IMG/VR virus record: IMGVR_UViG_3300024259_001791
Reading direction: 5' to 3' (one strand)
Origin: a virus
DNA: 64,000 nt
In this document: piece by piece, positions 1 through 64,000 of the stretch
Layout of the letters: the number at the start of each line of letters is the position of its first letter
Position numbering within the stretch: position 1 is the first letter of the stretch
The notes under the pieces: generated by a model
What the model saw: the letters and a program-made list of their open reading frames with translations, nothing else
The model's database searches: none
Told to the model about the DNA's origin: nothing
Program-made: the position numbers and the translations under genes

Positions 1-35
1 TCAAGCATGATTGTCATATCGTTCTAATTTCTCAT

Positions 36-281
36 TTGAATAAGGCTGGTGCAGTAAAGGGTAATTCTGATATAACTTATTATCCTGACCATACTTGTGA
101 ATTGAGACATTTAGAGGCACAAAAAGAAGCACCTGATTTCAGCACAAGAGGAATGTTTTATTGGAAATTTACTAAGAATAGAGGTTCTGCTGACGGAAGT
201 ACCATTTGTTTCAAACACACAGCAGATGGAGTAGATTTCGTGATTTCCCATATTACTGGGTATAACGATAAGGTACGGTAA
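36..281 (+). CDS. hypothetical protein
   Basis: ORF track, co-oriented with and abutting the next gene; no motif; start uncertain. Confidence 0.4.
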   Translation: MNKAGAVKGNSDITYYPDHTCELRHLEAQKEAPDFSTRGMFYWKFTKNRGSADGSTICFKHTADGVDFVISHITGYNDKVR

Positions 282-617
282 ATGTCTGCAACTACACAAC
301 ATAAAGCATTAAGAAAATTACAAAACGAAGGCCGAAAATTTGAAGTACGCTATGCAAAACGGCAGTCAAAATGTTGTATTTGCAAACAACCTATTAAAAT
401 CGGTGAGGTTGTGGTGTTGAGTTCTATAGATACCCAACTCTATAATGCATATGGGCCAAGATCATGGAGAATGGAAAAACCATGTCGTTTTTGTGGAAAA
501 GATGCAATAGAATATCTGACAAAATTACGCATGGAAGTAGATGAAGCCTTTAAGCGATTAGACGCAGAAGGTCTTGATGTCGCTAAGATAGCAGAAGATT
601 TTAAGAAAGGTCAATAA
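282..617 (+). CDS. hypothetical protein with putative Zn-binding motifs
   Basis: CCICK and CRFC CxxC pairs; tight operon packing. Confidence 0.65.
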   Translation: MSATTQHKALRKLQNEGRKFEVRYAKRQSKCCICKQPIKIGEVVVLSSIDTQLYNAYGPRSWRMEKPCRFCGKDAIEYLTKLRMEVDEAFKRLDAEGLDVAKIAEDFKKGQ

Positions 618-618
618 A

Positions 619-825
619 ATGAATTTATTTTGGACTATTCTAGGTTTTGTGGGGTCACTTTGTTGGGCAATTATACTCATTGGTTTTTGTCTCGGAAAAG
701 AAATAAACAAAGCTACAATTATAGTCGCATTTGTCGTGTGCATTTTAACTTGCCTACGTGCTGGTTATGAGAGTTATATGAGATGGCAAGTTGACAAATT
801 GTTTAAGGACAAAAATGGCTCATAG
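619..825 (+). CDS. small membrane protein
   Basis: two hydrophobic stretches; starts 1 nt after the upstream stop. Confidence 0.6.
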   Translation: MNLFWTILGFVGSLCWAIILIGFCLGKEINKATIIVAFVVCILTCLRAGYESYMRWQVDKLFKDKNGS

Positions 826-1003
826 AGAATGGGACGAAGAAATCGACGGAAAAGCAGAAGCAGAGGGTAATGCTTTTCTAAAACAAAAGACCGAACAAAC
901 CGTTCGCAAGATCGGTAAAAAGATTAGAAAACAGAGATCAATGCATAGTCGCGGTAATAATACAAATGAAATGAGAGTGCTTAAACGGCACTTAACGAAA
1001 TAG
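815..1003 (+). CDS. small basic hypothetical protein
   Basis: ATG at 815 behind AAGGA (track start 791). Confidence 0.55.
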   Translation: MAHREWDEEIDGKAEAEGNAFLKQKTEQTVRKIGKKIRKQRSMHSRGNNTNEMRVLKRHLTK

Positions 1004-1012
1004 GAGATAAAT

Positions 1013-2062
1013 TTGAAATTTGACAAAGAAAAAACAAGAAAACTATTGGTAGGATTAGCGACTGGCGATTGTCAAGGCATTACTACTGAGTTTTTCAAGG
1101 ATAGGAACATCTATAAATTGTACAAAAAGTACAAAAAGCGAGGATGGCCCTTTACCCCTGTTGGTAGAGAACAATGGAACATGAAGGCAGGAGAGCATTC
1201 AGACGACACAGATATGGCGTGGGCTGTCGTAAAGTCTGCGTACCAAAAGCAATCGTTTGACCCAAGCGATATCGCTAACAATTTCGTTAAATGGCTTCAT
1301 AGCAATCCCAAAGATATTGGGAATACCACTCATGAAGTTTTAAGCGGAATCGCCAACGGAAGCAGATGGAACGAATCTGGCAGAGCCTTTTATGAGGGGA
1401 ATAAGCAAGGTGCTGCCAACGGTAGCCTTATGCGAAATGGTGTCATTAACGGATTGACAGACGATTTGGACGAAGCGTTTGAAATGTCGTTATTGCATGG
1501 CATTATCACTCACTATGCTCCGCTGCCTGTCATTTGTTGTGCAATTCATACATGGGTTATTCATAAATTGTTTGAAGGCGTAAATCCATTGGAAGATTTA
1601 ATGTGGCAAAAAACATTTTTCTCTGATTGGGAGACATGGCTGAATAACAGCAAAAATGAAGATGTAATTACGTGGAAAGAAACAGTAGGAAAAGAAGATA
1701 TTGAAGAAGAAAAACAAACGATCTTAAAAACAGAATTCCATCATTATGAATTCAATCCGTACATCGGTAATTTCAGTCGTTGTGCTGGCTATTGTTTGCT
1801 AACGCTACAGATCGCTTTGTGGGCATTGCAGTGGGCTTTAGATGATAAGAAATTCTTAGCCCCAATGAATTTGCCAGAAGAAGTATTTGCTAAAAATGGA
1901 GTATGGACATTGGGTTGGGTTTCCTTGATCGGTTATGATGCAGATACCTATGCCGCTGTAACTGGTCCTCTGTTCGCTGCTAAGTTTGGTGAATTGCCCA
2001 AGGAAATGACAAGTAATTTGCAGATTCATGGATGGTGGAATCAGTTAACAAAGGAGCAATAA
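1013..2062 (+). CDS. ADP-ribosylglycohydrolase (DraG/ARH family)
   Basis: GLATGDCQG, SDDTDMA, ANGSLMR and DADTYAAVTG Mg-binding motifs; SD GGAG upstream of TTG. Confidence 0.9.
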   Translation: MKFDKEKTRKLLVGLATGDCQGITTEFFKDRNIYKLYKKYKKRGWPFTPVGREQWNMKAGEHSDDTDMAWAVVKSAYQKQSFDPSDIANNFVKWLHSNPKDIGNTTHEVLSGIANGSRWNESGRAFYEGNKQGAANGSLMRNGVINGLTDDLDEAFEMSLLHGIITHYAPLPVICCAIHTWVIHKLFEGVNPLEDLMWQKTFFSDWETWLNNSKNEDVITWKETVGKEDIEEEKQTILKTEFHHYEFNPYIGNFSRCAGYCLLTLQIALWALQWALDDKKFLAPMNLPEEVFAKNGVWTLGWVSLIGYDADTYAAVTGPLFAAKFGELPKEMTSNLQIHGWWNQLTKEQ

Positions 2063-2063
2063 A

Positions 2064-4637
2064 TTGGCCGACTTTGACACAGGTGCTTTTGTAGCCGAAG
2101 ATACATTAACCAAAAAATTACAGTTGTGCCTTAAGAACGATTGGAATGTATTGTTTATCGGTAGACACGGTGTTGGCAAATCCAGCATTATTAAGAGTTT
2201 ATGGGACAATGAAGGGCTGAACTATCGTATGTTTTCTGCCGCCACTATGGACCCGTGGGTTGACTTTCTTGGGGTGCCAGCACGGGTTGAAGATAAAAAA
2301 ACAGGCAAAGCATATTTGAAGTTGATTAAGCCACGAGAATTTGAAGATGATGAAGTAGAAGCAATTTTGTTTGATGAATTTAACAGATGTTTAACTGGTG
2401 ATACTCCTATTCAATTAGCCGATGGTTATTCGATTCCTATTAAAGATTTAGTTGATAAAAAAGAGTTTTTTGTGTATAGTTATGATCTTAAAAATAAATG
2501 TATGGCTGTTGGAAGAGGTCATTCTGCCAGAAAAACTGGCAAAAAACAAAAAGTTATAAAAGTCACATTAGATAATGGGTTATCTGTACGATGTACTGGT
2601 GATCATCCTTTTCTTTTGACGACTGGTTTATATGTCAAAGCGGGTGATCTCGAACCTGATGATGCTCTAATGGCATTATACAAAAAATATAATAAAAATG
2701 GTTATGAATTAGTTTCTTCAGTACGACCAACTCGTTGGGAATTTACTTATCATTTAGCAGATAAATATAATATTTTAACTAAAATATACAAAAAAAGCAC
2801 TGGTGGTTATCGTCATCATAAAGATAAAAATCGTTTTAATAATTCTCCGTTAAATATCGAGCGGCTTTCAAAAGAAGAACATATTTTTAAACACGCTTCA
2901 GATGGAGGAAAAACTGTACATGAAAAATATCCACTACATTATTTAAGAACGATAGGTAATGCCAATAGTCGTTCTAAAGCCGTCGCAGCATCTATAAAAA
3001 CACGCCAATCAGACGAGCAGTACAAAAAAAATAGGTCGAAAATCTCTTTAAATTTCTGGGACAAACAAAAGAAAAACGAACAGTCTCAACGAGCAAAAAA
3101 AGCATGGGCGAATGGGCAATTTGACAACATAGATAGAGTAACTGCTAATCGTAAAGCGAGACTGTCATACACGATAAAAATTCTAAAAACACAATTAGAA
3201 GAAGGCGTATTGTTGACTCCGGAATTATATGAAACAATTCGTAGTCGAATAAAAAATTTGGCAAAAAATAGTCGTGGTAAATACCTCATGAAAATCAGCA
3301 CTCTCGAAAAACACTTTGGTTCTTTTGATAATTTTGTAAATCATTTTCAAAGTGAATATTCAGAAAACAAAAATCATAGAGTGATTAAAATTGAAGATGC
3401 TGGTTATGAAGATGTTTATGACATCACTGTGGATGATTATAATAACTTCGCAGTAGGACAAGGCGTGTTCGTCCATAATAGCCCAAAAAAAATTAGAAAT
3501 GCTGTGATGGAATTGATTCAATTCAAATCTATTAATGGTAGGGAATTCAAAAACTTGAAAGTAATTTGGGCGGCTATTAACCCAGATGATGATGAAGAAC
3601 TAGATTTCGACGTTGAGAAATTGGACCCTGCTCAAAAAGATAGATTCCAAATCCACATCGAATTGAAATTTGAACCAAGTATGCCTTATTTCATACACAA
3701 GTATGGAAAAGACGTAGCAAATGGTTCTATCGAATGGTGGAAGAAACTAAAAAAAGAGCATCCTGATATCATCACTAAGGTATCCCCTCGTCGTTTGGAT
3801 TATGCTCTTGAGATTTTCTTCAAGGGTGGAAATGTTGGCTATGCATTGCCAAAGGGTTGTAATCCGGCAGAATTGACCAAAATTATCAAAGAAAGACCAA
3901 TCATAGCGAAGCTAGAATCGTTGATGGTAGGAAAAGATGATGATAAAATCAAAGAATTTCTAGAAAATGAGAATAATTTTGATTTGGCAAAACATGAGAT
4001 ATTAAGAGATAGAGTAAAGGTCGATCTTTTTGTCCCATTTATGCCTGCTGAAAAAATCAATATGCTTATCTCTCAAAGCAGTAGCGTAATGATGTGGGCC
4101 TTGAAAAACTATTCTAGGCATAAAACGATCAAAGAAGCTTTGAAAGAAATTGAAAAAGCAGACATGAACAAAGCCTTGGTCAGCCAAATCAGAAAGCGTT
4201 TCTCAGAAGATGGCATGAAACAAATCTCGTCTATGCCGGATTCGCCTGCCGTAAATGATAATAGGATAGACAATTATCAAGTAAAGAAAAAAGAAACAGT
4301 CTCTTTTGGCAAACAACTTGACGATAAAATCGATGGCGATTTCGATTCTACATTTTTCAGAATCGATGCATTCAATGTTATTAAGAATGGAATGCCAAAT
4401 GTTATGTCTAAGGATACGTCTATTAAAGTATTAACAGTGTTGGAAAAAGTGATTAAGATGACTCACAGAGACACAGTAAAGAAATGGACTGAATTACCTG
4501 CCATGATTAATACGTGCATTGATAACCTGAAAACACATGGCTATAAATTCAGTAAATTCAAAGACTCTTTCCCCGCTGTTTTGGCATATGCGGCAGTAAA
4601 GAACGGATTCTATTTTAAGAGCAGAAAGGCATCATGA
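2064..4637 (+). CDS. MoxR/dynein-related AAA+ ATPase interrupted by an intein
   Basis: Walker A GRHGVGKS, Walker B LFDEFNR, WAAINP and LDPAQKDRF motifs; paired with a downstream VWA gene. Confidence 0.85.
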   Translation: MADFDTGAFVAEDTLTKKLQLCLKNDWNVLFIGRHGVGKSSIIKSLWDNEGLNYRMFSAATMDPWVDFLGVPARVEDKKTGKAYLKLIKPREFEDDEVEAILFDEFNRCLTGDTPIQLADGYSIPIKDLVDKKEFFVYSYDLKNKCMAVGRGHSARKTGKKQKVIKVTLDNGLSVRCTGDHPFLLTTGLYVKAGDLEPDDALMALYKKYNKNGYELVSSVRPTRWEFTYHLADKYNILTKIYKKSTGGYRHHKDKNRFNNSPLNIERLSKEEHIFKHASDGGKTVHEKYPLHYLRTIGNANSRSKAVAASIKTRQSDEQYKKNRSKISLNFWDKQKKNEQSQRAKKAWANGQFDNIDRVTANRKARLSYTIKILKTQLEEGVLLTPELYETIRSRIKNLAKNSRGKYLMKISTLEKHFGSFDNFVNHFQSEYSENKNHRVIKIEDAGYEDVYDITVDDYNNFAVGQGVFVHNSPKKIRNAVMELIQFKSINGREFKNLKVIWAAINPDDDEELDFDVEKLDPAQKDRFQIHIELKFEPSMPYFIHKYGKDVANGSIEWWKKLKKEHPDIITKVSPRRLDYALEIFFKGGNVGYALPKGCNPAELTKIIKERPIIAKLESLMVGKDDDKIKEFLENENNFDLAKHEILRDRVKVDLFVPFMPAEKINMLISQSSSVMMWALKNYSRHKTIKEALKEIEKADMNKALVSQIRKRFSEDGMKQISSMPDSPAVNDNRIDNYQVKKKETVSFGKQLDDKIDGDFDSTFFRIDAFNVIKNGMPNVMSKDTSIKVLTVLEKVIKMTHRDTVKKWTELPAMINTCIDNLKTHGYKFSKFKDSFPAVLAYAAVKNGFYFKSRKAS
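2388..3479 (+). mobile_element. intein (364 aa) with HNH homing endonuclease
   Basis: begins CLTGDTPI, block B CTGDHPF, ends VYDITV..NNFAVG.GVFVHN followed by Ser(+1); internal HHKDKNRFNNSPLNI HNH motif. Confidence 0.92.
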
Positions 4638-6055
4638 CGGAAACAGTCACAGCCAAAATAGATAATGATGAATTCTTTGCTATCGCTGATAGTCTGCAAG
4701 ATAAGCATGTGATTTTCCACAAATTTTGGGAAATGGGCAAACCAGGTTTTTCAGATAAAATCCCTACTGCTGGCGTGATCTTCAATAAAGAAGGCGAAGG
4801 GATGATTTTCGAATTCAATCCCAAATTTTGGAATTATCTCGATGATTATAGCCGCCGTTTTGTTATCTGCCACGAAATGCTCCATCTTATTCTGAATCAT
4901 GGAGTTAGGATGAAAGGTGTCAGAAAAAGCAATAGACAAGCAGTTAATGTATGTCTAGACATTGTAGTAAATCATTTGCTTGTTAATAAATTCGGTTTTA
5001 ATAGACACAAGATTAAAGGCTTCGAAAAGGATATGTTGCCAGAAGGTGCTGAACCTCATGGGGATTATCGTGACTTCTGTTGGGTAGATACTGTTTTTGA
5101 TCCAAAAAGACATCCAGAAATGTTGGAGACTTTAAAGGGCAGAATTCCACCCGACAACAAAAGCTTTGAATACTATTATAATCTTCTTCCTATAACTCCT
5201 GGTGGCGGCGGTGGAGAAGGCGATAGCGGAGAAGGTCAAGGACTTGGTAGTGATTCGTTTGACGACCATGATGGATTAAAGGACACAGAGGCATTAAAAG
5301 AAATCATCGAAGAATTAAACGAAGATATGACGGAAGAAGAAAAAAGCGACCTTGAAGATATGATTGATGAACATTTTCAAGAAGAAAAATTGCCCAAGGA
5401 TGGCAGCGGTCAAGGCGATCAAACTGCGGGCGTTGGGGCTGGCGGTTTTTGGTCATTTTCTAAAGTCGATAATGTACCTACAAAGAAAAAATGGGAAACC
5501 ATTATTAAAAAGTGGATGCTAAAAGAAGTTAAGTTTGCTTCACGCGACTTAGAACAATGGGTACGAATAAACAGACGGTTCACCATATTACCAAATGATT
5601 TCTTTTTGCCTACTGAAATGGAAGTAGAAGATTTATACGAAGAAGAAGGCAAAATCAAAGTATGGTTCGTGATTGACAATTCTGGCAGTTGCTCTCATCT
5701 ATTTGATCGTTTTGCTCATGCGGCAGCATCATTGCCTAGCGACAAGTTTGAGGTACGTCTATGGTGTTTTGATACAATGATGCATGAAGTAGTTATAACA
5801 AAAGGAAATATGAAAGCCCTTGGCGGTGGTGGTACGGCTTTTGATTGTATTGAGAGTACGATACAACGAGTTATTAAGAAAGAGAAATGCGAATACCCAA
5901 AAGCAGTGTGGGTATTAACGGATTCGTATGGGAACCATGTAAACCCTCAATATCCTAAACATTGGTTCTGGTTTTTAACTACTAATTATATGGAATACAT
6001 ACCAAAAGAATGTATCGACGCTAAACAAGTCTACGACTTAAGAGACTTCGAATAA
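4634..6055 (+). CDS. DUF2201-type metallopeptidase plus VWA domain protein
   Basis: HEMLH (HExxH) motif; Gly-rich linker; C-terminal MIDAS IDNSGS, GGGGT and LTD; ATGA overlap with the ATPase. Confidence 0.85.
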   Translation: MTETVTAKIDNDEFFAIADSLQDKHVIFHKFWEMGKPGFSDKIPTAGVIFNKEGEGMIFEFNPKFWNYLDDYSRRFVICHEMLHLILNHGVRMKGVRKSNRQAVNVCLDIVVNHLLVNKFGFNRHKIKGFEKDMLPEGAEPHGDYRDFCWVDTVFDPKRHPEMLETLKGRIPPDNKSFEYYYNLLPITPGGGGGEGDSGEGQGLGSDSFDDHDGLKDTEALKEIIEELNEDMTEEEKSDLEDMIDEHFQEEKLPKDGSGQGDQTAGVGAGGFWSFSKVDNVPTKKKWETIIKKWMLKEVKFASRDLEQWVRINRRFTILPNDFFLPTEMEVEDLYEEEGKIKVWFVIDNSGSCSHLFDRFAHAAASLPSDKFEVRLWCFDTMMHEVVITKGNMKALGGGGTAFDCIESTIQRVIKKEKCEYPKAVWVLTDSYGNHVNPQYPKHWFWFLTTNYMEYIPKECIDAKQVYDLRDFE

Positions 6056-7168
6056 ATACTTATATGCCTTATCTTTTTTTCTCTCTAAAAATAATGTAGC
6101 ATTATTGTACATCCAATTATAGATACGTATTTCCTGTAAACGTCCACCATATTCCAATGCATAATTATTAGCTTTTTTGTCATTCGTTTTTTTAGAGTAG
6201 ATTTTGACCATTGACAATCCACAACTAGAACATAATTGTTTTTGTAATCCCAAAATGAAATCACCACTTCCACACGCTACAGAAAAATGTATTCCGTTAC
6301 CATTTTTACCACTTTTTTTCCAACTGCCATCTCCATCAAAGTATCCCCTCACGAAATGATGTATAAGATGTTTTGGAATATTTTTAGTAGTTTTTTGCCA
6401 AGAGATAGTATGAGATTTCTTAGGTGTAATTCCTGATCTGTATAAGTCATTTATTATCTTATTGCTATGAATATCTATCCTCGCTATGCTAGATGGTTTA
6501 CCTCTTGATATATATGTTTTGATTCTAACGGGGTAATTACCAGTAATATGTTTACTAAATTTTTCAAGGTGTTTAACATCGTTTTCATGTATACCAATGT
6601 GGAGACAATTTTTAAATACATTACCATCTGCCCCTATAAATCCTAACCAATATGCTTTTTCTTCTGTATCTATTTTTTCAAAGAAATCAAAATTGCATGT
6701 ATATTTTCTCACTCCTTTAAACTTCCATACTTTGTTTTTAACCAATGTATATCTTATACCTGATGGAGTAACGTTAAAATGCCTTGCTATATCATTGACT
6801 CTTTTCCCTTTTTTATACATCTGTACTGCTTTTTTCTTCTTTTTATCAGTCCAATGTTTTGTCTTTGGGCGACGTTTGCCTATCGTATAAAGTTCCATTT
6901 CAATAAGTCTGTTTTTGATTGCTCTTTCTCCTACTTCAAAATCTTTTGCGATTTGACTGGCGGTTTCGTAATTAAGATAGCGTTGTTTAATTTCTTGGAG
7001 TTCTTCTTCTGTGAATTTCTTTCTGCCTTTAAATGCATTATGTCTCTTTAATAGGAATTGAATAGTCTTTTTGGTACATCCGTGTTCTTGTGCCAATTTG
7101 GGTGTTCCGATGCCAGATTGGTATTCTTTGACTATATGTTTCTCTTGTTCTGTAGTAAATTTGTACAT
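6038..7168 (-). CDS. free-standing LAGLIDADG homing endonuclease with N-terminal HTH repeats
   Basis: YWLGFIGADG and FVRGYFDGDGS; ATG at 7168 behind AAGGAG (track start 7210); opposite strand to neighbours. Confidence 0.85.
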   Translation of the reverse strand: MYKFTTEQEKHIVKEYQSGIGTPKLAQEHGCTKKTIQFLLKRHNAFKGRKKFTEEELQEIKQRYLNYETASQIAKDFEVGERAIKNRLIEMELYTIGKRRPKTKHWTDKKKKKAVQMYKKGKRVNDIARHFNVTPSGIRYTLVKNKVWKFKGVRKYTCNFDFFEKIDTEEKAYWLGFIGADGNVFKNCLHIGIHENDVKHLEKFSKHITGNYPVRIKTYISRGKPSSIARIDIHSNKIINDLYRSGITPKKSHTISWQKTTKNIPKHLIHHFVRGYFDGDGSWKKSGKNGNGIHFSVACGSGDFILGLQKQLCSSCGLSMVKIYSKKTNDKKANNYALEYGGRLQEIRIYNWMYNNATLFLERKKDKAYKYLFEVS

Positions 7169-7271
7169 TTTATCTCCTTTAAGTATCCAACGCTTCTTTC
7201 TATATAGCATGTAATCTATGGAAATTCCTTCTTCTAAAAAAGCTTTAAGCGAAAAAATAAATTACTGTTGC

Positions 7272-7278
7272 CTATAAT
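7272..7278 (+). promoter_or_regulatory. CTATAAT -10-like promoter motif in the array 1 leader
   Basis: same motif recurs in intergenic gaps upstream of many genes; 25 nt before the first repeat. Confidence 0.55.
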
Positions 7279-7302
7279 GTAGTATAAGTTAAAGAATAAT
7301 AA

Positions 7303-7576
7303 GTACTCCCCACGCGTGTGGGGGTGAACCGGACGGATGGCCACAATTTCGACATACTCTTGAAATATTCCCCACGCGTGTGGGGGTGAACCGACGATGC
7401 CGGGATTATCTGTATCTAAAGAAGAGTATTCCCCACGTATGTGGGGGTGAACCGCTTAGACAGCTTGCAGAATAGAAGGGAGTAACGTATTCCCCACGCG
7501 TGTGGGGGTGAACCGACAATGCCAGCTTGAGCAGCATAAGCAGCAATATATTCCCCACGTAAGTGGGGGTAAAAAA
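7303..7576 (+). CRISPR. CRISPR array 1, type I-E repeat, 5 repeats / 4 spacers
   Basis: 29-bp repeats RTAYTCCCCACGYRTGTGGGGGTGAACCG at 7303, 7365, 7426, 7487 and a degenerate one at 7548; spacers 33, 32, 32, 32 bp; CCCCAC/GTGGGG hairpin. Confidence 0.97.
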
Positions 7577-7619
7577 TAGAATTTTTCAATAAAAGTAAGG
7601 TGATTGTCGTAGATTGTTG

Positions 7620-7626
7620 CTATAAT
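7620..7626 (+). promoter_or_regulatory. CTATAAT motif upstream of cas3
   Basis: followed by AAGGA SD and ATG 7644. Confidence 0.55.
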
Positions 7627-7643
7627 GTGTTGAAGGAATAAAA

Positions 7644-10316
7644 ATGAGTAAAGACAAGTTAGATTTATTATTAAAATTGCCTGGTAAAAAAAGCGGTTTA
7701 AATTTGTATCCAACACTTTTTCATTGTTTTGATACTATGTTAGTTGCAAAAGAGATTATCAATTCATACCCAGAAAATGTTAAATTATGGATATCTGAAT
7801 CGCTTGGCATAAAAATCGAAGACTTAATTCCGCTTTTATCATTTATAATTGGACTACATGATATCGGAAAATTAACTCCTTCTTTTCTTCACCGTATTTT
7901 TGGAACAACAGATGACATACCGTTAAATATTAAGAAATATTTTTCTTGTGATGGGAGTAAGCCGGATTATTGGCATGCTCGTTCTAGTCAAGACATATTA
8001 AGAGAAGAAATGTGCGACGTATTTGATCAGTATGGGGAAAATATTTATGATTTTTTTAACATGATTGCCACTTTAACCGGAAATCATCATGGATCAAGTT
8101 CGCCTTTTGAGTCTGAAAAATTACAAAGAGGATCAGGTGCAGAATGGAAAGAAGTACGAAAATTATTTGTTAATTATATTCAAGATTTTTCTTGTATCGA
8201 TTTTTCAACTTTTAAAGACAATTTTTCAGATGAAATACCAAGAAAAATTTTAATTTGGATATTGGGATTTATGGTCGTGTGTGATTGGGTAGCATCCGCT
8301 TCTATCAATATCAATTCAAATTCGCCGTTTGATTATCGGTCATATATACTGGACGTGCCAAAACGAAGTAAAAAAATATCAACATTTTTATGTTCCAATC
8401 ATTTGATTTCAAACTATAAAATTTCTACTGTTGATTGGGAAACAATCATCGGATATCCGTTAAATGAATTGCAAAAAATAACTAAAGATTTTCTTGAGGA
8501 TGGGACAATAACGGCAGATTGCGCAGTGCTGGTTAAAGGCCCAACAGGTTACGGAAAAACCGAAACTAGCCATATGATTAAATATCATTTTTTGAAATCG
8601 GGAAAAGTGATTGGATGTTATACCGCGATGCCGACTCAATCTTCTAGCAACATGTTATATAAGCGTGAGAATATTTTTTTGAATAAAATAGGTGTTCTTG
8701 ATTCTAATTTAATTCATGGTCATGCTTATCTTGTAGACGATTTTACAAAAGTTGTTGCATTGTTGCCCAAAGAGGCAAGACAATGGTTAACCATGAAAAA
8801 AGTAGCGATGTTACAACCTCATGGTGTTGGCACAGTAGATCAGTTATTGTTTTCTATTTTGCCAGTAAGACATTTTTCCTTAAGGACTTTCGGTATCGCC
8901 CACAAAGTGATCACTTATGATGAGATTCACTCTTATGATTCTTTTACTGGTGCATTAAATTTAGAATCCATTTCTTGGTCTGCGAATACGGGTTGTCCTA
9001 CAGTCCTATTGTCTGCTACTATGTCTGATAAATTACAATATGACATTGTTAGTTCATATTTGGGTAAACATGATATCGATAAATTTTCTACTGGTTACGG
9101 TATTACTGTAATTAACCGTATAACAGGAAAAATTACTCATAAACCTCTACGGCTCGATAAAAAAGATGAAAAGAAAATTTCAATAGATTTTATTTCAGGA
9201 AAAAAAAGTATAGATAAAATAATATCTTCTGCAAACAACGGAGGATGTGTTTGTGTATATAAAAATACTGCGAAAACCGCAATAATAACACGCAAAAAAA
9301 TCAAAAAGACTCTCAAGAAAAACAATATTAATGATATAGAGGTTTATATTATTAGAAATAGATTTTCTCCACAAAAAAGACAAGAAATTGAAAATGATAT
9401 TGACAAAAAGTTTGGAAAAAATGGGCAACGGCCCAAAAAAGCAATTGTTATATCTACTCAAATTCTCGAACACAGTTTAGATTTGGATTTTGATGAAATA
9501 TTTACTGATTTGTGTCCGATTGATCACTTATTACAGCGTGGTGGGAGATTGCATCGATTCAATATAATTAGGCCGCTTGGAAAAGAAAAGCCACGCATGA
9601 ACATAATACTAGTTTCAAAAAATCCTGTTTATTTAAAATATTTTTGCATAAAAACTGAATTAGTTTTAAAAGATAAAAATGAAATAATTATTCCCACCGA
9701 TGTATCATCTCTTATAAATAAAGTTTATAATTTTTCGAATCATGATACGATAACTAATGACAAAAATCAAATTTTAGAATTAGATAAATTACAAAAAAAG
9801 GTAGAAAAAAGTGAGAAAAAAGACTCTCGTGAATCTACATTGCAAATAATTGGAAAACCGTCATCGTTGATAGATGATGCAAAAGAAATTATTTTAGAAC
9901 GTAATTTATATTCTATAAACGGAAAAGACATAGAAAAAGAAATAGAGTTGGGAATTACTCAAATACCACTTACTAGAAAAAAATCTTTTTCCGCTAGTTT
10001 GATTTATATTTTCAAGATCAATGGAAAGTGTTATTACGACAATTTAGGAAAACAAGAAATTGATATTAATGATTCTGAATTGGTCAAAAATTTAATAGAA
10101 AAATGCTCCATTAGTTCTATTTTCGCTTTTGAAAAGATTTTTGAAGAAAATAAATCAATTTTTAAAAGGATTAGTAATTCTAAAAAATGGGAAACTATTT
10201 GGGACGATACCTGTCTCCAATATTACCATTTAATTGTATTAGAAAATAACGAATCTAATATCGGGTGCGGAAAAAAAGTTACCTTTGATCCGGAAGTTGG
10301 AGTAGACATCGAGTGA
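7644..10316 (+). CDS. cas3: Cas3 HD nuclease-SF2 helicase
   Basis: LFHCFD, LHDIGK, NHHG and CDWVAS HD residues; GPTGYGKT, AMPTQ, GTVDQ, DEIH, LSAT, STQILEHSLDLDFD and QRGGRLHR helicase motifs; adjacent to the array. Confidence 0.95.
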   Translation: MSKDKLDLLLKLPGKKSGLNLYPTLFHCFDTMLVAKEIINSYPENVKLWISESLGIKIEDLIPLLSFIIGLHDIGKLTPSFLHRIFGTTDDIPLNIKKYFSCDGSKPDYWHARSSQDILREEMCDVFDQYGENIYDFFNMIATLTGNHHGSSSPFESEKLQRGSGAEWKEVRKLFVNYIQDFSCIDFSTFKDNFSDEIPRKILIWILGFMVVCDWVASASININSNSPFDYRSYILDVPKRSKKISTFLCSNHLISNYKISTVDWETIIGYPLNELQKITKDFLEDGTITADCAVLVKGPTGYGKTETSHMIKYHFLKSGKVIGCYTAMPTQSSSNMLYKRENIFLNKIGVLDSNLIHGHAYLVDDFTKVVALLPKEARQWLTMKKVAMLQPHGVGTVDQLLFSILPVRHFSLRTFGIAHKVITYDEIHSYDSFTGALNLESISWSANTGCPTVLLSATMSDKLQYDIVSSYLGKHDIDKFSTGYGITVINRITGKITHKPLRLDKKDEKKISIDFISGKKSIDKIISSANNGGCVCVYKNTAKTAIITRKKIKKTLKKNNINDIEVYIIRNRFSPQKRQEIENDIDKKFGKNGQRPKKAIVISTQILEHSLDLDFDEIFTDLCPIDHLLQRGGRLHRFNIIRPLGKEKPRMNIILVSKNPVYLKYFCIKTELVLKDKNEIIIPTDVSSLINKVYNFSNHDTITNDKNQILELDKLQKKVEKSEKKDSRESTLQIIGKPSSLIDDAKEIILERNLYSINGKDIEKEIELGITQIPLTRKKSFSASLIYIFKINGKCYYDNLGKQEIDINDSELVKNLIEKCSISSIFAFEKIFEENKSIFKRISNSKKWETIWDDTCLQYYHLIVLENNESNIGCGKKVTFDPEVGVDIE

Positions 10317-10323
10317 TGCATGA

Positions 10324-10330
10324 CTATAAT
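10324..10330 (+). promoter_or_regulatory. CTATAAT motif upstream of cas8e
   Basis: intergenic, followed by GGAG SD and ATG 10351. Confidence 0.55.
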
Positions 10331-10350
10331 GGTATACGAAGCAGGAGAAA

Positions 10351-11955
10351 ATGATGAGCGATAAAGCTTACAATTTATTAGATGAACAATTTATTCGTTG
10401 TTGCTGTAATGATGGCGGTGTTAAAATGCATTCTCTTAAAAGCATTTTTGAAGATTCGCATTCTGTGATAGAAATCATTTGCAAAAATGAGTGGGAAAGA
10501 ATATCTCTTTTGAGATTGATGCAATCCGTATTGTATTGCTCATCTTTATTTTTGACATTAAAAGACTGTAAGACATTGTGGAAGCAAACCAAATTTAACG
10601 ATCAAGATGTCAAAAAAATTCATAATTATTTAGAATCGTGTCGAGAAAAATTTTATCTTATTCACCCAAAATATCCTTTTTTGCAGACTTCTGAAGATAT
10701 GGATGAAAAAACTATATCTCACATTTATTGTTTGGGATATGAAGGCGAATCTTCAATGCCATTTTTTAATCATACGACTAATAATAGCGGCCCAATTGAT
10801 GCTATTGATACTGTTGTACAGCTTATCTCTATGCAATTCATAGTCCCGGCGGGAGGTAGGGGATATATCACTTCGGAATTATCAGGTAAAAATATTTATT
10901 TAATTGGGGGTAACAATCTTTTTGAAATAATTTCATTAAATACTATTCCGTATAAAACATTTGCTGCATCATTTGGAGAGGATACGGTTGATTTAAGTGA
11001 CGATTTACCTTCGTGGGAAAGTGAAGAAAAATCTATTGCAAAAAAAATCGGTCCCATTAATTATATGACTACGACTCATAGAAAAATAAAATTGATCCCT
11101 GATGGTGGTGACACGCTGAAATTTAAGAAAATGTATTTTTCTGCAAAGAATAGAACTGAAATAGGGTATAAACAATATGAAGATACAATTATAGAACCTT
11201 TATTTTGTTACAGCCGCAAATTAGTGACTGATAAAAAAGTCGACAAAAAAATATCGAAGTGGATTCCTTTTAACGTAGACAAAAACAAATATCGAAAACA
11301 ACTTTCTTGGATTAATTGCCATTCACTAATTAATTATAAAAACCAAGATATTAAATGTCCAAAAAATATAAAACACGCCACTGAATTACTTAAAAATAGT
11401 TGTAGTTTTTCGTATCCTATTGAAGTATCAATTAGCGGCGTAAAGTCAGCTTCAATTCGCTATATATACAGGTCAAAGCTTCCGATAGAATTAACTTCAA
11501 ATTTTTCTTTGGAAGATAATATGGAAATATTTTCTGATGAAATTCGATGCTTATGCGACGAATTTATAAAAGAAGAAAAATCTTTAAAAAAAGTCATAAA
11601 CGATAACTTCGATTTTGTACAAGGTAAGAAGAAAGAAAAAAATGACAAGAAAAGTAGCAACAGTACAGTCACTGAAAAATATTTGTTTTCATATTGGTCT
11701 AATGTCAGCCAGAAATTTAAAAATATAATGGTTAAAGATATTGAAAAATCAATACTATTAAAAAAGATTACCGAATGTAGAGAAAAGAACATTAAAATAT
11801 GTCATGGTATATCAGATCGTATCTTGAAATCTATCAGAAAAGATGTTGGAAAAAGATACTTGGAGAATTGGGTAAAAGCTTCTAACTCATTGAAGAAAAA
11901 AAGAAATTATAAAAAAGGAGTTGTAAAAAATGAACGAAACAAAACAAAAAAATGA
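10351..11955 (+). CDS. cas8e: Cas8e (Cse1/CasA) large subunit
   Basis: YNLLDEQFI N-terminus, PFLQ, GNNLFEIISLN and GPINYMT..RKIKL motifs; position after cas3. Confidence 0.8.
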   Translation: MMSDKAYNLLDEQFIRCCCNDGGVKMHSLKSIFEDSHSVIEIICKNEWERISLLRLMQSVLYCSSLFLTLKDCKTLWKQTKFNDQDVKKIHNYLESCREKFYLIHPKYPFLQTSEDMDEKTISHIYCLGYEGESSMPFFNHTTNNSGPIDAIDTVVQLISMQFIVPAGGRGYITSELSGKNIYLIGGNNLFEIISLNTIPYKTFAASFGEDTVDLSDDLPSWESEEKSIAKKIGPINYMTTTHRKIKLIPDGGDTLKFKKMYFSAKNRTEIGYKQYEDTIIEPLFCYSRKLVTDKKVDKKISKWIPFNVDKNKYRKQLSWINCHSLINYKNQDIKCPKNIKHATELLKNSCSFSYPIEVSISGVKSASIRYIYRSKLPIELTSNFSLEDNMEIFSDEIRCLCDEFIKEEKSLKKVINDNFDFVQGKKKEKNDKKSSNSTVTEKYLFSYWSNVSQKFKNIMVKDIEKSILLKKITECREKNIKICHGISDRILKSIRKDVGKRYLENWVKASNSLKKKRNYKKGVVKNERNKTKK

Positions 11956-12427
11956 TTTAAAGGTTAATTTCATAAAACACTTAAATCAATTGCTTGTTAA
12001 AGATAATGTGGAAGCAATTAATTGCTATAGGCGCTGTTTGAAATTAGAGGATAAAAATGCTCGTCGGCAAACATGCGAGTATAAAGGGTGTACCCCTTAT
12101 AAATTCATGAAAGAATTTTTCTTTATTGGTGGGTTATTTATGGAATATAAAAATAATACAGATAAAGAATATAAGAATTTTGGAGATTCTTGTCGTGAAT
12201 TATATTTTGCGATGGACAAGGCTGATTTGATAAACAATTATTTTCGCAATTTATTGACTCTTGACAACATTGATACAGTTCTTATAGAAATCAAAAGATT
12301 AATTAGTCGAATGACAGAATATTCTATAAAAATTAATTATTCCAATATGTTATCTGATATAATGAATTGGCATCATAAAGATGAGTTTGTGCAAGACAAA
12401 TTAGCGCTATCTTTTTGGAAGAATTAA
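11930..12427 (+). CDS. cse2: Cse2 (Cas11/CasB) small subunit
   Basis: helical 165 aa; FGDSC, FRNLL, INYSNMLSDIMNW and VQDKLALSFW resemble Cse2; position between cas8e and cas7. Confidence 0.75.
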   Translation: MNETKQKNDLKVNFIKHLNQLLVKDNVEAINCYRRCLKLEDKNARRQTCEYKGCTPYKFMKEFFFIGGLFMEYKNNTDKEYKNFGDSCRELYFAMDKADLINNYFRNLLTLDNIDTVLIEIKRLISRMTEYSIKINYSNMLSDIMNWHHKDEFVQDKLALSFWKN

Positions 12428-12460
12428 TATAACATAATTATAATAAAGGAGAACAAAATT

Positions 12461-13633
12461 ATGACGATGGAAATCGAAAAAGATGTATTAAGAAAAAACA
12501 GAGGAAACAATTTTGGGGCACCGCACCTTGTCTTAGATATGATTTGGAACAGTCCTGGTGCTAATTTCGTTCGTGACGATATGAATCACCCCAAAAACAC
12601 ATTTTCGGCAGCATTGCTACGTGCAGTTCGAGAAAATTCCAGTAGCCCAGTTAGAATTACTGCCAGCAGAACTGAAGCTATTGATTTTATTAAGAATCAC
12701 GTTCGTGAAATACTGAAAGATAGTGTTGAAATTGATAAAGAAACATTAGATGAAAAAACAGAAGATATCTATGGCAGATATTTTCAAGGTAAGAAGAAAG
12801 AAGAAAAAAATAACAAGAAAAGTGATAACAAGAAAAGTGATAACAAGAAAGATCAACAATTTTTAGGATTTAAGGAAGAATTGCAACATATCGGGAATCA
12901 TATAGCATCGTTGTATGTCGGTAAAGACGAAAAATTGACTCAATTTATTCCTATAGATATTTGGAGAGGCAACCCGGCTTTAGTTAAGACGGAAAATGTT
13001 GATGGGACAAATCAATTACACTGTGATGGTTGTCTGCGCATGAATGGTTATAAACTTGGGTTGCCTACTGCAAAAAGCGAATTTATTGTAGCTAAAGATG
13101 ACTTATGCCTTACTCAGTCTAAAGGTTCTTTTATGGGCATTCGTTACGCACACAGTGATTCACTTTACTATGTTAGTGCTTGTATAGAACTTGTACGTCC
13201 TTTTGAATTAAGTGGTTTGCACAAAAGAGATTTTGAAGATGACTTCAAAGAATTAATTACGAATATAATTTATTCCCGTCCAAACGGCATGACCGAAATT
13301 TACAATAACGATCAGATTACGACAGAATTTATAACGGCACGAATTAGACATGGTGGACAACGTACTTATGGGTGTGGTGGAGTTTATGGAAAAACCACCC
13401 CACAAGGAGCGGAGTCTACAGGAGAGGTTGTAGATCATCTAATCTCATATTTGGATTATCAGTTGGCAAATCATGGAGATTATGAGAATAATAATGTAGA
13501 ATGTTTTTATGTTCCTTTATGGAATTGGAAAACACAATATCCAGATCGTTGGGAATCTTGTAAAAATCATCCTTCTTTCGTGGAAAAACTAGCGAAAACA
13601 AGTATCGAAGCAATTGATAAACATTTAGGATAA
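12461..13633 (+). CDS. cas7: divergent Cas7e (CasC)
   Basis: RDDMNHPK, LLRAVR, EFIVAKDDL and LYYVSAC motifs; size and position. Confidence 0.7.
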   Translation: MTMEIEKDVLRKNRGNNFGAPHLVLDMIWNSPGANFVRDDMNHPKNTFSAALLRAVRENSSSPVRITASRTEAIDFIKNHVREILKDSVEIDKETLDEKTEDIYGRYFQGKKKEEKNNKKSDNKKSDNKKDQQFLGFKEELQHIGNHIASLYVGKDEKLTQFIPIDIWRGNPALVKTENVDGTNQLHCDGCLRMNGYKLGLPTAKSEFIVAKDDLCLTQSKGSFMGIRYAHSDSLYYVSACIELVRPFELSGLHKRDFEDDFKELITNIIYSRPNGMTEIYNNDQITTEFITARIRHGGQRTYGCGGVYGKTTPQGAESTGEVVDHLISYLDYQLANHGDYENNNVECFYVPLWNWKTQYPDRWESCKNHPSFVEKLAKTSIEAIDKHLG

Positions 13634-13638
13634 TAATA

Positions 13639-14994
13639 ATGGCAGGAATTATATTAAAGATGGAAGGACAAAGACAATCGTATGGTATTCAAAGTCATTA
13701 CAGCGTTCGTGACACCGAAAAATTTCCAACGAAATCAGCAGTTGTGAACATGGTACGTGCCGCTGCTGGTATTGGTCGAACAAATGAGAAATTGATTGAA
13801 TTGAATGATACAAAAATGACGGTTAGGATTGATTATCCAGGTGAATATAAAGAAGATTTTAGAACAGCACAATTTGAAGATCGCCTAACAAGAGGAGAAA
13901 AACCATCAAAAAATAAAACTATAGTTCAATATAAACACTATTTATGCGATGCGAGTTTTTTAGTGTTATTAGATTCACCTGATTCGGAATTGATAGAGTG
14001 GGTAGCTGGTGTTGTTAAGAGTCCAGAATGGTATCCATATCTTGGAAGGAGAGAATACGAACCATCTGCACCTATATATGTGAGGCATTGGTCTGATAAG
14101 TCTATCGGAAAGGATATCCTAGAAAAAGAACCGTGGTTTTATCGTGGTGATGTTAAAAAACCTGAAAAATTGGAATATATTCAAGAAATACCAAACAATG
14201 ATAAAGATGGTATTTTAATCAAGGATGTAATGATTAATTCTGCCGATAGAATTTTTAGTTATCGAAAAATTAAATCAGTTGAAAAGCCATTAAATGCTGA
14301 ATTGATTAAAGAAACTCCTAGTTTTACGGTATCTCATGGACATATGCCCGCTATCAAAAAAAGAAAAAACCAAATTATTTTCGAGAACAAATGTGATCAA
14401 AATGCAGATGAATACATTACTATTTTAAAATTTGAAAATGAAAATTATGTTTATCAATTCGCAAATCATCCTCATGACTTTTTTCATATAATTTGTAAGT
14501 CTCTCCCGTCTATAGATGATGGAGGAAAGGGAAGATGTTTATTCTCTGTACAAGAATCTCATATAATAGTTAAAACTGAAAAAAAACCTGATTGGTCTTT
14601 TTTAAACGAATACAATAAAGGAATTATAAAGTGTTGTATTCATCCTGTAATATATGACAAATGGGATCAATTAAATCATCTCCGTTGTTGGTTACGGTAT
14701 AATCCAGTTAAAAGACTAGACGGAAAAAATGTATTATTAAAAACTGAACGAGAACGATTGGAATGGTTGAATAAAAGAAGTAAAAATTATGGTTTGAAGA
14801 TTTTGAATTGTAATATATCACATACTGAAAAAGTCGAAGGTAAACAGCATAATATTATTGTCGCTGATGTAGAATTAGAAATTAAAGTTGTTGACAAAGA
14901 GTTGTTTGTTGAAGCATGTAAAAATGGTATCGGTAGAGAGAAAAATGCAGGATGTGGTTTATTGTTATTCGAAAATATGATTTTTAGGTCGTAA
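13639..14994 (+). CDS. Cas5e-Cas6e fusion protein
   Basis: N-half: LKMEGQRQSYG, RDTEKFPTKSAVV and PYLGRR (Cas5e); C-half: RYNPVKR, EWLNKR and G-rich loop GIGREKNAGCGLL (Cas6e); no stop between them. Confidence 0.85.
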   Translation: MAGIILKMEGQRQSYGIQSHYSVRDTEKFPTKSAVVNMVRAAAGIGRTNEKLIELNDTKMTVRIDYPGEYKEDFRTAQFEDRLTRGEKPSKNKTIVQYKHYLCDASFLVLLDSPDSELIEWVAGVVKSPEWYPYLGRREYEPSAPIYVRHWSDKSIGKDILEKEPWFYRGDVKKPEKLEYIQEIPNNDKDGILIKDVMINSADRIFSYRKIKSVEKPLNAELIKETPSFTVSHGHMPAIKKRKNQIIFENKCDQNADEYITILKFENENYVYQFANHPHDFFHIICKSLPSIDDGGKGRCLFSVQESHIIVKTEKKPDWSFLNEYNKGIIKCCIHPVIYDKWDQLNHLRCWLRYNPVKRLDGKNVLLKTERERLEWLNKRSKNYGLKILNCNISHTEKVEGKQHNIIVADVELEIKVVDKELFVEACKNGIGREKNAGCGLLLFENMIFRS

Positions 14995-15067
14995 TGTGAT
15001 CAACACTTATATCTGCAAAACTACCATATATAGTGTTTTTGTTGATTATGTCATACAGGATGTTAGT

Positions 15068-15590
15068 GTACTCCCCACGCGTGTGGGGGTGAACCGGCCT
15101 CGTGCCCTCTGAGACACTGTTGTATAGACGTACTCCCCACGCGTGTGGGGGTGAACCGACTACAGAAAAGATATGAACATATCATAGAACGTACTCCCCA
15201 CGCGTGTGGGGGTGAACCGATTGGAGACAAGATAGTTTGCAGAAACGCACTGGTACTCCCCACGCGTGTGGGGGTGAACCGGAATAGTCAATTTTTTGCG
15301 GAAAGAATACATCACGTACTCCCCACGCGTGTGGGGGTGAACCGGTGACGGGTTTTGTATTATGTTTGCAATAGTTGTACTCCCCACGCGTGTGGGGGTG
15401 AACCAGAGGAATTTGTAGACAAGTGAGGCGATCATAAGTATTCCCCACGCATTGTGGGGGTGAACCTGCTGCTGGACAAACTGTATTCAGAGGCGTACCA
15501 AATTCCCCACGCATGTGGGGGTGAACCGCAATACCGCCACGCCAGTAACTCTACTATTTGGTATTTCCCCACTCGTGTGGGGGTGAACAT
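15068..15590 (+). CRISPR. CRISPR array 2, type I-E repeat, 9 repeats / 8 spacers
   Basis: GTACTCCCCACGCGTGTGGGGGTGAACCG at 15068, 15130, 15191, 15253, 15316; variants at 15377, 15438, 15500, 15561; spacers 32-34 bp; degeneration toward the 3' end. Confidence 0.98.
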
Positions 15591-15658
15591 GGACGTTAGA
15601 ACTTGGTGATAACAACCAACGATATAGTTGACTAACAATCTATATAAGGAGAATCACA

Positions 15659-16144
15659 ATGGCTGAAAGAGTACATTTTACGATTAGTCACACAAACAGA
15701 GAAACAGTAGAACGATTTTTAAACTATGCAAATGAAAAACACGTATTTGAAGAAAAAGACGGATACTTAGCAGGAGTAGGCGACGAACTGCTTGACGGAC
15801 AAGGAGTTGGTTTCTTTGAGATTCTAAATGCTGAATGGTTCTATAAATTGGCAGGATTGATTACAATTTTAGGAATTGAAGGAATGACTGCCGTAGCACG
15901 ATTTAGTAGTGAATGCTATACAGAGGCACATGTGTTTATCTGTAGCGATTCTAAATGGCATGAAATATATGTATCCAATGTAGAAAGTGATTTTTGCAAC
16001 AGTTTACAATTTTATGGAGACGGAATAAGAAGACGTTTAGAAGAAATTGCTGTATACATGGACGAAAGGCAAGAGAAAATGAAAAAAGAACGAGCAGAAG
16101 AAGTAAAAGTAAGAGAGGCAGCAAAAATAAATTCAGGAGAATAA
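15659..16144 (+). CDS. hypothetical protein (paralog set A)
   Basis: SD AAGGAG; shares a GxxG...W.EIY segment with the next two ORFs. Confidence 0.75.
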   Translation: MAERVHFTISHTNRETVERFLNYANEKHVFEEKDGYLAGVGDELLDGQGVGFFEILNAEWFYKLAGLITILGIEGMTAVARFSSECYTEAHVFICSDSKWHEIYVSNVESDFCNSLQFYGDGIRRRLEEIAVYMDERQEKMKKERAEEVKVREAAKINSGE

Positions 16145-16146
16145 TT

Positions 16147-16755
16147 ATGGCAAGTTCAATTTTTGTTTGTTTAATGCATCATGACGACGAGAAGCTGGAA
16201 AAGCTTTTAGAGGTAGTAAAGAATTGGTTAAAAGAGTATGAGGTTAGCTGGTCAGCAAATAACAATGATACGTTAGAGATCAGCAATTGGGAAGAAGGAA
16301 GAGAAGAAGGAGATAGGTGTGCAGATGTTAATAGTATTAACTTCCGTCTACTGAACTCTGGTAACGCAAAAGGCTTGGCAGAACTTATTAGTGAAAACGG
16401 CTTAGACGGAACCATAATGAGAGCAAGCCTAGAAAGAGACAGGTATACAAGGAAATATATCGAAATGTGCATCGACGGTGAGTGGCGTGAAATATATTCC
16501 TCACAACCGGAAAACGACTTTATTGAAGAAGTCAGAATATCTTTTTGCGACGACGAATACCTTAAAGTATATTTAGACAAAATAAGAAAAAAGATATCAC
16601 AAACATTATCATCAGGGAAACGCCACAAACCGGCTGATGGTGATAAAGGACAACTTACACTTAATGGAGGAATTCGAGAGACACAACGAATATTTAGTCG
16701 TATATGCGAAGTATTTGATAAGGCGAAACGACCAAAGACAACGAGGAATTCATGA
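16147..16755 (+). CDS. hypothetical protein (paralog set A)
   Basis: ATG 16147 behind GGAG (track start 15994); GLDG..MR...GEWREIYS. Confidence 0.75.
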   Translation: MASSIFVCLMHHDDEKLEKLLEVVKNWLKEYEVSWSANNNDTLEISNWEEGREEGDRCADVNSINFRLLNSGNAKGLAELISENGLDGTIMRASLERDRYTRKYIEMCIDGEWREIYSSQPENDFIEEVRISFCDDEYLKVYLDKIRKKISQTLSSGKRHKPADGDKGQLTLNGGIRETQRIFSRICEVFDKAKRPKTTRNS

Positions 16756-16790
16756 TATAGTATAAAGGTTTTTTATAAAGGAGTTTAATT

Positions 16791-17150
16791 ATGGGACGTT
16801 TAATGAGAACAAAGTTTTTTAATGCAGATGAAGAAATGTTGAAAAAGTTTATTGATAGCCTTCCGCCAAAGGACTTAGTAATAACAGATGGAGTTCCATG
16901 CAGAGATATCGAATTTCCAACTAAATTTGTGGAAGAGTCGGTCTGGAGCCAGTATTTCTGGTCTGATATGGTAAGATACTTAAATAAAGATGGCATTACT
17001 GGCATGGTAGCGGTTGACCATGGATGTTTTCAGGATACTGTTTTTATTCAAGGAAACTCTCAATGGGTTCCAATTTATAGTATTGCATATGCAAGAAACA
17101 ATGGTGAAAAGGTTAAAGAAGGTGGCGTACATTTAGAACAAAGAAGTTAA
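16791..17150 (+). CDS. hypothetical protein (paralog set A)
   Basis: SD AAGGAG; GITGMV...SQWVPIYS. Confidence 0.7.
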   Translation: MGRLMRTKFFNADEEMLKKFIDSLPPKDLVITDGVPCRDIEFPTKFVEESVWSQYFWSDMVRYLNKDGITGMVAVDHGCFQDTVFIQGNSQWVPIYSIAYARNNGEKVKEGGVHLEQRS

Positions 17151-17177
17151 AAATATTTTATAAATAGGAGAATAACC

Positions 17178-17588
17178 ATGTCAAAAGAAATTTATATAGA
17201 AGCGACTCCAGATCGTGACGCAAATGATCGTGCTGACCGACCAGACGACTTTTTTGGTCTATGCCCCAAATGTAAAGAAGAACCAGGCATGGAAAATTTA
17301 GGACGCGACCATTGGTGCGTGTGTGGTAAATGTAAAACCAGATGGCATTATGGTTCTAACCTATTTTCTACTTGGCGTCCAGATGGACATTTGCCTAATG
17401 ATGCCCCTCAAGAAGAAATAGATAAAATATGGAAAGAATATGAAGAAGTAATATGGCCAGAATTAGCGAAAAAACTTGAAGGGTATGAAGAAGTAGAACC
17501 ATATTTTTATCACTTAGATACTAAAGGTAACGTATCTAAAGACGATGAATTTTCTGCGTTTGAATGTAATGACGAATTAGATTTTTAA
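17178..17588 (+). CDS. hypothetical protein with CxxC motifs
   Basis: CPKC and CGKC; SD GGAG. Confidence 0.7.
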   Translation: MSKEIYIEATPDRDANDRADRPDDFFGLCPKCKEEPGMENLGRDHWCVCGKCKTRWHYGSNLFSTWRPDGHLPNDAPQEEIDKIWKEYEEVIWPELAKKLEGYEEVEPYFYHLDTKGNVSKDDEFSAFECNDELDF

Positions 17589-17635
17589 TCATTTTTAACT
17601 CGACGCTATAATGAAATAACAGAAGGAGAACGAAC

Positions 17636-18073
17636 ATGAATATCATTGCTTTTATTTTGATTTTAGTATTGTGGCCGATTGTTTATGGTTTGACAAAAAT
17701 TGTTTTAACAGTTTTATTAATGGGCATATTTAATTGTATACCGAAACCGGTACAATTTATAGCAGACATCTTTCTCTTTATAGTTTGTGCAGCATCTCAA
17801 TTTTCTTCGATATTAATGGCAATAGGAATCTGTTTGTTATTCGGATTAGAAGTTACATTTTGGATGATTCTTCCATGCATTCTTTGGATATCGCCTGGGA
17901 TAATTGCGTCTTTTGAAACAGACTATGAGAAAATGGATAACATAGAAAGAGAATGCGGAATGCTGCTGCCGAATGGTAATACATTTGCTGACACGAAAGC
18001 ACATATTGATTGGAGTACACACTGTGGTAATTTGGCTGCTTCTATCACCGGATTACTTGTGTTTGTTCAATGA
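17636..18073 (+). CDS. membrane protein
   Basis: several hydrophobic segments; CTATAAT at 17606 and SD AAGGAG. Confidence 0.7.
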   Translation: MNIIAFILILVLWPIVYGLTKIVLTVLLMGIFNCIPKPVQFIADIFLFIVCAASQFSSILMAIGICLLFGLEVTFWMILPCILWISPGIIASFETDYEKMDNIERECGMLLPNGNTFADTKAHIDWSTHCGNLAASITGLLVFVQ

Positions 18074-18131
18074 TGAATTATAAAAAAGAAATAATTCACT
18101 TGACGCTATAATGAAATAGAAGGAGAAACCA

Positions 18132-18713
18132 ATGTCAAAAAAAGATAATACTATTAAGTGGAAAAAAGAATTGAAGAAACGCGGTTGGCCAAGTAATTTC
18201 AAATTCAATTTTGATGTAAATCGATGGGGAAGTTGTCAATATTCCAGTGCTTTAGCGACGTATGACCTTTATTTTAAAATGCGCGAAACATTAAGCATGA
18301 AAGATACACTTGATTTACTAGGGGTTAAATTCGCATTTGATAGAAAAAATACTTTTACAAATATTCGACAGAGTTTTGTTGATGAAATTGAAAAAAATTA
18401 TGCAGACTATGATTGGTATACCGAAGAAGAAGTAAAAGAAAGAGTGGAAGCAGCAAAACGAGCAAAGAATTTTGATGATATGTTTGAAACAGTTGCAAAC
18501 AATTCATGGGATTTGTGGAGTGCTGCCCCATTCGTCGCTGGATACGCATTCGAGAATTATACACTAGAAGGTGCCCCGGAATCTCCCGGCACTGGTCCCA
18601 TTCTTAATGTCGCTGTCCAATCAGTCAATCTTAAAATTGGATTGCTTTGTGCGTTGTTGAAGGACTATAAGCAAGTAAAGGAAGAGAAATCGTTTGTCGG
18701 TTTCGACACATAA
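18132..18713 (+). CDS. hypothetical protein
   Basis: CTATAAT at 18106 and SD AAGGAG. Confidence 0.7.
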   Translation: MSKKDNTIKWKKELKKRGWPSNFKFNFDVNRWGSCQYSSALATYDLYFKMRETLSMKDTLDLLGVKFAFDRKNTFTNIRQSFVDEIEKNYADYDWYTEEEVKERVEAAKRAKNFDDMFETVANNSWDLWSAAPFVAGYAFENYTLEGAPESPGTGPILNVAVQSVNLKIGLLCALLKDYKQVKEEKSFVGFDT

Positions 18714-18714
18714 A

Positions 18715-19338
18715 ATGGATAGACTAAAAGAAATCAAGAAACGCACAGCAGCAGCTATGAGCGGGCCGTGGGAAGCAAAAGACGTACCAAGTGCTGGCTT
18801 GCAGATTATGGCGAAAGTGCCGTTCCACGCCTACGGAAAGGGGTGGGAACTCAAAGAGGATGGGATATACACGATTTTCCGCACGCCACAAGCGAGTGAT
18901 ATGCACGCCACAGTCGCCAAAGACGGAACACTAACTTTTCTTCTTGCATACGAAGATTGGGTTCAGTTCCCGTGTAAAGAATGGGACGACATACAATCCG
19001 CTAACGCCCAATTTCTTGCCCATGCCCGTGAAGATGTAGAATGGTTGATAGAAGAATTAAAAAAAGCAGAACAAGAAAAAGCCAGATTAAGACAAAAATG
19101 CGATTGTAACATGAACGACAGAGATACTTTACAAGTTAATTATGACAAGTTGAAAAAAGAAAAAGCACCACTTTATACTGACAGAATTAAAGACTTGGAA
19201 AAACATATCAAGAAGATGAGTCATCGTCGTTGTTTTGAGTGTAAGCACGAAGATTATTATGTATTAAATACACTTCCACACTGCAAATGTTCTAAATGCG
19301 GAAGTGCAGATACGAGACTAATTAAGGAGACAAAATGA
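18715..19338 (+). CDS. phage hypothetical protein (Ead/Ea22-like segment, coiled coil, C-terminal Zn ribbon)
   Basis: GPW..., ANAQFLAHAREDVEWLIEEL; CFEC/CSKC. Confidence 0.6.
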   Translation: MDRLKEIKKRTAAAMSGPWEAKDVPSAGLQIMAKVPFHAYGKGWELKEDGIYTIFRTPQASDMHATVAKDGTLTFLLAYEDWVQFPCKEWDDIQSANAQFLAHAREDVEWLIEELKKAEQEKARLRQKCDCNMNDRDTLQVNYDKLKKEKAPLYTDRIKDLEKHIKKMSHRRCFECKHEDYYVLNTLPHCKCSKCGSADTRLIKETK

Positions 19339-19496
19339 GTAAATTAGATGCTAGGAAGAAAGAGTTGTCTGAAAATTTTACAAAGCTGAAAGATACAAAA
19401 GATGAAATCCGTAAGTTGGTTATGGCAAAAGAAATTACGATCAAACAGTTCAAAGAATTGATCGTTTGGGCAGAAAAATACTATAAAGGTCAATAA
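19335..19496 (+). CDS. small hypothetical protein (53 aa, not in track)
   Basis: SD AAGGAG, ATG 19335, TAA 19494-19496. Confidence 0.55.
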   Translation: MSKLDARKKELSENFTKLKDTKDEIRKLVMAKEITIKQFKELIVWAEKYYKGQ

Positions 19497-19564
19497 AAAG
19501 ACCACCATCTCACCTATAATAAATTAGCAAGGGGCCAGTGTGTCCCTATAATCGGAGATTTATT

Positions 19565-20611
19565 ATGAAATTCCAACGTTTTAGTTCCATTGACAACAGC
19601 TATCGCAGCAAGACTGTTAACCTTTTCATTGAGAAGGGTCTTTCTGATGGTGAGTGGACTGTTGGAGAAAAAATACATGGTTCGAATTTTTCTTTGTGGT
19701 GTGATGGAGAAGAGTTGATTTGTGCTAAGAGAGGAAGTTTCCTAAAGAATACTGACAACTTCTTCAACAACCACAAGGTTATGAGTGACCATAGAGAGCG
19801 TATGAGCGATCTTTTTGTGATTCTTGACAAAGAGGCTCATGGCGGATTTGATTGGGCCACGGAATTAGAGATCACGGAAGTAGACGATTTCGTAGTCTAC
19901 GGAGAAATCTTTGGTGGGTGGTATCCTCATCCTGACGTAGAGAAGGTCGAAGGGGCCGTTAAGGTTCAGAAGGGTATTTACTATAGCCCTAGAAATGAAT
20001 TCTATGCCTATGACATTAAGGTTAATGGACAGTTTATCAACGACGATGATTGCCAGAGGCTCTTGAAGGTTGTAGGGATTTTCAATGCAGAGCCTTTGTT
20101 CCGTGGAACTTTCAGAGAGTGCTTGGATTATCCTAACGAGTATCAATCTACTATCGCAAAGAGACTTGGTTTGCCAGTAATCGAAGACAATATCTGTGAG
20201 GGTAATGTGATTCGTCCTGTTCATGCTAAGTATCTCTCTTGTGGTTCTAGAGTTATCTTGAAGAACAAGAACGATAAGTGGTCTGAGAAGATGAAGGGAG
20301 AGCCGAAGGAGAAGAAAGAAGTTATTCTTTCTGAGGCGGCTTCTCAGTTGTTTGGAGAGATTAGTTCTCTCGTTACAGAGAATAGATTGAGAAACGTTCT
20401 ATCTAAGACTGGTCCGATTACTCAAAAGGAATTCGGAAAATTGCTTGGCTTGCTAATGCAAGATGCGTTTGAAGAGTTCAATAAGGATTGGGCGGAAGAC
20501 TTTGCGAAGTTGGGTAAGGACGAGTCTAAGACCATCAATAAGATGGCTAACCAGTCAGCAGCGGGTTTGATTAGAACCAACTTCTTGAATATTATTGACG
20601 AAACTTTTTGA
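19565..20611 (+). CDS. RNA ligase 2 (Rnl2 family)
   Basis: motif I EKIHGSNFS, GEIFGG, VQKGIYY, FYAYDI, EGNVIRP and ILKNKN. Confidence 0.92.
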   Translation: MKFQRFSSIDNSYRSKTVNLFIEKGLSDGEWTVGEKIHGSNFSLWCDGEELICAKRGSFLKNTDNFFNNHKVMSDHRERMSDLFVILDKEAHGGFDWATELEITEVDDFVVYGEIFGGWYPHPDVEKVEGAVKVQKGIYYSPRNEFYAYDIKVNGQFINDDDCQRLLKVVGIFNAEPLFRGTFRECLDYPNEYQSTIAKRLGLPVIEDNICEGNVIRPVHAKYLSCGSRVILKNKNDKWSEKMKGEPKEKKEVILSEAASQLFGEISSLVTENRLRNVLSKTGPITQKEFGKLLGLLMQDAFEEFNKDWAEDFAKLGKDESKTINKMANQSAAGLIRTNFLNIIDETF

Positions 20612-20644
20612 AAGGTTCATTCAACTTTAGTTTGAATTAATAAG

Positions 20645-21376
20645 ATGAACGAAAAAGAATTCAAAAACAGAGGACTCTCGATCATCACCAATTTCGGATG
20701 CGATACTGGTTGTAGTTATTGCATTTGGAAAGATCACATAATGATTAATACGCCCACAACTGTAATGTCTACAGACTGGGGTAAATTAAAGAAAATATTA
20801 TCTTTTTTCCCTCAAGATAAAATCAGCGTATCAGGTGGTGGTGATCCTCTCTTTAATTTTGAAAAGAATAAAAATTGGTGGAAATGTTTTTTTGCCATTT
20901 GTCATAAGTACGATAAAAAGATTGATGTCCATACGTCAAAACTTACGGAAGATGAATGGTTTTTGAAACACATAAATAGATATGTTTTGCATTTAAATTG
21001 GAATCGATTTATAGGCGGTGGTCGCTCAATTATGCCACAATTATTGGCATTACCCACAAAAATTAGATTAACATTTGTGGCAGTACCTCCAGAATCCACG
21101 GCAACTCCACACTTGCATCACGAAGCGGTTCTCGACATTCTTGAACAGTCAAGAAAAATAGAGGAATGTCAGGTCAGTTTTCGTGAATTATATGGTAGCA
21201 GTAGAGAGGAATGTGACGAATTTCAATATAAAAGATATTTAAGGGAACTAGACAGATTAATTCGAGTAATAGATAATAATAAAATCAAACTTGTCCGGCA
21301 GAATGACTATAATGTATACTACATGCCGGATAATAATTTATACACTGATTTTATGGGTTATGACAAAATATGCTAG
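20645..21376 (+). CDS. radical SAM protein
   Basis: CDTGCSYC (CxxxCxxC) and SVSGGGDPL. Confidence 0.85.
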   Translation: MNEKEFKNRGLSIITNFGCDTGCSYCIWKDHIMINTPTTVMSTDWGKLKKILSFFPQDKISVSGGGDPLFNFEKNKNWWKCFFAICHKYDKKIDVHTSKLTEDEWFLKHINRYVLHLNWNRFIGGGRSIMPQLLALPTKIRLTFVAVPPESTATPHLHHEAVLDILEQSRKIEECQVSFRELYGSSREECDEFQYKRYLRELDRLIRVIDNNKIKLVRQNDYNVYYMPDNNLYTDFMGYDKIC

Positions 21377-21385
21377 GAACATTAT

Positions 21386-21925
21386 ATGACTAAAGATAAG
21401 AAAAATACAACCGACAATGGGACTCTTTTGGCTGAAAAGAACAATATGTCTGTTGAAAAATATAAGCATTTGAAATCGCTTTTGAGACATATCAAAAACG
21501 TTCAAAGTGCTGCTGAATTATTGGGAGAAAGATTGATGGAAAAAGGCGAAGTCCAATTTGCTATCAATCTTATTAAGAATAGCATGGAACACGATCAAAG
21601 CAAATTCCATGGTATTGAGTGGGAATCTCTTACAAGAGTAGAAGAGGATAAAGAGCTACTCAAATTGTCTCTAAAACAACACGTTGAGGTTAACGAGCAT
21701 CATCCAGAGCATTGGGGTGGAATTGCAGAAATGCCACGAATCTTTATTGCAGAAATGGTGTGCGATTGTTTTGCTCGTTCTACCGAAATGGGAACAGATT
21801 TAAGACAGTGGATTAAAGACGTTGCTATGAAAAAGTATGAAATGACACCTAGAGGTAAATCATATAAAATTATCAAAGAATTTCTTGATTTGCTTTTAGA
21901 CGATCCGTTTGGAAAGGTGAAATAG
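21386..21925 (+). CDS. HD-like phosphohydrolase (DUF5662-like)
   Basis: RHIKNVQ, HDQSK, HHPEHW and EMVCD. Confidence 0.7.
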   Translation: MTKDKKNTTDNGTLLAEKNNMSVEKYKHLKSLLRHIKNVQSAAELLGERLMEKGEVQFAINLIKNSMEHDQSKFHGIEWESLTRVEEDKELLKLSLKQHVEVNEHHPEHWGGIAEMPRIFIAEMVCDCFARSTEMGTDLRQWIKDVAMKKYEMTPRGKSYKIIKEFLDLLLDDPFGKVK

Positions 21926-21943
21926 AAGTAGTTTATTTTCAAA

Positions 21944-22456
21944 ATGACGAAATACATTCGACAAACTAGACGAACGACTTGTGGACCGGTGGCAGTCCTA
22001 AATGCCTTGAAGTGGGCAGGTTACAATTTTACTCGTGAATCTCATTTCAATAAATTATGCAAAGAACTACAATGGTCGCCTTATCATAAAATGGGTTATG
22101 TGGGAACGCATCCTTATTACATTAGAAAAACGTTAGAAAAATATCCTAAGATAAGAACATTATATACTAGCAATTGTATTGATATAAAAGATTTAGATAG
22201 ATGTTTAGACTTCGATGATTTTTCTTTTATTATACGATATTTTTATAAACTAGGCAAAGAAACCATCGGTCATTATGTTTTTTGTCCGAAACGTACACTT
22301 AAAAAATATATATTTATTAATGATAAATATGGCAAGACTATAATGTATCGATCACGGAGTACAATGTCAAATAGGTTAAAGCAAACAAGCGACTGTGGTT
22401 TTACTTTACATCAACCTTATGTTTGGTTACTTCAAAGGTCTATAAAAAGGATATAA
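21944..22456 (+). CDS. papain-like / C39-like peptidase
   Basis: Q....CGPVAVLNAL, GHYVF and IND. Confidence 0.65.
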   Translation: MTKYIRQTRRTTCGPVAVLNALKWAGYNFTRESHFNKLCKELQWSPYHKMGYVGTHPYYIRKTLEKYPKIRTLYTSNCIDIKDLDRCLDFDDFSFIIRYFYKLGKETIGHYVFCPKRTLKKYIFINDKYGKTIMYRSRSTMSNRLKQTSDCGFTLHQPYVWLLQRSIKRI

Positions 22457-22457
22457 T

Positions 22458-23597
22458 ATGAGCGACTTAAAAGATTTTGATAAACCTGTCTCGCCACTTG
22501 GCGTACATTCTAGGGAAGATTATCAAGAGACAAATAAAGATTTAGAACACTTGAATATTACAAGTTATGGCAATCCAATTCTACCGCCATACCCATCGAA
22601 CCTGATATTCAAGGATGCTTTCTATCTTCCAAGCGGAAGAGTGTTTCTATTAGAATCAGGTGACGGTTATCCTCTTGAGTGTACTGAAATGAGGGACGTT
22701 TCAATCGGTGGAAAGCAACACCAAGAAGTGCGTACAAGTCTTGACCCGCACGTTATTTGGAAACACTTGGTTTCCTATCGAGACAAGTGGCTTTTGACGG
22801 TTTCAACGCAGAAAGGATGCCAGCATTTTTGCCATTTTTGCGATTGTGCATCATTGCCCTTTAAAGGCAACTTGACTACGTTAGAAATTATAGATCAAGT
22901 TAAGTTCATCTTAGAATCTACACCGTATGTAAAAACATGCAATAAGGCAAAAATCGGTTTTGCTCGTATGGGAGAGCCAGCACACAACTTGGAAAACGTT
23001 ATCGCTGCTATTAAGCACCTTCCTGTTATGACAAAAGCGGCTGGAAAAAGATTTAAATGGCTTCCATGCTTTAATTCTATTTTGCCAAGAAAAACTGTGC
23101 CTGACAAATATTCAGGCCATTATGTAATCTATGAAGTAATGAAAACCAAAGAAAAAGATTTCAATGGATTTCTTCACTTCCAGATTTCTTGTAATTCGAC
23201 TGATGAAGATAAGAGAAAAGAATTGTTCGGCGGTGCTGACGTTTTGACGATGAAAGAGATTATTACTGCGGTTAATGAATGCGATGTGACCAATCGTACA
23301 GTTACTCTTAATTTCATCGCCATGAAAGGCGTTCCTGTTGACGTTGAATATCTGATGAAGTTGGGATTAAATCCTAAAAAGTTTATGGTCAAATTGATCC
23401 CATTGAATGCAACTAATAACGCTGGTGAACACAAGTTGGAAACGGTTGCGAATTACGAGAATTACGAAGACTTGGTTGAATTAGGAAAAAGGTTCAATCA
23501 CTACGGTATCCCGACATGTGTGGATGCAATTGCTAAGTGTGAGGAAGCTGGACTATGTTGTGGGCAATTAGCCCATATTTTTGCGAATGGAGAATAA
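22458..23597 (+). CDS. RlmN/Cfr-like radical SAM enzyme
   Basis: VSTQKGCQHFCHFC, MGEP and C-terminal CCGQL. Confidence 0.8.
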   Translation: MSDLKDFDKPVSPLGVHSREDYQETNKDLEHLNITSYGNPILPPYPSNLIFKDAFYLPSGRVFLLESGDGYPLECTEMRDVSIGGKQHQEVRTSLDPHVIWKHLVSYRDKWLLTVSTQKGCQHFCHFCDCASLPFKGNLTTLEIIDQVKFILESTPYVKTCNKAKIGFARMGEPAHNLENVIAAIKHLPVMTKAAGKRFKWLPCFNSILPRKTVPDKYSGHYVIYEVMKTKEKDFNGFLHFQISCNSTDEDKRKELFGGADVLTMKEIITAVNECDVTNRTVTLNFIAMKGVPVDVEYLMKLGLNPKKFMVKLIPLNATNNAGEHKLETVANYENYEDLVELGKRFNHYGIPTCVDAIAKCEEAGLCCGQLAHIFANGE

Positions 23598-23598
23598 G

Positions 23599-24123
23599 AT
23601 GGAAATGTCAGCAGGAACAGAAGAAGCTGTAAACTTGTATAAAATGCTCAGAACTGCAAGGTCACTTGCGGAAGAAAAACACTTTGGTCAAAAGGATTTA
23701 CGTGGAGAAGATTATATCGGTCATGTTTATCAGGTGTCGTTGCCTTTTAAAGAAGCAGTTTTGGGCATGATTCCATTACGTACTAAAAAAGCCATTGTTG
23801 CATGGCTACACGATATTCTCGAAGATACAGATGTGACTGTAAACGATCTACGTGAACTTGGATTCACCGAAGATATTATTGAAGCTGTTGTGGCTATGAC
23901 CCACGTAAAGGGAGAACGTTATACCGATTATATTATTAGGGTTGGAGATAACGAAATCGCTCGTGATGTGAAAAAGGCTGATTTGACTCACAATATGGAT
24001 TTGCACAGAATCGCGTATAATTTCAAAAACCCCAGCAGAGATATGAAAAGAATCGAAAAGTATATCAGAGCATATGAATATCTTTTTGGAAGAGCGACTA
24101 AAGAGGAATATCTAAATCAATGA
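23599..24123 (+). CDS. HD-domain hydrolase (RelA/SpoT-hydrolase-like)
   Basis: HFGQKD..GEDYIGH, AWLHDILEDT and VKKADLTHN. Confidence 0.85.
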   Translation: MEMSAGTEEAVNLYKMLRTARSLAEEKHFGQKDLRGEDYIGHVYQVSLPFKEAVLGMIPLRTKKAIVAWLHDILEDTDVTVNDLRELGFTEDIIEAVVAMTHVKGERYTDYIIRVGDNEIARDVKKADLTHNMDLHRIAYNFKNPSRDMKRIEKYIRAYEYLFGRATKEEYLNQ

Positions 24124-24605
24124 AAATTTATGTAGCAAGTAAAGGCACTGTTAATAAAATGAGTAGACATCTTGATGTCCCTCATGTGCTTATATCTATG
24201 AAAGGGTCTGACGAAAGACGACCTTTTTTGATGCCAAATGCAAAAAGGATTGTCACACAATATTTTCTTTTTGATGATATCGATCTGTTCCAATTGGACA
24301 ATGAAACTGCTAGAGCCAAATTGCAGAAAAAGATCATAGCAGACGGTACGGGGATATTGTTTGACGAAGATAAGGCTGATAGGATTGTCAGCTTTGTCAA
24401 TTCATTCAAAGATAAAGTGGAAGCATTTATCTGCCAGTGTGACGCTGGTGTTTCAAGAAGTTCTGCTGTTGCTGCGGCAATAGCAAAGGAATTCGATATA
24501 ACAGATATAGACTATTTTAATCACGCATTATATTACCCAAATAGATGTGTGTATAAAATGGTTACGGAAGCCTTTGAGAAGGCGAGAAGGGAGACAAATA
24601 GATGA
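24120..24605 (+). CDS. protein-tyrosine/dual-specificity phosphatase-like protein
   Basis: CX5R P-loop CDAGVSRSSA. Confidence 0.8.
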   Translation: MKIYVASKGTVNKMSRHLDVPHVLISMKGSDERRPFLMPNAKRIVTQYFLFDDIDLFQLDNETARAKLQKKIIADGTGILFDEDKADRIVSFVNSFKDKVEAFICQCDAGVSRSSAVAAAIAKEFDITDIDYFNHALYYPNRCVYKMVTEAFEKARRETNR

Positions 24606-25102
24606 TATATGTAGAGTCACCTAAAGAGTTTAATTTCGATAATAAAAAGGATCATGTCAGCTTTTTTCTAGCAGGGGGAATTACAGATTGTCCAGATTGG
24701 CAACAAGAAATTAGAGGATTGCTTAAGGACGAAAAAGTTATTCTAGTAAATCCACGTAGGAAACATTGGGATATGAGCGGCGGCGATGAAGCCTCTCGTA
24801 AACAAATCACATGGGAATACAACAATCTAAGAGCAGTAGATATGATTTTGTTTTGGTTCCCAAAAGAAACGATGTGTCCCATTGTTTTGCTTGAATTAGG
24901 TTCATGGTTAGTAAAAAGGGAAACTCCTATCTTTGTTGGAGTCCACCCGAAATACGAAAGAAAATTAGATGTAGAAACTCAAACCAAACTTGCTAGACCT
25001 AATGTTGAAATCGTTGATTCATTAGAAGATTTGGCAGAACAAGTAAAGAAATCACATCCGCTTTTTGGAGCATTTTCTTTTACAACACCAGGCAATAAAT
25101 AG
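24602..25102 (+). CDS. nucleoside 2-deoxyribosyltransferase-like protein
   Basis: FLAGGIT..DWQ, NPRR, QITWE and PIVLLELG. Confidence 0.8.
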   Translation: MIYVESPKEFNFDNKKDHVSFFLAGGITDCPDWQQEIRGLLKDEKVILVNPRRKHWDMSGGDEASRKQITWEYNNLRAVDMILFWFPKETMCPIVLLELGSWLVKRETPIFVGVHPKYERKLDVETQTKLARPNVEIVDSLEDLAEQVKKSHPLFGAFSFTTPGNK

Positions 25103-25177
25103 CATAGTTGGTGATAACAAAGACGATAGAATGGTTGCAGATGATATGCAGTCAAATTTAGACAAAGGAGATTTATA

Positions 25178-25591
25178 ATGACTGAATTTAACAAAGTAAT
25201 TGTTGTAGGTAATTTGACTAAAGACCCCGAAGTAGTTGAAACGAAAAGTCCTACGACTTCCATCACAAATGTAAGAATAGCTGTGAACAGGACTTGGAAA
25301 TCACAAGACGGTGATCGTAAAAATGATGTTTGTTTCGTTGATGCTAAAGCATTTGGCAAAAATGCAGATAACATCGCAAAATATTGCCAAAAAGGAAAGT
25401 CCCTTCTCATCGAAGGTCGTCTTTCTATGGACGAATGGGAAGCAAAAGATGGTGGCGGAAAACGCAGTAAGCATTATATCACTGTAGAACGCTTTGAATT
25501 CCTTGGAAGTCCCCCAAGTAGCGATAACGCAGATGCGACAAGTAACGCAACTCCTGTTGCTGCTGGCGGTGAAGATAAATTAGATTTTTAA
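25178..25591 (+). CDS. ssb: single-stranded DNA-binding protein
   Basis: NKVIVVGNLTKDPE, IAVNR and IEGRL; acidic C-terminal tail ending LDF. Confidence 0.93.
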   Translation: MTEFNKVIVVGNLTKDPEVVETKSPTTSITNVRIAVNRTWKSQDGDRKNDVCFVDAKAFGKNADNIAKYCQKGKSLLIEGRLSMDEWEAKDGGGKRSKHYITVERFEFLGSPPSSDNADATSNATPVAAGGEDKLDF

Positions 25592-25595
25592 ATTT

Positions 25596-25725
25596 AAATA
25601 CTCATCCCTAGAACGATAAATAAATGGGACGACTGGATGGTTACGACCAAAATGGTGTCATATGATATGGTTTGACACGGCACGGTTGTCAGCGGTGGAG
25701 AATCGGGAATCCGCTATGAGTATTT
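25596..25725 (+). ncRNA. candidate structured ncRNA (unassigned)
   Basis: GC-richer intergenic stretch with four nested or abutting stems inside a closing stem AAATACTCAT/ATGAGTATTT; strand assumed from neighbours. Confidence 0.45.
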
Positions 25726-25729
25726 TATA

Positions 25730-25939
25730 ATGAAAGGAAATACTATGAAAATGATAGTTGCGAGATTGGATATTAGCGGTGAAAATGAGGATTCGGCGGT
25801 AAAAAAAGTTGCAGAGGCTCAAGCCAAATTGACAGAAGCAGTTGGTGATGATTGTCCCGTAACTGTTTTTCCATATAAAGGCAATACATCAGGTTTTATT
25901 AATGTGGATGTATTAGATTTAGATAATACAATAGCATAA
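25730..25939 (+). CDS. small hypothetical protein
   Basis: ORF track; SD AAGGA before ATG 25745 suggests a shorter start. Confidence 0.55.
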   Translation: MKGNTMKMIVARLDISGENEDSAVKKVAEAQAKLTEAVGDDCPVTVFPYKGNTSGFINVDVLDLDNTIA

Positions 25940-26019
25940 TTTTTTAGAAAGTTGTTTTTTCTTTCGCCACAAAGACTATAATACATAGAAGCAGAACTGA
26001 CGAGGCAGGGGAACGAAGT

Positions 26020-27348
26020 ATGGCAATGGAAAGAGACTCAACCCCTAGCGGCAAACGAACGGAATATCACAAGTTTGTCCTATCAGACGTAGACAATAAC
26101 AACAACAAGTTTTGGAATGTCGGTCTTTATGATAGCGGTGATGTAGAGATCGAATTCGGTAGAGTTGGCGTTACGAGAACACAAGGCGTACACAGAGGGG
26201 CAGGAAGCCACAAAATGACCTCTCTAATCAATTCTAAGGAGAAAAAGGGCTACAGAGAGTCGAAAGTGCTTGACGGCGATTTCGGTGCTTCTACAACCTC
26301 AAGTACCCAAAAGGTGAGTTCTTCTAAGTTAAAGAACATTGCTAGAGATCAAATTCAACATACTTCACCAGCCACTACAAAACTGATTGAATGGCTGGCA
26401 GAAGTTAACCGTCATAATATCGTGAAGGCTACTGGCGGATGCATCACCTATAACTCTAATAAAGGATTATTCCAAACAGAGCAAGGTATTGTTACGCCAG
26501 TAGCTATTTCCGAAGCTAGACTCCTATTGGACGATATTAGTGATTATATCGCTAAAGGCCAATATGATAGTTCTGTATTGAAACGTAAATTGGGCAGCTA
26601 TTTAATGCTTATTCCTCAAAATGTAGGCATGAAATTAAATGTAAGGAAATTCCTGCCTGACTTGCCAGCCGTACAAAGCCAAGGACAAATTCTTGACGCT
26701 TTGGATGCGTCTTATGTAAGTGCGACCTCACAACCACAAGATACGAAGAAGGCTACAAAGGTTGACAAAACGCCTAAGCTGTTTGAGACGAAGTTGATTA
26801 TCGTTTCCAAGGGCGATGTGTTTGATCGAATTAGAAAATTCTATGAGCGTTCTCGCAATAGAAGTCATTATAACGTATATGACTTGAAGGTGAAGAAAAT
26901 TTGGGAAGTCGAAATTGCTCATATGAAAGCAGCTTTTGAATTAATGGCCAAGAGGATTAAAAACGTAAATGAATTGTGGCATGGAACACAAGCAAGTAAC
27001 CTATTATCTATTCTAAAGGGTGGTCTTGTGATTCCTCCATCAAGTTCTTCCCATGTAACTGGCAGAATGTTTTATAATGGTATCTATTTTTCTGATCAAT
27101 CTACTAAAGCATTAAATTATGCCACAAGTTTTTGGGGAAGCAGTGATATCGGACGTTATTTCATGTTTATGGCAGATGTATCTATGGGCAAATATTATGT
27201 TCCATCAGGACCAAGAAGTTGCCTTCCACCTGCTGGTTATGATAGTTATTTCGCCCAGGGTCGTAAAAGCGGCGTACAAAATAATGAAATGATTGTGTTC
27301 AAAACATCTCAAGTTAATTTGCGTTATTTAGTGGAATTTGGTAAATAA
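26020..27348 (+). CDS. WGR-domain plus PARP-like ADP-ribosyltransferase
   Basis: N-terminal NNNKFW...IEFGRVG (WGR); C-terminal LWHGT, GIYFS..STKALNYA and NNEMIVF (H-Y-E triad); CTATAAT at 25976. Confidence 0.9.
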   Translation: MAMERDSTPSGKRTEYHKFVLSDVDNNNNKFWNVGLYDSGDVEIEFGRVGVTRTQGVHRGAGSHKMTSLINSKEKKGYRESKVLDGDFGASTTSSTQKVSSSKLKNIARDQIQHTSPATTKLIEWLAEVNRHNIVKATGGCITYNSNKGLFQTEQGIVTPVAISEARLLLDDISDYIAKGQYDSSVLKRKLGSYLMLIPQNVGMKLNVRKFLPDLPAVQSQGQILDALDASYVSATSQPQDTKKATKVDKTPKLFETKLIIVSKGDVFDRIRKFYERSRNRSHYNVYDLKVKKIWEVEIAHMKAAFELMAKRIKNVNELWHGTQASNLLSILKGGLVIPPSSSSHVTGRMFYNGIYFSDQSTKALNYATSFWGSSDIGRYFMFMADVSMGKYYVPSGPRSCLPPAGYDSYFAQGRKSGVQNNEMIVFKTSQVNLRYLVEFGK

Positions 27349-27400
27349 GAAAGGATTTTTTATAGTAAACTCCGAACATATAGGTAATGGAGTATACTGT

Positions 27401-28213
27401 ATGAAAAGAAAAATTGCACAATCTAAATACAAAAAATTAAATGACAGACAGTGGCTATATGAACATTATATTGATAAAAAACTTGGAACAAAAAAAATAT
27501 GCAAGTTGGCTGGGGCCAAAACACCTAATTCTGTTCGCCAATCTCTTATAAGGTTTAATATGCCGCTAAGATCAATAAGCGAAGGATTAACATGCAACAG
27601 AGAAGATGATGGATTTATATTTGATCAGGAAATACTAAATGGGTGTTTATTGGGTGATGGTTTTTTAAGGTCATATAATAAAAAAAGTGATCATTCTTAT
27701 CCTTATTTTTCCAAGAGAAATATACATTATGATCATGTGCTTTTCGTGGCCGATCAAATATTTAGTAATAACCACGAAAAAAGAATACAAGAAAGTAGCG
27801 AATTGTTTTTAGGGAAATATAGAACCATATTCCAGTTAAGAACTTTATCGCACAAAAAATTATTAAGGTATTTTAGAGAATGGTATCCACCAAATAAGAA
27901 TTATAAAAAAACCATACCAGATAGTTTAGTTTTAACGCCAACAGTATTATTACATTGGTTCCTGGATGATGGATGTTCTTATAGAAGGAAAAGAAAAACT
28001 AGACAAATTATAATTACTTTTTGTTCTGAATGTTTTTCTCTTCAAGAACAGAACAAAATACAAGAACAGTTTCAGTCTCGTTTTGGTATTAAAACATGGT
28101 TACACGAAACTAAAAGTGGACACAGAATAGAAATGAGTCAAAGTTATGCAGACAAGTTCTATAATGTTGTAGGAAGATGTCCTGTGCCTAGCATGGCATA
28201 CAAGTGGAAATAA
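27401..28213 (+). CDS. LAGLIDADG homing endonuclease
   Basis: GCLLGDGFL and HWFLDDG; ATG 27401 behind GGAG (track start 27338). Confidence 0.85.
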   Translation: MKRKIAQSKYKKLNDRQWLYEHYIDKKLGTKKICKLAGAKTPNSVRQSLIRFNMPLRSISEGLTCNREDDGFIFDQEILNGCLLGDGFLRSYNKKSDHSYPYFSKRNIHYDHVLFVADQIFSNNHEKRIQESSELFLGKYRTIFQLRTLSHKKLLRYFREWYPPNKNYKKTIPDSLVLTPTVLLHWFLDDGCSYRRKRKTRQIIITFCSECFSLQEQNKIQEQFQSRFGIKTWLHETKSGHRIEMSQSYADKFYNVVGRCPVPSMAYKWK

Positions 28214-28233
28214 TAAATAAAGGAGAAGTAGAT

Positions 28234-28446
28234 ATGTCTGAAACAGTTATTGTCAAAAGTGGCGGCGTTAGCTTGGGTGTTGTATTGTTTGTCGTCTTTT
28301 TGGTTCTGAAACTCGTTGGAACCATTGACTGGTCGTGGTGGTGGGTAACTGCCCCGTTGTGGATTCCGGCAGCTTTGGGGATCAGTATTTTTATTGTCAT
28401 TTTTGTTTTTGTCGTAATCGGATTAATCATAGCTAAATGTTGCTAA
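28234..28446 (+). CDS. small two-TM membrane protein
   Basis: LVLKLVGTIDWSWWWVTAPLW, a common phage membrane-protein motif; SD AAGGAG. Confidence 0.75.
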   Translation: MSETVIVKSGGVSLGVVLFVVFLVLKLVGTIDWSWWWVTAPLWIPAALGISIFIVIFVFVVIGLIIAKCC

Positions 28447-28517
28447 CGAAAGGAAAGAGTAAAATGATTCTATTTATAGTCGACAATGTTGATGGAGATA
28501 TAACGAAAGGGAAAACG

Positions 28518-29237
28518 ATGGATAGTACGAAACTAACACAACTTGTAAAGGATGTTGTTGCAGATTTTATTGCTGACGAAAAGCTGTTCAGTGCCTATGA
28601 CATTACAAAGACACTTCGCAGCGATGGTAACGATGTGAGGCATTTTGAAGTAAAAGACATCGTGCATGGTCTGTTTGCTAATTACGAAATGGACACTCAA
28701 ATGATCCGTACTGGCAAGCGTCTTTCTGGTGGCAGATGGACATTGGTATACCATCTAAATTGGCAAGACGTTTCCAACTATGACCCCAACGATGTTGCAG
28801 AAGTTGCAAAAGTTACTGATGATGGAACTTCTGGTCAAGATCGTGATAGCTACTCGGATACGCAAGATCGTGATAGCTACGATGTAGATGTAGACGAAGA
28901 GGACGAGGAAGATGATGATGTCGTTGACGTTAGCTATGTTGATGCGACCATCAATGACGACCATATTACTTTGTATAAAGATAATCGTCGTCGCGTTTGT
29001 ATCCCTGCTGAAAAGTTAAGAACAATCGGAGCGTATGTTGGTGAAGTGGTATACGCATTGCCTACCGCCGACAAGATTTCCATTACACAGACAGATACCG
29101 TTAATTCGCACCCTTATATCGTTGATAAGGATAATAACGTTCGTATCGGCAATCTTGTGCTAAACAAAGCTGGTCTTGGCTCTGTGGATGAAGTTGACTG
29201 TGCTGTACGTTGTGGTGACATCGTAATCATTCGCTAA
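28518..29237 (+). CDS. hypothetical protein with acidic linker and possible AbrB-like C-terminal domains
   Basis: DNRRRVCIPAE and DKDNNVRIG segments; Asp/Glu-rich middle. Confidence 0.55.
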   Translation: MDSTKLTQLVKDVVADFIADEKLFSAYDITKTLRSDGNDVRHFEVKDIVHGLFANYEMDTQMIRTGKRLSGGRWTLVYHLNWQDVSNYDPNDVAEVAKVTDDGTSGQDRDSYSDTQDRDSYDVDVDEEDEEDDDVVDVSYVDATINDDHITLYKDNRRRVCIPAEKLRTIGAYVGEVVYALPTADKISITQTDTVNSHPYIVDKDNNVRIGNLVLNKAGLGSVDEVDCAVRCGDIVIIR

Positions 29238-29251
29238 GAAAAGGAGACGAA

Positions 29252-29782
29252 ATGTTATTCTGGATATTTATAGGATTATTGGTTATTGGTTTGACGTTAC
29301 TCTGGTGGGATGAGATACGTTCAGGTTTCCGCTTTGGAATAGGAGACACGCTTGGTTCATCAATATCTGGTGCAATTGTTTACTCAATAGTAACAGTTAC
29401 GATATTATTTATTTGCTCTATGCCAAGTTGTGCTTGGGAAGATATCGGAGAAATAGATCATCAAAGTGGAGAATTAATATCTATTACTCGTGATCAAAGC
29501 ATAAGCGGAAGTTTCTTTCTAGGTTGCGGAAGTATAGGTAGTAGCAGTTATTATGTTTTCTATCAGAAAAATGGTAACGGTGGATATAGGCTAGAAAAGA
29601 TCAGAACAAATAATGCAGATATCTATATGTCCAATGACGAAACCCCTCGATGGGGCAGAAGTTATCACGGTAAAAACTTGGGATGGTGGGTTGTTCCATG
29701 GAAGATGCAGAGAAGAGTTGGACAGAGATATTACATCTTTGTGCCAGAAGGTACAATTATACAGGACTTTAGATTGGAGTAA
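29252..29782 (+). CDS. membrane-anchored protein (paralog set B)
   Basis: two TM segments; SISGSFFLGCGSIG motif; SD AGGAG. Confidence 0.75.
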   Translation: MLFWIFIGLLVIGLTLLWWDEIRSGFRFGIGDTLGSSISGAIVYSIVTVTILFICSMPSCAWEDIGEIDHQSGELISITRDQSISGSFFLGCGSIGSSSYYVFYQKNGNGGYRLEKIRTNNADIYMSNDETPRWGRSYHGKNLGWWVVPWKMQRRVGQRYYIFVPEGTIIQDFRLE

Positions 29783-29785
29783 ATC

Positions 29786-30329
29786 ATGTTATTTTATGCA
29801 TTAATTGTTGCAGTTGTGATTGTCGCATTAAGAGTGGTTTTGTGGATTGTGGGGGAAGATAAAGATGTAGGATGTAGGATGGGGTATACCACTCGCTTTT
29901 TCTATAGTGATCGCTTTATTCACAGCATTGCTTGTGAGTGCAATTATGTTAATTGTCACAAACATTTGCGCAAACAATGGTGTAATAGAAATTGAAGATT
30001 CTATTATATCAGAGACAAAAATAATTTCTTTAAAAAATGACTCAAGCATATCTGGTTCATTCTTCCTCGGTTGTGGATCGGTGGGATCAATTGATTATTA
30101 TGTGTATTACAAGGCTGTTGGAGAGGGATATTCATTGGGTAAATGCAGAACCAATGATACAATAATAATCGAATCGGACACAGAAACTCCCAAAAGAGTA
30201 ATCTACCGAAAAACAACCAAAGATTCAATTTGGTGGTTGGGGCCAAAGGGCATCTGGCTTCAACCAAAAAGATTAAGGAAGATTTATGTTCCTAAAGGCA
30301 CAATTATCCGGAATTTCAAATTGGAGTAA
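29786..30329 (+). pseudogene. frameshifted paralog of 29252..29782
   Basis: 7-bp tandem duplication GATGTAG at 29864-29877 splits the ORF; removing one copy gives a 178-aa ORF with SISGSFFLGCGSVG. Confidence 0.75.
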
Positions 30330-30389
30330 AAGGAGTTACTCCAATTTGTCCGAATAGTAAAGTAGCTATTAACCCCCCCCTCAAGTATT

Positions 30390-30611
30390 ATGAAACCTAA
30401 AGATTTCTCTAACATTATCTCTCGTCGTGATTTGGATAGACTTCTGGCTAAGTATCCCGAAGATTCTCCACAATCCTTTAAGATCATCTACAGAGGGAAC
30501 AAAAAATGGATTGATTTAGAATCTATTGATGAAATAGATTTTGACAAAACAAAACGCATTATTGTTATATTTAAGAAAAACAATCCTAAATTTGTCTCTC
30601 GCTTTCGATAA
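30390..30611 (+). CDS. hypothetical protein
   Basis: ORF track only. Confidence 0.45.
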   Translation: MKPKDFSNIISRRDLDRLLAKYPEDSPQSFKIIYRGNKKWIDLESIDEIDFDKTKRIIVIFKKNNPKFVSRFR

Positions 30612-30646
30612 CTTCACTACTATAATGTAGTGGAAGGAGAAACAAG

Positions 30647-31051
30647 ATGAAAAAAGACCCCGCACAAAGATTGATGAATCTTATGACGGAACTTTCTACC
30701 CTCATGGAGAGCAATATCGATGTCAAAAGCCAAACGTATCATCACTTGGCTTTGGCTAAAACGGAATTGCGTTATGGAGTAGAAAACCTAAAAAGAGAAG
30801 GGGATAACGCCTTATTGCCAGATAGAGATGCCTTGTTTTATCTTATTTTAGGACTGTTAGGGGCAAGAGCTAACGAGGGCGATACTATTCCTTACCACAG
30901 ACAGACATTAGCGAAATCGACTGTATTAAACAGTCTTCCAGATAATTGGGATGAGAAATTGATTAAGACGAAAATCGACAAAATGATTAAAGCACGTTAC
31001 ATTCTAGAAGCAAGCAATGGAATGTTGGCTTTGCCTCGTTTGGATGATTAA
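30647..31051 (+). CDS. hypothetical protein (possible C-terminal winged helix)
   Basis: CTATAAT at 30620 and SD AAGGAG. Confidence 0.65.
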   Translation: MKKDPAQRLMNLMTELSTLMESNIDVKSQTYHHLALAKTELRYGVENLKREGDNALLPDRDALFYLILGLLGARANEGDTIPYHRQTLAKSTVLNSLPDNWDEKLIKTKIDKMIKARYILEASNGMLALPRLDD

Positions 31052-31053
31052 TT

Positions 31054-32415
31054 ATGAGCAAGTATAAAAACACCAATTTAATATGGAAAGAAAAACAAGC
31101 GCAGGATCGCATTCAAGCTGACGCTGTTTTGAAACAACACGCAAAAGGGCGCAAGAGAAAAATTGATACTCTCATTGAAGAAGCATATCAATATATACGT
31201 GATCAAAAAAATAACAAATACAACAAAGACAATTTCATCATGTGGGTATTCACAAAATCACATCCGACTTATCGAGCGGTTAAACCTGATGAACACAAAA
31301 ACCTTTATCGGCTTCTAAAAGTCGTAAAAAGATGCAAAGGCTTTTTCGACAAAAATCCCCACAACAAATATCTTACCGCATTGAAGGAATTAGCCTATTG
31401 GGGAGACAGTTGGATTAGAGAGCCAGAAGATTGGAAAACCAATTTCCACAATGTAGATCGGCAGCTTTCTTCTCTAGCAAGGCACCTGTTGGCTAAATAC
31501 AAAGTTCCTACGTTCATGGATGAAGCATGGACCGAGGGCAATTTCATTCCTCAAAAATGGTTTGTGCATATTGGAAAAGGACTTAATATCAGAAAAGCTT
31601 CTGAATTTCCAATTGTGTACACAAAAAAAATGGCTCATCACTTTGTAAATGTTCCAAAAGATTTGACTGTTGACAAAGCCGTGCGTTTTGCTCAGATTAT
31701 TGGTTTTAAGGGAAGTAAAAACTTGGCACATGCTTTGGTTAACAGCAAAGTCGGTTACAATATAAATAACGGAAAAGTATACTCTAGTTTACAAGAAGAT
31801 TTCATCACAACAGTTATACACTTTTTCATCAATAACGACCACATGCTTGATTACAAACAGATAGGTCATATTCTAGATTACGTTTGGGATAGAAAATACT
31901 ACCGTGACTACGGTTGGGTTGGCGGAAACAGAGTTCAACTAGACGCTGCCCAACCTAATTTTACCATGAAAGGTAGAACTATCGAAGACCTAATTGACCA
32001 GGCCGACAACTGGCAAAAAGAATTGCATAAAGTTCAAAGGAACCATTACAAAAAATGGGACAGTTGTGGCATCGCTGGTTTTGAACGGTTGGAAGGCAAA
32101 AAAGACAACCAAAGGTTCTGGTCTATCAAGGAGTTATGTGATAGTAGTTCCCTTCGTAATGAAGGACAGAAAATGAATCACTGCGTTTATTCTTATAGTT
32201 ACTCTTGCGGTACAGGGCAATGTGCAATTTACTCGTTAACAAGAGAGCGTAACAGTTCTATAAACGAACGATTGACTATAGAGGTTCATCCTCGCACAAG
32301 AGAAATCACACAAATGAGCATGAGATACAATAAGCCGCCTAATAAACAGGTAATGCGTATTGTTCATCTGTGGGCCGCTAAAGAAAAATTAACAGTAAGG
32401 AAATATTCATGGTAA
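31054..32415 (+). CDS. PcfJ-domain protein
   Basis: C-terminal LRNEGQKMNHCVYSY...LTIEV...QMSMRYN pattern. Confidence 0.75.
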   Translation: MSKYKNTNLIWKEKQAQDRIQADAVLKQHAKGRKRKIDTLIEEAYQYIRDQKNNKYNKDNFIMWVFTKSHPTYRAVKPDEHKNLYRLLKVVKRCKGFFDKNPHNKYLTALKELAYWGDSWIREPEDWKTNFHNVDRQLSSLARHLLAKYKVPTFMDEAWTEGNFIPQKWFVHIGKGLNIRKASEFPIVYTKKMAHHFVNVPKDLTVDKAVRFAQIIGFKGSKNLAHALVNSKVGYNINNGKVYSSLQEDFITTVIHFFINNDHMLDYKQIGHILDYVWDRKYYRDYGWVGGNRVQLDAAQPNFTMKGRTIEDLIDQADNWQKELHKVQRNHYKKWDSCGIAGFERLEGKKDNQRFWSIKELCDSSSLRNEGQKMNHCVYSYSYSCGTGQCAIYSLTRERNSSINERLTIEVHPRTREITQMSMRYNKPPNKQVMRIVHLWAAKEKLTVRKYSW

Positions 32416-32744
32416 AAGAATATAGTATATTTGATAGCATATCCAAACATGTTATAAAAAAATTTAATAGATTGAAAGATGAATGGAAAGCGGCTACAAA
32501 AGACTCTTATTCCAGTAGCACCAGAGATTTATGTACAGAGCCATCATATCAACATATCATTGGAATGGGGCCAGTGGCAGTCCCTTTGATTCTAAGAGAA
32601 TTGGAGACAGAAGTTGATCATTGGCATTGGGCATTAAATGCTATTACAGAAGAGAATCCTGTGCCAGCAGGAGATGAAGGTAAGTTATCGAAAATGACAG
32701 AAGCATGGCTAAAATGGGCAGAAGAAAAAGGTTGTTATAAATAA
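32409..32744 (+). CDS. conserved hypothetical protein
   Basis: YQHIIGMGPVAVPLILREL..HWHWAL.AITEENPV, resembling a widespread bacterial hypothetical family. Confidence 0.65.
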   Translation: MVKEYSIFDSISKHVIKKFNRLKDEWKAATKDSYSSSTRDLCTEPSYQHIIGMGPVAVPLILRELETEVDHWHWALNAITEENPVPAGDEGKLSKMTEAWLKWAEEKGCYK

Positions 32745-32797
32745 ATTTTATCTGCTTAGAAGGATAATAGTAAAAGTAGTACAACTTATATAAGTAT

Positions 32798-33229
32798 ATG
32801 ACAGATAACAATAATCCATATTCTGAAAAGGTTCTAGAATTCGTTGAGAATCCTAAAAATGTTGGTTCTCTTAACGAAAATGATGAAGATGTAGGGACTG
32901 GCGTAGTAGGTTCGCCAGTTTGTGGTGATATCTTTAAAATTCAAATCAAAATAGATGAAAAAACAAGAGAGATCATCGATGTTAAATTCCGCACATATGG
33001 TTGTTGTGCAGCTATCGCTTCTGCCTGTTTGGCTACAGAATGGTTAAAAGGCAAAACGATAGAGGAAGCAGAAGAAATCACAGACAAAGCTATCGCCAAA
33101 GAATTAGAACTTCCGCCTATCAAGGTGCATTGTTCCTGTCTAGCAGAGGATGGTATTATGTCGGCCCTAAAAAATTGGAGATCGAAACATCAGTCAATCA
33201 GTGATACCGAACAATCGGAGGGCAAATAA
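32798..33229 (+). CDS. iscU: Fe-S cluster scaffold IscU/NifU-N
   Basis: YSEKV, GSPVCGD, FRTYGC.AAIAS and LPPIKVHCS with all three ligand Cys and the conserved Asp. Confidence 0.93.
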   Translation: MTDNNNPYSEKVLEFVENPKNVGSLNENDEDVGTGVVGSPVCGDIFKIQIKIDEKTREIIDVKFRTYGCCAAIASACLATEWLKGKTIEEAEEITDKAIAKELELPPIKVHCSCLAEDGIMSALKNWRSKHQSISDTEQSEGK

Positions 33230-33349
33230 TGTTTACAGATTTTTTAACTTGGTTGGGAGTTGTAACAATCGGAATTGTATTTATCGCAACGATGATAGCT
33301 TGTGCGTAATAAAAAGAATTGACGTTCGACTATAATGATAAGAGGTAGT

Positions 33350-33772
33350 ATGAAAAAGAAAACTCTAAGCTGTGGTGGACTTATATTCTGCGGGAAAGAA
33401 CTACTTATCTGTAGACCTCGTTGGGATAGTGATGATTGGAATCTACCTAAAGGCATGAAGGAAGAGGGAGAAGAGGACTTAGAAACAGCGTTAAGAGAGA
33501 TACAAGAAGAAACCAATATTGTCATTGATCGTAATTGCAAAAAAATTGATCATGGTATTAGAAAATGGCATAAGACAAAAAATGTTCATTTATATAGTTT
33601 TTTCTTGTGTAAAAAGCCGACAAATATTAAGTGTAATTCATATTTCGAGAGAAACGGAAAAAGCATCTTGGAAATGGTTGATTTCGATTGGATACCGATT
33701 GATGAGATTAAAAGCTATTTTTCTCCGAAATTAGGAAAAGTGGTTTACGAGTTAGCAAAAAGGAGCATTTAA
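33350..33772 (+). CDS. NUDIX hydrolase
   Basis: Nudix box KGMKEEGEEDLETALREIQEETN. Confidence 0.88.
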   Translation: MKKKTLSCGGLIFCGKELLICRPRWDSDDWNLPKGMKEEGEEDLETALREIQEETNIVIDRNCKKIDHGIRKWHKTKNVHLYSFFLCKKPTNIKCNSYFERNGKSILEMVDFDWIPIDEIKSYFSPKLGKVVYELAKRSI

Positions 33773-34143
33773 TGGTCAAATTGACACAAGGTGCAATTGA
33801 TGAAATTAGCAAAATATTTGAGACTCAAAATATGCCAGAAACATCTTGTTTTCGTGTCGAGGTTTCGATAAAGGATGGTACGTTGCAGCATAAGATAAGT
33901 ATAGCAGATCGTCCCTATTCAGATGATCTCGTTGTCAAAGACCCAAGTGGACTAATCATAGCATATGATTTTACTAATTTGATTATAGGAACAGTGATTG
34001 ATTATGTAGACGAGCCAGGCAAAGGATTTATTTTTGACAAATCTACGCGCATTTTTAGTACACCAATGGAGCGGTATGAAATTCCTTTTAAAGACATAGA
34101 AGAAATTAGAAAAAGAGAAGCTGAAAAAGAAACTGAACAATAG
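33772..34143 (+). CDS. degenerate IscA/HesB-like protein
   Basis: VKLTQGAI, FRVEV, GTVIDYV and GFIFD resemble HesB; the GCSG and CGCG cysteines are absent. Confidence 0.55.
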   Translation: MVKLTQGAIDEISKIFETQNMPETSCFRVEVSIKDGTLQHKISIADRPYSDDLVVKDPSGLIIAYDFTNLIIGTVIDYVDEPGKGFIFDKSTRIFSTPMERYEIPFKDIEEIRKREAEKETEQ

Positions 34144-34151
34144 GAGTTAAA

Positions 34152-34502
34152 TTGATGCATTACTTGTGGTGGGTGCCAGCCGTAATAATCTACTTTGTTC
34201 TCTATGCGTGGATTTCCAAAAACAATAATGATTTTGGTGGCAAATGGATGCTATACACATTTCTTGCTGGTCTATGGCCAGCTTGGATGGTTATTAGCCG
34301 CATTTCAAAAAATATCATCTTCGATGGTATGCTCTATGACATCTTAATGTTTATGACGTATACAGTTACGATGACTTTGCTTGGAGCAGGAGCAAAATTT
34401 ACTAACCTACAATGGATAGGAGTTGGTGTAACTGTCGTCGGCTTCACTATAATGCACATGAACGGAGAGACGCTAAAAGCTATAGGAAAGGTTTTCTCAT
34501 GA
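34152..34502 (+). CDS. membrane protein (four TM segments)
   Basis: hydrophobic profile; SD GGAG. Confidence 0.65.
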   Translation: MMHYLWWVPAVIIYFVLYAWISKNNNDFGGKWMLYTFLAGLWPAWMVISRISKNIIFDGMLYDILMFMTYTVTMTLLGAGAKFTNLQWIGVGVTVVGFTIMHMNGETLKAIGKVFS

Positions 34503-34597
34503 TTGATTTATTGCCTGAATATTTCGCTGGTGAAATTATCAAAACGGTGTTAATTGTCGGTGGTATTGCGATGGGAATTGGCGTTGGTATAGGATGG

Positions 34598-35566
34598 TTA
34601 ATTTGGGGATAAACTTATGATTTTATTTTTTGATAATATCTTTTCTATATTATTTATTTCATAAAACGGTATTCTCAGTAATTTAATATTATTTTTTTTG
34701 CAGTAGTCAGTTTTGATTTTGTCGTGTTTTTTGGTTATCAAAAATTTTCTTTTTCCCCCGAAATATTTAACCGGATAAAAATGTTGTTGTCCATCGTACT
34801 CGATACAAATATACAATTCTGGTATATAAAAGTCAAAAGAAAGACGTTGTTTATTTTTGCAATCATCAAATCTTTTTTCATATTCATATTTTACCCCATG
34901 AGATTTGAGATATTTTTCAATTATAATTTCTCCCTTGGATAAACAACACCTTGGGCATCCCTGCCCTTTCAATAAATGGGCATTTGCTTCTTGAAAAAAA
35001 TATTCTTTATGTTTTTTGCAATATATTTTGATTTTATACCTCAGACCTTTATAGTCTTGGTTATAAACGTATCTGTTATCGTGCATTTTTTTACATCTAG
35101 ATTCAAAAATGGTAATATCCATCGGTTTATTTTGTGGTAAATTGGAATATTGACATTTTGGGCACCCGCACCCATCAAGATGGCTATGTGGCATTTGCTC
35201 GAATGTATTTCCACAATCATTACATTCAATTTTTATTTTTACCTTAGAATTTATATATTTTGATAAATATTCATATTTATTATTATGGATTTTTCTTGCT
35301 CTTCTCAAAAATTGCTTGTGTGATATAGGTTTATTTTGGGGCAATATTTTATATTGACAAAATTTACAACCCACAATGTTTTTTCTGTTTTTAAGATGAT
35401 TTTGCGATAAGACATAAACAATATTCCCACAATCTTTACACTTTAATTCTATTTTTGTTTTACAATTAACAAACACAGCATTAGAATAATCAAATTTATC
35501 TTTATATATTTTTTGGGATTCTTTAATGAAATTTTCAGTAGTGTGCTTTGTATATTTTCTAGTCAT
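34598..35566 (-). CDS. homing-endonuclease-like protein with Zn-ribbon repeats and a PD-(D/E)xK-like C-terminus
   Basis: three repeats (FDYS...KIELKC..CG / GCPKC); YEKRF, FDFYIP and IEYDGQQHF; SD GGAG. Confidence 0.8.
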   Translation of the reverse strand: MTRKYTKHTTENFIKESQKIYKDKFDYSNAVFVNCKTKIELKCKDCGNIVYVLSQNHLKNRKNIVGCKFCQYKILPQNKPISHKQFLRRARKIHNNKYEYLSKYINSKVKIKIECNDCGNTFEQMPHSHLDGCGCPKCQYSNLPQNKPMDITIFESRCKKMHDNRYVYNQDYKGLRYKIKIYCKKHKEYFFQEANAHLLKGQGCPRCCLSKGEIIIEKYLKSHGVKYEYEKRFDDCKNKQRLSFDFYIPELYICIEYDGQQHFYPVKYFGGKRKFLITKKHDKIKTDYCKKNNIKLLRIPFYEINNIEKILSKNKIISLSPN

Positions 35567-35682
35567 ATAACTCTCCTAATCATATTGGGATTACTGAACT
35601 TATTGATTCTGTCTGCCAGATAAAATTCCTTCTTTGAAATACAAATAAAATGCTGATGACTATAATGATATGGAGGATTACT

Positions 35683-36150
35683 ATGTTAAAGTTAAAAAAG
35701 ATTTTGAGCGGAGGACAAACGGGAGCAGATGTAGATGGCCTAAAAGCCGCTAAAAAGTTAGGACTTGAAACTGGTGGCATGATGCCCAAAGGGTTCAGAA
35801 CGCTTGACGGCCCTCGTAAGGACTATGCTGACCTATATGGTATCGAAGAGCATACATCTTGGTCTTATCCTCCCAGAACGGCAGCAAACGCCAAGAATAG
35901 CGATGCTACGATCCGTTTTGCTGCGAATTTTGATAGTGCAGGAGAAAAATGTACGTTAAGATTTATCAACCAATACAAAAGACCATATTTAGATATTGAT
36001 GTAACTTCTCCATTGCCTTTGCAATATGTTCGTGATTGGTTAGAGAAAAATAATATTTCTACTTTGAATATCGCAGGCAATAGTGAGAAGAGTTCGCCTG
36101 GCATAGAAGAATTTGTATTTAATTATTTAGTCGAACTTTTAGAGGGATAA
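35683..36150 (+). CDS. SLOG-family / putative molybdenum-carrier-like protein
   Basis: ILSGGQTGAD, GGMMPKG, RTAANAKNSDAT and LNIAGN. Confidence 0.8.
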   Translation: MLKLKKILSGGQTGADVDGLKAAKKLGLETGGMMPKGFRTLDGPRKDYADLYGIEEHTSWSYPPRTAANAKNSDATIRFAANFDSAGEKCTLRFINQYKRPYLDIDVTSPLPLQYVRDWLEKNNISTLNIAGNSEKSSPGIEEFVFNYLVELLEG

Positions 36151-36186
36151 TGTGTTTCCCCTACTATAATGTTATAGGTGGACAGA

Positions 36187-37128
36187 ATGAGTAATAAATC
36201 AGTGGAATATGAGTTCAAACCGATTAGGCGTTATGTCACACCGGCCCCTCTTCCTTACATCTTAAGCGAAGAAGATTTACCAAAGAATCAAAAGATAGTT
36301 GTATTCCTTCCACACTCAGATGATGGAAGATATTTCGGAGTTTGTCTTTATTTGCTCAATAAGAACAATGATGTTAAAATCGTTGTTATGTCTCCCGGCG
36401 ATCACGGTGTTGACGGAGAAATGACGAAGAGTGACAAAATCAGAAAAAGGTGGGGAGAGGCTATTTGTTGGGCAGAGATGTTGGGGTACACAGAGAAACA
36501 AATAGTTGCATTTAGAGCAGACGCAACATATAATTCTCAAAAGATGCATGAAGCTGATATGCAAAAAATGCATTGGCTATTAGAGTATGAAAAGCCGACT
36601 ATGGTTTTCGTTCCGCATATTAGCGATACTGCACAAGCAATCAATTTCTATACCAATAAAATGGTTATTCATGCTTCTGTATGTAGACTCAAAGACGCTC
36701 ATAAAGAAAACAATAGAAGTAAACCTTCTATTTTGGTGATAGAGTATCCGACTAATCACGTTCCGATTCTACCACCATCAGATAAAAATCTTATTGTCGT
36801 TTTTAGTAACCCTTCTTTGGCAGATATTAAGCATGAAGCGAATAAGGCCCATGAGAGCCAAAGTACATTGGGTTTTGAAATAGCCGAAAAATTCGTAGAA
36901 GCTATTGATGCTACAACAGAAGCTGAAAGACTACACCAGTTGAACAAGCAACGTCGCCACGCTAGGTATTTGTCTAATATGGATACCGAAGTAGATGCAT
37001 CAACGTCGCGTGGAGAACACTTCGGTATTACAAAAATCGGAGTGAAGGGAATACCTTTCAGAGTTATACAAGAGAGGGTTAAATTCCCGCTATCAAAGAA
37101 AGACCAGAAGTTATGGGAGAGGAAATGA
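36187..37128 (+). CDS. PIG-L/LmbE-family deacetylase
   Basis: FLPHSDD, R..EA..WAEMLG and HESQ; CTATAAT at 36164. Confidence 0.75.
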   Translation: MSNKSVEYEFKPIRRYVTPAPLPYILSEEDLPKNQKIVVFLPHSDDGRYFGVCLYLLNKNNDVKIVVMSPGDHGVDGEMTKSDKIRKRWGEAICWAEMLGYTEKQIVAFRADATYNSQKMHEADMQKMHWLLEYEKPTMVFVPHISDTAQAINFYTNKMVIHASVCRLKDAHKENNRSKPSILVIEYPTNHVPILPPSDKNLIVVFSNPSLADIKHEANKAHESQSTLGFEIAEKFVEAIDATTEAERLHQLNKQRRHARYLSNMDTEVDASTSRGEHFGITKIGVKGIPFRVIQERVKFPLSKKDQKLWERK

Positions 37129-37346
37129 AGACAGCAGAAGCTGCGGCAATTGAAATAGAGAAATTTGGCAGCAGAATAATTGAGTCTGATAGTGATTATG
37201 AAACAGTAGCCAAATTCATCGATGAAATAATCTTATATGAACTAAATAAAAAACAATGGAGTTGGCTCTATAATTTACAAGAACAAGTCAATGAGTACGA
37301 GAAGAAAATTTGGCCTTCTGGAAGCACAGACATTGGTGATATCTAA
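37125..37346 (+). CDS. hypothetical protein
   Basis: SD GGAGAGG; operon packing. Confidence 0.6.
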   Translation: MKTAEAAAIEIEKFGSRIIESDSDYETVAKFIDEIILYELNKKQWSWLYNLQEQVNEYEKKIWPSGSTDIGDI

Positions 37347-37741
37347 TGGAAGATGAAAAACCTAATCCTTTCGATAATGAAGAAGATAAAAAGCAAGACG
37401 AAAAAATTGCTAATCTAAGATGTCAACTTATCGAAGCGGAAATGAATAAGTGGATGAAATTCGCTTTTGTAGAAGAATTGTTAACCACTTTGGTTTATGC
37501 CATCAATACTACTCACGACGATTGTGCGAATGGGGCAAAAATAGCAAAAGAATTATTGCATAGGCTTGAAATAGGACAAATTGACACAACTAGCGAAACC
37601 TTTCGGACCCCAGAGAGCAGACAAATGTTTATTGATGCTCTTAGAACAGGTCGAAAGAAAATCGCAGAAAATAGAGACAACCTTTATGCTATCAGCCAAG
37701 GGCTGTTAGACTTAGAAAAGAAAGTAAGGAGTGATGGATAA
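37346..37741 (+). CDS. hypothetical protein
   Basis: overlapping stop/start with both neighbours. Confidence 0.65.
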   Translation: MEDEKPNPFDNEEDKKQDEKIANLRCQLIEAEMNKWMKFAFVEELLTTLVYAINTTHDDCANGAKIAKELLHRLEIGQIDTTSETFRTPESRQMFIDALRTGRKKIAENRDNLYAISQGLLDLEKKVRSDG

Positions 37742-37965
37742 TGGGAATTAAGATGGAAGTATCAGACGCGGATCAATCTAGTTCGGATAGGTTCAGCCAA
37801 TTTACGAGGAAGTTTTTCAAGATTCTAACTCGATCTGGAATGCCGAGAGAATACCAGAGAAGCAGAGTTTATGAAAAGCCTTCTGACAGAAAGAGGCGAG
37901 AACACGCAAGATGTGTTGCGAACACAGCGAAGCGTGAACGCGAAAGACGACAAGGACAACAATAA
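37741..37965 (+). CDS. rpsU: ribosomal protein bS21-like
   Basis: 74 aa, basic; FTRKFFK...SGM.REYQRSRVYEKPSDRKRR matches the bS21 YEKPS signature. Confidence 0.75.
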   Translation: MGIKMEVSDADQSSSDRFSQFTRKFFKILTRSGMPREYQRSRVYEKPSDRKRREHARCVANTAKRERERRQGQQ

Positions 37966-37977
37966 AGGAGAAGTAAT

Positions 37978-38463
37978 ATGTCTGTAGCGATACTCGCTGT
38001 ATTTTTGATAATGGCTTTGGGTTTTTTGCCAATTGCTATTTATGAGTGGAAAAAACATGATTGTCATGGCGGTAAAGTTTTTTCTATTATACTTTCGATT
38101 TTTATCGGCGGGTCAGTGTGTTGGTCATATATATCTTTAAAAAATTTCCCTGGCGATACAGAAATAGGTTATTTTTACGTAGAAACTGTACAAAAGAAAA
38201 ATGGAGCATCTATTTCTGTAATTACATATGATGGATGGGAGAAGGTCAATCTCACTCCTATATTGGGTGAAGTGTTGCCAGAAAAAACTATCGTATATGT
38301 ATATGATAAAAATTATTTATCATGCGGTCTTCTCTGGAAAGAACCACCGCTTAATAAGAGTACGGAAAGAAGATATACTATTTTCACGCCAGACAACGAA
38401 ACGTATGAGGAAATCAAACGGAAATTTGATATGAAAGATTTTACATCGAAAGATGGCAGTTGA
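37978..38463 (+). CDS. membrane protein
   Basis: two N-terminal TM segments; SD AAGGAG. Confidence 0.7.
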   Translation: MSVAILAVFLIMALGFLPIAIYEWKKHDCHGGKVFSIILSIFIGGSVCWSYISLKNFPGDTEIGYFYVETVQKKNGASISVITYDGWEKVNLTPILGEVLPEKTIVYVYDKNYLSCGLLWKEPPLNKSTERRYTIFTPDNETYEEIKRKFDMKDFTSKDGS

Positions 38464-38935
38464 TAATACCGAAAAACATCAACGAGTATATAAATCGCTA
38501 GTTGCTTCACAAGGATTCGCACAAAAGGCTTTTGATAATATAAAAAAAGCAATCGAAGAATTGGATGAAGTGGTTAATTCTCGTATAGGTGGTGAAGATG
38601 AAACCATACAATCTGTCGTAGATGAAATAGAGAGTTGCTGCAACGATCATGTCGGAGAGTTAGAATTTCCCAGAAACAATATAGACGAATTGATTAAAAA
38701 ACTACAAAGATACATCAAAGACTATAATGGTGTTTTAACTCAAAAAGGTATTGAGGCAACAGTCGTAGGTTCCGAAGTGCAGCAATTCGGGTTTTCTGCT
38801 CCGAAAAGTTCTAAAGGTGTCACTCTGTCTGAACAATTCGGTCAAGGTGGTGACTATAAGGACGAATATTCAAGCAAATCTTTAACTTCACAAGATTTTA
38901 AAGATATTAAAAGAAAGAGATCGTCATTGCCGTGA
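38453..38935 (+). CDS. hypothetical protein
   Basis: ORF track; overlap with upstream gene. Confidence 0.65.
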   Translation: MAVDNTEKHQRVYKSLVASQGFAQKAFDNIKKAIEELDEVVNSRIGGEDETIQSVVDEIESCCNDHVGELEFPRNNIDELIKKLQRYIKDYNGVLTQKGIEATVVGSEVQQFGFSAPKSSKGVTLSEQFGQGGDYKDEYSSKSLTSQDFKDIKRKRSSLP

Positions 38936-38965
38936 GTCGTCTATAATGTAGCAAAGGAGATCATT

Positions 38966-39424
38966 GTGCCCAAGCTTACCCCTGAACAAATTTCGAGTTT
39001 ACAATTATTGCAGCAAGAGAGCCAACTGAATTCGTGGTTGTGTGACAGCTACAAGGACGTTATTCAAATGGGTCTTGCATGTGAATGCGAAGACATTATG
39101 ACTTCATTCGATGATGAAAAAATGTCTGAACTGGTGACCAATTCTCTTGGTCTATCTCTATTGACACTCATACGTTATGATGAACGTTTCCCAGAAAATG
39201 AAGAGGAATGTCGCAATTGGGTAGTCAATATGTCATACAAAGATGGTATGCTTGCTATCATGCACGATGCTGGTGAAGAGATTGTTGAAATGGTAGAAGA
39301 TTTCAATGAAGGTGTTCCCCCAGAGGATGACAGAAGTAGAGAACTGTTTAGAATGTGCATTTTGCTGGCGATTGTTTTAGCGAACGAAAAGGCTGCTAAA
39401 ATCGCTGCAACAGAAGAAAAATGA
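38966..39424 (+). CDS. acidic hypothetical protein
   Basis: CTATAAT at 38941, SD AAGGAG, GTG start. Confidence 0.7.
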   Translation: MPKLTPEQISSLQLLQQESQLNSWLCDSYKDVIQMGLACECEDIMTSFDDEKMSELVTNSLGLSLLTLIRYDERFPENEEECRNWVVNMSYKDGMLAIMHDAGEEIVEMVEDFNEGVPPEDDRSRELFRMCILLAIVLANEKAAKIAATEEK

Positions 39425-40332
39425 TGAATACAGTTTTTGTGGAAAATCAATATTTACGTCGTGAACTATGTGATTTTTTTAGACGCTTCTTTATCTATCC
39501 TTCTCGCATGATATCTAAAACTAACAAAATTATTCATTCAATTGATTTTGTCCAAGGCGGATTCAATGACTTCTCAGAAGTTCTGAGAAACAAAAGAGAA
39601 ACTGTTGTAACCGCGATGACGGAAATGCAATCTAGGTTAGATGAAGTCGAATCATCGTTGGGTGCTAACCGTTTGGTATTAAATGACTTACAATTAGAGT
39701 GGAAAGATAAAAATTTCCCTCATTCTCCTATTATGGAGAATACCAGTTTGAATAATTTCTTGTTATTTGCTGATTGGAGAATAGAATATGCCAAGCATTT
39801 GCAAGGCAAAGATGAATGGGTAAAAAACATTGCTTTCTATTTAGGTTGTATAAAGTTTATCAATAAATTGACTACTACATATATATGGTACAGGAGTCCG
39901 TTGTTAAAAAATCATTATAAAAAAACATGTAAACATTTGCAAAGTTTGATCGATTTGGAAAGAAAGGATTCTTTTGCTATCAAAAAATATTTGCCATTTC
40001 CAACTGATGAACAGAAAGAGCGTTTTGAATTCGTTGCCGCACAATTTGATGAGAGTGTTATCGAAGCCGAACCTCAAATTAAATGTTTACAAGAACAGTG
40101 CTTGTGCTTAGAAGGAATCAGAAAAGAGATATTGACAAAAATAGCTTCTAAATTAGAGGGCGATGGTTTTGTGGAGTTTATAGCAACAAGAATGGGTGAA
40201 TTGATTTATGAACAATGTGCTGATACTGATACGAGGCATAAAGTTAGTTTAGATGAAAGCGGCTTATTAAAAGGAAAACTGATGAAAAAATTTTCTGCCT
40301 CACATCAATATATATGGGAAGAAGCGTTATAA
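39421..40332 (+). CDS. hypothetical protein
   Basis: 303-aa ORF with ATGA overlap. Confidence 0.7.
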   Translation: MMNTVFVENQYLRRELCDFFRRFFIYPSRMISKTNKIIHSIDFVQGGFNDFSEVLRNKRETVVTAMTEMQSRLDEVESSLGANRLVLNDLQLEWKDKNFPHSPIMENTSLNNFLLFADWRIEYAKHLQGKDEWVKNIAFYLGCIKFINKLTTTYIWYRSPLLKNHYKKTCKHLQSLIDLERKDSFAIKKYLPFPTDEQKERFEFVAAQFDESVIEAEPQIKCLQEQCLCLEGIRKEILTKIASKLEGDGFVEFIATRMGELIYEQCADTDTRHKVSLDESGLLKGKLMKKFSASHQYIWEEAL

Positions 40333-40420
40333 TGGTTAGAAGGAGAATGATACAATGACGACGACAATATTCATTTTTATCCCCACCTTAATTTTGGTTA
40401 TACTAATGGGTTGAGCAGTT

Positions 40421-40822
40421 ATGGCTGCTCTTTGTTTTACCATAGAAGCATTAGATGCATTATTTGTCAATAACATTAGGGACTGGTGGGCAGATTTTAA
40501 ATTAAAGAGATGCATATCTAATATCAAAAGGAGTTTTTTGGGTTCTCCCATATGGAGTAAGAAAGGACTTTTCGGCTCTGGGTGTTTCTTAATAGGAGCA
40601 GCATTATTCTTGTTCCAAACATCTTTAATGGTATTTTATGGAGTATACATCTGGTGGCATTTAATGACAATCCCGGCAGTAGGATTTTTATTTGCTGGTT
40701 CTGGACTTATGATACTTTCAGAAGTATATGAAGATAGAGGATACATTAGTGGTTTTGATGTCGGACAGTATTACGATGATGAGGAACAGATAGATAAGGA
40801 TAAAGAAAAATCAAATGAGTAA
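40421..40822 (+). CDS. membrane protein
   Basis: hydrophobic segments; start uncertain. Confidence 0.55.
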   Translation: MAALCFTIEALDALFVNNIRDWWADFKLKRCISNIKRSFLGSPIWSKKGLFGSGCFLIGAALFLFQTSLMVFYGVYIWWHLMTIPAVGFLFAGSGLMILSEVYEDRGYISGFDVGQYYDDEEQIDKDKEKSNE

Positions 40823-41504
40823 TTATAAACCGTTAGATCAAGATCGTTTAACAGACGTAATCAGTCAAATAGCTACATTGAAAAGATTTCTTTCAATGTT
40901 TCTTAACAAAATTAAAAACATTTCAACTGATGCTAATCTAATGCTCGATAGTTTTCAGTCTACAGATTTGGAAAAAGAAGAGAGAGATAGAGTTCAGCAG
41001 ATTAAAGTTGCAATAGGTCAAACTCTTTATGATTTCAGAGAAATACAAATGAAAGCGATAGAAAACATTCAAGAGTCTTGTGCCAATTTGGATGAATTGA
41101 ATGCTGATATATGTCAAAATCATAAAGCATTGATTGAAGAGACTCGTGAAAAAGATGAGAAGATCATAGCGGAGTCTAGAGAACAAATATCGGGTATGAT
41201 AGAGCAGTCGGAAAAAGTTCACGATAATCCATTCCAAACTGCATTGTTTGAAATGGAGAAAGAAAAGGTAGAGGCTTTGATCGATGTGGCTGTAGGAGAA
41301 TTGGAACAAGAAAATGAAAATCTTGAGAAGGTGGGGAATTGGGACGTAAGTGAATTAGATTTAAAAGAGGGGCCAGAACGTCCTCCTATTGTAGATGTTA
41401 AAGAAAGTGATTTAAAAATAACAGAACTGAAACCCAAAGTGGAATCCAAAGAAAGTTTGTGGCGTAGAGTTGTAAATTATTTTGATTTGAGAGAGGAAAA
41501 ATAA
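40815..41504 (+). CDS. coiled-coil protein
   Basis: heptad-rich, acidic. Confidence 0.7.
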   Translation: MSNYKPLDQDRLTDVISQIATLKRFLSMFLNKIKNISTDANLMLDSFQSTDLEKEERDRVQQIKVAIGQTLYDFREIQMKAIENIQESCANLDELNADICQNHKALIEETREKDEKIIAESREQISGMIEQSEKVHDNPFQTALFEMEKEKVEALIDVAVGELEQENENLEKVGNWDVSELDLKEGPERPPIVDVKESDLKITELKPKVESKESLWRRVVNYFDLREEK

Positions 41505-42856
41505 TGTCAGATTCAAGACCTGTTTTAAGCAATGAGATTTATGGAGAAAGCAATCTTCACCTTACTGGCGTTGTCCATTATCTTTTGGAAGATTTAGAAA
41601 AGGCTACTGATGAAAAATGGATTTACTTTGACAAACAAGGTGGCGGCTGTGGACCGCCAGGGGCCGGAGAAAATTTTTCGTTAGACTTTATTAAACATAG
41701 AGTTGAAAATTACCCTGAATTCATTCCCATTACTCTTCGTGGTTTGGGTGTTGATTTTCCTATAAAGTACAGTATATCTTCTCATTGTGATGTCGAAGAC
41801 ACGAATAACATGACTTCTCCCGCACCTTCTCTCAGCGAGGTCAATCTTAGCGATGTTAAAGACGATTATGGCATTGTTTCTCCTGGCGAGGGAATATTCG
41901 AAATAGGAGGTTTTAGATTTCCTTGGAATCACGAAGTCCTTCTAGAGCCTGTTGCTAGGGCTTCCATTTCTATTGGACGATATAATAGTCCATGGTCTTT
42001 TAAGTTTATTAGAGAAAAAGATAAAAGCATTTTAAATGAGTTATATGCGGAATGGTTTAAAAATGATAAATGCTTTGTAGACGTAGAAATTTTTCCAAAA
42101 GCATCATATGCTTTGTTGGAAGTGATATCTAATACTTTCAATCCTGAAAAGATATCATTTTTGAGAAAAAGAGCATTGCCGTGTCAGTTGGGCGGATTAA
42201 TTAGTGGTCTTCCTGGAACTGGCAAATCGATGTTTGTAAAATTCTTAAAGAATGAGATACAAAGGCAAAAAATTGATGTTCTTTATAACACGTTTGAATA
42301 TTCAGCTTCGTCAATTGTGGACAATGCAAACCAAAATGTTCCATTGCCGCAAAGAGGATTAATTATTTTTGATGACATTGAAAGTGTTATTCAGCAGAGA
42401 GTACAGGGGGAACCCTTTAGTGCGAATAACGCCACTTTATCTTGGTTACTGAATGAGTTAGATAGCGGAGATAAAAACGTATGTCGCTTGATACTATTAA
42501 TTACTAATTACAATGACAGTATTGACGAGGCCATGATAAGGGCAGGACGCCTAGATTTGCATATGACTTTCGAAGAACCTGATCCAGCTAAACTCTTACA
42601 TTTGCTTGAGTTCCATACAGAGGATGATATTCCACCGGCACTTCGACCTAAAATTATTGAATTAATGAAAAACAAAATGGATGTTTTGAATTTCGGAAGT
42701 ATATCTTTACTGTGTCGTTTGGCTTATACTATGACTGACCAGTATTTTAAAAGTATAAATTTTTGGGAATTGGTTATTGATCAAATGCTCAACATGAATA
42801 TGAGTAGCGGAAAAAGTGAATTTGGATTTCAAGTTCTAAAGAAATATGAAGAATAA
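41504..42856 (+). CDS. AAA+ ATPase
   Basis: GLPGTGKS, IFDDIE, LITNY and arginine finger IRAGRLD. Confidence 0.88.
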   Translation: MSDSRPVLSNEIYGESNLHLTGVVHYLLEDLEKATDEKWIYFDKQGGGCGPPGAGENFSLDFIKHRVENYPEFIPITLRGLGVDFPIKYSISSHCDVEDTNNMTSPAPSLSEVNLSDVKDDYGIVSPGEGIFEIGGFRFPWNHEVLLEPVARASISIGRYNSPWSFKFIREKDKSILNELYAEWFKNDKCFVDVEIFPKASYALLEVISNTFNPEKISFLRKRALPCQLGGLISGLPGTGKSMFVKFLKNEIQRQKIDVLYNTFEYSASSIVDNANQNVPLPQRGLIIFDDIESVIQQRVQGEPFSANNATLSWLLNELDSGDKNVCRLILLITNYNDSIDEAMIRAGRLDLHMTFEEPDPAKLLHLLEFHTEDDIPPALRPKIIELMKNKMDVLNFGSISLLCRLAYTMTDQYFKSINFWELVIDQMLNMNMSSGKSEFGFQVLKKYEE

Positions 42857-43240
42857 TGGAGGACAAAATGGAAAAAAAAGATAGTAAGTTATTCAAAGAT
42901 TTAAAAGAAGGCATAACTATGGCTGCTATTCTTTTCGAAATAGGTGATCTCATGGGTGGCAAAGCAGTCGTAAAGAAATTAAACGAGTTAGTCGAAGAGG
43001 ATTTGGATAAAGAATTAAAAAAGGAGTAGAATTACAATGGGAGTATGTTTGTTTACAGACCGCTTAAAAACTGTAAATCCCAGCATAACATGCTTAATAT
43101 CCTATATATACTATTTGTCGCAAATCCGTGGAATATCATTACCGTAGGTGTCGTGATAGTTCCCCCGCTACTTCTATGGAGTGTCGAAAGAGATAAAAAA
43201 CGCCGCAGAAAAGAGAAAGAAGATAATACCAGGAGATAAA

Positions 43241-43567
43241 ATGATTAATACATATGTTCTAATCAGACCTAATAAAAAAGCCTATATTATTGCAGCAGAG
43301 GATGAATCTCAAGTAATGACAATGGGTAACAACGAAGATGGACTCGATGAATGCGAGTGCATTGTAGAAATGGTGCCAGCACCAGATGAGTACGCTTTTA
43401 CAATCGACACAATAGATTATGAAGATGCTCAAAGACTTATCAAGATAAAAGAAGGCGGCATTGAGTACGCTAAGTTATGTAAAGAAATAGTAGAGATAAA
43501 ACAATTAGAAAAAGAGACTAAAGAAGAAATAAAAGAATTGGAAGATGATCTCGACAACGCTCTATAA
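43241..43567 (+). CDS. hypothetical protein
   Basis: ATG 43241 behind AGGAG (track start 43181). Confidence 0.65.
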   Translation: MINTYVLIRPNKKAYIIAAEDESQVMTMGNNEDGLDECECIVEMVPAPDEYAFTIDTIDYEDAQRLIKIKEGGIEYAKLCKEIVEIKQLEKETKEEIKELEDDLDNAL

Positions 43568-43586
43568 TGGGGTGTAGGAGAGAGCG

Positions 43587-44252
43587 ATGAAAACAAAGAA
43601 GAACAAGAAAAGCAAAGACGGTCTTTGGTGGTTTTTCATTAGCATGATGATCTTGTTGAACATGAACTTGTGGACATTTACTTGGTTCAAAAATGTTCAT
43701 GACTGTGAAACAAGCAGAACCATATTGGCAAGTATACCTGCGACGTTTGCCAAGATAGCAACATACCGTGACGATTATAAGGCAGACGAAGTTACATACC
43801 AAAAAGGACCAGAGGGCAATATCTATGCCATTAAAGCAGATGAAGCGGTAACGCTTTTAAAGGCTTTGTTCCCTAATGCCAAAGTCCTTGTGACAGACAA
43901 ACAATATGCCATTTTTTCTAATGATTGGTTTTGGCAATGTTATTCTCCGTGGTTACAGAAAAACATTCACGGAAAATATGTATATACAAACAAATTTGAT
44001 TGCGAGAACTTCGCTGTATACGCTTGCCACAAACTAAATGAAATTCACAGATGGTCGCAAGATACAGAAGCAGGAGGCATCGCTTTTGGGGAACTTTATT
44101 ACGAAGTAGACTCTACTATGTCTCACGCTATTAATTTCTTTTTGACAGTAGAGGAAGGTCAATATAAATATTGCTGTTATGAGCCTCAATCTGGCAATGC
44201 TATGGTCTTTGATAAAGAAGCAAGAAATAAAGTAGTCTATATCAGACTCTAG
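43587..44252 (+). CDS. membrane-anchored papain/transglutaminase-like cysteine protease
   Basis: N-terminal TM; FDCENFA (Cys), SHAINFF (His), YEPQ (Glu); CTATAAT at 43562. Confidence 0.65.
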   Translation: MKTKKNKKSKDGLWWFFISMMILLNMNLWTFTWFKNVHDCETSRTILASIPATFAKIATYRDDYKADEVTYQKGPEGNIYAIKADEAVTLLKALFPNAKVLVTDKQYAIFSNDWFWQCYSPWLQKNIHGKYVYTNKFDCENFAVYACHKLNEIHRWSQDTEAGGIAFGELYYEVDSTMSHAINFFLTVEEGQYKYCCYEPQSGNAMVFDKEARNKVVYIRL

Positions 44253-44261
44253 GAGATCGAA

Positions 44262-44579
44262 ATGACAGGATTACAAATCTTTATTCTTATTTGTGTGATT
44301 AATGCCGTATTCGCTGCGACAACGCAGTGTGTGACAATATGGTATTTTAATCATCATTTTGATACGCTTGCAAAACTTGCGAAATTCGGTAGTGACAAAA
44401 CTCCTAGTATGGCTAGGCTATACCTCAATATGTTTTTTGCGTGGCCCCTTATACTCTTGTTTCTATATATAATTCATTATCATCCCGACAATGTGTTTGA
44501 TAATGACCATGAAGCAGCTAGAAAGCAGTTTGACGAAAAATTTGAAGAATGGAAGGAAGATAACGATGAAGATAAATAA
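44262..44579 (+). CDS. membrane protein
   Basis: two TM segments; SD GGAG. Confidence 0.65.
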   Translation: MTGLQIFILICVINAVFAATTQCVTIWYFNHHFDTLAKLAKFGSDKTPSMARLYLNMFFAWPLILLFLYIIHYHPDNVFDNDHEAARKQFDEKFEEWKEDNDEDK

Positions 44580-45741
44580 AATCAGATACATTTTGATTGG
44601 ATTGATTTTTGCGTTTTTGTGCCCAACAGCAGTAGCGGAAGAGAAAACGATTGTTGATGCAGAAATCGCTGCCGTTAAGGGAGAGTATACGGCTGCGTAT
44701 ATCATTGCGTTTAGATTATATCAAGCCGCTAAAGACCCACAATCGAAAAAAGAAATGGCCGCGTTGTATCAATACTACGTTGCTCGTGGAAAATTGCAAA
44801 CTAATCCAAAAGATGCTAATTCTAGAGCAAAGTGTCTGACATACCTTGTTGTCGAAAAAGACAATTTGAAAGAAGCACAAGGGTTATTGACAGAAGATGT
44901 ATGGGAAGTGTGGAATACATATATTCCTCTTGCCATTAAACCATTAGCAGAAATCGACGCAGTTGCTTCTTGGGAATTGGCAAATTGGTATAATGAATTG
45001 ATGTCCAAATCGGTAAACCCCACTGTGTGTAAACAGCGTTCCATATTGTATTTACAACATTTTTTGAAATTGCACACAAAAGATGATAAACAGAAGCAAC
45101 TGGCAGAATTGATGCTCATTAAGCTTGTAGAAAAAGGAAAATTAACGCTCGGAGAAAACGGAGAATGGGTTGATTTATTAAAATTGATAGATGTCAAAAA
45201 ACATGCCATACACGGATCATGGAAAATAATTAATTCTGAGCTTCACGGCAGCTATGGTACTAGTTCAAAGGGAGCCATAGTCATCCCTGTTATGCCACAA
45301 GGTGATTATGAACTTTCTATTGGTTTCACAAGAGTAAAGGGGGGTAATCAGATACGCATATTACTTCCTGTCGGCAGTGGAGAGGCATCCATGTCAATAG
45401 CTAATTTGGGTAAATATTATGGATTAACCCTAGTTGATAAAAAAGACATATCTAAAAATGGAACTAGAAAACTTGGGATGAAAATCTTGAATGGACATAA
45501 TCATTCATTAAAGTTCACGGTTCATTTGAAAAACGATATGGCGGATATCGCAGTCTATTTTGACGACAAAAAAACGCTAGAGTGGAAAGGTAAGCAATTA
45601 TCGCTATCGATTCCGACAGCAGGTTTTTGTGCATTCCCTCTTAAGGGGCGTTTGGGATTAGTAAATTATGACCACTTTATTTTCACGGAAATTAAACTAC
45701 GTATGCTTTCAGGAGAACTAAAGAATGCCACAGAAAAATAA
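44566..45741 (+). CDS. secreted protein with helical N-half and ConA/lectin-like beta-sandwich C-half
   Basis: signal peptide ending AVA-EE; WVDLLKLID, GDYELSIGFTRVKG and alternating beta strands. Confidence 0.6.
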   Translation: MKINKIRYILIGLIFAFLCPTAVAEEKTIVDAEIAAVKGEYTAAYIIAFRLYQAAKDPQSKKEMAALYQYYVARGKLQTNPKDANSRAKCLTYLVVEKDNLKEAQGLLTEDVWEVWNTYIPLAIKPLAEIDAVASWELANWYNELMSKSVNPTVCKQRSILYLQHFLKLHTKDDKQKQLAELMLIKLVEKGKLTLGENGEWVDLLKLIDVKKHAIHGSWKIINSELHGSYGTSSKGAIVIPVMPQGDYELSIGFTRVKGGNQIRILLPVGSGEASMSIANLGKYYGLTLVDKKDISKNGTRKLGMKILNGHNHSLKFTVHLKNDMADIAVYFDDKKTLEWKGKQLSLSIPTAGFCAFPLKGRLGLVNYDHFIFTEIKLRMLSGELKNATEK

Positions 45742-45827
45742 TTCCAATTTAGGTACTACGATAGCGATAACAGGAACAGTGTTTTTTGTCATAGCTATAA
45801 TTCTGTTTTTAGCGAGTCATTTATAAA

Positions 45828-46040
45828 ATGGGACAAAAGAAAAAATACTGTAAGCACAAATGGCAATTGATTAAAGTCCAAAGATACGGACCACAATTCC
45901 GACAATGCAATAAGTGCAAAGTAATTATGAAGAGATCAAAAATCATGACAGATAAAAAAGTTAGAAGTGAACGTCATGGAGAAAAAATAACATTGTTTAT
46001 TTGGGACAAATGGAGAAAGGCCACATTAGAAGATGAATAA
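45828..46040 (+). CDS. small basic Zn-ribbon protein
   Basis: CKHKW and CNKC; CTATAAT at 45795. Confidence 0.55.
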   Translation: MGQKKKYCKHKWQLIKVQRYGPQFRQCNKCKVIMKRSKIMTDKKVRSERHGEKITLFIWDKWRKATLEDE

Positions 46041-46245
46041 CGGATGGCTCAATGGCAAACATATCGCTGTAAGTATTCGTGTGAATCATGTTCCTCAATA
46101 TGTCCCCTATACAATAGATTTAGTAGAATATCGTCGTCGTGAAAGAGTTATATCCCTTAACCGATGGCTTTTTTTTGAGTGTATTCCTCCGACTGATAAC
46201 GAAAGTTTGTTAAAAGACTCTACGGAAACCCCATACGATCTATAA
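46033..46245 (+). CDS. hypothetical protein
   Basis: ORF track; overlap with upstream gene. Confidence 0.45.
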   Translation: MNNGWLNGKHIAVSIRVNHVPQYVPYTIDLVEYRRRERVISLNRWLFFECIPPTDNESLLKDSTETPYDL

Positions 46246-46345
46246 TGTATCATGGATAAGATATTCCCAATCATCGCGTTGTGTGGAGTAGGAGTATATC
46301 TTATTTATGTCGCAATAGAAACTCATATTAATAGGGAAAAAGAAA

Positions 46346-47122
46346 ATGACTGAATTTAAATATAAAGGCATTCGTAATAACGGTTGTTTGGTCAAGGGTA
46401 AGGTCGATGCTGAAAATGGCGGCTATGCCTCTTATCAGTTGAGACATATGGGTATTTGGCCTCTATCTATTAAAAACGATGATAATGTTCATATCGCCTA
46501 TAGACTTCCAAAGAAAGCTGTTTATGCTGGCAGTTTTGATCCTTTAACTTTTGGTCATATTTGGGTGATTAAATACGGTCTTAAATTATTCGATGAACTT
46601 ATTATCGCTGTTGGAGAAAATCCTGATAAGAAATATACATTTTCATTAGAAGAACGATTAAAGATGATCGATGAAACTATTGATAAGGAATACATGGGAG
46701 ATTATTTCCGTGGAGAAGAAAGCGAATTTCATCTTGGTTCTTGTTATAATTTCTCAGACGATGGTGATAAAAAAATAATGATAGAAGAAGTACATTCATC
46801 ATTTTCTGTCTGTCCTTTAGGGAATCGATTTCTTGTTGATCTAGCAACAGAAATTCACGCTCAATTCATCTTAAGAGGAATGCGAAACGAAAGTGATTTC
46901 GTATTTGAGCAGGAAATGGCTCATTTCAATTCTGAGCAAGAATGTCGAATAAGTACCATCTGGGCACCTTGTCCAAGACATTTAACTGGATTAAGTTCTA
47001 GCATGGTTAAGGGGCTGTGTGGGCCTAAGTATTGGGAAGATAGAGTAAGAGACATGGTGCCAGAGCCAGTTTTCAAAAGATTGGTTGAATGGCAAAAAGA
47101 GAAGGATAAACAAAATGGCTGA
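46346..47122 (+). CDS. coaD: phosphopantetheine adenylyltransferase with N-terminal PilC/GspF-like extension
   Basis: YAGSFDPLTFGH, NPDKKYTFSLEER, ILRGMR..SDF..E and SSSMVK; first 42 aa match the PilC N-terminal pattern. Confidence 0.85.
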   Translation: MTEFKYKGIRNNGCLVKGKVDAENGGYASYQLRHMGIWPLSIKNDDNVHIAYRLPKKAVYAGSFDPLTFGHIWVIKYGLKLFDELIIAVGENPDKKYTFSLEERLKMIDETIDKEYMGDYFRGEESEFHLGSCYNFSDDGDKKIMIEEVHSSFSVCPLGNRFLVDLATEIHAQFILRGMRNESDFVFEQEMAHFNSEQECRISTIWAPCPRHLTGLSSSMVKGLCGPKYWEDRVRDMVPEPVFKRLVEWQKEKDKQNG

Positions 47123-47645
47123 TAAAATTGCCGTTGAAGCATTGACCGTAGATTTAAAGTTCGTTAAAGAAATGGAAAGATTTCTTAATGATTGTTTGGT
47201 AGATATAGACAAAATCAATGTATCAGAGTATGTTGAAAAAGATAGGGTAACTATATTTCAGACAAGTAGTTATGGGGGCGACGGTAAGGAATTTCGTATC
47301 AATCAAGGCAATCATACTATTGGAATAAAAAGGAAAAGGGATTATAGCCTGTTCCAATATAGTGTTGGCTATGTAAGCACAAAAACAAAAAATGAACATA
47401 GTGTTTGTTCTAAGTATAAGAGTTCTACTTCGTGGTTAGAGAGCGTATTCTATAAAGAAAAATCTTTAGAAAATCAAATCTGGACAATACAAAACAAAAT
47501 GTTTAAAAACATTGAGGACATTTTGCGTCTTAAAAAGAAAATGGAAGAAAAAGTATCAGCAGAAATATGTCTATCAGAAATAACTCCGAAGGAAGAACCA
47601 AAACGCAAGAAATCGAAGAAGCAAAAATCTAAAGATACTACATAA
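47115..47645 (+). CDS. hypothetical protein
   Basis: ATG 47115 behind AAGGA. Confidence 0.65.
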   Translation: MADKIAVEALTVDLKFVKEMERFLNDCLVDIDKINVSEYVEKDRVTIFQTSSYGGDGKEFRINQGNHTIGIKRKRDYSLFQYSVGYVSTKTKNEHSVCSKYKSSTSWLESVFYKEKSLENQIWTIQNKMFKNIEDILRLKKKMEEKVSAEICLSEITPKEEPKRKKSKKQKSKDTT

Positions 47646-47674
47646 AACCATTCACAACTGTTCTATAATTAGTT

Positions 47675-48646
47675 ATGATGACTAAGGCATTAGAACAAAT
47701 CGGATTCTACACCTTGTGCGATAACCGTGCATGTAACGTGTCAGCCACTTCTCCAATGTGGCGTTGCGAATTGATTATCACACCTGAATGCAACTTTAAT
47801 TGCCCTTACTGTAGAGGGTTACGTGAAGATTGCAGAGAGGTTATCTCATTAGAGAAGGCTATTAAGATCATCGATTGGTGGGCTGATGATGGATTAAAGC
47901 ACATCAGATTAAGCGGTGGAGAGCCTACAACTCATCCTGATTTGGCTAAGATGATTGCACACGCCAAGAGCCGTGGAATTGAGCGTATTGCTATCTCTAC
48001 AAATGGTTCAGCAGAGATGGACGTATACAAGGATTTGGTAGAGAAGGGCGTTAACGATTTTTCTATTTCCTTGGATGCCTGTTGTGCATCTTTTGCTGAC
48101 CGTATGGCTGGAGTCGGCAAGCAATTCGAACGTATTGTTACAAGCATCAGAGAATTGTCTAAGTTGACCTATGTTACAGTAGGTGTTGTTATTACAGAAG
48201 ATACAGTAAAGACGTTGGTGGATATCGTAAAGTTCGCTGACAGTTTAGGTGTAGCAGATATCCGTATTATTTCTGCTGCTCAGTTTAATGCAGTATTAGA
48301 TGCTGCCAAGGATATCCCTCAAGATATTTTGGACAGACATCCTATTTTGAAGTATCGTGTTAATAACATCTTGAATGGAAGAAATGTAAGAGGATTGACA
48401 GACGAGGATTCTCACACTTGTCACTTATTGTATGATGACAGTGTAATTGCAGGGAATTATCACTTCCCTTGTGTGATCTACATGCGTGAAAATGGTGACG
48501 CAATCAGTGAAATCGGACCAAATATGCGTCAAGAACGTATTGAGTGGATGAAGAATCACGACGCATTCGAGGACGAAATTTGTCGTAAAAATTGTTTAGA
48601 TGTTTGTATCTCATATAATAATAAGTTCGAAGAATTAAGAAGATAA
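47675..48646 (+). CDS. radical SAM protein (MoaA/SPASM-twitch-like)
   Basis: CNFNCPYC, LSGGEPT, ISTNG and SISLD; C-terminal Cys cluster (CRKNCLDVC). Confidence 0.88.
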   Translation: MMTKALEQIGFYTLCDNRACNVSATSPMWRCELIITPECNFNCPYCRGLREDCREVISLEKAIKIIDWWADDGLKHIRLSGGEPTTHPDLAKMIAHAKSRGIERIAISTNGSAEMDVYKDLVEKGVNDFSISLDACCASFADRMAGVGKQFERIVTSIRELSKLTYVTVGVVITEDTVKTLVDIVKFADSLGVADIRIISAAQFNAVLDAAKDIPQDILDRHPILKYRVNNILNGRNVRGLTDEDSHTCHLLYDDSVIAGNYHFPCVIYMRENGDAISEIGPNMRQERIEWMKNHDAFEDEICRKNCLDVCISYNNKFEELRR

Positions 48647-48664
48647 AGTTGACGCTATAATATA

Positions 48665-48847
48665 ATGAAGGAGCAAGAAATGGGACTTTTTTTCAGTTGT
48701 CTAGTGGTCGTTGCGGCAGCGTGTTTGGCCGCACAGGAGATGGATCACATGTCATGTCCTCGATGCGGAAGCGAACATATACTACACGCTGACCCTTCAA
48801 TAATTACGGACACAATGATGTGTAATGATTGTGACAATATTTGGTAA
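48665..48847 (+). CDS. small Zn-ribbon protein
   Basis: CPRC and CNDC; CTATAAT at 48655 and SD AAGGAG (true ATG probably 48680). Confidence 0.5.
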   Translation: MKEQEMGLFFSCLVVVAAACLAAQEMDHMSCPRCGSEHILHADPSIITDTMMCNDCDNIW

Positions 48848-48933
48848 AAGAGAATAAGATGACTATTTTCACAATTATAATTGGAATAGCATCAGTGTTC
48901 TTACTTATCGTATTATTCCCAAAGAAGCAATAA

Positions 48934-49809
48934 ATGAAAAAAACTCAAGATAAAGTTAACAAGACATTTGTAGAAACATTCGGCAATACGCCGCTTGCTC
49001 AACGCCTAGATGATATCTTTGGTGAGGCGTTAGAGTTACGTCGCTTCGTTAGCCTAAAGAATATCAAAGAAGAGGCTGGTGATCTTCTCGCCTCTACTCT
49101 GCAATTATGTAATGAATGCGGATGGGATGCTGACGATCTAGTACAGGCGACATTGGATAAGATCAAGTACAGAGAATCACAGTATAAAAGTCTTGGTCGC
49201 AAAACGAATGTAGCATTGCTTGGTGGAGCATTTAATCCTCCGACAAAAGGGCATATCCAATTAGCAAAATACGTACTTGATACTAGCAAAACATTTGATG
49301 AAGTTTGGTTAACCCCCTGCTATAAACACATGTATAATAAGGAGTTGGCATCATCAGAAGATAGACTTGCGATGTGTGAATTAGCAGCAGCAGAAGATGG
49401 AAGAATTAAAGTATTCGATTACGAAATCAAGAACGAATTAGCTGGAGAAACCTATCAGTTAGTTAAGAGATTGTTGGACGAAGATTTTGCTAAAGACCGT
49501 TATGATTTCTCAATTATTGTTGGCATGGATAATGCTAATACGTTTGACAAGTGGGTTAATTATGAATTCTTAGAAAAGATGATACGGTTTGTCGTCGTGC
49601 CAAGAAAAGGTGTAGAGCAAGATAGAAAAGTTACATGGTATTTGAAACCTCCGCATATTTATCTTGGTTCGCCTGATACGGAAATAATGGAAATATCTTC
49701 TACGAAAGTTAGGGAATCGATAGATAAACCGTTTTCAAATCCCCTTCATAGATATGTAGGTTTAAAAGTGGAAAAATATATTATAGACAAAGACCTTTAC
49801 TGGGAATAA
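48934..49809 (+). CDS. MazG-like domain fused to NadD-type nicotinate/nicotinamide-nucleotide adenylyltransferase
   Basis: N-term GEALEL, KEEAGDLL and TLDKIKYR (MazG-like); C-term LLGGAFNPPTKGH, IIVGMDN and EISST (NadD). Confidence 0.85.
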   Translation: MKKTQDKVNKTFVETFGNTPLAQRLDDIFGEALELRRFVSLKNIKEEAGDLLASTLQLCNECGWDADDLVQATLDKIKYRESQYKSLGRKTNVALLGGAFNPPTKGHIQLAKYVLDTSKTFDEVWLTPCYKHMYNKELASSEDRLAMCELAAAEDGRIKVFDYEIKNELAGETYQLVKRLLDEDFAKDRYDFSIIVGMDNANTFDKWVNYEFLEKMIRFVVVPRKGVEQDRKVTWYLKPPHIYLGSPDTEIMEISSTKVRESIDKPFSNPLHRYVGLKVEKYIIDKDLYWE

Positions 49810-49813
49810 AATT

Positions 49814-50242
49814 ATGTGTACTCAATACAGAAAACCGATAACAGAAAAAGTCAAAAAAGAGTTTGAGAAATCAGGCAAACTCATTGGTTATAAAGTGGTT
49901 ATGAAACGATCATACCCGCCGTTATTCCCAAATACATTTCAATCATACAATTTCTCTCACATATGGGAAAAAGGTGTGAATCATTCGACAAGAGTAAGCA
50001 CAGAAGAATTAGACAGTAGGGAATTAACGCCAATAGAGCATGCGACATATGAAATCATTAAAGGTTTCCATGTCTTTCTGTCAATGAAATCAGCACAATT
50101 AGAATACAATAGAATCGCTGACATATATGGTAGTAACAATGTAAAGATATTGGAAGTTGAATGTAGCCGTATGGATTTCGTTGCTGCTGGCATTCATAAC
50201 TCATTTGAAACTGCTGTGTTTACAGATGTTTGGGTGAAATAA
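49814..50242 (+). CDS. hypothetical protein (paralog set C)
   Basis: MC..., GYKV, KGFHVF, FVAAG and TAVF shared with 53461-55336. Confidence 0.75.
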   Translation: MCTQYRKPITEKVKKEFEKSGKLIGYKVVMKRSYPPLFPNTFQSYNFSHIWEKGVNHSTRVSTEELDSRELTPIEHATYEIIKGFHVFLSMKSAQLEYNRIADIYGSNNVKILEVECSRMDFVAAGIHNSFETAVFTDVWVK

Positions 50243-50255
50243 TAAAGGAATAATA

Positions 50256-50570
50256 ATGAGCGAATTAGATTTCATCATAAGAGAACCATCAGAGAATGCA
50301 GACCCTATGCCCTGTAAAGTGTGTGGGGAATTGATGGAAGTAAAAAGGTCAGTTATGGGCCGTTGGTCTTTGGGTGCTGCTATGAGTCATATCCCAAAAA
50401 TACCAAGAGACTTATTTACATGCCCTCACAGAGACGAAGATTGGCATAATCAAGCTATTGCGATTATGAGAGCAATACAAGAAACTCCAAGTGAAAAGAT
50501 GGCATCAATTATGCAGTCGGAATTAGCTGAAATTATAAAATACAAACAGACATCAAAAGTCAATTATTGA
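50256..50570 (+). CDS. Zn-ribbon hypothetical protein
   Basis: CKVCG and TCPH; SD AAGGA. Confidence 0.65.
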   Translation: MSELDFIIREPSENADPMPCKVCGELMEVKRSVMGRWSLGAAMSHIPKIPRDLFTCPHRDEDWHNQAIAIMRAIQETPSEKMASIMQSELAEIIKYKQTSKVNY

Positions 50571-50588
50571 TAAAGAAAGGGTAGCATT

Positions 50589-51200
50589 ATGATCAAAGGA
50601 ATTTTAGTGGTTGTACTTCTTGTCGCAGCTTTTTTGTTTGGCCCATTACTTAGTCTTTACGGCCTAAACCATCTCATCATCAATCCGTGTGAAGGAACTG
50701 AATTATCTTATTCGTTATTCAGTACAGAATGGGTTGCTATGAGTATTGCTCATGGTTTAATAGGGATGATGATATTCGGCCTAACTGCTCTGATATTGGT
50801 CGGATTTTTCTTCTTGGGTATTATATCAGAAGAATTGGGTAGCAAAATACTTCTTTATGGACTGGCGATTGCTGTTATAGTTGTCGCTCTTATTTTCTTA
50901 CCGCTATTAACATTATGGTGTACAAATGTTTTGTTCTTAGGTCCACTTGGCGGAACTCTACTCGTAGTTAAGTTATTTACATTCCAATGGTTCGTTGCCC
51001 TTATCGCTGGTGGTGTGGTAATGGGTAATTGTAGAAGTTGTAAGACGTTTACGGATGAGTGGAAGAAGAAAGATAAAGATTCTAATAAAAGAGATTTATT
51101 GAAAAAGTCTTTTGAAAAAGCTTTGAAGAATACTCAAGACGATAACTATCTTGGACCGCGTGGCTATAAAGCTTATGACAGAAAAAACGACGATAGATAG
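50589..51200 (+). CDS. multi-pass membrane protein
   Basis: four or more TM segments. Confidence 0.7.
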   Translation: MIKGILVVVLLVAAFLFGPLLSLYGLNHLIINPCEGTELSYSLFSTEWVAMSIAHGLIGMMIFGLTALILVGFFFLGIISEELGSKILLYGLAIAVIVVALIFLPLLTLWCTNVLFLGPLGGTLLVVKLFTFQWFVALIAGGVVMGNCRSCKTFTDEWKKKDKDSNKRDLLKKSFEKALKNTQDDNYLGPRGYKAYDRKNDDR

Positions 51201-51211
51201 GGAGAAATCTG

Positions 51212-51547
51212 ATGAAGATCAAACTGTACGAAGTTAAAGTCTACGAAGATATAGAAGATTTTGTTGGCGGTGACGCTAAGACTATAGAAGAATTTTGCAT
51301 ACCAGAATTGCTTCTGTTTATTAATGATAAACATATTTTTATCGCCGAAACAAAAGAAAAAATGGAACAAAGGCTTGAAGGAGTAGACGGATTGGTTGAG
51401 ATCAATGCTCCAAGAGATATCAAAAAGTATCTCTATGCATTGGTTAAAAACCTTGATGAAAACAAAAAACTGGTTAAAACTCTGAGAGAACAGTTATTCG
51501 ATTCCGAAAGGATAGAAAAATTAGTTGCTGCGTTGACAGAAAAGTAA
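51212..51547 (+). CDS. hypothetical protein
   Basis: SD GGAG. Confidence 0.65.
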   Translation: MKIKLYEVKVYEDIEDFVGGDAKTIEEFCIPELLLFINDKHIFIAETKEKMEQRLEGVDGLVEINAPRDIKKYLYALVKNLDENKKLVKTLREQLFDSERIEKLVAALTEK

Positions 51548-51593
51548 TAACGTATTATTTGTTGTCTTCTATAATATAGTGAAGGAGATAAAG

Positions 51594-51872
51594 ATGGCTG
51601 AAAGACAAACGATAACAGCGGAATGCGGAAACTGTGGTGGAACTGGTCTTTACCGTGGATTTGCAGAACCAGAAGGCGTTGCCGTTGTCTGTATCAGTTG
51701 TCAAGGCACCGGCAGAGTCGAACTTACTTATACTCCTTTTACCAAACGAAAAGGGAAACGTGATATTCACACCGTTCGCCTCTCTAGAGGTTCGTTTATT
51801 GGTACTGGCGTAGGACCAGCGGGTGGGAGTGTCACATACAAAGAATTCCAAGACGGAAAAATGCCGCAATAA
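51594..51872 (+). CDS. DnaJ-type zinc-finger protein
   Basis: CGNCGGTG and CISCQGTG; CTATAAT at 51569, SD AAGGAG. Confidence 0.75.
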   Translation: MAERQTITAECGNCGGTGLYRGFAEPEGVAVVCISCQGTGRVELTYTPFTKRKGKRDIHTVRLSRGSFIGTGVGPAGGSVTYKEFQDGKMPQ

Positions 51873-51884
51873 AGGAGATGGATT

Positions 51885-52364
51885 ATGCCATGCAGATGCG
51901 ATGATTATCCAACTGACCCAACTGTTCCCGAAGTGTATTACGAGAAAGTGAGAAGAGAGCTAGATCGAGTTACTCAATTCCTGTGTTTTATGTGTGGGGA
52001 GACAGAGTATGCTCATTATTTCGGTTCCAAATCAGATCAAGCTATCGATTTGCCTGATAGACTTCAAGAGTGGCGGGAAAAGCATCAAGAGAGTGATAGG
52101 ATTCGCGTAGCAAGACAGATGAAAAAAGATTTGGGTGGCAAACGTAAATATAAGGATTCCGCGACGATGGCAGAGGCTTATATTAAAAAGGCAGAAAAAG
52201 TTCATCCTGTTAGTAGGTTCCATAAAGCGTGGTTCCAAAAGTTGGCTCACGCTGCTTTTGCTATCGATGATGCAATACGAGAAAAGAAAAAGAGCAAAGC
52301 AGAACTTAGGAGAGCCGCTTTGAATAAGTTGACACCAGAAGAAAGAGAATTGTTGAAAGTATGA
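51885..52364 (+). CDS. hypothetical protein
   Basis: MPCRCD start, CFMC; SD AAGGAG. Confidence 0.7.
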   Translation: MPCRCDDYPTDPTVPEVYYEKVRRELDRVTQFLCFMCGETEYAHYFGSKSDQAIDLPDRLQEWREKHQESDRIRVARQMKKDLGGKRKYKDSATMAEAYIKKAEKVHPVSRFHKAWFQKLAHAAFAIDDAIREKKKSKAELRRAALNKLTPEERELLKV

Positions 52365-52669
52365 AAATAGATATAAACAAAATAGATAAAGACGAGGTTG
52401 CTGTAGCTACCTTTATCGATTGGGAAGGGTATTCGTTTTGGGATGTAAAAGACTACGATAATAAGGATACTCAAAGAGAACTGGCAGACAAACTATACAA
52501 TAATGAGGCAGAATTATGCATCATGTTGCCGAAGGATGAGAAAACGATTAAGAAATTGTTTGGCAATCAATTGTGGGAGTTCTATCAAGAACATGTTACT
52601 AGAAAACAAAGGCAAAGTGAAGCTGCTAAAAAGGCATGGGCGAAGCGAAAAGCAGCAAAGGAAAAATAA
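52361..52669 (+). CDS. hypothetical protein
   Basis: ATGA overlap; basic C-terminus. Confidence 0.65.
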   Translation: MKIDINKIDKDEVAVATFIDWEGYSFWDVKDYDNKDTQRELADKLYNNEAELCIMLPKDEKTIKKLFGNQLWEFYQEHVTRKQRQSEAAKKAWAKRKAAKEK

Positions 52670-53091
52670 TGGAATTACGACCAAAAGTAGGTGTTAGTCT
52701 AATTATCAGAAAAGGCGATCAAGTTCTTATCCAAAAGAGAATAGGTAAACATTGTCATGGACAAATCGGATTCCCCGGTGGGCATTTGGAAATGTTTGAA
52801 AACTTTGAAGATGCCGCATTAAGGGAATTAGCAGAAGAAGCTGGCGATATACAAGTAACTACACCGAAGCTACTTACATGCTCAAATACCAAATTCTTTT
52901 ATGAGAACAAGCATTATGTTGTTGTCTTTATGGTTTGCGATTGGGTTGGGGGCGAAGCAGAAGTAACAGAGCCAGAAAAATGTGAATATTGGATATGGTG
53001 CAAATGGGACGATCTGCTTAAAATGCCCATTATGAAAGGCATCATAGATTTAATTGATAGAGAAGTTAATCCGTTTGACGTTGAACTATAA
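52669..53091 (+). CDS. NUDIX hydrolase (MutT/Nudt15-like)
   Basis: PKVGVS, FPGGHLEMFENFEDAALRELAEEAG, HYVVVF and EPEKCEYW. Confidence 0.9.
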   Translation: MELRPKVGVSLIIRKGDQVLIQKRIGKHCHGQIGFPGGHLEMFENFEDAALRELAEEAGDIQVTTPKLLTCSNTKFFYENKHYVVVFMVCDWVGGEAEVTEPEKCEYWIWCKWDDLLKMPIMKGIIDLIDREVNPFDVEL

Positions 53092-53112
53092 TGCAGTTGA
53101 AGGAGCATCAAG

Positions 53113-53457
53113 ATGAATGACGAAGAAAATGACATAATTGTATTGGAGCATTATGGGGTTTTTCTGTGTTGTCTTTTAATATGCTTGATTCCATTAGTTA
53201 CGTTATCAATCGTTTCAAGTGTAGATTTTGGGTCAAGTCATATATGGCCTGATATCGTTGGTGAATATGGTAATTCTAATTGGGCAACATATACTATATG
53301 GTGCATCATAGCAGTATTCATGTGTATCTTGGTGGGAGCATTAATAACATTTCTGGTCGGATTTTTTATAGGTGTACCTTCCGCATTCGTATTATATATG
53401 ATTGTATTATTGTTCGCAAAAATATTTAAAATAAAACTTCCAAGAAATGGAGACTGA
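53113..53457 (+). CDS. membrane protein
   Basis: three TM segments; CTATAAT at 53086, SD AAGGAG. Confidence 0.7.
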   Translation: MNDEENDIIVLEHYGVFLCCLLICLIPLVTLSIVSSVDFGSSHIWPDIVGEYGNSNWATYTIWCIIAVFMCILVGALITFLVGFFIGVPSAFVLYMIVLLFAKIFKIKLPRNGD

Positions 53458-53460
53458 ATA

Positions 53461-53940
53461 ATGTGCTTAAAATATGACAAAGAACTGACAACAAGTGTGC
53501 TAAAAAGATTTGAAAAAGGTCCGATTAAGGCATATAAGGTACTTAGGATCGACAAAAAAGATGTTTGTTCTTCCTATAGTCATTTGGCTGAGACGACTTT
53601 ATGGGAAGCGGGATGGAATGAATCAAATAGAAAAAATGTTCAACTCACTGCGGCAGAATTAGGACGAAAAACAATCACAAAAGGATTTCACGTATTTCTT
53701 ACAAGAGAAGGTGCGAGGGAAGATTTCAGTTATTTCAACACCGGGAGTGATTCGATCTATGCTATTGTTCCTGTTTACGGTTATGCAGAGCATTTCGTAG
53801 CTGCTGGTTTTTTTGAACCGTATTCTTATGGGGGATGGCCTACAGGCAAAAAAGGAACGGTAAGTTCAAAAACTGCTGTTTTTAAAAAGCTATTGGTTAA
53901 AGAAGAAGATATAGAAAAAGCTAGGAACAAAAGGAGATAA
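53461..53940 (+). CDS. hypothetical protein (paralog set C)
   Basis: MCL, YKV, KGFHVF, VPV, FVAAG and AVF. Confidence 0.8.
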   Translation: MCLKYDKELTTSVLKRFEKGPIKAYKVLRIDKKDVCSSYSHLAETTLWEAGWNESNRKNVQLTAAELGRKTITKGFHVFLTREGAREDFSYFNTGSDSIYAIVPVYGYAEHFVAAGFFEPYSYGGWPTGKKGTVSSKTAVFKKLLVKEEDIEKARNKRR

Positions 53941-53943
53941 ACG

Positions 53944-54414
53944 ATGTGTCTATTTTGCAGCAAACCGGCAACGAAAAAACTAGAAGAACGGTTCGAGAGA
54001 CATAATGACACCATTACTTGTTACAAGGTATATGGTTGCGAATTGGGAACATGGGAAGGCAGAAAACGCAAAAGGGTTTTAAGGTCTTTCTTCCACAATA
54101 ACAAAAAAGGTGGTTGGATAAAAAAACCTGGTATGGTAATTTCTGATCGCAGATACAAAAAGATGAATGAAGAAGAAAGAACTGCCGGGATAATTAACAA
54201 AGGCATACATGTATATCTATCAAAGAAACCTGCTGATGCTCTGTGCGCAAGATACAAAAATCACGTTGTCGTTCCAGTTAAATGCAGAAAAGAAGATTTA
54301 GTAAAAGCCTCTTTATCAATTCCTAAGTATCGTTCGGCACAAGCAGTATTTATGAAGGTCGAAATTACCCAAAAGAATTGGGATAGATTGGTAGAGAAGA
54401 AACGAATTAGATAA
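53944..54414 (+). CDS. hypothetical protein (paralog set C)
   Basis: MCL, TCYKVY, KGIHVY, VVPVKC and AVF..VEIT..NWD. Confidence 0.8.
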   Translation: MCLFCSKPATKKLEERFERHNDTITCYKVYGCELGTWEGRKRKRVLRSFFHNNKKGGWIKKPGMVISDRRYKKMNEEERTAGIINKGIHVYLSKKPADALCARYKNHVVVPVKCRKEDLVKASLSIPKYRSAQAVFMKVEITQKNWDRLVEKKRIR

Positions 54415-54431
54415 TAAAAGGAGAATAAATA

Positions 54432-54869
54432 ATGTGCTTATATAGTAACGAAAAAGGAACCAAGAGATTTAAAGAAAGACTTGACAGAAATGATGGTTAT
54501 GTCACTTGTTATAAAGTGTATACAGCCGACAAACAGAAAAAGATTTTATCATCTATATTCAGCCCCAATTTAAAAGGCGGAATCATAAAAGGATATGGTA
54601 ATGTTATTTCTACTCGCAAAAAAGCGTCAATGACCGCTGTTGAGAAAAAGATAGAGACAGTCAATAAGGGCATTCATGTCTATTCTACAAAAGAGGCTGC
54701 TCAATCTCAAGTGCAATACAACTACAAAGCAGTTGTTGTGCCTGTCAAGTGTAGAAAACAACACTTTGTGGCCGCTTCTCATCCGTCTGACTCATATTGG
54801 CTAGAAGCGGTATTTACACAAGTAGAAATTACCAAAAGAAACTGGGATAGAATTATGGGAGATAAATAA
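54432..54869 (+). CDS. hypothetical protein (paralog set C)
   Basis: same motifs as the previous ORF. Confidence 0.8.
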   Translation: MCLYSNEKGTKRFKERLDRNDGYVTCYKVYTADKQKKILSSIFSPNLKGGIIKGYGNVISTRKKASMTAVEKKIETVNKGIHVYSTKEAAQSQVQYNYKAVVVPVKCRKQHFVAASHPSDSYWLEAVFTQVEITKRNWDRIMGDK

Positions 54870-55336
54870 TGTGTTTGTTTTACGACAAAGAAGGGACCGA
54901 AACTCTTAAAAAAAGATTCAACAAAGATGATACCATTACTTGCTACAAAGTCTATGGAGTAAGAATACAACGTCCTTATGACAATGATGGTGAAACAAAG
55001 AAATATTTAGTCAGTCCATATTTTCCTAACAAGAAAGGCAGTGTCATTGATGAGCCTCAAGTCGTCACCGCTGATAGAAGTGGAATCAAAATGACAGCGA
55101 GAGAAACAAGAAAAGGTCACGTAGACAAGGGTATTCACGTATTCGTTAATAAAAAGGCAGCGAAACACTCTGCTGCTCTTTTGTGGATTCATAAAGGAGT
55201 CGTTATGCCTGTCAAATGCAAAAAGAAAGATTTTGTGGCTGCATCTAAAAAACATAACCAATCCGCCTGGGAAGCAGTATTCAAAAGAGTGGAAATTACC
55301 CAAGAAAACTGGGACAAACTAGTGGAGAGGAAATGA
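54869..55336 (+). CDS. hypothetical protein (paralog set C)
   Basis: same motifs as the previous ORF. Confidence 0.8.
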   Translation: MCLFYDKEGTETLKKRFNKDDTITCYKVYGVRIQRPYDNDGETKKYLVSPYFPNKKGSVIDEPQVVTADRSGIKMTARETRKGHVDKGIHVFVNKKAAKHSAALLWIHKGVVMPVKCKKKDFVAASKKHNQSAWEAVFKRVEITQENWDKLVERK

Positions 55337-55646
55337 AGTTAAGATAGGCGAGTACAACAAAGATGGATATGTTGTTCTTGGAACTGACCCAAATCAAAGA
55401 AAGATTACTGGGAGCATGGCTATTGAACGTGGTTTCGGCCATGTCGTCAGTATCCAATTGGTTGTATTTAATCCATTCAATTTTGACCTTAAAAGCTTAT
55501 TGATTGAAGTGGGAAATGGACAAAAATTACGTCTTGATATAACCTATCATAGCAATGAGTGGACAAAAGTTAAAGTTGTAAGGATATATGGATACAAACT
55601 TATAGATACAGATTTCCTAGATATTAAAGTGATCGGAGCAGAGTAA
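55333..55646 (+). pseudogene. probable gene with a 1-nt frameshift after codon 2-3
   Basis: SD GGAGAGG and ATGA overlap give M-K-L-R-stop, but another frame is open from 55323 (KIGEYNKDG...) to 55646. Confidence 0.5.
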
Positions 55647-55978
55647 TGAAAGACGGTTATAAGACTTTTATTCAACTAGTAGAATTTCTAATAATGATTG
55701 TTTTTTGTGTTTTTCTATTCTTTGTAATATTACGTGGTTCTGATAACGTTTTGGGAATCTCTAATTTTATAAATAAAATTTATTTGGAGGGGGAACATAA
55801 TTACAGAGAATCCTTGGGAAGAGCTTATGAAGAAGGGTTTATTAAAGATGAATTTGAGGGGAGAGAATGGCTAAAGTCTTATCAAGAGGAACATTTGCTG
55901 GGTTATGTGACAAGCATAGTAATACCTTTGGCAATTTTTGTTAGTTCCATTCTCTTGGCTTTTTTTTACAACAAGTAA
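55646..55978 (+). CDS. membrane protein
   Basis: two TM segments. Confidence 0.65.
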   Translation: MKDGYKTFIQLVEFLIMIVFCVFLFFVILRGSDNVLGISNFINKIYLEGEHNYRESLGRAYEEGFIKDEFEGREWLKSYQEEHLLGYVTSIVIPLAIFVSSILLAFFYNK

Positions 55979-56035
55979 TCTTTGGAAAGCATATTTACGG
56001 TTGCCGTTTAGGAAGCCGTGGACAGGAGAATAAAA

Positions 56036-56632
56036 ATGGGTATTATACAAAAACTAAAAAAGTGGTACGGATGTGATCCGATTAATACAAAGACACCCTC
56101 TCAAATAGTCGCGTCTATTCCAACTGTGTGGGCTAGGGTTCCTTTGGAAATTTTTGGATATTATTATGAAAATAAATCTACAGAAGAAGGAGTGGTCGAT
56201 TATAAAACCATAAAGTCCGCAATGTCGTGGGTTGATAAGTTAGTATATGGTCGTGATTGCAGTATCGGAGAATTCTATACCGGAAAACCGGAGATTGATA
56301 GTCCATTATGGTATGCTTATAATTTGTTCTCGATTATGAAAGATGGAAGTGAAAAAGAAAAAATTCAACATGCTACTTTGGCATTGCTCATGTGCGAATT
56401 AGCTCATGGCGGAACAAGAATATCTTTAAAATTGGGAATGAAATCTGGTAATTTTGGGTTTGAGAAATATTCAAAACCAATTATTGAAAAACTATTCTCT
56501 GTTGGATTTCCCACGCCAGATAATGTTATGGCTGATATCATAGATTCACTGGTGAAAGAACTGAAGGAAGAAGATGGATTCCCATCAGGAGAAGAAATAT
56601 ATAATGACATAATGGGAAATAGCAACAGTTGA
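56036..56632 (+). CDS. hypothetical protein
   Basis: ATG 56036 behind AGGAG. Confidence 0.65.
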   Translation: MGIIQKLKKWYGCDPINTKTPSQIVASIPTVWARVPLEIFGYYYENKSTEEGVVDYKTIKSAMSWVDKLVYGRDCSIGEFYTGKPEIDSPLWYAYNLFSIMKDGSEKEKIQHATLALLMCELAHGGTRISLKLGMKSGNFGFEKYSKPIIEKLFSVGFPTPDNVMADIIDSLVKELKEEDGFPSGEEIYNDIMGNSNS

Positions 56633-56684
56633 TAAAAAGCGACAAAAGCGAAAAATTGATAAAAGGCTGATTAGGTAAAATAAT

Positions 56685-56897
56685 ATGAATAAACGAGAAA
56701 AGAAATTAAGTATTCGTTCTGAGAAATTCGCCATTCTTCGTGAATTACAGCAAGTAAGACAGGAATTACGCAAAGAACAGGAACATTCAATGGCGTGTCT
56801 TAAAGAGGCGAATATAGAATGTGGAAAGCGAAAAAAATTAGAGAAAGAAATTGCTAAATTGAAAATCGACAAAGAGTATGAGGAAACATTTGGATAA
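56685..56897 (+). CDS. coiled-coil small protein
   Basis: ORF track; overlap with the next gene. Confidence 0.6.
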   Translation: MNKREKKLSIRSEKFAILRELQQVRQELRKEQEHSMACLKEANIECGKRKKLEKEIAKLKIDKEYEETFG

Positions 56898-57487
56898 TGA
56901 AGAATAAAGATTTTACAATTGGATGGTCTGACTTCGCAAAAGAACGAAATGTTCGTGGAAAAGGCTTCTCTTTTTCTACTTTAACGAATGATCAAGTTCT
57001 AGAATTAGTCCGTGAGAATTGGGATAAAGCGATTCCAGGCACAGGGGAAAAAGACTTAAGTAGAAAGATTCTTATTCCTGTTGATTCAGATTCGTTTTTT
57101 ACCTCTACAGCCATACTTCGTGATGATATGCCATTGGCGGCGATGGTAACAAAACGTCGTCCAGAAGAAGATTCATATGTTCAGAATTTTATTACGCCCA
57201 ATCAGGCGTATATGAACGATATTAAACCAGAAGAGGCTAATTTTGTGAAAATTGTTTGCTATTCTGCCGAAGCGTTGGACGAGAATAACGAACGATCTAC
57301 AGATTGCGATTGGGAAATCATTGCAATCGTTGGGAGTACCGTCGAAAACGAACCAATGACACCGTTAGCTATGGCTCGTAATATGCTAGATAAAGAAGGT
57401 GGAACTAAGAGCGAATATACAGCAGAAGAATTTGCAGAAGCAGTCTATTATTGGTCACAAAGAGTTAGGATAATGGAATATAAATAA
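56897..57487 (+). CDS. DUF3228-like protein
   Basis: SDFAKER, DCDWEIIAI, EPMTPLAMARN, EGGT and FAEAVYYW recalled as DUF3228 motifs. Confidence 0.65.
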   Translation: MKNKDFTIGWSDFAKERNVRGKGFSFSTLTNDQVLELVRENWDKAIPGTGEKDLSRKILIPVDSDSFFTSTAILRDDMPLAAMVTKRRPEEDSYVQNFITPNQAYMNDIKPEEANFVKIVCYSAEALDENNERSTDCDWEIIAIVGSTVENEPMTPLAMARNMLDKEGGTKSEYTAEEFAEAVYYWSQRVRIMEYK

Positions 57488-57539
57488 AGATATGATACCT
57501 AATTTTTCCGCCAAAAATCAAAACATCAAAGGAATAACA

Positions 57540-57839
57540 ATGAATGAAGAAATTAAAGTAGGTAGAATAATAAGAGTATATCGTACAGATGGACAAGTAG
57601 CAGGATCACACGGAGAAATATCACATATCTGTCCAGGTGGAGAATCAGTAATCGTTCATATACCTCCAATGCAAAGCGTTAAAGTATTAGTAAAGAATAT
57701 AGGTCCAGCATCACCAAGATACTTTGAAGCAGGAGAAAGACTAGATGCTCTACATAAAGCAATGAGAGATGAAGAAGAACTAGCAGAAACCAATAAACAA
57801 GAACAATTAGCAGAATATCAACGTTCAAAGATATTGTAA
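57540..57839 (+). CDS. hypothetical protein (possible SH3-like N-terminus)
   Basis: IKVGRIIRV...GEI; SD AAGGA; strongly A-ending codons. Confidence 0.6.
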   Translation: MNEEIKVGRIIRVYRTDGQVAGSHGEISHICPGGESVIVHIPPMQSVKVLVKNIGPASPRYFEAGERLDALHKAMRDEEELAETNKQEQLAEYQRSKIL

Positions 57840-58062
57840 CACTATATGGAGATATTACTGACAATCGTTGCTATAGGATTACTGTTCCTCGCTCTTGCTA
57901 TGATTATGGAAGGAAGTGAACAACTAAAATTTCATGGCAAGAGTGGTAGGAACTTCATTCTAGGGGGAATAACGATACTTATTGTATGCACTATATTAAT
58001 AATAATTGTGGTAGAATAACCAATTTTTCCGCCTATAATCAAACCAAACCAAGGAGAAATCA

Positions 58063-58287
58063 ATGAGCAATAAAGTAGTATTCGTGTCCAGTGAGTCAGG
58101 AGACTGGCAAGGTGTATATGTAGATGGAGTATTAAAGAGAGAAGATCATGTATTATGTATAAGTGATGTCCTCTCTATATTAGATATATCAGTTGAACAG
58201 ATAACAGTAAGTGAAGAATGGTTCGGAGAAGAAGTATCTATCCTCCCGAAAACATTAAAAGAAATACCTAAAGATAAAGTATTGTAA
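58063..58287 (+). CDS. hypothetical protein
   Basis: CTATAAT at 58033, SD AAGGAG; GDWQGVYVDGVL. Confidence 0.7.
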   Translation: MSNKVVFVSSESGDWQGVYVDGVLKREDHVLCISDVLSILDISVEQITVSEEWFGEEVSILPKTLKEIPKDKVL

Positions 58288-58310
58288 CACCAAATAAGGA
58301 GTATATCATT

Positions 58311-58619
58311 ATGTCTTACCATTCTAGCTTTACATGGGAATTTGAAGATGAAGTTACTGATGAACTGATAGACGAACTTGTATATGGTCTTAAAGAGAAT
58401 AAACTGTATAATGAGGATGGTAAATTTGCATGTGGCTGCTATATGACAATCACAATGGCAGATATGCTGATAGACAACATCGGAGCATTCTTAGATAAAG
58501 AAGATAAAGAAAGAACGCTAGAAGAAGCAAAACTCTTTGCAGATCAGGCTCCAAAACCTGAAAAGATACTCGATATGGTGGTTAAAGTGGCTGCAAAATT
58601 AAATGTTAAAATAGGGTGA
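58311..58619 (+). CDS. hypothetical protein
   Basis: SD AAGGAG. Confidence 0.7.
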   Translation: MSYHSSFTWEFEDEVTDELIDELVYGLKENKLYNEDGKFACGCYMTITMADMLIDNIGAFLDKEDKERTLEEAKLFADQAPKPEKILDMVVKVAAKLNVKIG

Positions 58620-58898
58620 AATAAGAGCATTTATAACACCATTTTGAGATATATTGGCGACATTATATAAGTTTGCTATTTTTCTGGATATAGCTGTTTT
58701 ATAACACCGAATAGGAGTATATGATAAATGTTGTTTTTTTCTGGATACGTACAATTGATAAAAGAAGAAAACTTCTGGATACGACCAGCGTTTTTATTAC
58801 ATAAAATACCCCAATGAAATCTGAACATAAACTTTTAAATTATTATAACACCAAATAGTTATTTTTAATATCAATAATAGATATTTCTATAATGTAGT

Positions 58899-59093
58899 AT
58901 GGCAGAAGAAGAGAAGAAATCAGTTAAAACTGTTGGTGATTTACGCAGAATGCTTCGTTATTCAGAAGATGAGGAACCTCTTGTATGTTATGTTGTAGAG
59001 GGTGACAATGATATTGATTTAGATTGTAGTTGTGCTACTTCTACTGCTGGTGGTAGAGCCACAATATTATGGTTTAAATATAAGGATAAATAA
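58899..59093 (+). CDS. hypothetical protein
   Basis: CTATAAT at 58887; KTVGDLRRML. Confidence 0.6.
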   Translation: MAEEEKKSVKTVGDLRRMLRYSEDEEPLVCYVVEGDNDIDLDCSCATSTAGGRATILWFKYKDK

Positions 59094-59184
59094 TGGATAA
59101 AGTAGATAAATCACGTAGAGCATTTCCTCGTGCTGCTGCTAGATATAAGTTTGCTGATCAGATGTTAATAAAGAGGGGTAAATA

Positions 59185-59433
59185 ATGACTACAGGAGCTA
59201 TTATAGCACTATTTGGATGTATTTACATTTCAAGTGTATTTTGTAATTATTTCTTAGTCCGCGAAAATTTTAAGAGGGATACAGGTCCAAGTTGGACCTT
59301 AAGAGACAGGTGGATATGCATAGGCGTATCATGCTTAAGTCTTATTGTAACATTGATGATGTTGTGGGATTTATTAATAATGAATATTGGCAAGATGGGA
59401 CCAATTGATTGGGATAAGGAAGTAAAGTGGTAA
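59185..59433 (+). CDS. small two-TM protein (paralog set D)
   Basis: TM - WTLRDR - TM - GP..W. Confidence 0.7.
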   Translation: MTTGAIIALFGCIYISSVFCNYFLVRENFKRDTGPSWTLRDRWICIGVSCLSLIVTLMMLWDLLIMNIGKMGPIDWDKEVKW

Positions 59434-59589
59434 AAAGATATTTATACGGGGGGAAAACATAGTTTTTGCATGAATGTGGATTTTTGGGCTAGAAACAAAC
59501 GTTGCACCAAATACGCCTAGTAGAAAGATATTTCTTCGGGGGGAAAAGTAATCTTTCTGCGTTTTTGAGCTAATAATGGAGGTTTTAAA

Positions 59590-59808
59590 ATGACGCTAGC
59601 ACTAGTTATAGTAGGATATTTAGTATGTTGTGTATGTTCTTATTTATTGGGAAAACATACGTTGTTACGTAATTTACCTTCGTGGAAGATCAGTGATAGA
59701 CGACAAGCTATAATTTTAAGTTTGTTTGGTCCTATATCTTTAATAGCAGTAATTGCGTTTTTCCTATCAGAAGTATCAGAACGAAATGATGGACCAGCCA
59801 GATGGTAA
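59590..59808 (+). CDS. small two-TM protein (paralog set D)
   Basis: TM - WKISDR - TM - DGPARW; SD GGAGG. Confidence 0.7.
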   Translation: MTLALVIVGYLVCCVCSYLLGKHTLLRNLPSWKISDRRQAIILSLFGPISLIAVIAFFLSEVSERNDGPARW

Positions 59809-59818
59809 GGAGACGATA

Positions 59819-60028
59819 ATGTTACCTTTTTTGATTTTAGTTGCAATACATATTATGTTGGGAATTTGTGCTTATTTATTGTTGAAAAAAGATCATGATA
59901 AAGACGGTTATGATTGGACACAAGGGGATAGATTCTTTGCTTTGATGGTATCCGCCATGGGTGGTATCGGTTTGGTCATAGCTATCGTATGTTATTTTTT
60001 GAATGATGACGGACCAGCAGGTTGGTAA
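59819..60028 (+). CDS. small two-TM protein (paralog set D)
   Basis: TM - WTQGDR - TM - DGPAGW; SD AAGGAG (track start 59753). Confidence 0.7.
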   Translation: MLPFLILVAIHIMLGICAYLLLKKDHDKDGYDWTQGDRFFALMVSAMGGIGLVIAIVCYFLNDDGPAGW

Positions 60029-60086
60029 TAAAAGAAAACGGCACTATATAGCACCGTTTTCGATTTTGTTGCACCGAATGTATTAT

Positions 60087-60344
60087 TTATTTGGGAATAA
60101 CTTCTACTACAGGTTCTACCACTTCAATTGCTTGAAGAGCAGTTAGTTCGGCATCGATCAGTTGTTTTTTGCCTTCTAGATAGGTGATCCTACGGTCTTT
60201 ACGTAGGGCACTGATATCGATAAGAATCTCATCTAATTTAGGCATAAGAGCATCTAAATCGGATGACAATTCTGCGACACCTTGCAATTTTAGAATATTG
60301 TTCCGTATTGCTGAAAGTCGTAGATATTGTCCTTTTGGAATCAT
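60087..60344 (-). CDS. hypothetical helical protein
   Basis: SD GGAG upstream; no competing + ORF. Confidence 0.7.
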   Translation of the reverse strand: MIPKGQYLRLSAIRNNILKLQGVAELSSDLDALMPKLDEILIDISALRKDRRITYLEGKKQLIDAELTALQAIEVVEPVVEVIPK

Positions 60345-60486
60345 TTTTTTCTCCTAGTTAAAGTTAATGTTGTCCAGTGACTGAAAGGGTTCTTGTACTT
60401 TCGCATGTCTTGTGGACTTAATAGTATTATATTGTTTATTTATCGGAAAAATCCCTGGTGAAGGATAGAAAGTTTATAATTGTGGA

Positions 60487-61149
60487 ATGGCCAAATGTAA
60501 TTATGATATGGGTATAGATTTTGCGGCGATTTCTAAATCGATGGAAGAGGATCATAAACGCAAAGAAAAAGAGAGTAAAAAGTTTGCATCTATGATCAGT
60601 GGTGGTCCTGTTATTATCGATGGATATTTATATACATATATTGGTGATGGATGGGTGTCTAAAATCGACGACAATACAAATAAAGTAGTTGATCATATAA
60701 AAAAAGCAGATTTTATGAAGTTGGCCAAATTAACAGCTAAAAAGTCTGAAAATGTCGATAATAGTGATATGAGAAATATCACGAGTATACGGCAATATGC
60801 CAAAAGAGTTGATGATATCTTAAGCAAACCACGGAATTGGATGCAACAAATTCAGAAGCATATAAAAGCCATGGAGACGATGGATGAGGATGTTGATGAA
60901 TTCGTTCGAGAAGAGATGGAATATAATTTTAATGAAGCTTTAGATAATTTTAACTCTCTTTATGATAAAATGGAACAGGTTGCTAGAATTGCTAAGGAGC
61001 TAGTTGGAAGACCAACTCCCAAGAACGAGCGGACATTGAAAGCAATCGAGGAAAAAGTGGACCAAAAGATGGAAGAGATGACGGCTGAACCCGTGAGGAC
61101 TGAAGTTAAAGGACCAAAAAAGAAACGTTTGGCTCAGTGGCATCGATAG
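60487..61149 (+). CDS. hypothetical coiled-coil protein
   Basis: 220-aa ORF. Confidence 0.7.
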   Translation: MAKCNYDMGIDFAAISKSMEEDHKRKEKESKKFASMISGGPVIIDGYLYTYIGDGWVSKIDDNTNKVVDHIKKADFMKLAKLTAKKSENVDNSDMRNITSIRQYAKRVDDILSKPRNWMQQIQKHIKAMETMDEDVDEFVREEMEYNFNEALDNFNSLYDKMEQVARIAKELVGRPTPKNERTLKAIEEKVDQKMEEMTAEPVRTEVKGPKKKRLAQWHR

Positions 61150-61417
61150 TTTATTCGGGACATAATTGTGGTATCCCGACAATAAAATAGATGATTTGAA
61201 ATGGTCTTTTTAAATTCGGGACGGCTTAAATGCATCCCGAATAATTAGTAAAAATAAAAGGAGGAATTTAATTCCTACTTATCGTAATTAATAGTATTGG
61301 AGCTTTACGATGACGATTTTTTGGAAAATTCTTGTTGGCATGTTGATAGTATTGATAGCATAGATATCCCGACAAAATAAAAGTTTTAATAAAGTAGTTG
61401 AAAAGTTGTTCCGATGA

Positions 61418-61424
61418 CTATAAT
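61418..61424 (+). promoter_or_regulatory. CTATAAT motif upstream of a small ORF
   Basis: intergenic; CTATAATGTAGT identical to copies at 7272, 30620 and 58887. Confidence 0.55.
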
Positions 61425-61457
61425 GTAGTGAGGATTGATTCATAAAGGAAAGTTACT

Positions 61458-61532
61458 ATGGCTAAGACAAGAATACATACATTTGATAATAACGTCTGGC
61501 CCATTCGCCCATTTGGGGAGAATGACCGGTAA
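61458..61532 (+). CDS. candidate 24-aa peptide MAKTRIHTFDNNVWPIRPFGENDR
   Basis: promoter motif, SD AAGGA, ATG, TAA and a strong terminator in series. Confidence 0.45.
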   Translation: MAKTRIHTFDNNVWPIRPFGENDR

Positions 61533-61557
61533 TTTTCTGTTAATATATAATAAGCAG

Positions 61558-61590
61558 AAAAAGGGCCGGTCAAATGACCGGCCCTTTTTT
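61558..61590. terminator. intrinsic terminator, possibly bidirectional
   Basis: AAAAA-GGGCCGGTC-AAAT-GACCGGCCC-TTTTTT. Confidence 0.85.
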
Positions 61591-61651
61591 CGTTGTACAT
61601 ATTTGGTGATGAGACTGAATGATATACTTTGATAAATGAATACGGGAACAT

Positions 61652-61724
61652 GGTGACTATGGTGTAATCGGCAGCATGGGAGGTTGTGAGCTTCTCGGTG
61701 CCAGTTCAAATCTGGTTAGTCACC
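61652..61724 (+). tRNA. tRNA-His(GTG)
   Basis: G-1, acceptor GTGACTA/TAGTCAC, loop TT-GTG-AG, T-loop TTCAAAT, C73; CCA not encoded. Confidence 0.88.
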
Positions 61725-61793
61725 CGTTAAGAAGTTAGTAAGTTGGATCGTTGAGGATTTGACTGTTAAAGTTGATAAGTAAATATAGAATAT

Positions 61794-61869
61794 GCGGGCG
61801 TAGCTGAATTGGAGCAGCGGTGGCCTACGAAGCCATGTCATTATGTAGGTTCGAGTCCTACCGTCCGTA
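61794..61869 (+). tRNA. tRNA-Arg(ACG)
   Basis: acceptor GCGGGCG/CGTCCGT; GTGGC-CT-ACG-AA-GCCAT; T-loop TTCGAGT; 8-nt variable region. Confidence 0.88.
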
Positions 61870-61944
61870 GTTAATATTTTTACATTTTTATTAAGAAGGA
61901 TTTTCCGAACCTTTATAGTATTATATATAACAGAGGTTTGAATT

Positions 61945-62841
61945 ATGAAAAGAGATATTAAACATAATTGGAAAGTTATTCAAAAATATTATAGTGATGG
62001 GCATACCTGGAAGGAATCTGCTATAAAGTTTGACATCACTGAATCAAGTATTAGATATGCCTTAAAACAAAAAGAATTGATTAGTCATCATTCTAAAAAA
62101 GAAACAGGGAAATTGATTTCTGAAAAACTTTCAAAAATTATGAAAAAAGTCCATGAAGAAGGGAGACATCCTGGTTGGTTATCTGTTAATCTTAATAAAG
62201 AAAACAGGACATATGCTGAACAATATTTTTTGGATATGATAAATTTTAATAAAAAGATATTTAATAAATGGACTATTTTAGAAAAAGTACAATTTAGTAA
62301 ATATGTTTTAGACTTTGCAATATTAGAATTAAAATTAGATATAGAAATAGATGGGCAATTTCATATTACAGACAAAAAAACTATTGCCAAAGATAAAAAA
62401 CGTAATCGATTTTTATTAGAACAGGGTTGGCGTGTATTTCGTATAGGATGGCCTGAACTTAAAGATAATAGAGAAAAAATTATTAAAGAATTGTGTGAGT
62501 TTATACAAACAATTGACATAGAGGATGATAGTGAGATCAATATCGTTATAAAAAAAGATATTGGTTTTATACGTTGTTTTCGTGCGGCTAATTTTATTAT
62601 CAATCCAAAACGTAAACTTAAAAAGTTTAAAACTAAAGTTGATTATAATAAATACAGGAAAGAGAATTATATTCCTAGAGAAAATACAAGAAAAGTTAGA
62701 AGACCAAGTAGTCAACAATTATTAGAAGATTTAAAAACAATGTCGTATTGTGCTGTAGGAAGAAAATATGGTGTTTCTGATACATGTATTAGAAAATGGT
62801 TAAAGTATTATAAAAAACAAAAACATACGCCTATGGTGTAA
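61945..62841 (+). CDS. DUF559/Vsr-like homing endonuclease with HTH segments
   Basis: YVLDFAI, IEIDGQFH, DKKRNRFLLEQGWRVFRI and C-terminal VGRKYGVSDTCIRKW. Confidence 0.82.
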   Translation: MKRDIKHNWKVIQKYYSDGHTWKESAIKFDITESSIRYALKQKELISHHSKKETGKLISEKLSKIMKKVHEEGRHPGWLSVNLNKENRTYAEQYFLDMINFNKKIFNKWTILEKVQFSKYVLDFAILELKLDIEIDGQFHITDKKTIAKDKKRNRFLLEQGWRVFRIGWPELKDNREKIIKELCEFIQTIDIEDDSEINIVIKKDIGFIRCFRAANFIINPKRKLKKFKTKVDYNKYRKENYIPRENTRKVRRPSSQQLLEDLKTMSYCAVGRKYGVSDTCIRKWLKYYKKQKHTPMV

Positions 62842-62897
62842 CAGCAGCATGGAAGATTCCAAATCTTTTGGCGAGGGTGCAAATCCTTCTAGGCGTG
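62827..62897 (+). tRNA. tRNA-Trp(CCA), non-canonical D/T loops
   Basis: acceptor ACGCCTA/TAGGCGT; GAAGA-TT-CCA-AA-TCTTT; T-loop TGCAAAT; G73. Confidence 0.8.
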
Positions 62898-62898
62898 G

Positions 62899-62970
62899 TC
62901 ATGAGTAGTGTAGTAGTGGCACACCACCCCTATTAGGGTGGCAGCATAGGTGCAAGTCCTGTCTCGTGAG
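62899..62970 (+). tRNA. tRNA-like gene (Asn-like) with 6-nt anticodon loop
   Basis: acceptor TCATGAG/CTCGTGA, D-stem GTGT/ACAC, CACCC-CTATTA-GGGTG, T-arm ATAGG-TGCAAGT-CCTGT, G73. Confidence 0.6.
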
Positions 62971-62973
62971 TTT

Positions 62974-63043
62974 CGTGCGATGGTGTAATATTAGCACACT
63001 GCCAAGTAGGGCAGGAGTAAAGGTGTGAATCCTTTTTGCACGA
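62974..63043 (+). tRNA. tRNA-like gene, undetermined isotype, 6-nt anticodon loop
   Basis: acceptor CGTGCGA/TTGCACG, D-stem GTG/CAC, CTGCC-AAGTAG-GGCAG, T-arm AAAGG-TGTGAAT-CCTTT, A73. Confidence 0.55.
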
Positions 63044-63046
63044 CAA

Positions 63047-63119
63047 GGGCTGGTAGTTTAACAGGCAAAACACTCGACCGATAATCGAGAGAGTGGCGGT
63101 TCAAGCCCGCCTCGGCCTA
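63047..63119 (+). tRNA. tRNA-Ile(GAT)
   Basis: GTTT/AAAC D-stem; CTCGA-CC-GAT-AA-TCGAG (C at position 33); T-loop TTCAAGC; A73. Confidence 0.85.
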
Positions 63120-63188
63120 TTTGTTTCGACGATGGTGATGGAAGTTATCCTTATAATGTTGTTTCATAACATTAAGAAAGGATATACT

Positions 63189-63617
63189 ATGAAAAGAATG
63201 GTTTATATCATTGGTTCTTTGGCCAATCCACAAATCCCCATCATCGGCAATAAATTACGTAAAGTATTCCCAGATTGGGAAATATTTGATTCTTGGTATT
63301 CGCCTGGTCCCGAAGCGGATGAATATTGGAGAAAGTATGAAAAAGCTAAGGGTGTCACTTATAAGCAGGCACTGAAAGATTGGTCAGCGACTCATATTTT
63401 CGAATTTGACAAGTATCATATTGAGAGAGCCACTGATGTTGTAATGGTTATGCCATGTGGCAAATCGGGTCATTTAGAGCTTGGTTGGTCGTTAGGCAAG
63501 GGCAAAAAGGGTTATGTATTATTTGATAAAGAACCCAAGAAATGGGATATTATGTATCAGTTTGCCACAGATGTATTTTTTGACTTTGATGAGCTTGTAA
63601 AGGAATTGAAAAAATAA
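63189..63617 (+). CDS. nucleoside 2-deoxyribosyltransferase-like protein
   Basis: VYIIGSL, IFEFDKYHI and GKSGHLELGWSLG; ATG 63189 behind AAGGA. Confidence 0.75.
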   Translation: MKRMVYIIGSLANPQIPIIGNKLRKVFPDWEIFDSWYSPGPEADEYWRKYEKAKGVTYKQALKDWSATHIFEFDKYHIERATDVVMVMPCGKSGHLELGWSLGKGKKGYVLFDKEPKKWDIMYQFATDVFFDFDELVKELKK

Positions 63618-63632
63618 GTTATATGTAAAACA

Positions 63633-63706
63633 CGGAACGTGGGAAAGCTTGGTAATCCGTCCGGTTTGGGACCGGAAAATCGCCAGTTCGAATCTGGCCG
63701 TTCCGA
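63633..63706 (+). tRNA. tRNA-Pro(TGG)
   Basis: CGGAACG/CGTTCCG; TCCGG-TT-TGG-GA-CCGGA; T-loop TTCGAAT; A73. Confidence 0.92.
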
Positions 63707-63777
63707 TTTGAAGTATTCTTCAAAACGAGTTGTTCCGATAAAAATATTGGAACTACAAGTTTGAAAGGAGTATTTCA

Positions 63778-64000
63778 ATGAAATCAATTAATTTAGATGA
63801 TGTTGAAAATTTAGATGAAATTATCAAAGACAGTTATTCTTGTACAGAAGTAGCAAAGAAAATTGGGCACACATCGATAAGTGGTCAGTTGATCAAAAAA
63901 ATACGTAAAGAGATTTCATCGTTTGATACTAGTCATTTTCGCAAAAATGGTAAAAGTACAGTAAGATATCAAACAATAGAAAAAAAATGTCCTGTATGCG
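63778..64000 (+). CDS. partial ORF, probable HNH homing endonuclease N-terminus
   Basis: SD AAGGAG; SCTEVAKKIG...DTSHF...KKCPVC, typical of phage HNH N-termini; runs off the window. Confidence 0.5.
   Translation, partial: MKSINLDDVENLDEIIKDSYSCTEVAKKIGHTSISGQLIKKIRKEISSFDTSHFRKNGKSTVRYQTIEKKCPVC

What the first reader, a model, noticed from the sequence alone, without database searches (positions are those of the whole stretch)
7303..15590. Phage-like element carrying an adaptation-less type I-E CRISPR-Cas locus bracketed by two arrays
Seen: array 1 - cas3 - cas8e - cse2 - cas7 - cas5/6 - array 2, all on +, with no cas1 or cas2 in the locus or the window. Cas3 HD and helicase catalytic motifs look intact. 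CTATAAT motifs of the type found before the surrounding genes sit before array 1, cas3 and cas8e. Established: large phages can carry interference modules and borrow host Cas1-Cas2. Inference: this is a domesticated, nuclease-competent system under element control, aimed at competing elements or the host.
Basis: partly seen in the sequence, partly recalled or inferred. Interest (0 to 1): 0.85.

Follow-up and report, generated by a model that had tools for sequence, protein, structure and literature searches.

The report
Giant marine phage's acquisition-less CRISPR weapon
A very large, uncultured marine phage-like element carries a complete-looking type I-E CRISPR-Cas attack module (Cas3 plus Cascade, two small fixed arrays) without the genes for acquiring spacers; this kind of system is known from huge phages, but here Cas5 and Cas6 are fused into one protein and Cas7 is remodelled almost beyond recognition.

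Summary
Array 1 (5 repeats, 4 spacers), cas3, cas8e, cse2, cas7, a cas5-cas6e fusion and array 2 (9 repeats, 8 spacers) all lie on the + strand at 7303-15590.

- **No adaptation genes:** no cas1, cas2 or cas4 appears in the window or in about 109 kb of the element searched in all six frames. Roughly 134 kb more of the element could not be read.
- **Cas3:** the HD nuclease and helicase motifs are intact.
- **The element:** it is marine, at least about 243 kb if overlapping contigs are joined, almost entirely co-directional and rich in phage families. It is probably a jumbo phage, but no capsid or terminase gene was seen.
- **Arrays:** they are identical in every sample, so nothing indicates ongoing spacer uptake.
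- **Targets:** none was found in the collections searched, nor in the 109 kb of the element's own DNA that was read.
- **Divergence:** Cas3 is at most 31% identical to any of 5.8 billion proteins. Cas7 has no sequence relative among 1.84 billion representatives and is recognisable only by profile and fold. The conserved catalytic histidine column of Cas6e holds Phe, with a His next to it.

Verdict: a new variant of a known kind, namely the adaptation-less CRISPR-Cas systems of huge phages. This scan has already noted huge-phage type I-E Cascades on other DNA, but those lacked a Cas3 nuclease. Function and targets remain inferred.

The parts
6038..7168 (-). Neighbouring gene for a protein with repeated HTH domains and a LAGLIDADG domain, a likely free-standing homing endonuclease. 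It is transcribed away from array 1. Whether it belongs to the system is uncertain.
   Evidence: Pfam HTH_28, HTH_7, HTH_23 and LAGLIDADG_3. The NCBIfam Cbp1 hit is far below its cut-off. A ribosome-binding site with ATG at 7166-7178 on the minus strand puts the start at 7168. Other assemblies call the gene at 376 aa.
7169..7302 (+). AT-rich leader of array 1, with a promoter-like -10 element (CTATAAT at 7272-7278) about 25 nt before the first repeat.
   Evidence: Sequence read; motif enrichment.
7303..7576 (+). CRISPR array 1: five 29-nt repeats (the last degenerate) and four spacers of 32-33 nt.
   Evidence: Identical in all other assemblies.
7617..7626 (+). Extended -10 promoter-like element (TGCTATAAT) 18 nt before the cas3 start codon.
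7644..10316 (+). cas3 (890 aa): an N-terminal HD nuclease fused to an SF2 helicase.
   Evidence: PADLOC Cas3e 6.8e-124. TIGR01587 and TIGR01596 score above their cut-offs. The HD, HH and DW motifs and helicase motifs I, II (DEIH), III (SAT), V and VI align to 4q2c. The nearest homologue is at most 31% identical.
10303..10330 (+). Internal sigma-70-like promoter (TAGACA, 16 nt, TATAAT) between cas3 and cas8e.
   Evidence: Joint-highest score in the scan, 11 of 12, and the best on the + strand. CTATAAT at 10324.
10351..11955 (+). cas8e / cse1 (534 aa), the large subunit of Cascade.
   Evidence: Pfam CRISPR_Cse1 2.4e-38 over residues 8-462. PADLOC Cas8e 1.6e-37.
11930..12427 (+). cse2 / cas11e (165 aa), the small subunit.
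   Evidence: Pfam CRISPR_Cse2 1.8e-10. TIGR02548 32.5 bits against a cut-off of 28.5.
12461..13633 (+). Strongly remodelled cas7 (390 aa).
   Evidence: Pfam CT1975 scores only 1.2e-3, below threshold. phmmer on 1.84 billion representatives finds only the protein itself. hhalign against a Cas7e profile gives E 2.4e-4 over 251 collinear columns. The ESM Atlas's own model best matches a Cas7e cluster, TM 0.55/0.59. All 50 top Foldseek hits are Cas7e chains. The FGGxRRxRISSQ segment and the AHAISTH motif are missing.
13639..14994 (+). cas5e-cas6e fusion (451 aa): Cas5 domain about 1-215, linker about 216-256, Cas6e domain about 257-451.
   Evidence: TIGR01868 105.6 bits against a cut-off of 68.95. 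Pfam Cas_Cas5d 3e-29 and CRISPR_assoc 2.3e-18. The Cas6e domain model has pLDDT 85.5 and matches T. thermophilus Cse3 at TM 0.72-0.81. Exactly the same protein is encoded on 12 contigs. No ribosome-binding site precedes the internal Met236.
15068..15590 (+). CRISPR array 2: nine repeats (the last three degenerate) and eight spacers of 32-34 nt. It starts 73 nt after the cas5-6 stop codon and has no promoter motif of its own, so it is probably transcribed by read-through.
   Evidence: Across samples only three SNPs occur, all in the terminal repeat.

Best explanation
[quoted passage not shown] It is carried and expressed by a very large marine phage-like element, most likely a jumbo tailed phage, as a fixed RNA-guided DNA-degrading weapon.

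**Proposed mechanism**
1. Array 1 is transcribed from its own extended -10 promoter. Array 2 is transcribed by read-through from the cas operon.
2. The Cas6e domain of the Cas5-Cas6e fusion binds the repeat hairpin, a 6-bp CCCCAC/GUGGGG stem with a GCGU loop. It cuts 3' of the stem and leaves the 8-nt 5' handle GUGAACCG.
3. The Cas5 domain caps that handle.
4. Remodelled Cas7 subunits coat the 32-33-nt guide. Cse2 and Cas8e complete Cascade.
5. Cas8e reads a PAM, an R-loop forms, and the HD-helicase Cas3 is recruited to nick and shred the target.

**Consequences**
- Without Cas1-Cas2 the twelve guides are hard-wired. They are probably aimed at conserved sequences of a competitor element or of the host.
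- The system has evolved inside the AT-rich element for a long time. The cas genes have 29-33% GC, the proteins are at most 31% identical to any relative, and the repeat has nevertheless stayed canonical.

**Shown:** the parts, their order, the motifs, the folds, the static arrays, and the absence of cas1/cas2 in 109 kb.

**Inferred:** expression, crRNA processing, complex assembly, DNA cleavage, the targets, and that the carrier is a phage.
For: - **Cas proteins:** every I-E interference protein is identified.
- **Cas3:** all catalytic motifs are present.
- **Reading frames:** five long ORFs stay open in DNA of 29-33% GC.
- **Repeat:** it folds into the I-E hairpin with an 8-nt handle, at -13.1 kcal/mol. 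Spacer lengths of 32-34 nt are canonical.
- **Expression signals:** the element's own promoter motif precedes array 1, cas3 and cas8e. Strong ribosome-binding sites precede cas8e, cse2 and cas7.
- **No adaptation genes:** PADLOC finds none. Custom HMMs find none over about 109 kb, while the controls score 3e-145 and 1e-42.
- **Static arrays:** they are identical in all assemblies and runs.
- **Carrier:** 41 PHROG families match at E<1e-8. The window has 6 tRNA genes, RNA ligase 2, SSB, homing endonucleases and inteins. An upstream contig is 150 kb long, and a 1142-aa protein there has tail-fibre-like neighbours. The element is found in seawater metagenomes.
- **Precedent:** almost all huge-phage CRISPR systems lack Cas1, Cas2 and Cas4 (PMC7162821; PMC11656645).
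Against: - **No target:** no protospacer was found for any spacer. This covers GenBank phages with both arrays, IMG/VR with 7 spacers, JGI contigs with 2 spacers, species genomes with 1 spacer, plasmids with array 2, and the element's own DNA.
- **Cas6e active site:** the catalytic His column, at least 90% His in 23 canonical Cas6e, holds Phe282, with His283 beside it. Processing may be impaired or done differently.
- **Cas7:** it lacks two conserved segments and models poorly, with pLDDT 54.
- **Fusion geometry:** Cas5 and Cas6 sit at opposite ends of canonical Cascade, so the fusion may not fit the standard architecture.
- **No selection signal:** all copies are 99.95-100% identical, so selection cannot be measured.
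- **No expression data:** no RNA run holds the locus.
- **Carrier unproven:** no capsid, portal or terminase gene was seen.
- **Unread DNA:** about 134 kb of the element was not readable, so a distant cas1-cas2 is not excluded.
Confidence: 0.6

Rival explanations
1. A binding-only or regulatory Cascade. The remodelled complex binds its targets, in host or competitor genes, and represses them rather than destroying them. Cas3 would be dispensable or conditionally used, as in type IV-A systems, CASTs and the Cas3-less phage Cascades.
For: An internal promoter before cas8e allows Cascade to be expressed without cas3. The guide set is fixed and small. Repression by phage and plasmid systems has precedent (PMC7162821; PMC11656645). 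This scan has noted huge-phage I-E Cascades with nuclease-free helicases.
Against: Cas3 is full length, has its own promoter, and keeps every HD and helicase motif. Systems that only bind usually lose or inactivate the nuclease.
Confidence: 0.15
2. A decaying or already inactive relic. The locus was captured long ago and no longer works, for example because Cas6e has lost its catalytic His and Cas7 its RNA-binding segments. The arrays are fossils.
For: Phe sits at the catalytic His column. Cas7 has deletions. Terminal repeats are degenerate and the arrays are static. No target was found.
Against: Five ORFs totalling 2,430 codons have no stop or frameshift in 29-33% GC DNA, where stop codons arise easily. 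Promoters and ribosome-binding sites are kept. The leader-proximal repeats are perfect. The Cas6e domain still folds confidently, at pLDDT 85.5. The G-rich loop and the Cas3 motifs are kept. Extreme divergence with intact frames points to evolution under selection rather than decay.
Confidence: 0.12
3. The carrier is not a virus but another giant extrachromosomal element, such as a megaplasmid, or a mis-binned host island. The system would then serve ordinary defence or inter-element competition for that element.
For: No capsid, portal or terminase gene was recognised in about 109 kb. The element is absent from IMG/VR and from GenBank phages.
Against: About 100 kb of small co-directional genes with phage-type content. 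This includes 41 PHROG families, RNA ligase 2, PNKP, Thg1, a tRNA cluster, many homing endonucleases and inteins, and thymidylate synthase. A 1142-aa protein has viral tail-fibre or tailspike clusters as its nearest Atlas neighbours. No plasmid replication or conjugation genes were seen.
Confidence: 0.13

Closest known systems
Canonical type I-E CRISPR-Cas (E. coli K-12, T. fusca, T. thermophilus: Cas3, Cascade, Cas1-Cas2)
   Same: Same gene order, cas3-cas8e-cse2-cas7-cas5-cas6e. Same 29-nt repeat with hairpin and 8-nt ...AACCG handle, and same 32-33-nt spacers. The HD domain is fused at the N-terminus of Cas3. A 24-nt stretch of the repeat is identical to that of cellular I-E arrays at 76 loci in genomes of many phyla.
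   Different: No Cas1-Cas2. Cas5 and Cas6e are one polypeptide, whereas in 22 canonical loci examined no ORF matched both. Cas7 is about 20% identical where canonical Cas7e proteins are at least 59% identical to one another. Two short arrays flank the operon. The cas genes have 29-33% GC.
Adaptation-less CRISPR-Cas systems of huge phages (Al-Shayeb et al. 2020, PMC7162821; review PMC11656645)
   Same: A very large phage-like genome, no Cas1, Cas2 or Cas4, small arrays, and an effector nuclease with conserved catalytic residues.
   Different: The type I example described in that paper is a I-C variant with a helicase in place of Cas3 and no Cas6. Here the system is I-E with a bona fide HD-Cas3 and a Cas6e domain. 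The habitat is marine, and no spacer target or host link was found.
Vibrio phage ICP1 type I-F system (Seed et al. 2013, as summarised in PMC11656645)
   Same: A phage-borne type I system with Cas3-type nuclease activity, used offensively.
   Different: ICP1 carries Cas1 and acquires spacers. It is subtype I-F, its target (PLE) is known, and the phage is about 125 kb and cultured.
Type I-E Cas5-HNH Cascade (PDB 8yb6, 8zp7, 9jxs)
   Same: A type I-E variant whose Cas5 carries an extra C-terminal domain. These chains are among the sequence hits of the fusion's Cas5 part.
   Different: There the added domain is an HNH nuclease that replaces Cas3, and Cas6e stays separate. Here the added domain is Cas6e itself, and Cas3 is kept.
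Locus L015 (JGI 3300037657), carrying the nearest Cas3 homologue at 30% identity
   Same: A I-E operon with no cas1-cas2 on its 13-kb contig, followed by an array.
   Different: cas5 and cas6e are separate and Cas7 is canonical. GC is 42-52%, and the array has 19 repeats. Its carrier is unknown.

Membership tests
Type I-E CRISPR-Cas | Cas8e (Cse1) large subunit | tested here: met
   Pfam PF09481 2.4e-38, 132.9 bits against a cut-off of 24.7. PADLOC Cas8e 1.6e-37. The NCBIfam equivalog scores below its cut-off, reflecting divergence.
Type I-E CRISPR-Cas | Cse2 (Cas11e) small subunit as a separate gene | tested here: met
   TIGR02548 32.5 bits against a cut-off of 28.5. Pfam PF09485 1.8e-10.
Type I-E CRISPR-Cas | Cas7e (Cse4/CasC) backbone subunit | tested here: inconclusive
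   **For:** it sits at the expected position in the operon. hhalign gives E 2.4e-4, probability 43%. The Atlas single-sequence model best matches a Cas7e cluster at TM 0.55/0.59. All 50 best Foldseek hits are Cas7e chains.

**Against:** the Pfam score is below its gathering threshold. There is no phmmer relative and no PDB sequence hit. Two conserved segments are missing. My own model has pLDDT 54.
Type I-E CRISPR-Cas | Cas5e | tested here: met
   TIGR01868 105.6 bits against a cut-off of 68.95. PDB 5u07_N 3.4e-20.
Type I-E CRISPR-Cas | Cas6e fold with G-rich loop | tested here: met
   Pfam PF08798 67.7 bits against a cut-off of 25. The model has pLDDT 85.5. Foldseek matches Cse3 at E 1e-15, TM 0.72-0.81. 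The G-rich loop GIGREKNAGCGLL aligns with the canonical loop.
Type I-E CRISPR-Cas | Cas6e catalytic histidine (E. coli H20, T. thermophilus H26) | tested here: not met
   In a 24-sequence alignment the column that is at least 90% His holds Phe282. His283 follows it. Whether His283 can substitute is not testable here.
Type I-E CRISPR-Cas | Cas3 with N-terminal HD nuclease fused to an SF2 helicase, motifs intact | tested here: met
   TIGR01596 57.4 bits against 43.45, and TIGR01587 171.7 against 102.45. The motifs were seen in the alignment to 4q2c.
Type I-E CRISPR-Cas | 29-nt repeat with stem-loop and 8-nt 5' handle; 32-33-nt spacers | tested here: met
   A 24-nt stretch of the repeat is identical to cellular I-E arrays. 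No Rfam family reached E 0.01.
Type I-E CRISPR-Cas | Cas1e-Cas2e adaptation module | tested here: not met
   Absent from the window and from about 109 kb searched in six frames with custom profiles. About 134 kb of the element was not readable.
Adaptation-less CRISPR-Cas of huge phages | Carried on a phage genome (virion genes present) | tested here: inconclusive
   Phage-type gene content and at least about 243 kb inferred. There is a tail-fibre-like lead with Atlas scores of 0.77-0.84, all under 0.9. No capsid, portal or terminase gene was seen.
Adaptation-less CRISPR-Cas of huge phages | No Cas1, Cas2 or Cas4; short arrays | tested here: met
   for the DNA that could be read.
Adaptation-less CRISPR-Cas of huge phages | Spacers match host genes or competing phages | tested here: not met
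   No match in any collection searched. The searches needed exact or near-exact matches and did not cover all spacers in every collection.

The most novel reading that the evidence does not exclude
The Cas5-Cas6e fusion binds a whole CRISPR repeat as one unit. Its Cas6e domain sits on the hairpin and its Cas5 domain on the 8 nt immediately downstream, which become the next crRNA's 5' handle. Together with the remodelled Cas7, this would give a Cascade of non-canonical architecture. For example, neighbouring complexes could stay tethered head to tail after cleavage, or a single complex could have its two crRNA ends held together. Processing might use a shifted active site, His283 in place of the canonical His. 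This would be a structurally new type I effector that evolved inside a phage.
Probability: 0.2. Interest if true: 0.8.

Novelty: new variant of a known kind. Interest (0 to 1): 0.55.

Why it matters
Phage-borne CRISPR systems without acquisition genes are already documented, so the headline claim is not new. Three things are new.
- A type I-E system that keeps a full HD-Cas3 sits on a marine jumbo-phage-like genome from a lineage with no cultured or database relatives.
- Cas5 and Cas6e are a single polypeptide. I found no report of such a fusion in the paper library, and none in 22 canonical loci.
- Cas7 is so remodelled that sequence search finds no relative among 1.84 billion proteins, yet the repeat RNA has stayed canonical.

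If the complex is active, it shows how far Cascade can be rebuilt while using the same crRNA. It would also offer a compact four-gene Cascade for structural and engineering study. The fixed twelve-guide set implies conserved targets, still unknown, in an ocean phage-host or phage-phage conflict.

Tried and rejected
**Whole genome**
- No whole genome is held for this window.
- Records behind my loci cannot be searched as wholes.

**Spacer targets: all negative**
- GenBank phages, both arrays.
- IMG/VR, 7 spacers with every sixth base masked.
- JGI metagenome contigs, 2 spacers. That collection did not return the element's own arrays either, so it evidently lacks these samples.
- 185,579 species genomes, spacer A1_s4.
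- PLSDB plasmids, array 2: only repeat-to-repeat hits to Thermus and Lactobacillaceae I-E arrays.
- The element's own DNA.

**Host from the repeat: rejected.** The same 24-nt stretch of the repeat occurs at 76 loci in Chloroflexota, Bacillota, Nitrospinota, Actinomycetota and others, mostly non-marine.

**Selection from population variation: impossible.** All contigs are 99.95-100% identical.

**Spacer-spacer similarity** (A1_s2 against A1_s4, 17 of 32): not significant, P about 0.06.

**Solitary repeats** elsewhere in the element: none.

**Full-length fold of the fusion: abandoned.** MAFFT would not place the Cas6e rows on the C-terminal half, so the Cas6e domain was folded alone.

**Rfam:** no family reached E 0.01 across 7000-16000.

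**Generic sigma-70 scan:** not enriched overall, 52 sites against 43.5 expected.

**Cbp1-like hit of the neighbouring HTH protein:** rejected as a generic HTH match, 48.6 bits against a cut-off of 140.

**Al-Shayeb et al. 2022 (Cell):** not held in the library. From memory it surveys phage-encoded CRISPR-Cas of all types. I could not check whether it lists a I-E system like this one.
Full report
**1. Observation**

The repeat is 29 nt, GTACTCCCCACGCGTGTGGGGGTGAACCG.
- Array 1 has five repeats, starting at 7303, 7365, 7426, 7487 and 7548. The last is degenerate. It has four spacers.
- Array 2 has nine repeats, from 15068 to 15590. The last three are degenerate and one carries a 1-nt insertion. 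It has eight spacers.
- Spacers are 32-34 nt.
- The repeat RNA folds into a 6-bp CCCCAC/GUGGGG stem with a GCGU loop, extended in the predicted fold by three flanking pairs. Five unpaired bases, the end of the 8-nt GUGAACCG handle, follow at the 3' end (-13.1 kcal/mol). This is the type I-E layout.
- Degeneration at the 3' ends and the AT-rich 5' flanks place both leaders upstream, so both arrays read in the same direction as the genes.

**2. The proteins**

- **Cas3** (7644-10316, 890 aa) matches the PADLOC Cas3e model at 6.8e-124 and passes the NCBIfam cut-offs for the Cas3 core and the HD domain.
  - Aligned to the T. terrenum Cas3 structure 4q2c, it keeps the HD dyad (GLHDIGK), the HH pair (GNHHG) and the DW motif.
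  - It also keeps helicase motifs I (GPTGYGKTE), II (DEIHSYD), III (SAT), V and VI (QRGGRLHR).
- **Cas8e** and **Cse2** are secure.
- The last gene is a single 451-aa ORF with a Cas5e domain (residues 4-209) and a Cas6e domain (275-443).
  - Exactly this protein is encoded on 12 independently assembled contigs, so the fusion is not an assembly error.
  - No ribosome-binding site precedes the only internal Met of the linker, so a separately translated Cas6e is not indicated.
  - Folded with 23 canonical Cas6e sequences, the C-terminal part gives a confident model (pLDDT 85.5, pTM 0.80). The ordered domain starts at about residue 257, which leaves a linker of about 40 aa.
  - The model superposes on T. 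thermophilus Cse3 at TM 0.72-0.81. The G-rich loop is kept.
  - The column that is His in at least 90% of canonical Cas6e, the catalytic His, holds Phe282, with His283 next to it.

**3. Cas7**

The 390-aa protein at the Cas7 position is the outlier.
- Pfam CT1975 scores only 1.2e-3, below threshold.
- The PDB sequence search finds nothing.
- An exhaustive phmmer search of 1.84 billion representatives finds only the protein itself.
- Canonical Cas7e proteins are at least 59% identical to one another across more than a hundred listed hits. This protein is 17-24% identical to them.
- It lacks the FGGxRRxRISSQ segment and the AHAISTH motif.
- Homology is still supported. hhalign against a 31-sequence Cas7e profile gives E 2.4e-4 over 251 collinear columns.
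- The ESM Atlas's own single-sequence model best matches a Cas7e cluster (TM 0.55/0.59 over 265 residues). Other Cas7 families follow.
- My own low-confidence model (pLDDT 54) hits only Cas7e chains in the PDB. That last result is partly circular, because I supplied Cas7e sequences as the alignment.

**4. No adaptation module**

- Among the 99 other ORFs of at least 60 aa in the window, PADLOC shows no Cas1, Cas2 or Cas4 among the 25 families listed. Five further families, all with E above 0.018, were not listed.
- I built Cas1e and Cas2e profiles from 24 and 25 sequences harvested next to canonical arrays. I then searched every stop-to-stop frame of all DNA held from this element, from window position -40.2 kb to +68.5 kb, about 109 kb.
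- The best hit had E 0.014 and lies inside cas8e, so it is noise. A canonical locus scored 3e-145 and 1e-42 as the positive control.
- The element is larger than what I could read (section 6), so absence from the whole genome is not shown.

**5. Expression signals**

- CTATAAT occurs 41 times in the window against 15.5 expected, and none of 100 shuffles reached 41. Of the 41 copies, 32 are on the + strand, and many lie 10-45 nt before start codons.
- Copies lie at 7272 (about 25 nt before the first repeat of array 1), at 7620 (as TGCTATAAT, an extended -10, before cas3), and at 10324 (before cas8e).
- At the cas8e site the generic scan gives its best + strand score, TAGACA-16-TATAAT, 11 of 12.
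- Array 2 has no such motif and starts 73 nt after the cas5-6 stop codon, so read-through is the simplest reading.
- cas8e, cse2 and cas7 have AGGAG ribosome-binding sites.

**6. The carrier**

- No genome is held for the window. It is absent from GenBank phages and from IMG/VR.
- The same DNA occurs in seawater and marine metagenomes. All contigs are 99.95-100% identical, so this is one clone. The many "studies" may be one sampling series.
- Walking by exact proteins gave collinear contigs from -40.2 kb to about +69 kb. One upstream contig is 150,434 bp long and ends at -23.1 kb. If joined by their overlaps, the element is at least about 243 kb.
- About 100 kb is almost purely + strand small genes.
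- The window holds RNA ligase 2, SSB, PARP, ARH, NUDIX and radical SAM genes, homing endonucleases, an intein-split ATPase, six tRNA genes and 41 PHROG families.
- Upstream lie an NAD-dependent ligase, Thg1, PNKP, thymidylate synthase, two dCMP deaminases, and intein-bearing methyltransferase and IMPDH genes.
- A 1142-aa minus-strand protein has viral tail-fibre or tailspike clusters as its nearest Atlas neighbours. The scores are 0.77-0.84, which makes this a lead only.
- No capsid, portal or terminase gene was seen. I rate a jumbo phage at about 0.8.

**7. Arrays are static and targets unknown**

- Spacer content and order are identical in every assembly and in four further runs. The only differences are three SNPs in the terminal degenerate repeat.
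- One low-depth contig hints at an extra unit at the old end of array 2. This is not leader-end acquisition.
- No protospacer was found in any collection or in the element's own DNA.
- Mean spacer GC is 42%, against 36% for the window.

**8. Origin**

- The nearest Cas3 in 5.8 billion proteins is 30-31% identical.
- The top hit's locus (L015) also lacks cas1-cas2 on its 13-kb contig but has separate cas5 and cas6e. The next one examined (L016) is canonical, with cas1-cas2 and an almost identical repeat.
- The same 24-nt stretch of the repeat is found at 76 loci in cellular genomes of many phyla, so it does not identify a host.
- The cas genes have 29-33% GC, lower than their flanks.
- Long residence and fast protein evolution with a conserved RNA is the simplest reading.

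**9. Comparison and verdict**

- Huge phages with CRISPR-Cas systems lacking Cas1, Cas2 and Cas4 are established (PMC7162821; PMC11656645).
- Trans use of host I-E Cas1-Cas2 has been shown for a type IV-A plasmid system (cited in PMC11656645), not for phages. Nothing here indicates it.
- This scan has already reported huge-phage I-E Cascades on other DNA, but with nuclease-free helicases. Here Cas3 is complete.
- I found no report of a Cas5-Cas6 fusion in the library, and none among 22 canonical loci. Cas5-HNH fusions are the nearest precedent.
- The locus is therefore a new variant of a known kind. Function, targets and the virus status of the carrier remain inferences.

Noticed in passing
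window 15659-16144 (+): The 161-aa ORF directly after array 2 has no family hit. One of the weak structural neighbours of its Atlas model is a Cas2 cluster, at TM 0.46/0.55 over 95 residues, from a low-confidence model. My Cas2e profile did not match it. This is a lead only, since the ferredoxin-like fold is common.
   Followed up: partly
window 15500-15561, seen in run X4: One low-depth contig joins 15539 back to 15504 with 25 other letters between. This looks like an extra repeat-spacer unit at the trailer end of array 2, whose spacer starts with the same 11 nt as spacer 8. It suggests a minor array variant or a duplication.
   Followed up: no
window 2064-4637; L097:1360-3384; L097:5111-7630: Inteins or Hint domains interrupt several genes: an AAA ATPase (857 aa), a D12-class DNA methyltransferase, and IMPDH, which is called as two genes around a Hint domain. 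Many free-standing LAGLIDADG, HNH and DUF559 endonuclease genes are also present. The load of selfish elements is unusually heavy.
   Followed up: no
window 19538-20611; L105:1-796; L097:3906-4667: A T4-like RNA repair set is present: RNA ligase 2, polynucleotide kinase-phosphatase and a Thg1-family enzyme, alongside a tRNA cluster. This would fit a counter to host anticodon nucleases.
   Followed up: no
window 62899-62970: ARAGORN calls a tRNA-like gene of undetermined identity (anticodon given as 'at') inside the tRNA cluster.
   Followed up: no
window, ORF not identified (probably the radical SAM gene at 22458-23597): One ORF matches the PADLOC prokaryotic viperin (pVip) models at 7e-16 and 1.4e-13. 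A viperin-like enzyme on a phage-like element would be unusual. The tally output does not say which ORF matched.
   Followed up: no
L105:6477-9905 (-), about 30 kb upstream of the window: A 1142-aa protein sits at the point where gene direction flips. Its nearest Atlas clusters are viral tail-fibre or tailspike (beta-helix) proteins, with scores of 0.77-0.84, and it has a weak DUF2793 hit. It is the only candidate virion gene seen.
   Followed up: partly
L015:9837-11006: The locus of the nearest Cas3 homologue also lacks cas1-cas2 on its 13-kb contig. Its 19-repeat array has variable repeats and two adjacent units carrying the same spacer (10090-10215, 95% identical).
   Followed up: partly
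window 6038-7168 (-): A protein with repeated HTH domains and a LAGLIDADG domain diverges from array 1 across a 134-nt leader. It gives a sub-threshold hit to the archaeal CRISPR repeat-binding protein Cbp1, 48.6 bits against a cut-off of 140. This is probably generic HTH similarity, but its position beside the leader is worth noting.
   Followed up: partly

What the first reader, a model, noticed from the sequence alone, without database searches (positions are those of the whole stretch)
13639..14994. Single-polypeptide Cas5e-Cas6e fusion
Seen: the 451-aa ORF has Cas5e motifs in about the first 215 aa and Cas6e motifs, including the terminal G-rich loop GIGREKNAGCGLL, in about the last 190 aa, joined by a roughly 40-aa linker without a stop. 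Established: in canonical Cascade, Cas5 caps the crRNA 5' handle and Cas6 holds the 3' hairpin at the opposite end of the Cas7 backbone. Inference: a short tether cannot easily span both ends. The Cas6 may therefore release after processing, act in trans or on the next repeat, or Cascade geometry may be altered.
Basis: partly seen in the sequence, partly recalled or inferred. Interest (0 to 1): 0.8.

Follow-up and report, generated by a model that had tools for sequence, protein, structure and literature searches.

The report
Fused Cas5e-Cas6e in phage CRISPR
A marine phage-like element carries a type I-E CRISPR system in which the two proteins that normally hold opposite ends of the guide RNA are made as one chain; this is real and rare, but a comparable fusion (Csb2) is already known from subtype I-G.

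Summary
ORF 13639-14994 (+) encodes 451 aa with no stop. Residues 1-226 are a Cas5e domain and residues 259-451 a Cas6e domain, shown by Pfam, NCBIfam, PDB sequence hits and AlphaFold2 plus Foldseek. About 30 poorly ordered residues join them.

Contigs from four other seawater or marine metagenomes match the junction with no differences, so a lost stop or frameshift artefact is excluded.

The gene ends a cas3-cas8e-cse2-cas7 operon that lacks cas1 and cas2. Two arrays with canonical 29-nt repeats and 32-34-nt spacers flank it.

I found five more Cas5e-Cas6e fusions, all in loci without cas1 directly downstream; one is followed by tniQ. The spacing between the domains ranges from about 4 to 77 residues. 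The tether therefore probably does not span Cascade.

The best-supported mechanism is inferred, not shown. Each chain reads one whole repeat: the hairpin plus the 5' handle immediately after it. Each Cascade would then take its Cas5 and Cas6 domains from two different chains.

A Cas5-Cas6 fusion is already the defining subunit (Csb2) of subtype I-G, so this is a new variant of a known kind. The earlier scan notes I was shown held no other I-E case. Interest is moderate.

The parts
7303..7576 (+). CRISPR array 1: 5 repeats and 4 spacers of 32-33 nt. The last repeat is degenerate in the handle part. An AT-rich leader lies upstream.
7644..10316 (+). cas3 (HD nuclease plus helicase), 890 aa
   Evidence: Cas3_HD 5.9e-27, Cas3-like_C_2 1.9e-28; cas3_core 2.3e-50
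10351..11955 (+). cas8e/cse1 (large subunit), 534 aa
   Evidence: CRISPR_Cse1 2.4e-38
11930..12427 (+). cse2/cas11e (small subunit), 165 aa
   Evidence: CRISPR_Cse2 1.8e-10; casB_cse2 32.5 bits, above its cut-off of 28.5
12461..13633 (+). Very divergent cas7e, 390 aa
   Evidence: Pfam Cas_CT1975 only E 0.0012, below cut-off. No PDB sequence hit. Best structural look-alike in the ESM Atlas is I-E Cas7, TM 0.55.
13639..14994 (+). cas5e-cas6e fusion gene, 451 aa plus stop
13639..14316 (+). Cas5e domain (aa 1-226)
   Evidence: PF09704 aa 4-209. TIGR01868 above cut-off. PDB Cas5e 5u07_N at 3.4e-20 and 4qyz_J at 1e-10. AF2 pLDDT mostly above 90. Standalone Cas5e C-termini mostly align to aa 218-252, more than half of them to 218-233.
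14317..14412 (+). Inter-domain linker (aa 227-258). It includes the basic stretch AIKKRKNQ, the in-frame ATG for M236 (14344-14346), and an A7-G-A6 run (14356-14369).
   Evidence: pLDDT below 50 for aa 229-244 and low to aa 258. Sequence. No differences in independent contigs. No Shine-Dalgarno motif before M236.
14413..14991 (+). Cas6e domain (aa 259-451). H279 is at 14473-14475, F282 lies in the canonical catalytic-His column, H283 is at 14485-14487, and the G-rich loop is at 14926-14964.
15068..15590 (+). CRISPR array 2: 9 repeats, one with a 1-nt insertion and the last ones degenerate; spacers of 32-34 nt. It starts 73 nt after the stop codon of the fusion gene.
   Evidence: Spacer content next to the first repeat differs between metagenome runs (table 5c).

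Best explanation
The gene is a genuine translational fusion of Cas5e (N-terminal) and Cas6e (C-terminal). It is the last gene of an otherwise complete type I-E interference module that lacks an adaptation module, on a phage-like marine element.

Origin. It most likely arose by read-through of two adjacent genes. In ordinary I-E operons cas5e and cas6e abut or overlap.

Inferred mechanism. The Cas6e domain binds the repeat hairpin (CCCCACGCGTGTGGGG) and cuts at its 3' base. The Cas5e domain caps the 8-nt handle GUGAACCG. In the precursor RNA that handle lies immediately 3' of the same hairpin. One chain can therefore read one whole repeat. Binding of the Cas6 domain to the hairpin would deliver the Cas5 domain to the start of the next crRNA, where Cas7, Cse2 and Cas8e assemble.

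Consequence. Each finished Cascade takes its tail (Cas5 domain) and its head (Cas6 domain) from two different chains. The spare domain is either idle or still holds the neighbouring crRNA, which would tether adjacent Cascades. The linker does not need to span the complex.

What is shown and what is inferred. Shown: the fusion is real, both folds are present, the locus composition, the recurrence of such fusions, and the variable linker length. Inferred: the arrangement in trans, catalytic activity, and any selective advantage such as stoichiometric, co-localised assembly in a mobile element.
For: - Real fusion with both domains.
- Canonical I-E RNA geometry: 29-nt repeats, a period of 61-63 nt and 32-34-nt spacers, so the usual six-Cas7 length is expected.
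- Five other Cas5e-Cas6e fusions exist: P0057, P0068, P0082 and P0129, plus L008.
- The distance from the last conserved Cas5 Arg to the Cas6 Tyr2 equivalent is 49, 24, 58, 4 and 77 aa. Standalone Cas5e already has a median tail of 18 aa after that Arg. Net linkers therefore run from about 0 to about 59 aa and are not conserved, which argues against a tether selected to span head to tail.
- The ancestral Cas6e Met1 is replaced in all five full-length fusions (E, G, L, I, L), and no Shine-Dalgarno motif precedes M236. Neighbouring genes have AGGAG-type sites.
- No separate cas5e or cas6e exists in the window.
- From established knowledge: Cas6e cuts at the hairpin base and the next 8 nt form the following crRNA's 5' handle; Cas5e and Cas6e occur 1:1 per Cascade.
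- Type I-G Csb2 shows that a Cas5-Cas6 fusion can process pre-crRNA and form a working effector.
Against: - No experiment or multimer model supports the arrangement in trans.
- In this protein the canonical catalytic-His column holds F282. His lies one residue later (H283) and three earlier (H279), so cleavage activity is not assured.
- Cas7 is very divergent, so an altered, more curved backbone cannot be excluded.
- In I-G the Cas5-like domain was not seen at the 5' handle. A fused Cas5 domain therefore need not cap the handle.
- Tethered neighbouring Cascades might hinder target search.
Confidence: 0.5

Rival explanations
1. Cis bridging. One chain occupies both ends of the same Cascade. Either the roughly 30-aa linker runs along the complex, or the divergent Cas7 gives a strongly curved backbone, as in I-F and I-G, that brings head and tail close together.
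For: - This protein has a linker with aa 229-244 at pLDDT below 50 and low confidence to aa 258.
- Cas7 is highly divergent.
- I-G Cascade, which has the Csb2 fusion, shows a strikingly curved backbone.
- A 1:1 stoichiometry is preserved.
Against: - Thirty residues reach roughly 100 Angstrom only when fully extended. Head and tail of I-E Cascade are separated by the whole 32-nt guide. This distance is from my own knowledge of the Cascade structures and was not measured here.
- Other I-E fusions have net linkers of about 0-6 aa (P0082, P0057).
- Spacer length is canonical.
Confidence: 0.12
2. Csb2-like use. One chain per complex sits at the 3' hairpin through its Cas6 domain. The Cas5 domain does not cap the 5' handle and has another or no role.
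For: For type I-G Csb2 the Cas6 domain stays on the hairpin, the 5' handle contacts only Cas7.1, and the Cas5-like domain's role 'remains elusive'.
Against: - The Cas5 domain here is a well-conserved Cas5e (equivalog score above cut-off; E 3.4e-20 to T. fusca Cas5e in Cascade; pLDDT above 90).
- The locus keeps Cas8e and Cse2. In I-E, Cas8e docks beside Cas5e at the tail (established knowledge).
Confidence: 0.1
3. One gene, separate proteins. Separate Cas5e and Cas6e polypeptides are produced by internal initiation at M236, by proteolysis of the exposed linker, or by slippage on the A7-G-A6 run, which would give a Cas5-only product.
For: - An in-frame ATG (M236) lies 23 codons before the Cas6 domain. 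It would give a 216-aa product of typical Cas6e size.
- The linker is predicted to be disordered.
- The A7-G-A6 run lies at 14356-14369. By my own reading of that sequence, both alternative frames stop soon after it.
Against: - No Shine-Dalgarno motif precedes M236, whereas neighbouring genes have one.
- The ancestral Met1 is lost in all five fusions, and no start codon or slippery run is conserved among them.
- P0082 has essentially no linker to cleave.
Confidence: 0.12
4. The fusion is an assembly or sequencing artefact, or a decaying and non-functional gene.
For: - The only near copy in the protein databases is a 325-aa truncated form, P0002.
- The locus lacks cas1 and cas2.
- The catalytic-His column is not His.
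Against: - The truncation of P0002 comes from an unrelated 108-nt contig end, not from a mutation.
- The junction is identical in contigs from four independent runs, and the region was found in 20 runs from 19 studies.
- Both domains model confidently.
- All other interference genes are intact.
- Spacer content varies between samples.
Confidence: 0.04

Closest known systems
Canonical type I-E Cascade (E. coli CasA-E; T. fusca and T. thermophilus Cse)
   Same: - Same gene set and order: cas3, cse1, cse2, cas7, cas5e, cas6e.
- Same 29-nt repeat with a GC hairpin and an 8-nt handle ending in AACCG.
- Spacers of 32-33 nt.
- Cas5e and Cas6e family membership by sequence and fold.
   Different: - Cas5e and Cas6e form one polypeptide.
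- No cas1 or cas2.
- Two short arrays flank the operon.
- Cas7 is very divergent.
- The element is phage-like, not a chromosome.
Type I-G (formerly I-U) Csb2, also called GSU0054: natural Cas5-Cas6 fusion (Makarova 2011, PMC3150331; Shangguan et al. 2022, bioRxiv 10.1101/2022.08.08.503147)
   Same: - Same domain order: Cas5-like N-terminal, a linker, then a Cas6 C-terminal domain.
- In Csb2 the Cas6 domain is the pre-crRNA nuclease with a catalytic His and stays on the 3' hairpin.
- Neither half of Csb2 alone forms the complex.
- The same unresolved question applies: where does the Cas5 domain sit?
   Different: - No NCBIfam family other than Cas5e, casE and the generic Cas5 domain matched at E up to 0.01.
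- The operon has Cas8e and Cse2. I-G has Cas8g and no Cas11.
- The fusion here is evidently younger, because both halves are still ordinary I-E families. It is most likely independent of Csb2.
Type I-C Cas5d (Cas5c)
   Same: One protein both processes the repeat and caps the 5' handle of the downstream crRNA (discussion). The 'one chain reads one repeat' model proposed here makes the fusion a functional analogue.
   Different: I-C achieves this with a single catalytic Cas5 domain and has no Cas6. Here two separate domains are retained.
Other effector-subunit fusions: Cas5-HNH in I-E, Cas8-Cas5 in I-F3 and I-C, Cas5-Cas3 in I-B (Altae-Tran et al. 2023, PMC10910872)
   Same: These are rare fusions inside Cascade genes, often in systems that lack some modules and sit on mobile elements. 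Cas5-HNH relatives were hit in my searches.
   Different: Those fusions join neighbouring subunits or add a nuclease. None joins the two subunits that sit at opposite ends of the crRNA. A Cas5e-Cas6e fusion is not among the fusions named in the passages of that paper returned by my term search.

Membership tests
Type I-E CRISPR-Cas interference module | Signature large subunit Cse1/Cas8e and small subunit Cse2/Cas11e | tested here: met
   PF09481 at 2.4e-38. PF09485 at 1.8e-10. casB_cse2 above cut-off.
Type I-E CRISPR-Cas interference module | Cas3 with HD nuclease and helicase | tested here: met
   Cas3_HD, Cas3-like_C_2 and cas3_core. Catalytic residues were not inspected.
Type I-E CRISPR-Cas interference module | Cas7e backbone subunit | tested here: inconclusive
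   Pfam E 0.0012, below cut-off. No PDB sequence hit. Atlas structural best match is I-E Cas7 at TM 0.55.
Type I-E CRISPR-Cas interference module | About 29-nt repeat with a stem-loop and an 8-nt 3' part; spacers of about 32 nt | tested here: met
Type I-E CRISPR-Cas (complete system) | cas1-cas2 adaptation genes after cas6e | tested here: not met
   No Pfam family in the downstream ORFs. No Cas1e-like sequence in the window by tblastn (best E 2.3). In the comparison sample, 52 of 61 unfused loci have cas1 directly downstream.
Cas5e (CasD) | Sequence membership above the curated cut-off | tested here: met
   TIGR01868 at 105.6 bits against 68.95. PDB 5u07_N at 3.4e-20.
Cas6e (CasE/Cse3) endoribonuclease | Double ferredoxin-like Cas6e fold with C-terminal G-rich loop | tested here: met
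   PF08798 at 67.7 bits against 25. Foldseek to Cse3 at E 2.5e-15, TM 0.70-0.79. GIGREKNAGCG lies in the conserved column. NCBIfam casE is below its cut-off.
Cas6e (CasE/Cse3) endoribonuclease | Catalytic His (T. thermophilus H26, E. coli H20) | tested here: inconclusive
   In alignment A4 the His column holds F282. H283 is adjacent, and H279 lies in the Tyr23 column. The four other fusions have His in the column.
Csb2 (type I-G Cas5-Cas6 fusion) | Cas5-like N-terminal domain fused to a Cas6-like C-terminal domain | tested here: met
   The architecture is the same.
Csb2 (type I-G Cas5-Cas6 fusion) | Sequence membership in the Csb2 family and a I-G operon (Cas8g/Csx17, Csb1, no Cas11) | tested here: not met
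   NCBIfam returned only I-E Cas5e, casE and the generic Cas5 domain at E up to 0.01. Whether that release contains a Csb2 model was not checked. The operon has Cse1 and Cse2.

The most novel reading that the evidence does not exclude
Fused Cas5e-Cas6e acts as a 'repeat reader' that nucleates Cascade assembly on the precursor transcript. After cleavage it leaves neighbouring Cascades covalently tethered head to tail, forming chains whose length follows the number of repeats in the array. This would be an assembly mode not described for any type I system. It would be favoured in mobile-element I-E systems that lack an adaptation module, including a TniQ-linked one.
Probability: 0.3. Interest if true: 0.7.

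Novelty: new variant of a known kind. Interest (0 to 1): 0.5.

Why it matters
Type I-E Cascade is the best-understood class 1 effector. Its Cas5e and Cas6e sit at opposite ends of the guide RNA.

A natural I-E fusion that recurs in several lineages shows that this separation is not an obstacle. It also offers a tractable way to ask how a fused Cas5-Cas6 subunit is arranged, a question still open for type I-G Csb2.

In this small sample the fusions occur only in loci without cas1 directly downstream (0 of 5, against 52 of 61 unfused loci with cas1). Their contexts are a phage-like element, a locus next to tniQ, and a MAG in which no Cas1 was detected. The fusion may therefore be part of how mobile elements streamline Cascade.

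Fewer genes with fixed 1:1 stoichiometry are also of practical interest for compact Cascade tools.

Tried and rejected
- **Close relatives.** The word-based protein search found only the truncated copy P0002. IMG/VR holds no relative. The only hit in the phage collection, MT835722, is an ordinary high-GC I-E locus with separate genes.
- **P0057's relatives in reference genomes.** Five of the six loci have cas5e and cas6e in different frames. The long ORFs in these high-GC loci are misleading.
- **One origin or several.** The fusions are scattered on a Cas5 tree (4 changes). The AU test does not reject a single clade (p 0.22), so this is undecided.
- **Full-length MSA with standalone Cas6e rows.** MAFFT aligned those rows onto the Cas5 half. 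I therefore folded the C-terminal half and the full length separately. The full-length pTM of 0.58 gives no reliable orientation between the domains.
- **Spacer targets.** Two leader-proximal spacers, with every sixth base free, have no match in IMG/VR, and no spacer matches elsewhere in the window.
- **Repeat core search.** The 25-nt repeat core is widespread in metagenomes and does not identify a host. None of about 22 loci with both genes is fused.
- **RNA evidence.** No RNA holder is listed for this stretch, so nothing can be said about expression.
- **Head-to-tail distance.** I could not measure the Cas5e-to-Cas6e distance in a solved Cascade, because no coordinates were available.
- **Literature.** Searches found no description of a natural I-E Cas5e-Cas6e fusion. 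Subscription-only papers were not searched.

Full report
**1. Observation**

The + strand ORF 13639-14994 translates to 451 residues without a stop.
- Pfam places Cas5 (PF09704) on aa 4-209 (E 3e-29) and the Cas6e family (PF08798) on aa 275-443 (E 2.3e-18). Both are above their gathering scores.
- The NCBIfam Cas5e equivalog model scores 105.6 bits against a cut-off of 68.95. The casE model matches only the last 85 residues and stays below its cut-off.
- Against PDB sequences, the N-terminal half hits Cas5e of T. fusca and E. coli Cascade (3.4e-20 and 1e-10). The C-terminal half hits T. thermophilus Cse3 (9e-9).
- An AlphaFold2 model of aa 236-451 was built on 28 Cas6e sequences taken from fetched loci and from the other fusions. 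It has pLDDT 84.4 and pTM 0.78.
- The best Foldseek matches of that model are Cse3-RNA complexes (E 2.5e-15, TM 0.70-0.79), followed by E. coli Cas6e inside Cascade.
- The G-rich loop GIGREKNAGCG sits in the conserved column of the Cas6e alignment.

**2. Domain boundaries and linker**

- In the full-length model (pLDDT 80.3, pTM 0.58) the Cas5 domain is confident up to about aa 226. Residues 229-244 fall below pLDDT 50, and 245-258 are low. The Cas6 domain starts with a strand at 259-265.
- Met1-Tyr2 of standalone Cas6e aligns with E258-Y259.
- C-termini of standalone Cas5e align mostly to aa 218-252, more than half of them to 218-233.

**3. Artefact test**

- The only near-identical database protein, P0002, has 325 aa, which at first suggested a stop. 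Its contig (L004) is 100% identical to window 11770-14602. It then runs into 108 unrelated bases at the contig end, so the truncation is a contig-end artefact.
- The stretch is held by 20 public runs from 19 seawater or marine studies.
- Contigs from four runs that are not flagged as possible sources cover the junction with no substitutions or indels: 14072-14602, 14075-14592, 13914-14383 and 14372-14554.
- These are contigs, not raw reads, so rare variants would be missed. A lost stop or frameshift in the consensus sequence is excluded.

**4. Context**

- The gene ends an operon of cas3 (7644-10316), cse1 (10351-11955), cse2 (11930-12427) and a very divergent cas7 (12461-13633).
- Two arrays on the same strand flank the operon, at 7303-7576 and 15068-15590. 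They have the I-E type repeat GTACTCCCCACGCGTGTGGGGGTGAACCG and spacers of 32-34 nt.
- No cas1 or cas2 was found. No second cas5e or cas6e is present in the window.
- The window looks like a phage. Almost all genes lie on one strand and G+C is about 36%. PHROG or Pfam hits include Rnl2-type RNA ligase, PARP, ADP-ribosylglycohydrolase, an intein-containing ATPase, homing endonucleases and a radical SAM enzyme.
- No structural genes lie in the window, so 'phage-like element' is the safe wording. No whole genome is held.
- Spacers next to the first repeat of array 2 differ between metagenome runs (table 5c).

**5. Is the fusion unique?**

No, but it is rare.
- An exhaustive HMMER search of 1.84 billion cluster representatives returned 2288 hits at E up to 0.001. 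Among the best 150, four other proteins carry both domains: P0057 (414 aa), P0068 (460 aa), P0082 (389 aa) and P0129 (477 aa). They are 24-27% identical to the query.
- A sixth case is in an Actinomycetota MAG (L008). The C-terminal part of Cas5 and a full Cas6e lie in one frame there. The N-terminal part of Cas5 is split over three frames, which means either sequencing errors or decay.
- None of 36 Cas6e genes found in 401 Bacillota genomes lies in an open frame long enough for a fusion, apart from a 378-aa frame at a high-GC locus whose genes are separate.
- None of about 22 metagenome loci with the same repeat core is fused.
- Fusions are scattered on a Cas5 tree, but a single origin is not rejected (AU p 0.22).
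- A fusion can arise easily. In a Limosilactobacillus fermentum plasmid, cas5e and cas6e lie in the same frame, separated only by a stop and four codons.

**6. Association with loss of adaptation genes**

- cas1 lies directly downstream of cas6e in 52 of 61 distinct unfused loci. The Cas1 reference sequences were checked by Pfam.
- cas1 is absent in all four fusion loci with DNA (window, L001, L002, L008). It is also absent from the P0129 contig, judged by its listed Pfam families.
- Zero of 5 against 52 of 61 gives a hypergeometric p of about 2e-4. The loci are not independent samples, so this is only indicative.
- L008 is followed directly by an array of at least 39 repeats, and no Cas1 was detected in its 8.6-Mb MAG.
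- In L001 the fusion is followed by a 561-aa TniQ gene.

**7. Mechanism**

Established knowledge of I-E:
- Cas6e binds the repeat hairpin, cuts at its 3' base and stays on the product as the head of Cascade.
- The next 8 nt become the 5' handle of the following crRNA, which Cas5e caps at the tail.
- Each is present once per complex.

Two observations bear on how a fused protein fits this scheme.
- First, spacer and repeat lengths are canonical. A shortened complex is therefore not indicated, although the divergent Cas7 leaves room for altered curvature.
- Second, the spacing between the last conserved Cas5 Arg and the Cas6 Tyr2 equivalent is 49, 24, 58, 4 and 77 residues in the five full-length fusions. 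Standalone Cas5e already has a median of 18 residues after that Arg. Net linkers of about 0-6 residues (P0082, P0057) cannot bridge the two ends of a canonical Cascade.

A solution common to all fusions must therefore not depend on the tether. The simplest one is that each chain binds the two adjacent halves of one repeat. Each Cascade would then receive its Cas5 and Cas6 domains from different chains. After cleavage the spare domain would either be idle or keep neighbouring complexes tethered. This is inference (confidence about 0.5).

Against separate products:
- The ancestral Cas6e Met1 is replaced in all five full-length fusions.
- M236 has no Shine-Dalgarno motif, unlike the neighbouring genes.

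One caveat for this protein concerns catalysis. The canonical catalytic-His column holds F282, with H283 next to it and H279 in the Tyr23 column. Cleavage needs an experimental test.

**8. Comparison with known systems**

- A Cas5-Cas6 fusion is not new as an architecture. GSU0054, also called Csb2, of subtype I-G (formerly I-U) was predicted to be such a fusion in 2011.
- It has been characterised since then. Its C-terminal Cas6 domain cleaves pre-crRNA and stays on the 3' hairpin. Neither half alone forms the complex. The Cas5-like domain's role 'remains elusive', and the 5' handle contacts only Cas7.1.
- The present protein is not a Csb2 family member. It is a junction of ordinary Cas5e and Cas6e in an operon with Cse1 and Cse2.
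- I found no description of an I-E Cas5e-Cas6e fusion in the searchable literature. It is not among the fusions named in the passages returned by my term search of the large 2023 survey of rare CRISPR variants.

**9. Verdict**

- This is a new variant of a known kind, of moderate interest. Its value is as a natural, tractable test case for how fused Cas5-Cas6 subunits are arranged, and as a possible hallmark of streamlined I-E systems carried by mobile elements.

Noticed in passing
L001:250-3419 (Logan contig SRR17068071_677203): A 460-aa Cas5e-Cas6e fusion (P0068) is followed 100 nt later, on the same strand, by a 561-aa TniQ-domain gene (PF06527, 4.2e-15). The published type I-E CAST is a TnsBC element described as lacking TniQ. 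A TniQ-linked I-E Cascade would therefore be a different association. The contig is only 3.5 kb, and no array or tns genes are visible.
   Followed up: partly
window 15068-15590 (array 2): Contigs from different seawater runs carry different spacers next to the first repeat, and the same spacers in a different order (table 5c). No cas1 or cas2 is present in the window. Spacer turnover may therefore rely on a host adaptation module or on recombination.
   Followed up: no
window 12461-13633: Cas7 is extremely divergent. Pfam gives only E 0.0012, there is no PDB sequence hit, and the Atlas structural match to I-E Cas7 is TM 0.55. This could mean altered backbone geometry.
   Followed up: partly
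L008:8001-12333 (Actinomycetota MAG, contig CAVZTC010000010.1): This I-E locus has the Cas5 C-terminal part and Cas6e in one frame, while the Cas5 N-terminal part is split over three frames. An array of at least 39 repeats follows directly, and no Cas1 was detected in the 8.6-Mb MAG.
   Followed up: partly
L082, L088, L096, L101, L143, L155, L156, L157: Metagenome loci with the same 25-nt repeat core carry Cas5e ORFs of 369-416 aa, with about 130-170 extra C-terminal residues. They may be Cas5-HNH-type I-E variants like P0051, P0062 and P0113. This was not checked.
   Followed up: no
L163:3001-4377 (Limosilactobacillus fermentum plasmid CP033372.1): Annotated cas5e and cas6e lie in the same reading frame, separated by one stop codon and four codons. 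One substitution would fuse them.
   Followed up: no
L010 and L011 (Streptomycetaceae), L006 (Mycobacteriaceae): These are the nearest unfused relatives of fusion P0057, and they also lack cas1 directly downstream of cas6e. L010 has a TrwC relaxase and a Fic protein nearby, which suggests I-E modules without adaptation genes on conjugative elements.
   Followed up: partly
window 2064-4637 and 6038-7210 (-): An ATPase gene carries an intein (PF14890, 9.2e-23). Immediately upstream of array 1 lies the only long minus-strand gene in this part of the window, which encodes HTH and LAGLIDADG domains.
   Followed up: no
L004:2834-2941: The ENA contig k141_1770489 ends in 108 nt unrelated to the window, starting after a T-rich run. 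This looks like a chimeric contig end, and it created the truncated 325-aa database protein P0002.
   Followed up: yes

Follow-up and report, generated by a model that had tools for sequence, protein, structure and literature searches.

The window analysed here, a 64,000-nucleotide stretch of viral DNA (IMG/VR record IMGVR_UViG_3300024259_001791), is huge-phage-like: almost every gene lies on the plus strand, six tRNA genes are present, and it carries its own type I-E-like CRISPR-Cas genes. A megablast search of the phage collection found no close relative of the window among deposited phages. The gene under study is an open reading frame that begins one base past the stop codon of the upstream gene and has an AAAGGA Shine-Dalgarno-like site ahead of its ATG (Table 1). 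Genes near it in the window encode Rnl2, DUF5662, C39-like, HD, phosphatase-like, NDT-like, PARP, and SSB proteins, and a second, small radical SAM gene lies 1.1 kb upstream, with the DUF5662 and C39-like genes between the two.

Table 1. Features of the RlmN/Cfr-like gene and its partner gene, in window coordinates.
Feature	Coordinates	Strand	Basis or remark
RlmN/Cfr-like radical SAM gene, 379 aa	22458..23597	+	TIGR00048, hhalign, AF2/Foldseek
Lineage-specific N-terminal extension, residues 1-49	22458..22604	+	Disordered, in place of HhH2; homologues start near residues 48-57
Beta-sheet extension, residues 50-110, with near-invariant Glu74	22605..22787	+	AF2 strands 50-57, 60-66, 72-78
Thr114 codon ACG, at the RlmN Cys118 position	22797..22799	+	phmmer, hhalign, base reading
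CX3CX2C cluster motif (C121, C125, C128), then clade-signature Asp129	22818..22844	+	Cysteines invariant
ARMGEP SAM-binding motif, A169-P174; Arg170 in place of Gly of RlmN GMGEP	22962..22979	+	Alignments
Cys204 (LPCFNS, C-terminal part of strand beta3), candidate substitute catalytic Cys	23067..23069	+	Invariant in 43 aligned homologues
Cys361 (AKCEE)	23538..23540	+	Invariant in the subclade above 47% identity
CCGQ: Cys367 (extra) and Cys368 (counterpart of methyl-carrier Cys355 of RlmN)	23556..23567	+	hhalign register
Partner small radical SAM gene, 243 aa	20645..21376	+	Homologue within 8 kb in 62/65 phage loci

From profile and structure searches, the predicted product of the reading frame is a distant homologue of RlmN and Cfr. 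The NCBIfam RlmN model TIGR00048 matched residues 98-371 with 66.3 bits (E 2.3e-18), short of the family cutoff of 290 bits, and the Cfr model TIGR04432 gave 45.1 bits, short of its cutoff of 550 bits. Pfam returned only a sub-threshold Radical_SAM match, and the PHROGs assignment was phrog_24834, labelled as unknown function. The AlphaFold2 (AF2) model, built from an 87-sequence alignment, has a pLDDT of 88 and a pTM of 0.86, and its top ten Foldseek matches in the PDB are all RlmN structures (E 1e-14 to 8e-13, TM 0.57-0.65), the best being 6FZ6 (E 1.4e-14, TM 0.59/0.65); Cfr follows (E 5e-7), and then generic radical-SAM cores. By the E-values from NCBIfam and Foldseek alike, the match to RlmN is well beyond chance. 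In a phmmer comparison with the PDB, residues 108-186 aligned to residues 112-193 of E. coli RlmN with Thr114 opposite Cys118, and hhalign of a 43-homologue profile against E. coli RlmN (97.6% probability, E 4e-12, 260 columns) gave the same register, with Cys368 on Cys355, Cys367 on Ala354, and Met171-Gly-Glu-Pro on Met178-Pro181. A preliminary description of this DNA, made from the letters alone, had put Thr114 at the Cys118 position, had seen the MGEP motif and the methyl-carrier CGQL Cys retained (here as CCGQL), and had proposed alignment and AlphaFold modelling against RlmN/Cfr as a check; the codon at 22797-22799 indeed reads ACG, and the register bears these points out.

The same description called the N-terminus unrelated to RlmN, which holds for the first part of the protein and fails for the second. 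The AF2 model shows disorder over residues 1-39 (pLDDT <50), and homologues leave residues 1 to ~49 uncovered. The helical HhH2 domain, with which Cfr and RlmN grip RNA tertiary structure (bioRxiv 10.64898/2026.02.27.707579), is absent, as seen from the lack of an N-terminal-domain match in Pfam, the disorder of residues 1-39, and an hhalign match that begins only at RlmN residue 87. Residues 50-110, on the other hand, form a beta-extension that is also found in RlmN and Cfr, and its Glu74 is kept in 81 of 87 sequences, true RlmNs among them. The Arg253 column is likewise common to the phage family and true RlmNs.

In the active-site region, the eleven residues ahead of the first cluster Cys (KWLLTVSTQKG) contain no Cys. 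The invariant non-cluster cysteines of the 43-sequence alignment are Cys204, Cys361, Cys367, and Cys368. Cys204 aligns in hhalign to the TLSTSG strand of RlmN; it belongs to the C-terminal part of beta3, a segment that in radical-SAM cores borders the pocket on its SAM/methionine side. The 'PC' motif of Cys204 occurs in every phage locus with a readable motif except one. Cys361 is unlikely to be essential since it is replaced by Ala in the 40%-identity subclade (P0128). Cys130, in the CDC stretch behind the cluster motif, was considered as a substitute Cys and rejected, being peculiar to the window copy and Val in almost all homologues.

A search of 5.8 billion proteins found 426 homologues, and the best 120 of these share 62-89% identity with the phage protein and are mostly 325-340 aa long. 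CCGQ is present in 120/120 of these best homologues. Among the closest homologues with a readable cluster motif, Cys was found at the Cys118-equivalent site in 0 of 118 (116 Thr, one Asn, and one Thr-to-Ile context). Scanning IMG/VR with a single protein yielded only one distant locus, and scanning with an alignment query yielded 64 loci falling into two phage subclades, the first with the pattern TVSTQK...PC...CCGQ and the second, at ~40% identity, with AISTQY...PC...CCGN. Both subclades lack the Cys seven residues before the cluster motif (position -7, the Cys118 equivalent), which was found in none of the 64 phage loci, and both have Cys204, Cys367, and Cys368; Cys361 is gone in the second. 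In one allele, an intein that contains a LAGLIDADG domain is inserted next to the cluster motif. Judged from these alignments, the missing Cys is a trait of the clade and no lesion. Three features define this phage subfamily, referred to below as the CC family: the LPC on beta3, the vicinal CC in the C-terminal loop, and a nearby small radical-SAM gene, all of which are found with the window gene.

The partner gene was detected by HMM in 62 of 65 CC-family loci (the window counted) and by BLAST in 58 of 65. The two genes mostly touch or overlap, and the partner can stand on either side, upstream or downstream of the RlmN-like gene depending on the locus. The partner protein has the CX3CX2C and GGGDP motifs, a conserved DYNxYYMPDN tail, and no other Cys that is invariant. 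The AF2 model of the partner (pLDDT 87) matched only generic radical-SAM cores in Foldseek (EpeE, SuiB, viperin, and PFL-AE; TM 0.5-0.64), a profile search of the PDB returned nothing significant, and the ESM Atlas places it among viral clusters labelled as unknown function. Longer proteins were searched for fusions of the RlmN-like protein with the partner and none was found, the intein-bearing allele being the only form that turned up. The partner is the only window neighbour that recurs near the gene; among the other neighbours, sought in the 64 phage loci, SSB alone came back, in four weak matches at 27-41% identity. In the window, the gene is surrounded by Rnl2 ligase, HD, and phosphatase-like genes, which suggest RNA repair; since such neighbours fail to recur in the 64 phage loci, this local setting was rejected as a part of the module. 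In the closer subclade, arrays of tRNA genes lie within 8 kb of the gene in 3 of ~18 loci, and in the other subclade in none; this frequency is near chance level for huge phages, and the arrays were rejected as evidence of a tRNA target.

We then placed the phage family among its wider relatives by an exhaustive phmmer search over 1.84 billion cluster representatives, where 976 matches at E <= 1e-3 fell into two groups. The true RlmN/Cfr group has Cys at -7, a non-acidic residue after the third cluster Cys (position +1), GMGEP, and AACGQL. The other group, larger and unnamed, has a non-Cys residue at -7, Asp or Glu at +1, ARMGEP, and usually the CG[QN] Cys. Representatives at 50% identity show the three sites swapping together: 70 combine non-Cys at -7 with Asp/Glu at +1 and Arg before MGEP, 13 are RlmN-type with Cys, a non-acidic residue, and Gly, and a single one is mixed. 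A recognisable CGQ is present in 43 of the 70 Asp/Arg-type representatives; some members of this clade are without a recognisable CGQ Cys, and many of them are fragments or split forms. In an alignment of clade sequences, the Cys368 column is kept in 67 of 74. The window gene carries the signature of the Asp/Arg clade with Thr114, Asp129, Arg170, and Cys368. In a FastTree phylogeny with SH-like supports and a midpoint root, whose topology is indicative only, the RlmN/Cfr clade (support 100) and the Asp/Arg clade (91) stand apart, with the CC family (96) nested in the latter.

The Asp/Arg clade has a cellular branch with at least 558 matches in species-representative genomes, including those of Anaerolineales, Aminicenantes, Eisenbacteria, Thermoplasmata, and others. 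Directly upstream of the cellular gene lies a gene for a flavoprotein of the thioredoxin-reductase (TrxR) fold in 74 of 80 loci, and an isochorismatase-like hydrolase gene lies ahead of it in 53 of 80; fusions of cellular relatives to isochorismatase-like and MTA/SAH-nucleosidase domains also exist. No homologue of the small radical SAM partner was found within 6 kb of the cellular genes. The flavoprotein was considered as a disulfide reductase and rejected in that role: a CxxC motif is found in 0 of the 74, and because of this the proteins look like FNR-type electron donors instead. Their position would suit a supply of electrons for turnover. In most cellular members, Ser takes the place of Cys204 and Asn stands before the CGQ Cys (SNCGQ), so that they have no second active-site Cys. 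The clade as a whole therefore cannot depend on a second Cys, and the preliminary proposal that the extra Cys of CCGQL resolves the adduct cannot be a general solution.

Two essential cysteines define the class-A radical SAM methylases, of which RlmN and Cfr are the textbook examples. In these enzymes, the loop Cys is methylated, a hydrogen is abstracted from the methyl group, and the methylene radical formed in this way attaches to C2 or C8 of the adenine, after which the second Cys takes the ring proton and allows C-S fragmentation (PMC9692996; bioRxiv 10.64898/2026.02.27.707579). Variants that lack this Cys (C118A, C105A, and C105S) remain crosslinked to RNA, as the preliminary description had stated for RlmN C118 mutants (PMC9692996; bioRxiv 10.64898/2026.02.27.707579). 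The structure of RlmN with tRNA places the two cysteines on opposite faces of adenine C2, and Cys118 is now regarded as a general base and not as a disulfide partner (PMC9692996). By analogy, an Asp could fill this general-base role. Speaking against such a replacement, Cfr C105S is inactive (bioRxiv 10.64898/2026.02.27.707579), so that exchanging one residue on the RlmN scaffold is not enough to restore the reaction.

Our favoured reading, held tentatively and with a little less than even confidence, is that the gene product is a functional radical SAM enzyme capable of multiple turnovers, from an uncharacterised sister clade of RlmN/Cfr, and that it acts as a methyl synthase of the class-A type whose adduct is resolved without Cys118. 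That the enzyme works is supported by purifying conservation, with all motif residues kept in the top 120 homologues. The clade probably keeps the methyl-Cys chemistry, because the methyl-carrier loop is kept. One SAM would methylate Cys368, and a second would provide a 5'-deoxyadenosyl radical that turns the Cys368 methyl into a methylene radical, which would then add to an sp2 carbon of the substrate. Some residue other than Cys118 would deprotonate the enzyme-substrate adduct and bring about its fragmentation; the whole clade is without this Cys and most members are without any substitute Cys, so that the base would have to be another residue. Across the clade, the best candidate is Asp129, as it appears exactly where Cys118 disappears. 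In the phage family, Cys204 and Cys367 may be alternative or additional players, either as a base or in quenching a Cys368 thiyl radical. The partner enzyme would most likely carry out an earlier or a later step on the same substrate, and its role in the mechanism is a guess. By homology, the substrate would most likely be an adenine in RNA or else a nucleotide. In the cellular relatives, isochorismatase-like neighbours and fusions hint at a small molecule rather than RNA, and these neighbours together with the missing HhH2 domain argue that the substrate or its recognition differs from that of RlmN. The preliminary description had offered 'different chemistry' as one possibility. This was a fair inference from the missing Cys118/Cys105 equivalent, made while missing the clade-wide extent of the loss, the co-varying Asp and Arg, Cys204, and the partner gene.

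Conceivably, the chemistry of RlmN is unchanged and the proton-abstracting thiol has only been relocated, to Cys204 on beta3 or to Cys367. Cys204, Cys367, and Cys368 are co-conserved in both phage subclades down to 40% identity, as such a relocation would have it. The two RlmN cysteines, however, face opposite sides of the adenine (PMC9692996), and a vicinal Cys in the same loop would be poorly placed as a base, which makes Cys367 the geometrically weaker candidate for proton abstraction. Moreover, both Cys204 and Cys367 are lacking in the related phage branches P0131, P0139, and P0140 and in most cellular members, and we consider a relocated thiol unlikely.

The tight linkage of the two radical SAM genes, often overlapping and in either order, would also agree with an obligate two-enzyme chemistry, in which the RlmN-like protein makes a covalent methylene adduct and the partner resolves it or builds a modification larger than a methyl group. 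The partner, being a core radical-SAM fold of no known family, leaves room for such a role. Nevertheless, the cellular clade members have no second Cys either and no partner within 6 kb, no fusion of the two proteins was found, and we know of no precedent; this division of labour is improbable.

The four invariant non-motif cysteines of the close family raise the further prospect that Cys204, Cys361, Cys367, and Cys368 bind a second Fe-S cluster, in which case Cys368 would be no methyl carrier and the reaction would be other than class-A methylation. Against this auxiliary cluster, which we rate as very improbable, stand the loss of Cys361 in the 40%-identity subclade, the CGQ Cys standing alone in most of the clade, and a CGQ context inherited from the methyl-carrier loop of RlmN.

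The preliminary description had also raised a suicide crosslinker, in which the protein would become permanently linked to rRNA or tRNA of the host, serving as a stoichiometric toxin or take-over factor, in the manner of the covalent RNA adducts trapped by RlmN C118A and Cfr C105A/S (PMC9692996; bioRxiv 10.64898/2026.02.27.707579). This sits poorly with the strong conservation of the family and with its intein-bearing allele. The same loss is, moreover, ancestral to the large cellular clade, and the operon-like units that the cellular genes form together with a reductase-like flavoprotein speak for turnover. The Asp/Arg substitutions that co-vary with the loss seem compensatory, and the RNA-binding HhH2 domain is absent. 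We regard a suicide role as highly improbable. That the protein is an ordinary RlmN orthologue whose missing Cys is an alignment artefact is scarcely credible even though JGI labels several homologues as 23S rRNA (adenine2503-C2)-methyltransferase, given a Cys-free stretch before the cluster motif, three independent alignments in one register, and a score of 66 bits far under the 290-bit cutoff.

Among known systems, the closest structural match is RlmN (E. coli YfgB; 23S rRNA m2A2503 / tRNA m2A37 methyl synthase; TIGR00048; PDB 3RFA, 5HR7, 6FZ6), with which the phage protein shares 17-20% identity, the partial TIM-barrel radical-SAM core with the beta-extension, CX3CX2C, MGEP, and a CGQL Cys in register with Cys355. 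It differs from RlmN in Thr at the Cys118 position, Asp after the third cluster Cys, ARMGEP in place of GMGEP, the extra Cys204 and Cys367, the lack of the HhH2 domain, and the linked second radical-SAM gene. Cfr (23S rRNA m8A2503 methyltransferase; TIGR04432; PDB 9P0P) has the class-A architecture and motif set in common with the phage protein and is the weaker match in both profile score (45 bits) and Foldseek E-value, whereas the phage protein has neither an equivalent of Cys105 nor the N-terminal domain. Nothing in these comparisons supports an antibiotic-resistance function or an action on A2503 for the phage protein. The automatic label '23S rRNA (adenine2503-C2)-methyltransferase' is probably wrong for the clade, and the family should not be taken for a Cfr-like resistance gene. 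The cellular 'FARMGEP...SNCGQ' clade, sister to the phage family in the tree, shares with it the triple signature (no Cys at -7, Asp at +1, Arg before MGEP) and the CGQ Cys. It differs in its usual Ser at 204 and Asn before the CGQ Cys, and in having the CxxC-less TrxR-fold flavoprotein and the isochorismatase-like hydrolase as neighbours in place of the small radical-SAM partner.

A full-text literature search found no paper on RlmN-like enzymes without the second Cys, on the Asp/Arg clade, or on the phage pair. The clade is large and natural, abundant in huge phages and also found in many uncultured anaerobes, and it keeps the methyl-carrier Cys while the resolving Cys and two other active-site residues are replaced. 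It thus allows one to test directly in what way the covalent intermediate can be resolved and whether Cys118 serves as a base only. It also points to an undescribed modification, evidently needed by phages, to which a second radical SAM enzyme is dedicated. Going further, the widespread two-radical-SAM phage module may install an undescribed carbon modification on tRNA, rRNA, DNA, or a nucleotide by a class-A-like methyl-cysteine route, with the adduct resolved without a second Cys; this would make it a new mechanistic subclass with a role in phage take-over or counter-defence, a proposal that is possible and, taken as a whole, somewhat doubtful.

Split RlmN-like genes in Moorella phage MTATph1 and Kehishuvirus 'tikkala' are likewise phage-borne, with an RlmN-like core and no equivalent of Cys118. 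They differ from the CC family in having the AACGQL tail as a separate ORF of ~40 aa and FCATG in place of FCD, and they fall on the RlmN side of the tree.

The RlmN-like gene of Moorella phage MTATph1 and that of the crAss-like phage Kehishuvirus 'tikkala' are split, by an in-frame stop in the former and by a frame change in the latter. The remaining core of about 265-275 aa carries neither the equivalent of RlmN Cys118 nor the CGQ loop with the methyl-carrier Cys, and AACGQL is encoded after the core, in an ORF of its own (about 40 aa). The split type also includes several of the 50%-identity representatives that lack CGQ, among them P0154 and P0204. In the CC family, the phage RlmN-like proteins with vicinal cysteines in this loop, one allele (protein P0283) contains an intein carrying a LAGLIDADG domain, which is inserted directly behind the CX3CX2C motif.

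Within the 40%-identity phage subclade (L024-L065), a conserved 142-aa ORF without a Pfam match lies between the small radical SAM partner and the RlmN-like gene in 30 of the 42 loci, and in 20 loci a third gene of the radical SAM type, encoding 296 aa, is found ∼6 kb upstream. The cellular sister clade is organized in conserved three-gene units (L067-L146), in which the enzyme is encoded together with an isochorismatase-like hydrolase and a flavoprotein of thioredoxin-reductase fold that has no CxxC; fusions to an isochorismatase-like domain (P0162) and to an MTA/SAH nucleosidase domain (P0165) also occur in this clade. These units belong to an uncharacterized pathway that occurs in many anaerobes, both bacteria and archaea.

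Coordinates of features in the window and in related loci (L numbers)
Feature	Sequence	Position	Remark
ADP-ribosylglycohydrolase	window	1013-2062	
857-aa ORF	window	2064-4637	contains intein
HTH + LAGLIDADG-type homing-endonuclease-like ORF	window	6038-7210	(-)
CRISPR mini-array	window	7365-7570	period 61; one flank of cas genes
Cas3	window	7644-10316	
Cse1	window	10351-11955	
Cse2	window	11930-12427	
390-aa ORF	window	12461-13633	Cas7 position; no Pfam match
Cas5-Cas6e-like fusion	window	13639-14994	
CRISPR mini-array	window	15124-15281	period 61; other flank
Rnl2-type RNA ligase	window	19538-20611	
DUF5662	window	21386-21925	
C39-like	window	21944-22456	
HD_4 phosphohydrolase	window	23581-24123	
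DSP-like phosphatase	window	24120-24605	weak match
Nucleoside 2-deoxyribosyltransferase-like	window	24602-25102	
WGR-PARP protein	window	26020-27348	
tRNA cluster	window	61653-63706	His-GTG, Arg-ACG, Trp-CCA, Ile-GAT, Pro-TGG
Additional ARAGORN call	window	62899-62970	two-base 'anticodon'
Intein allele, CC family	L023	6729-8792	
Split gene, 'tikkala'	L147	3977-4899	
Split gene, MTATph1	L148	3968-4930	
Cellular sister clade (examples)	L074	5120-6013	
	L114	4467-5129	
40%-identity subclade neighbors (examples)	L065	7559-7984	
	L034	1671-2558	

In the window, the genes surrounding the RlmN-like gene are densely packed (19538-25102). By appearance, this block looks like one for RNA repair or nucleotide metabolism, and its gene set is not kept with the RlmN-like module in other loci. 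E. coli RlmN substrates include tRNA His-GUG and Arg-ACG; the His and Arg tRNA genes of the window cluster are not evidence for the target of the RlmN-like enzyme.

The phage also carries a type I-E-like CRISPR-Cas system (7365-15281), a region in which neither Cas1 nor Cas2 was seen. The homing-endonuclease-like ORF immediately upstream of the first mini-array is the sole sizeable minus-strand gene of the region. Both writer and eraser functions of ADP-ribosylation are encoded by the phage, at 1013-4637 and 26020-27348.
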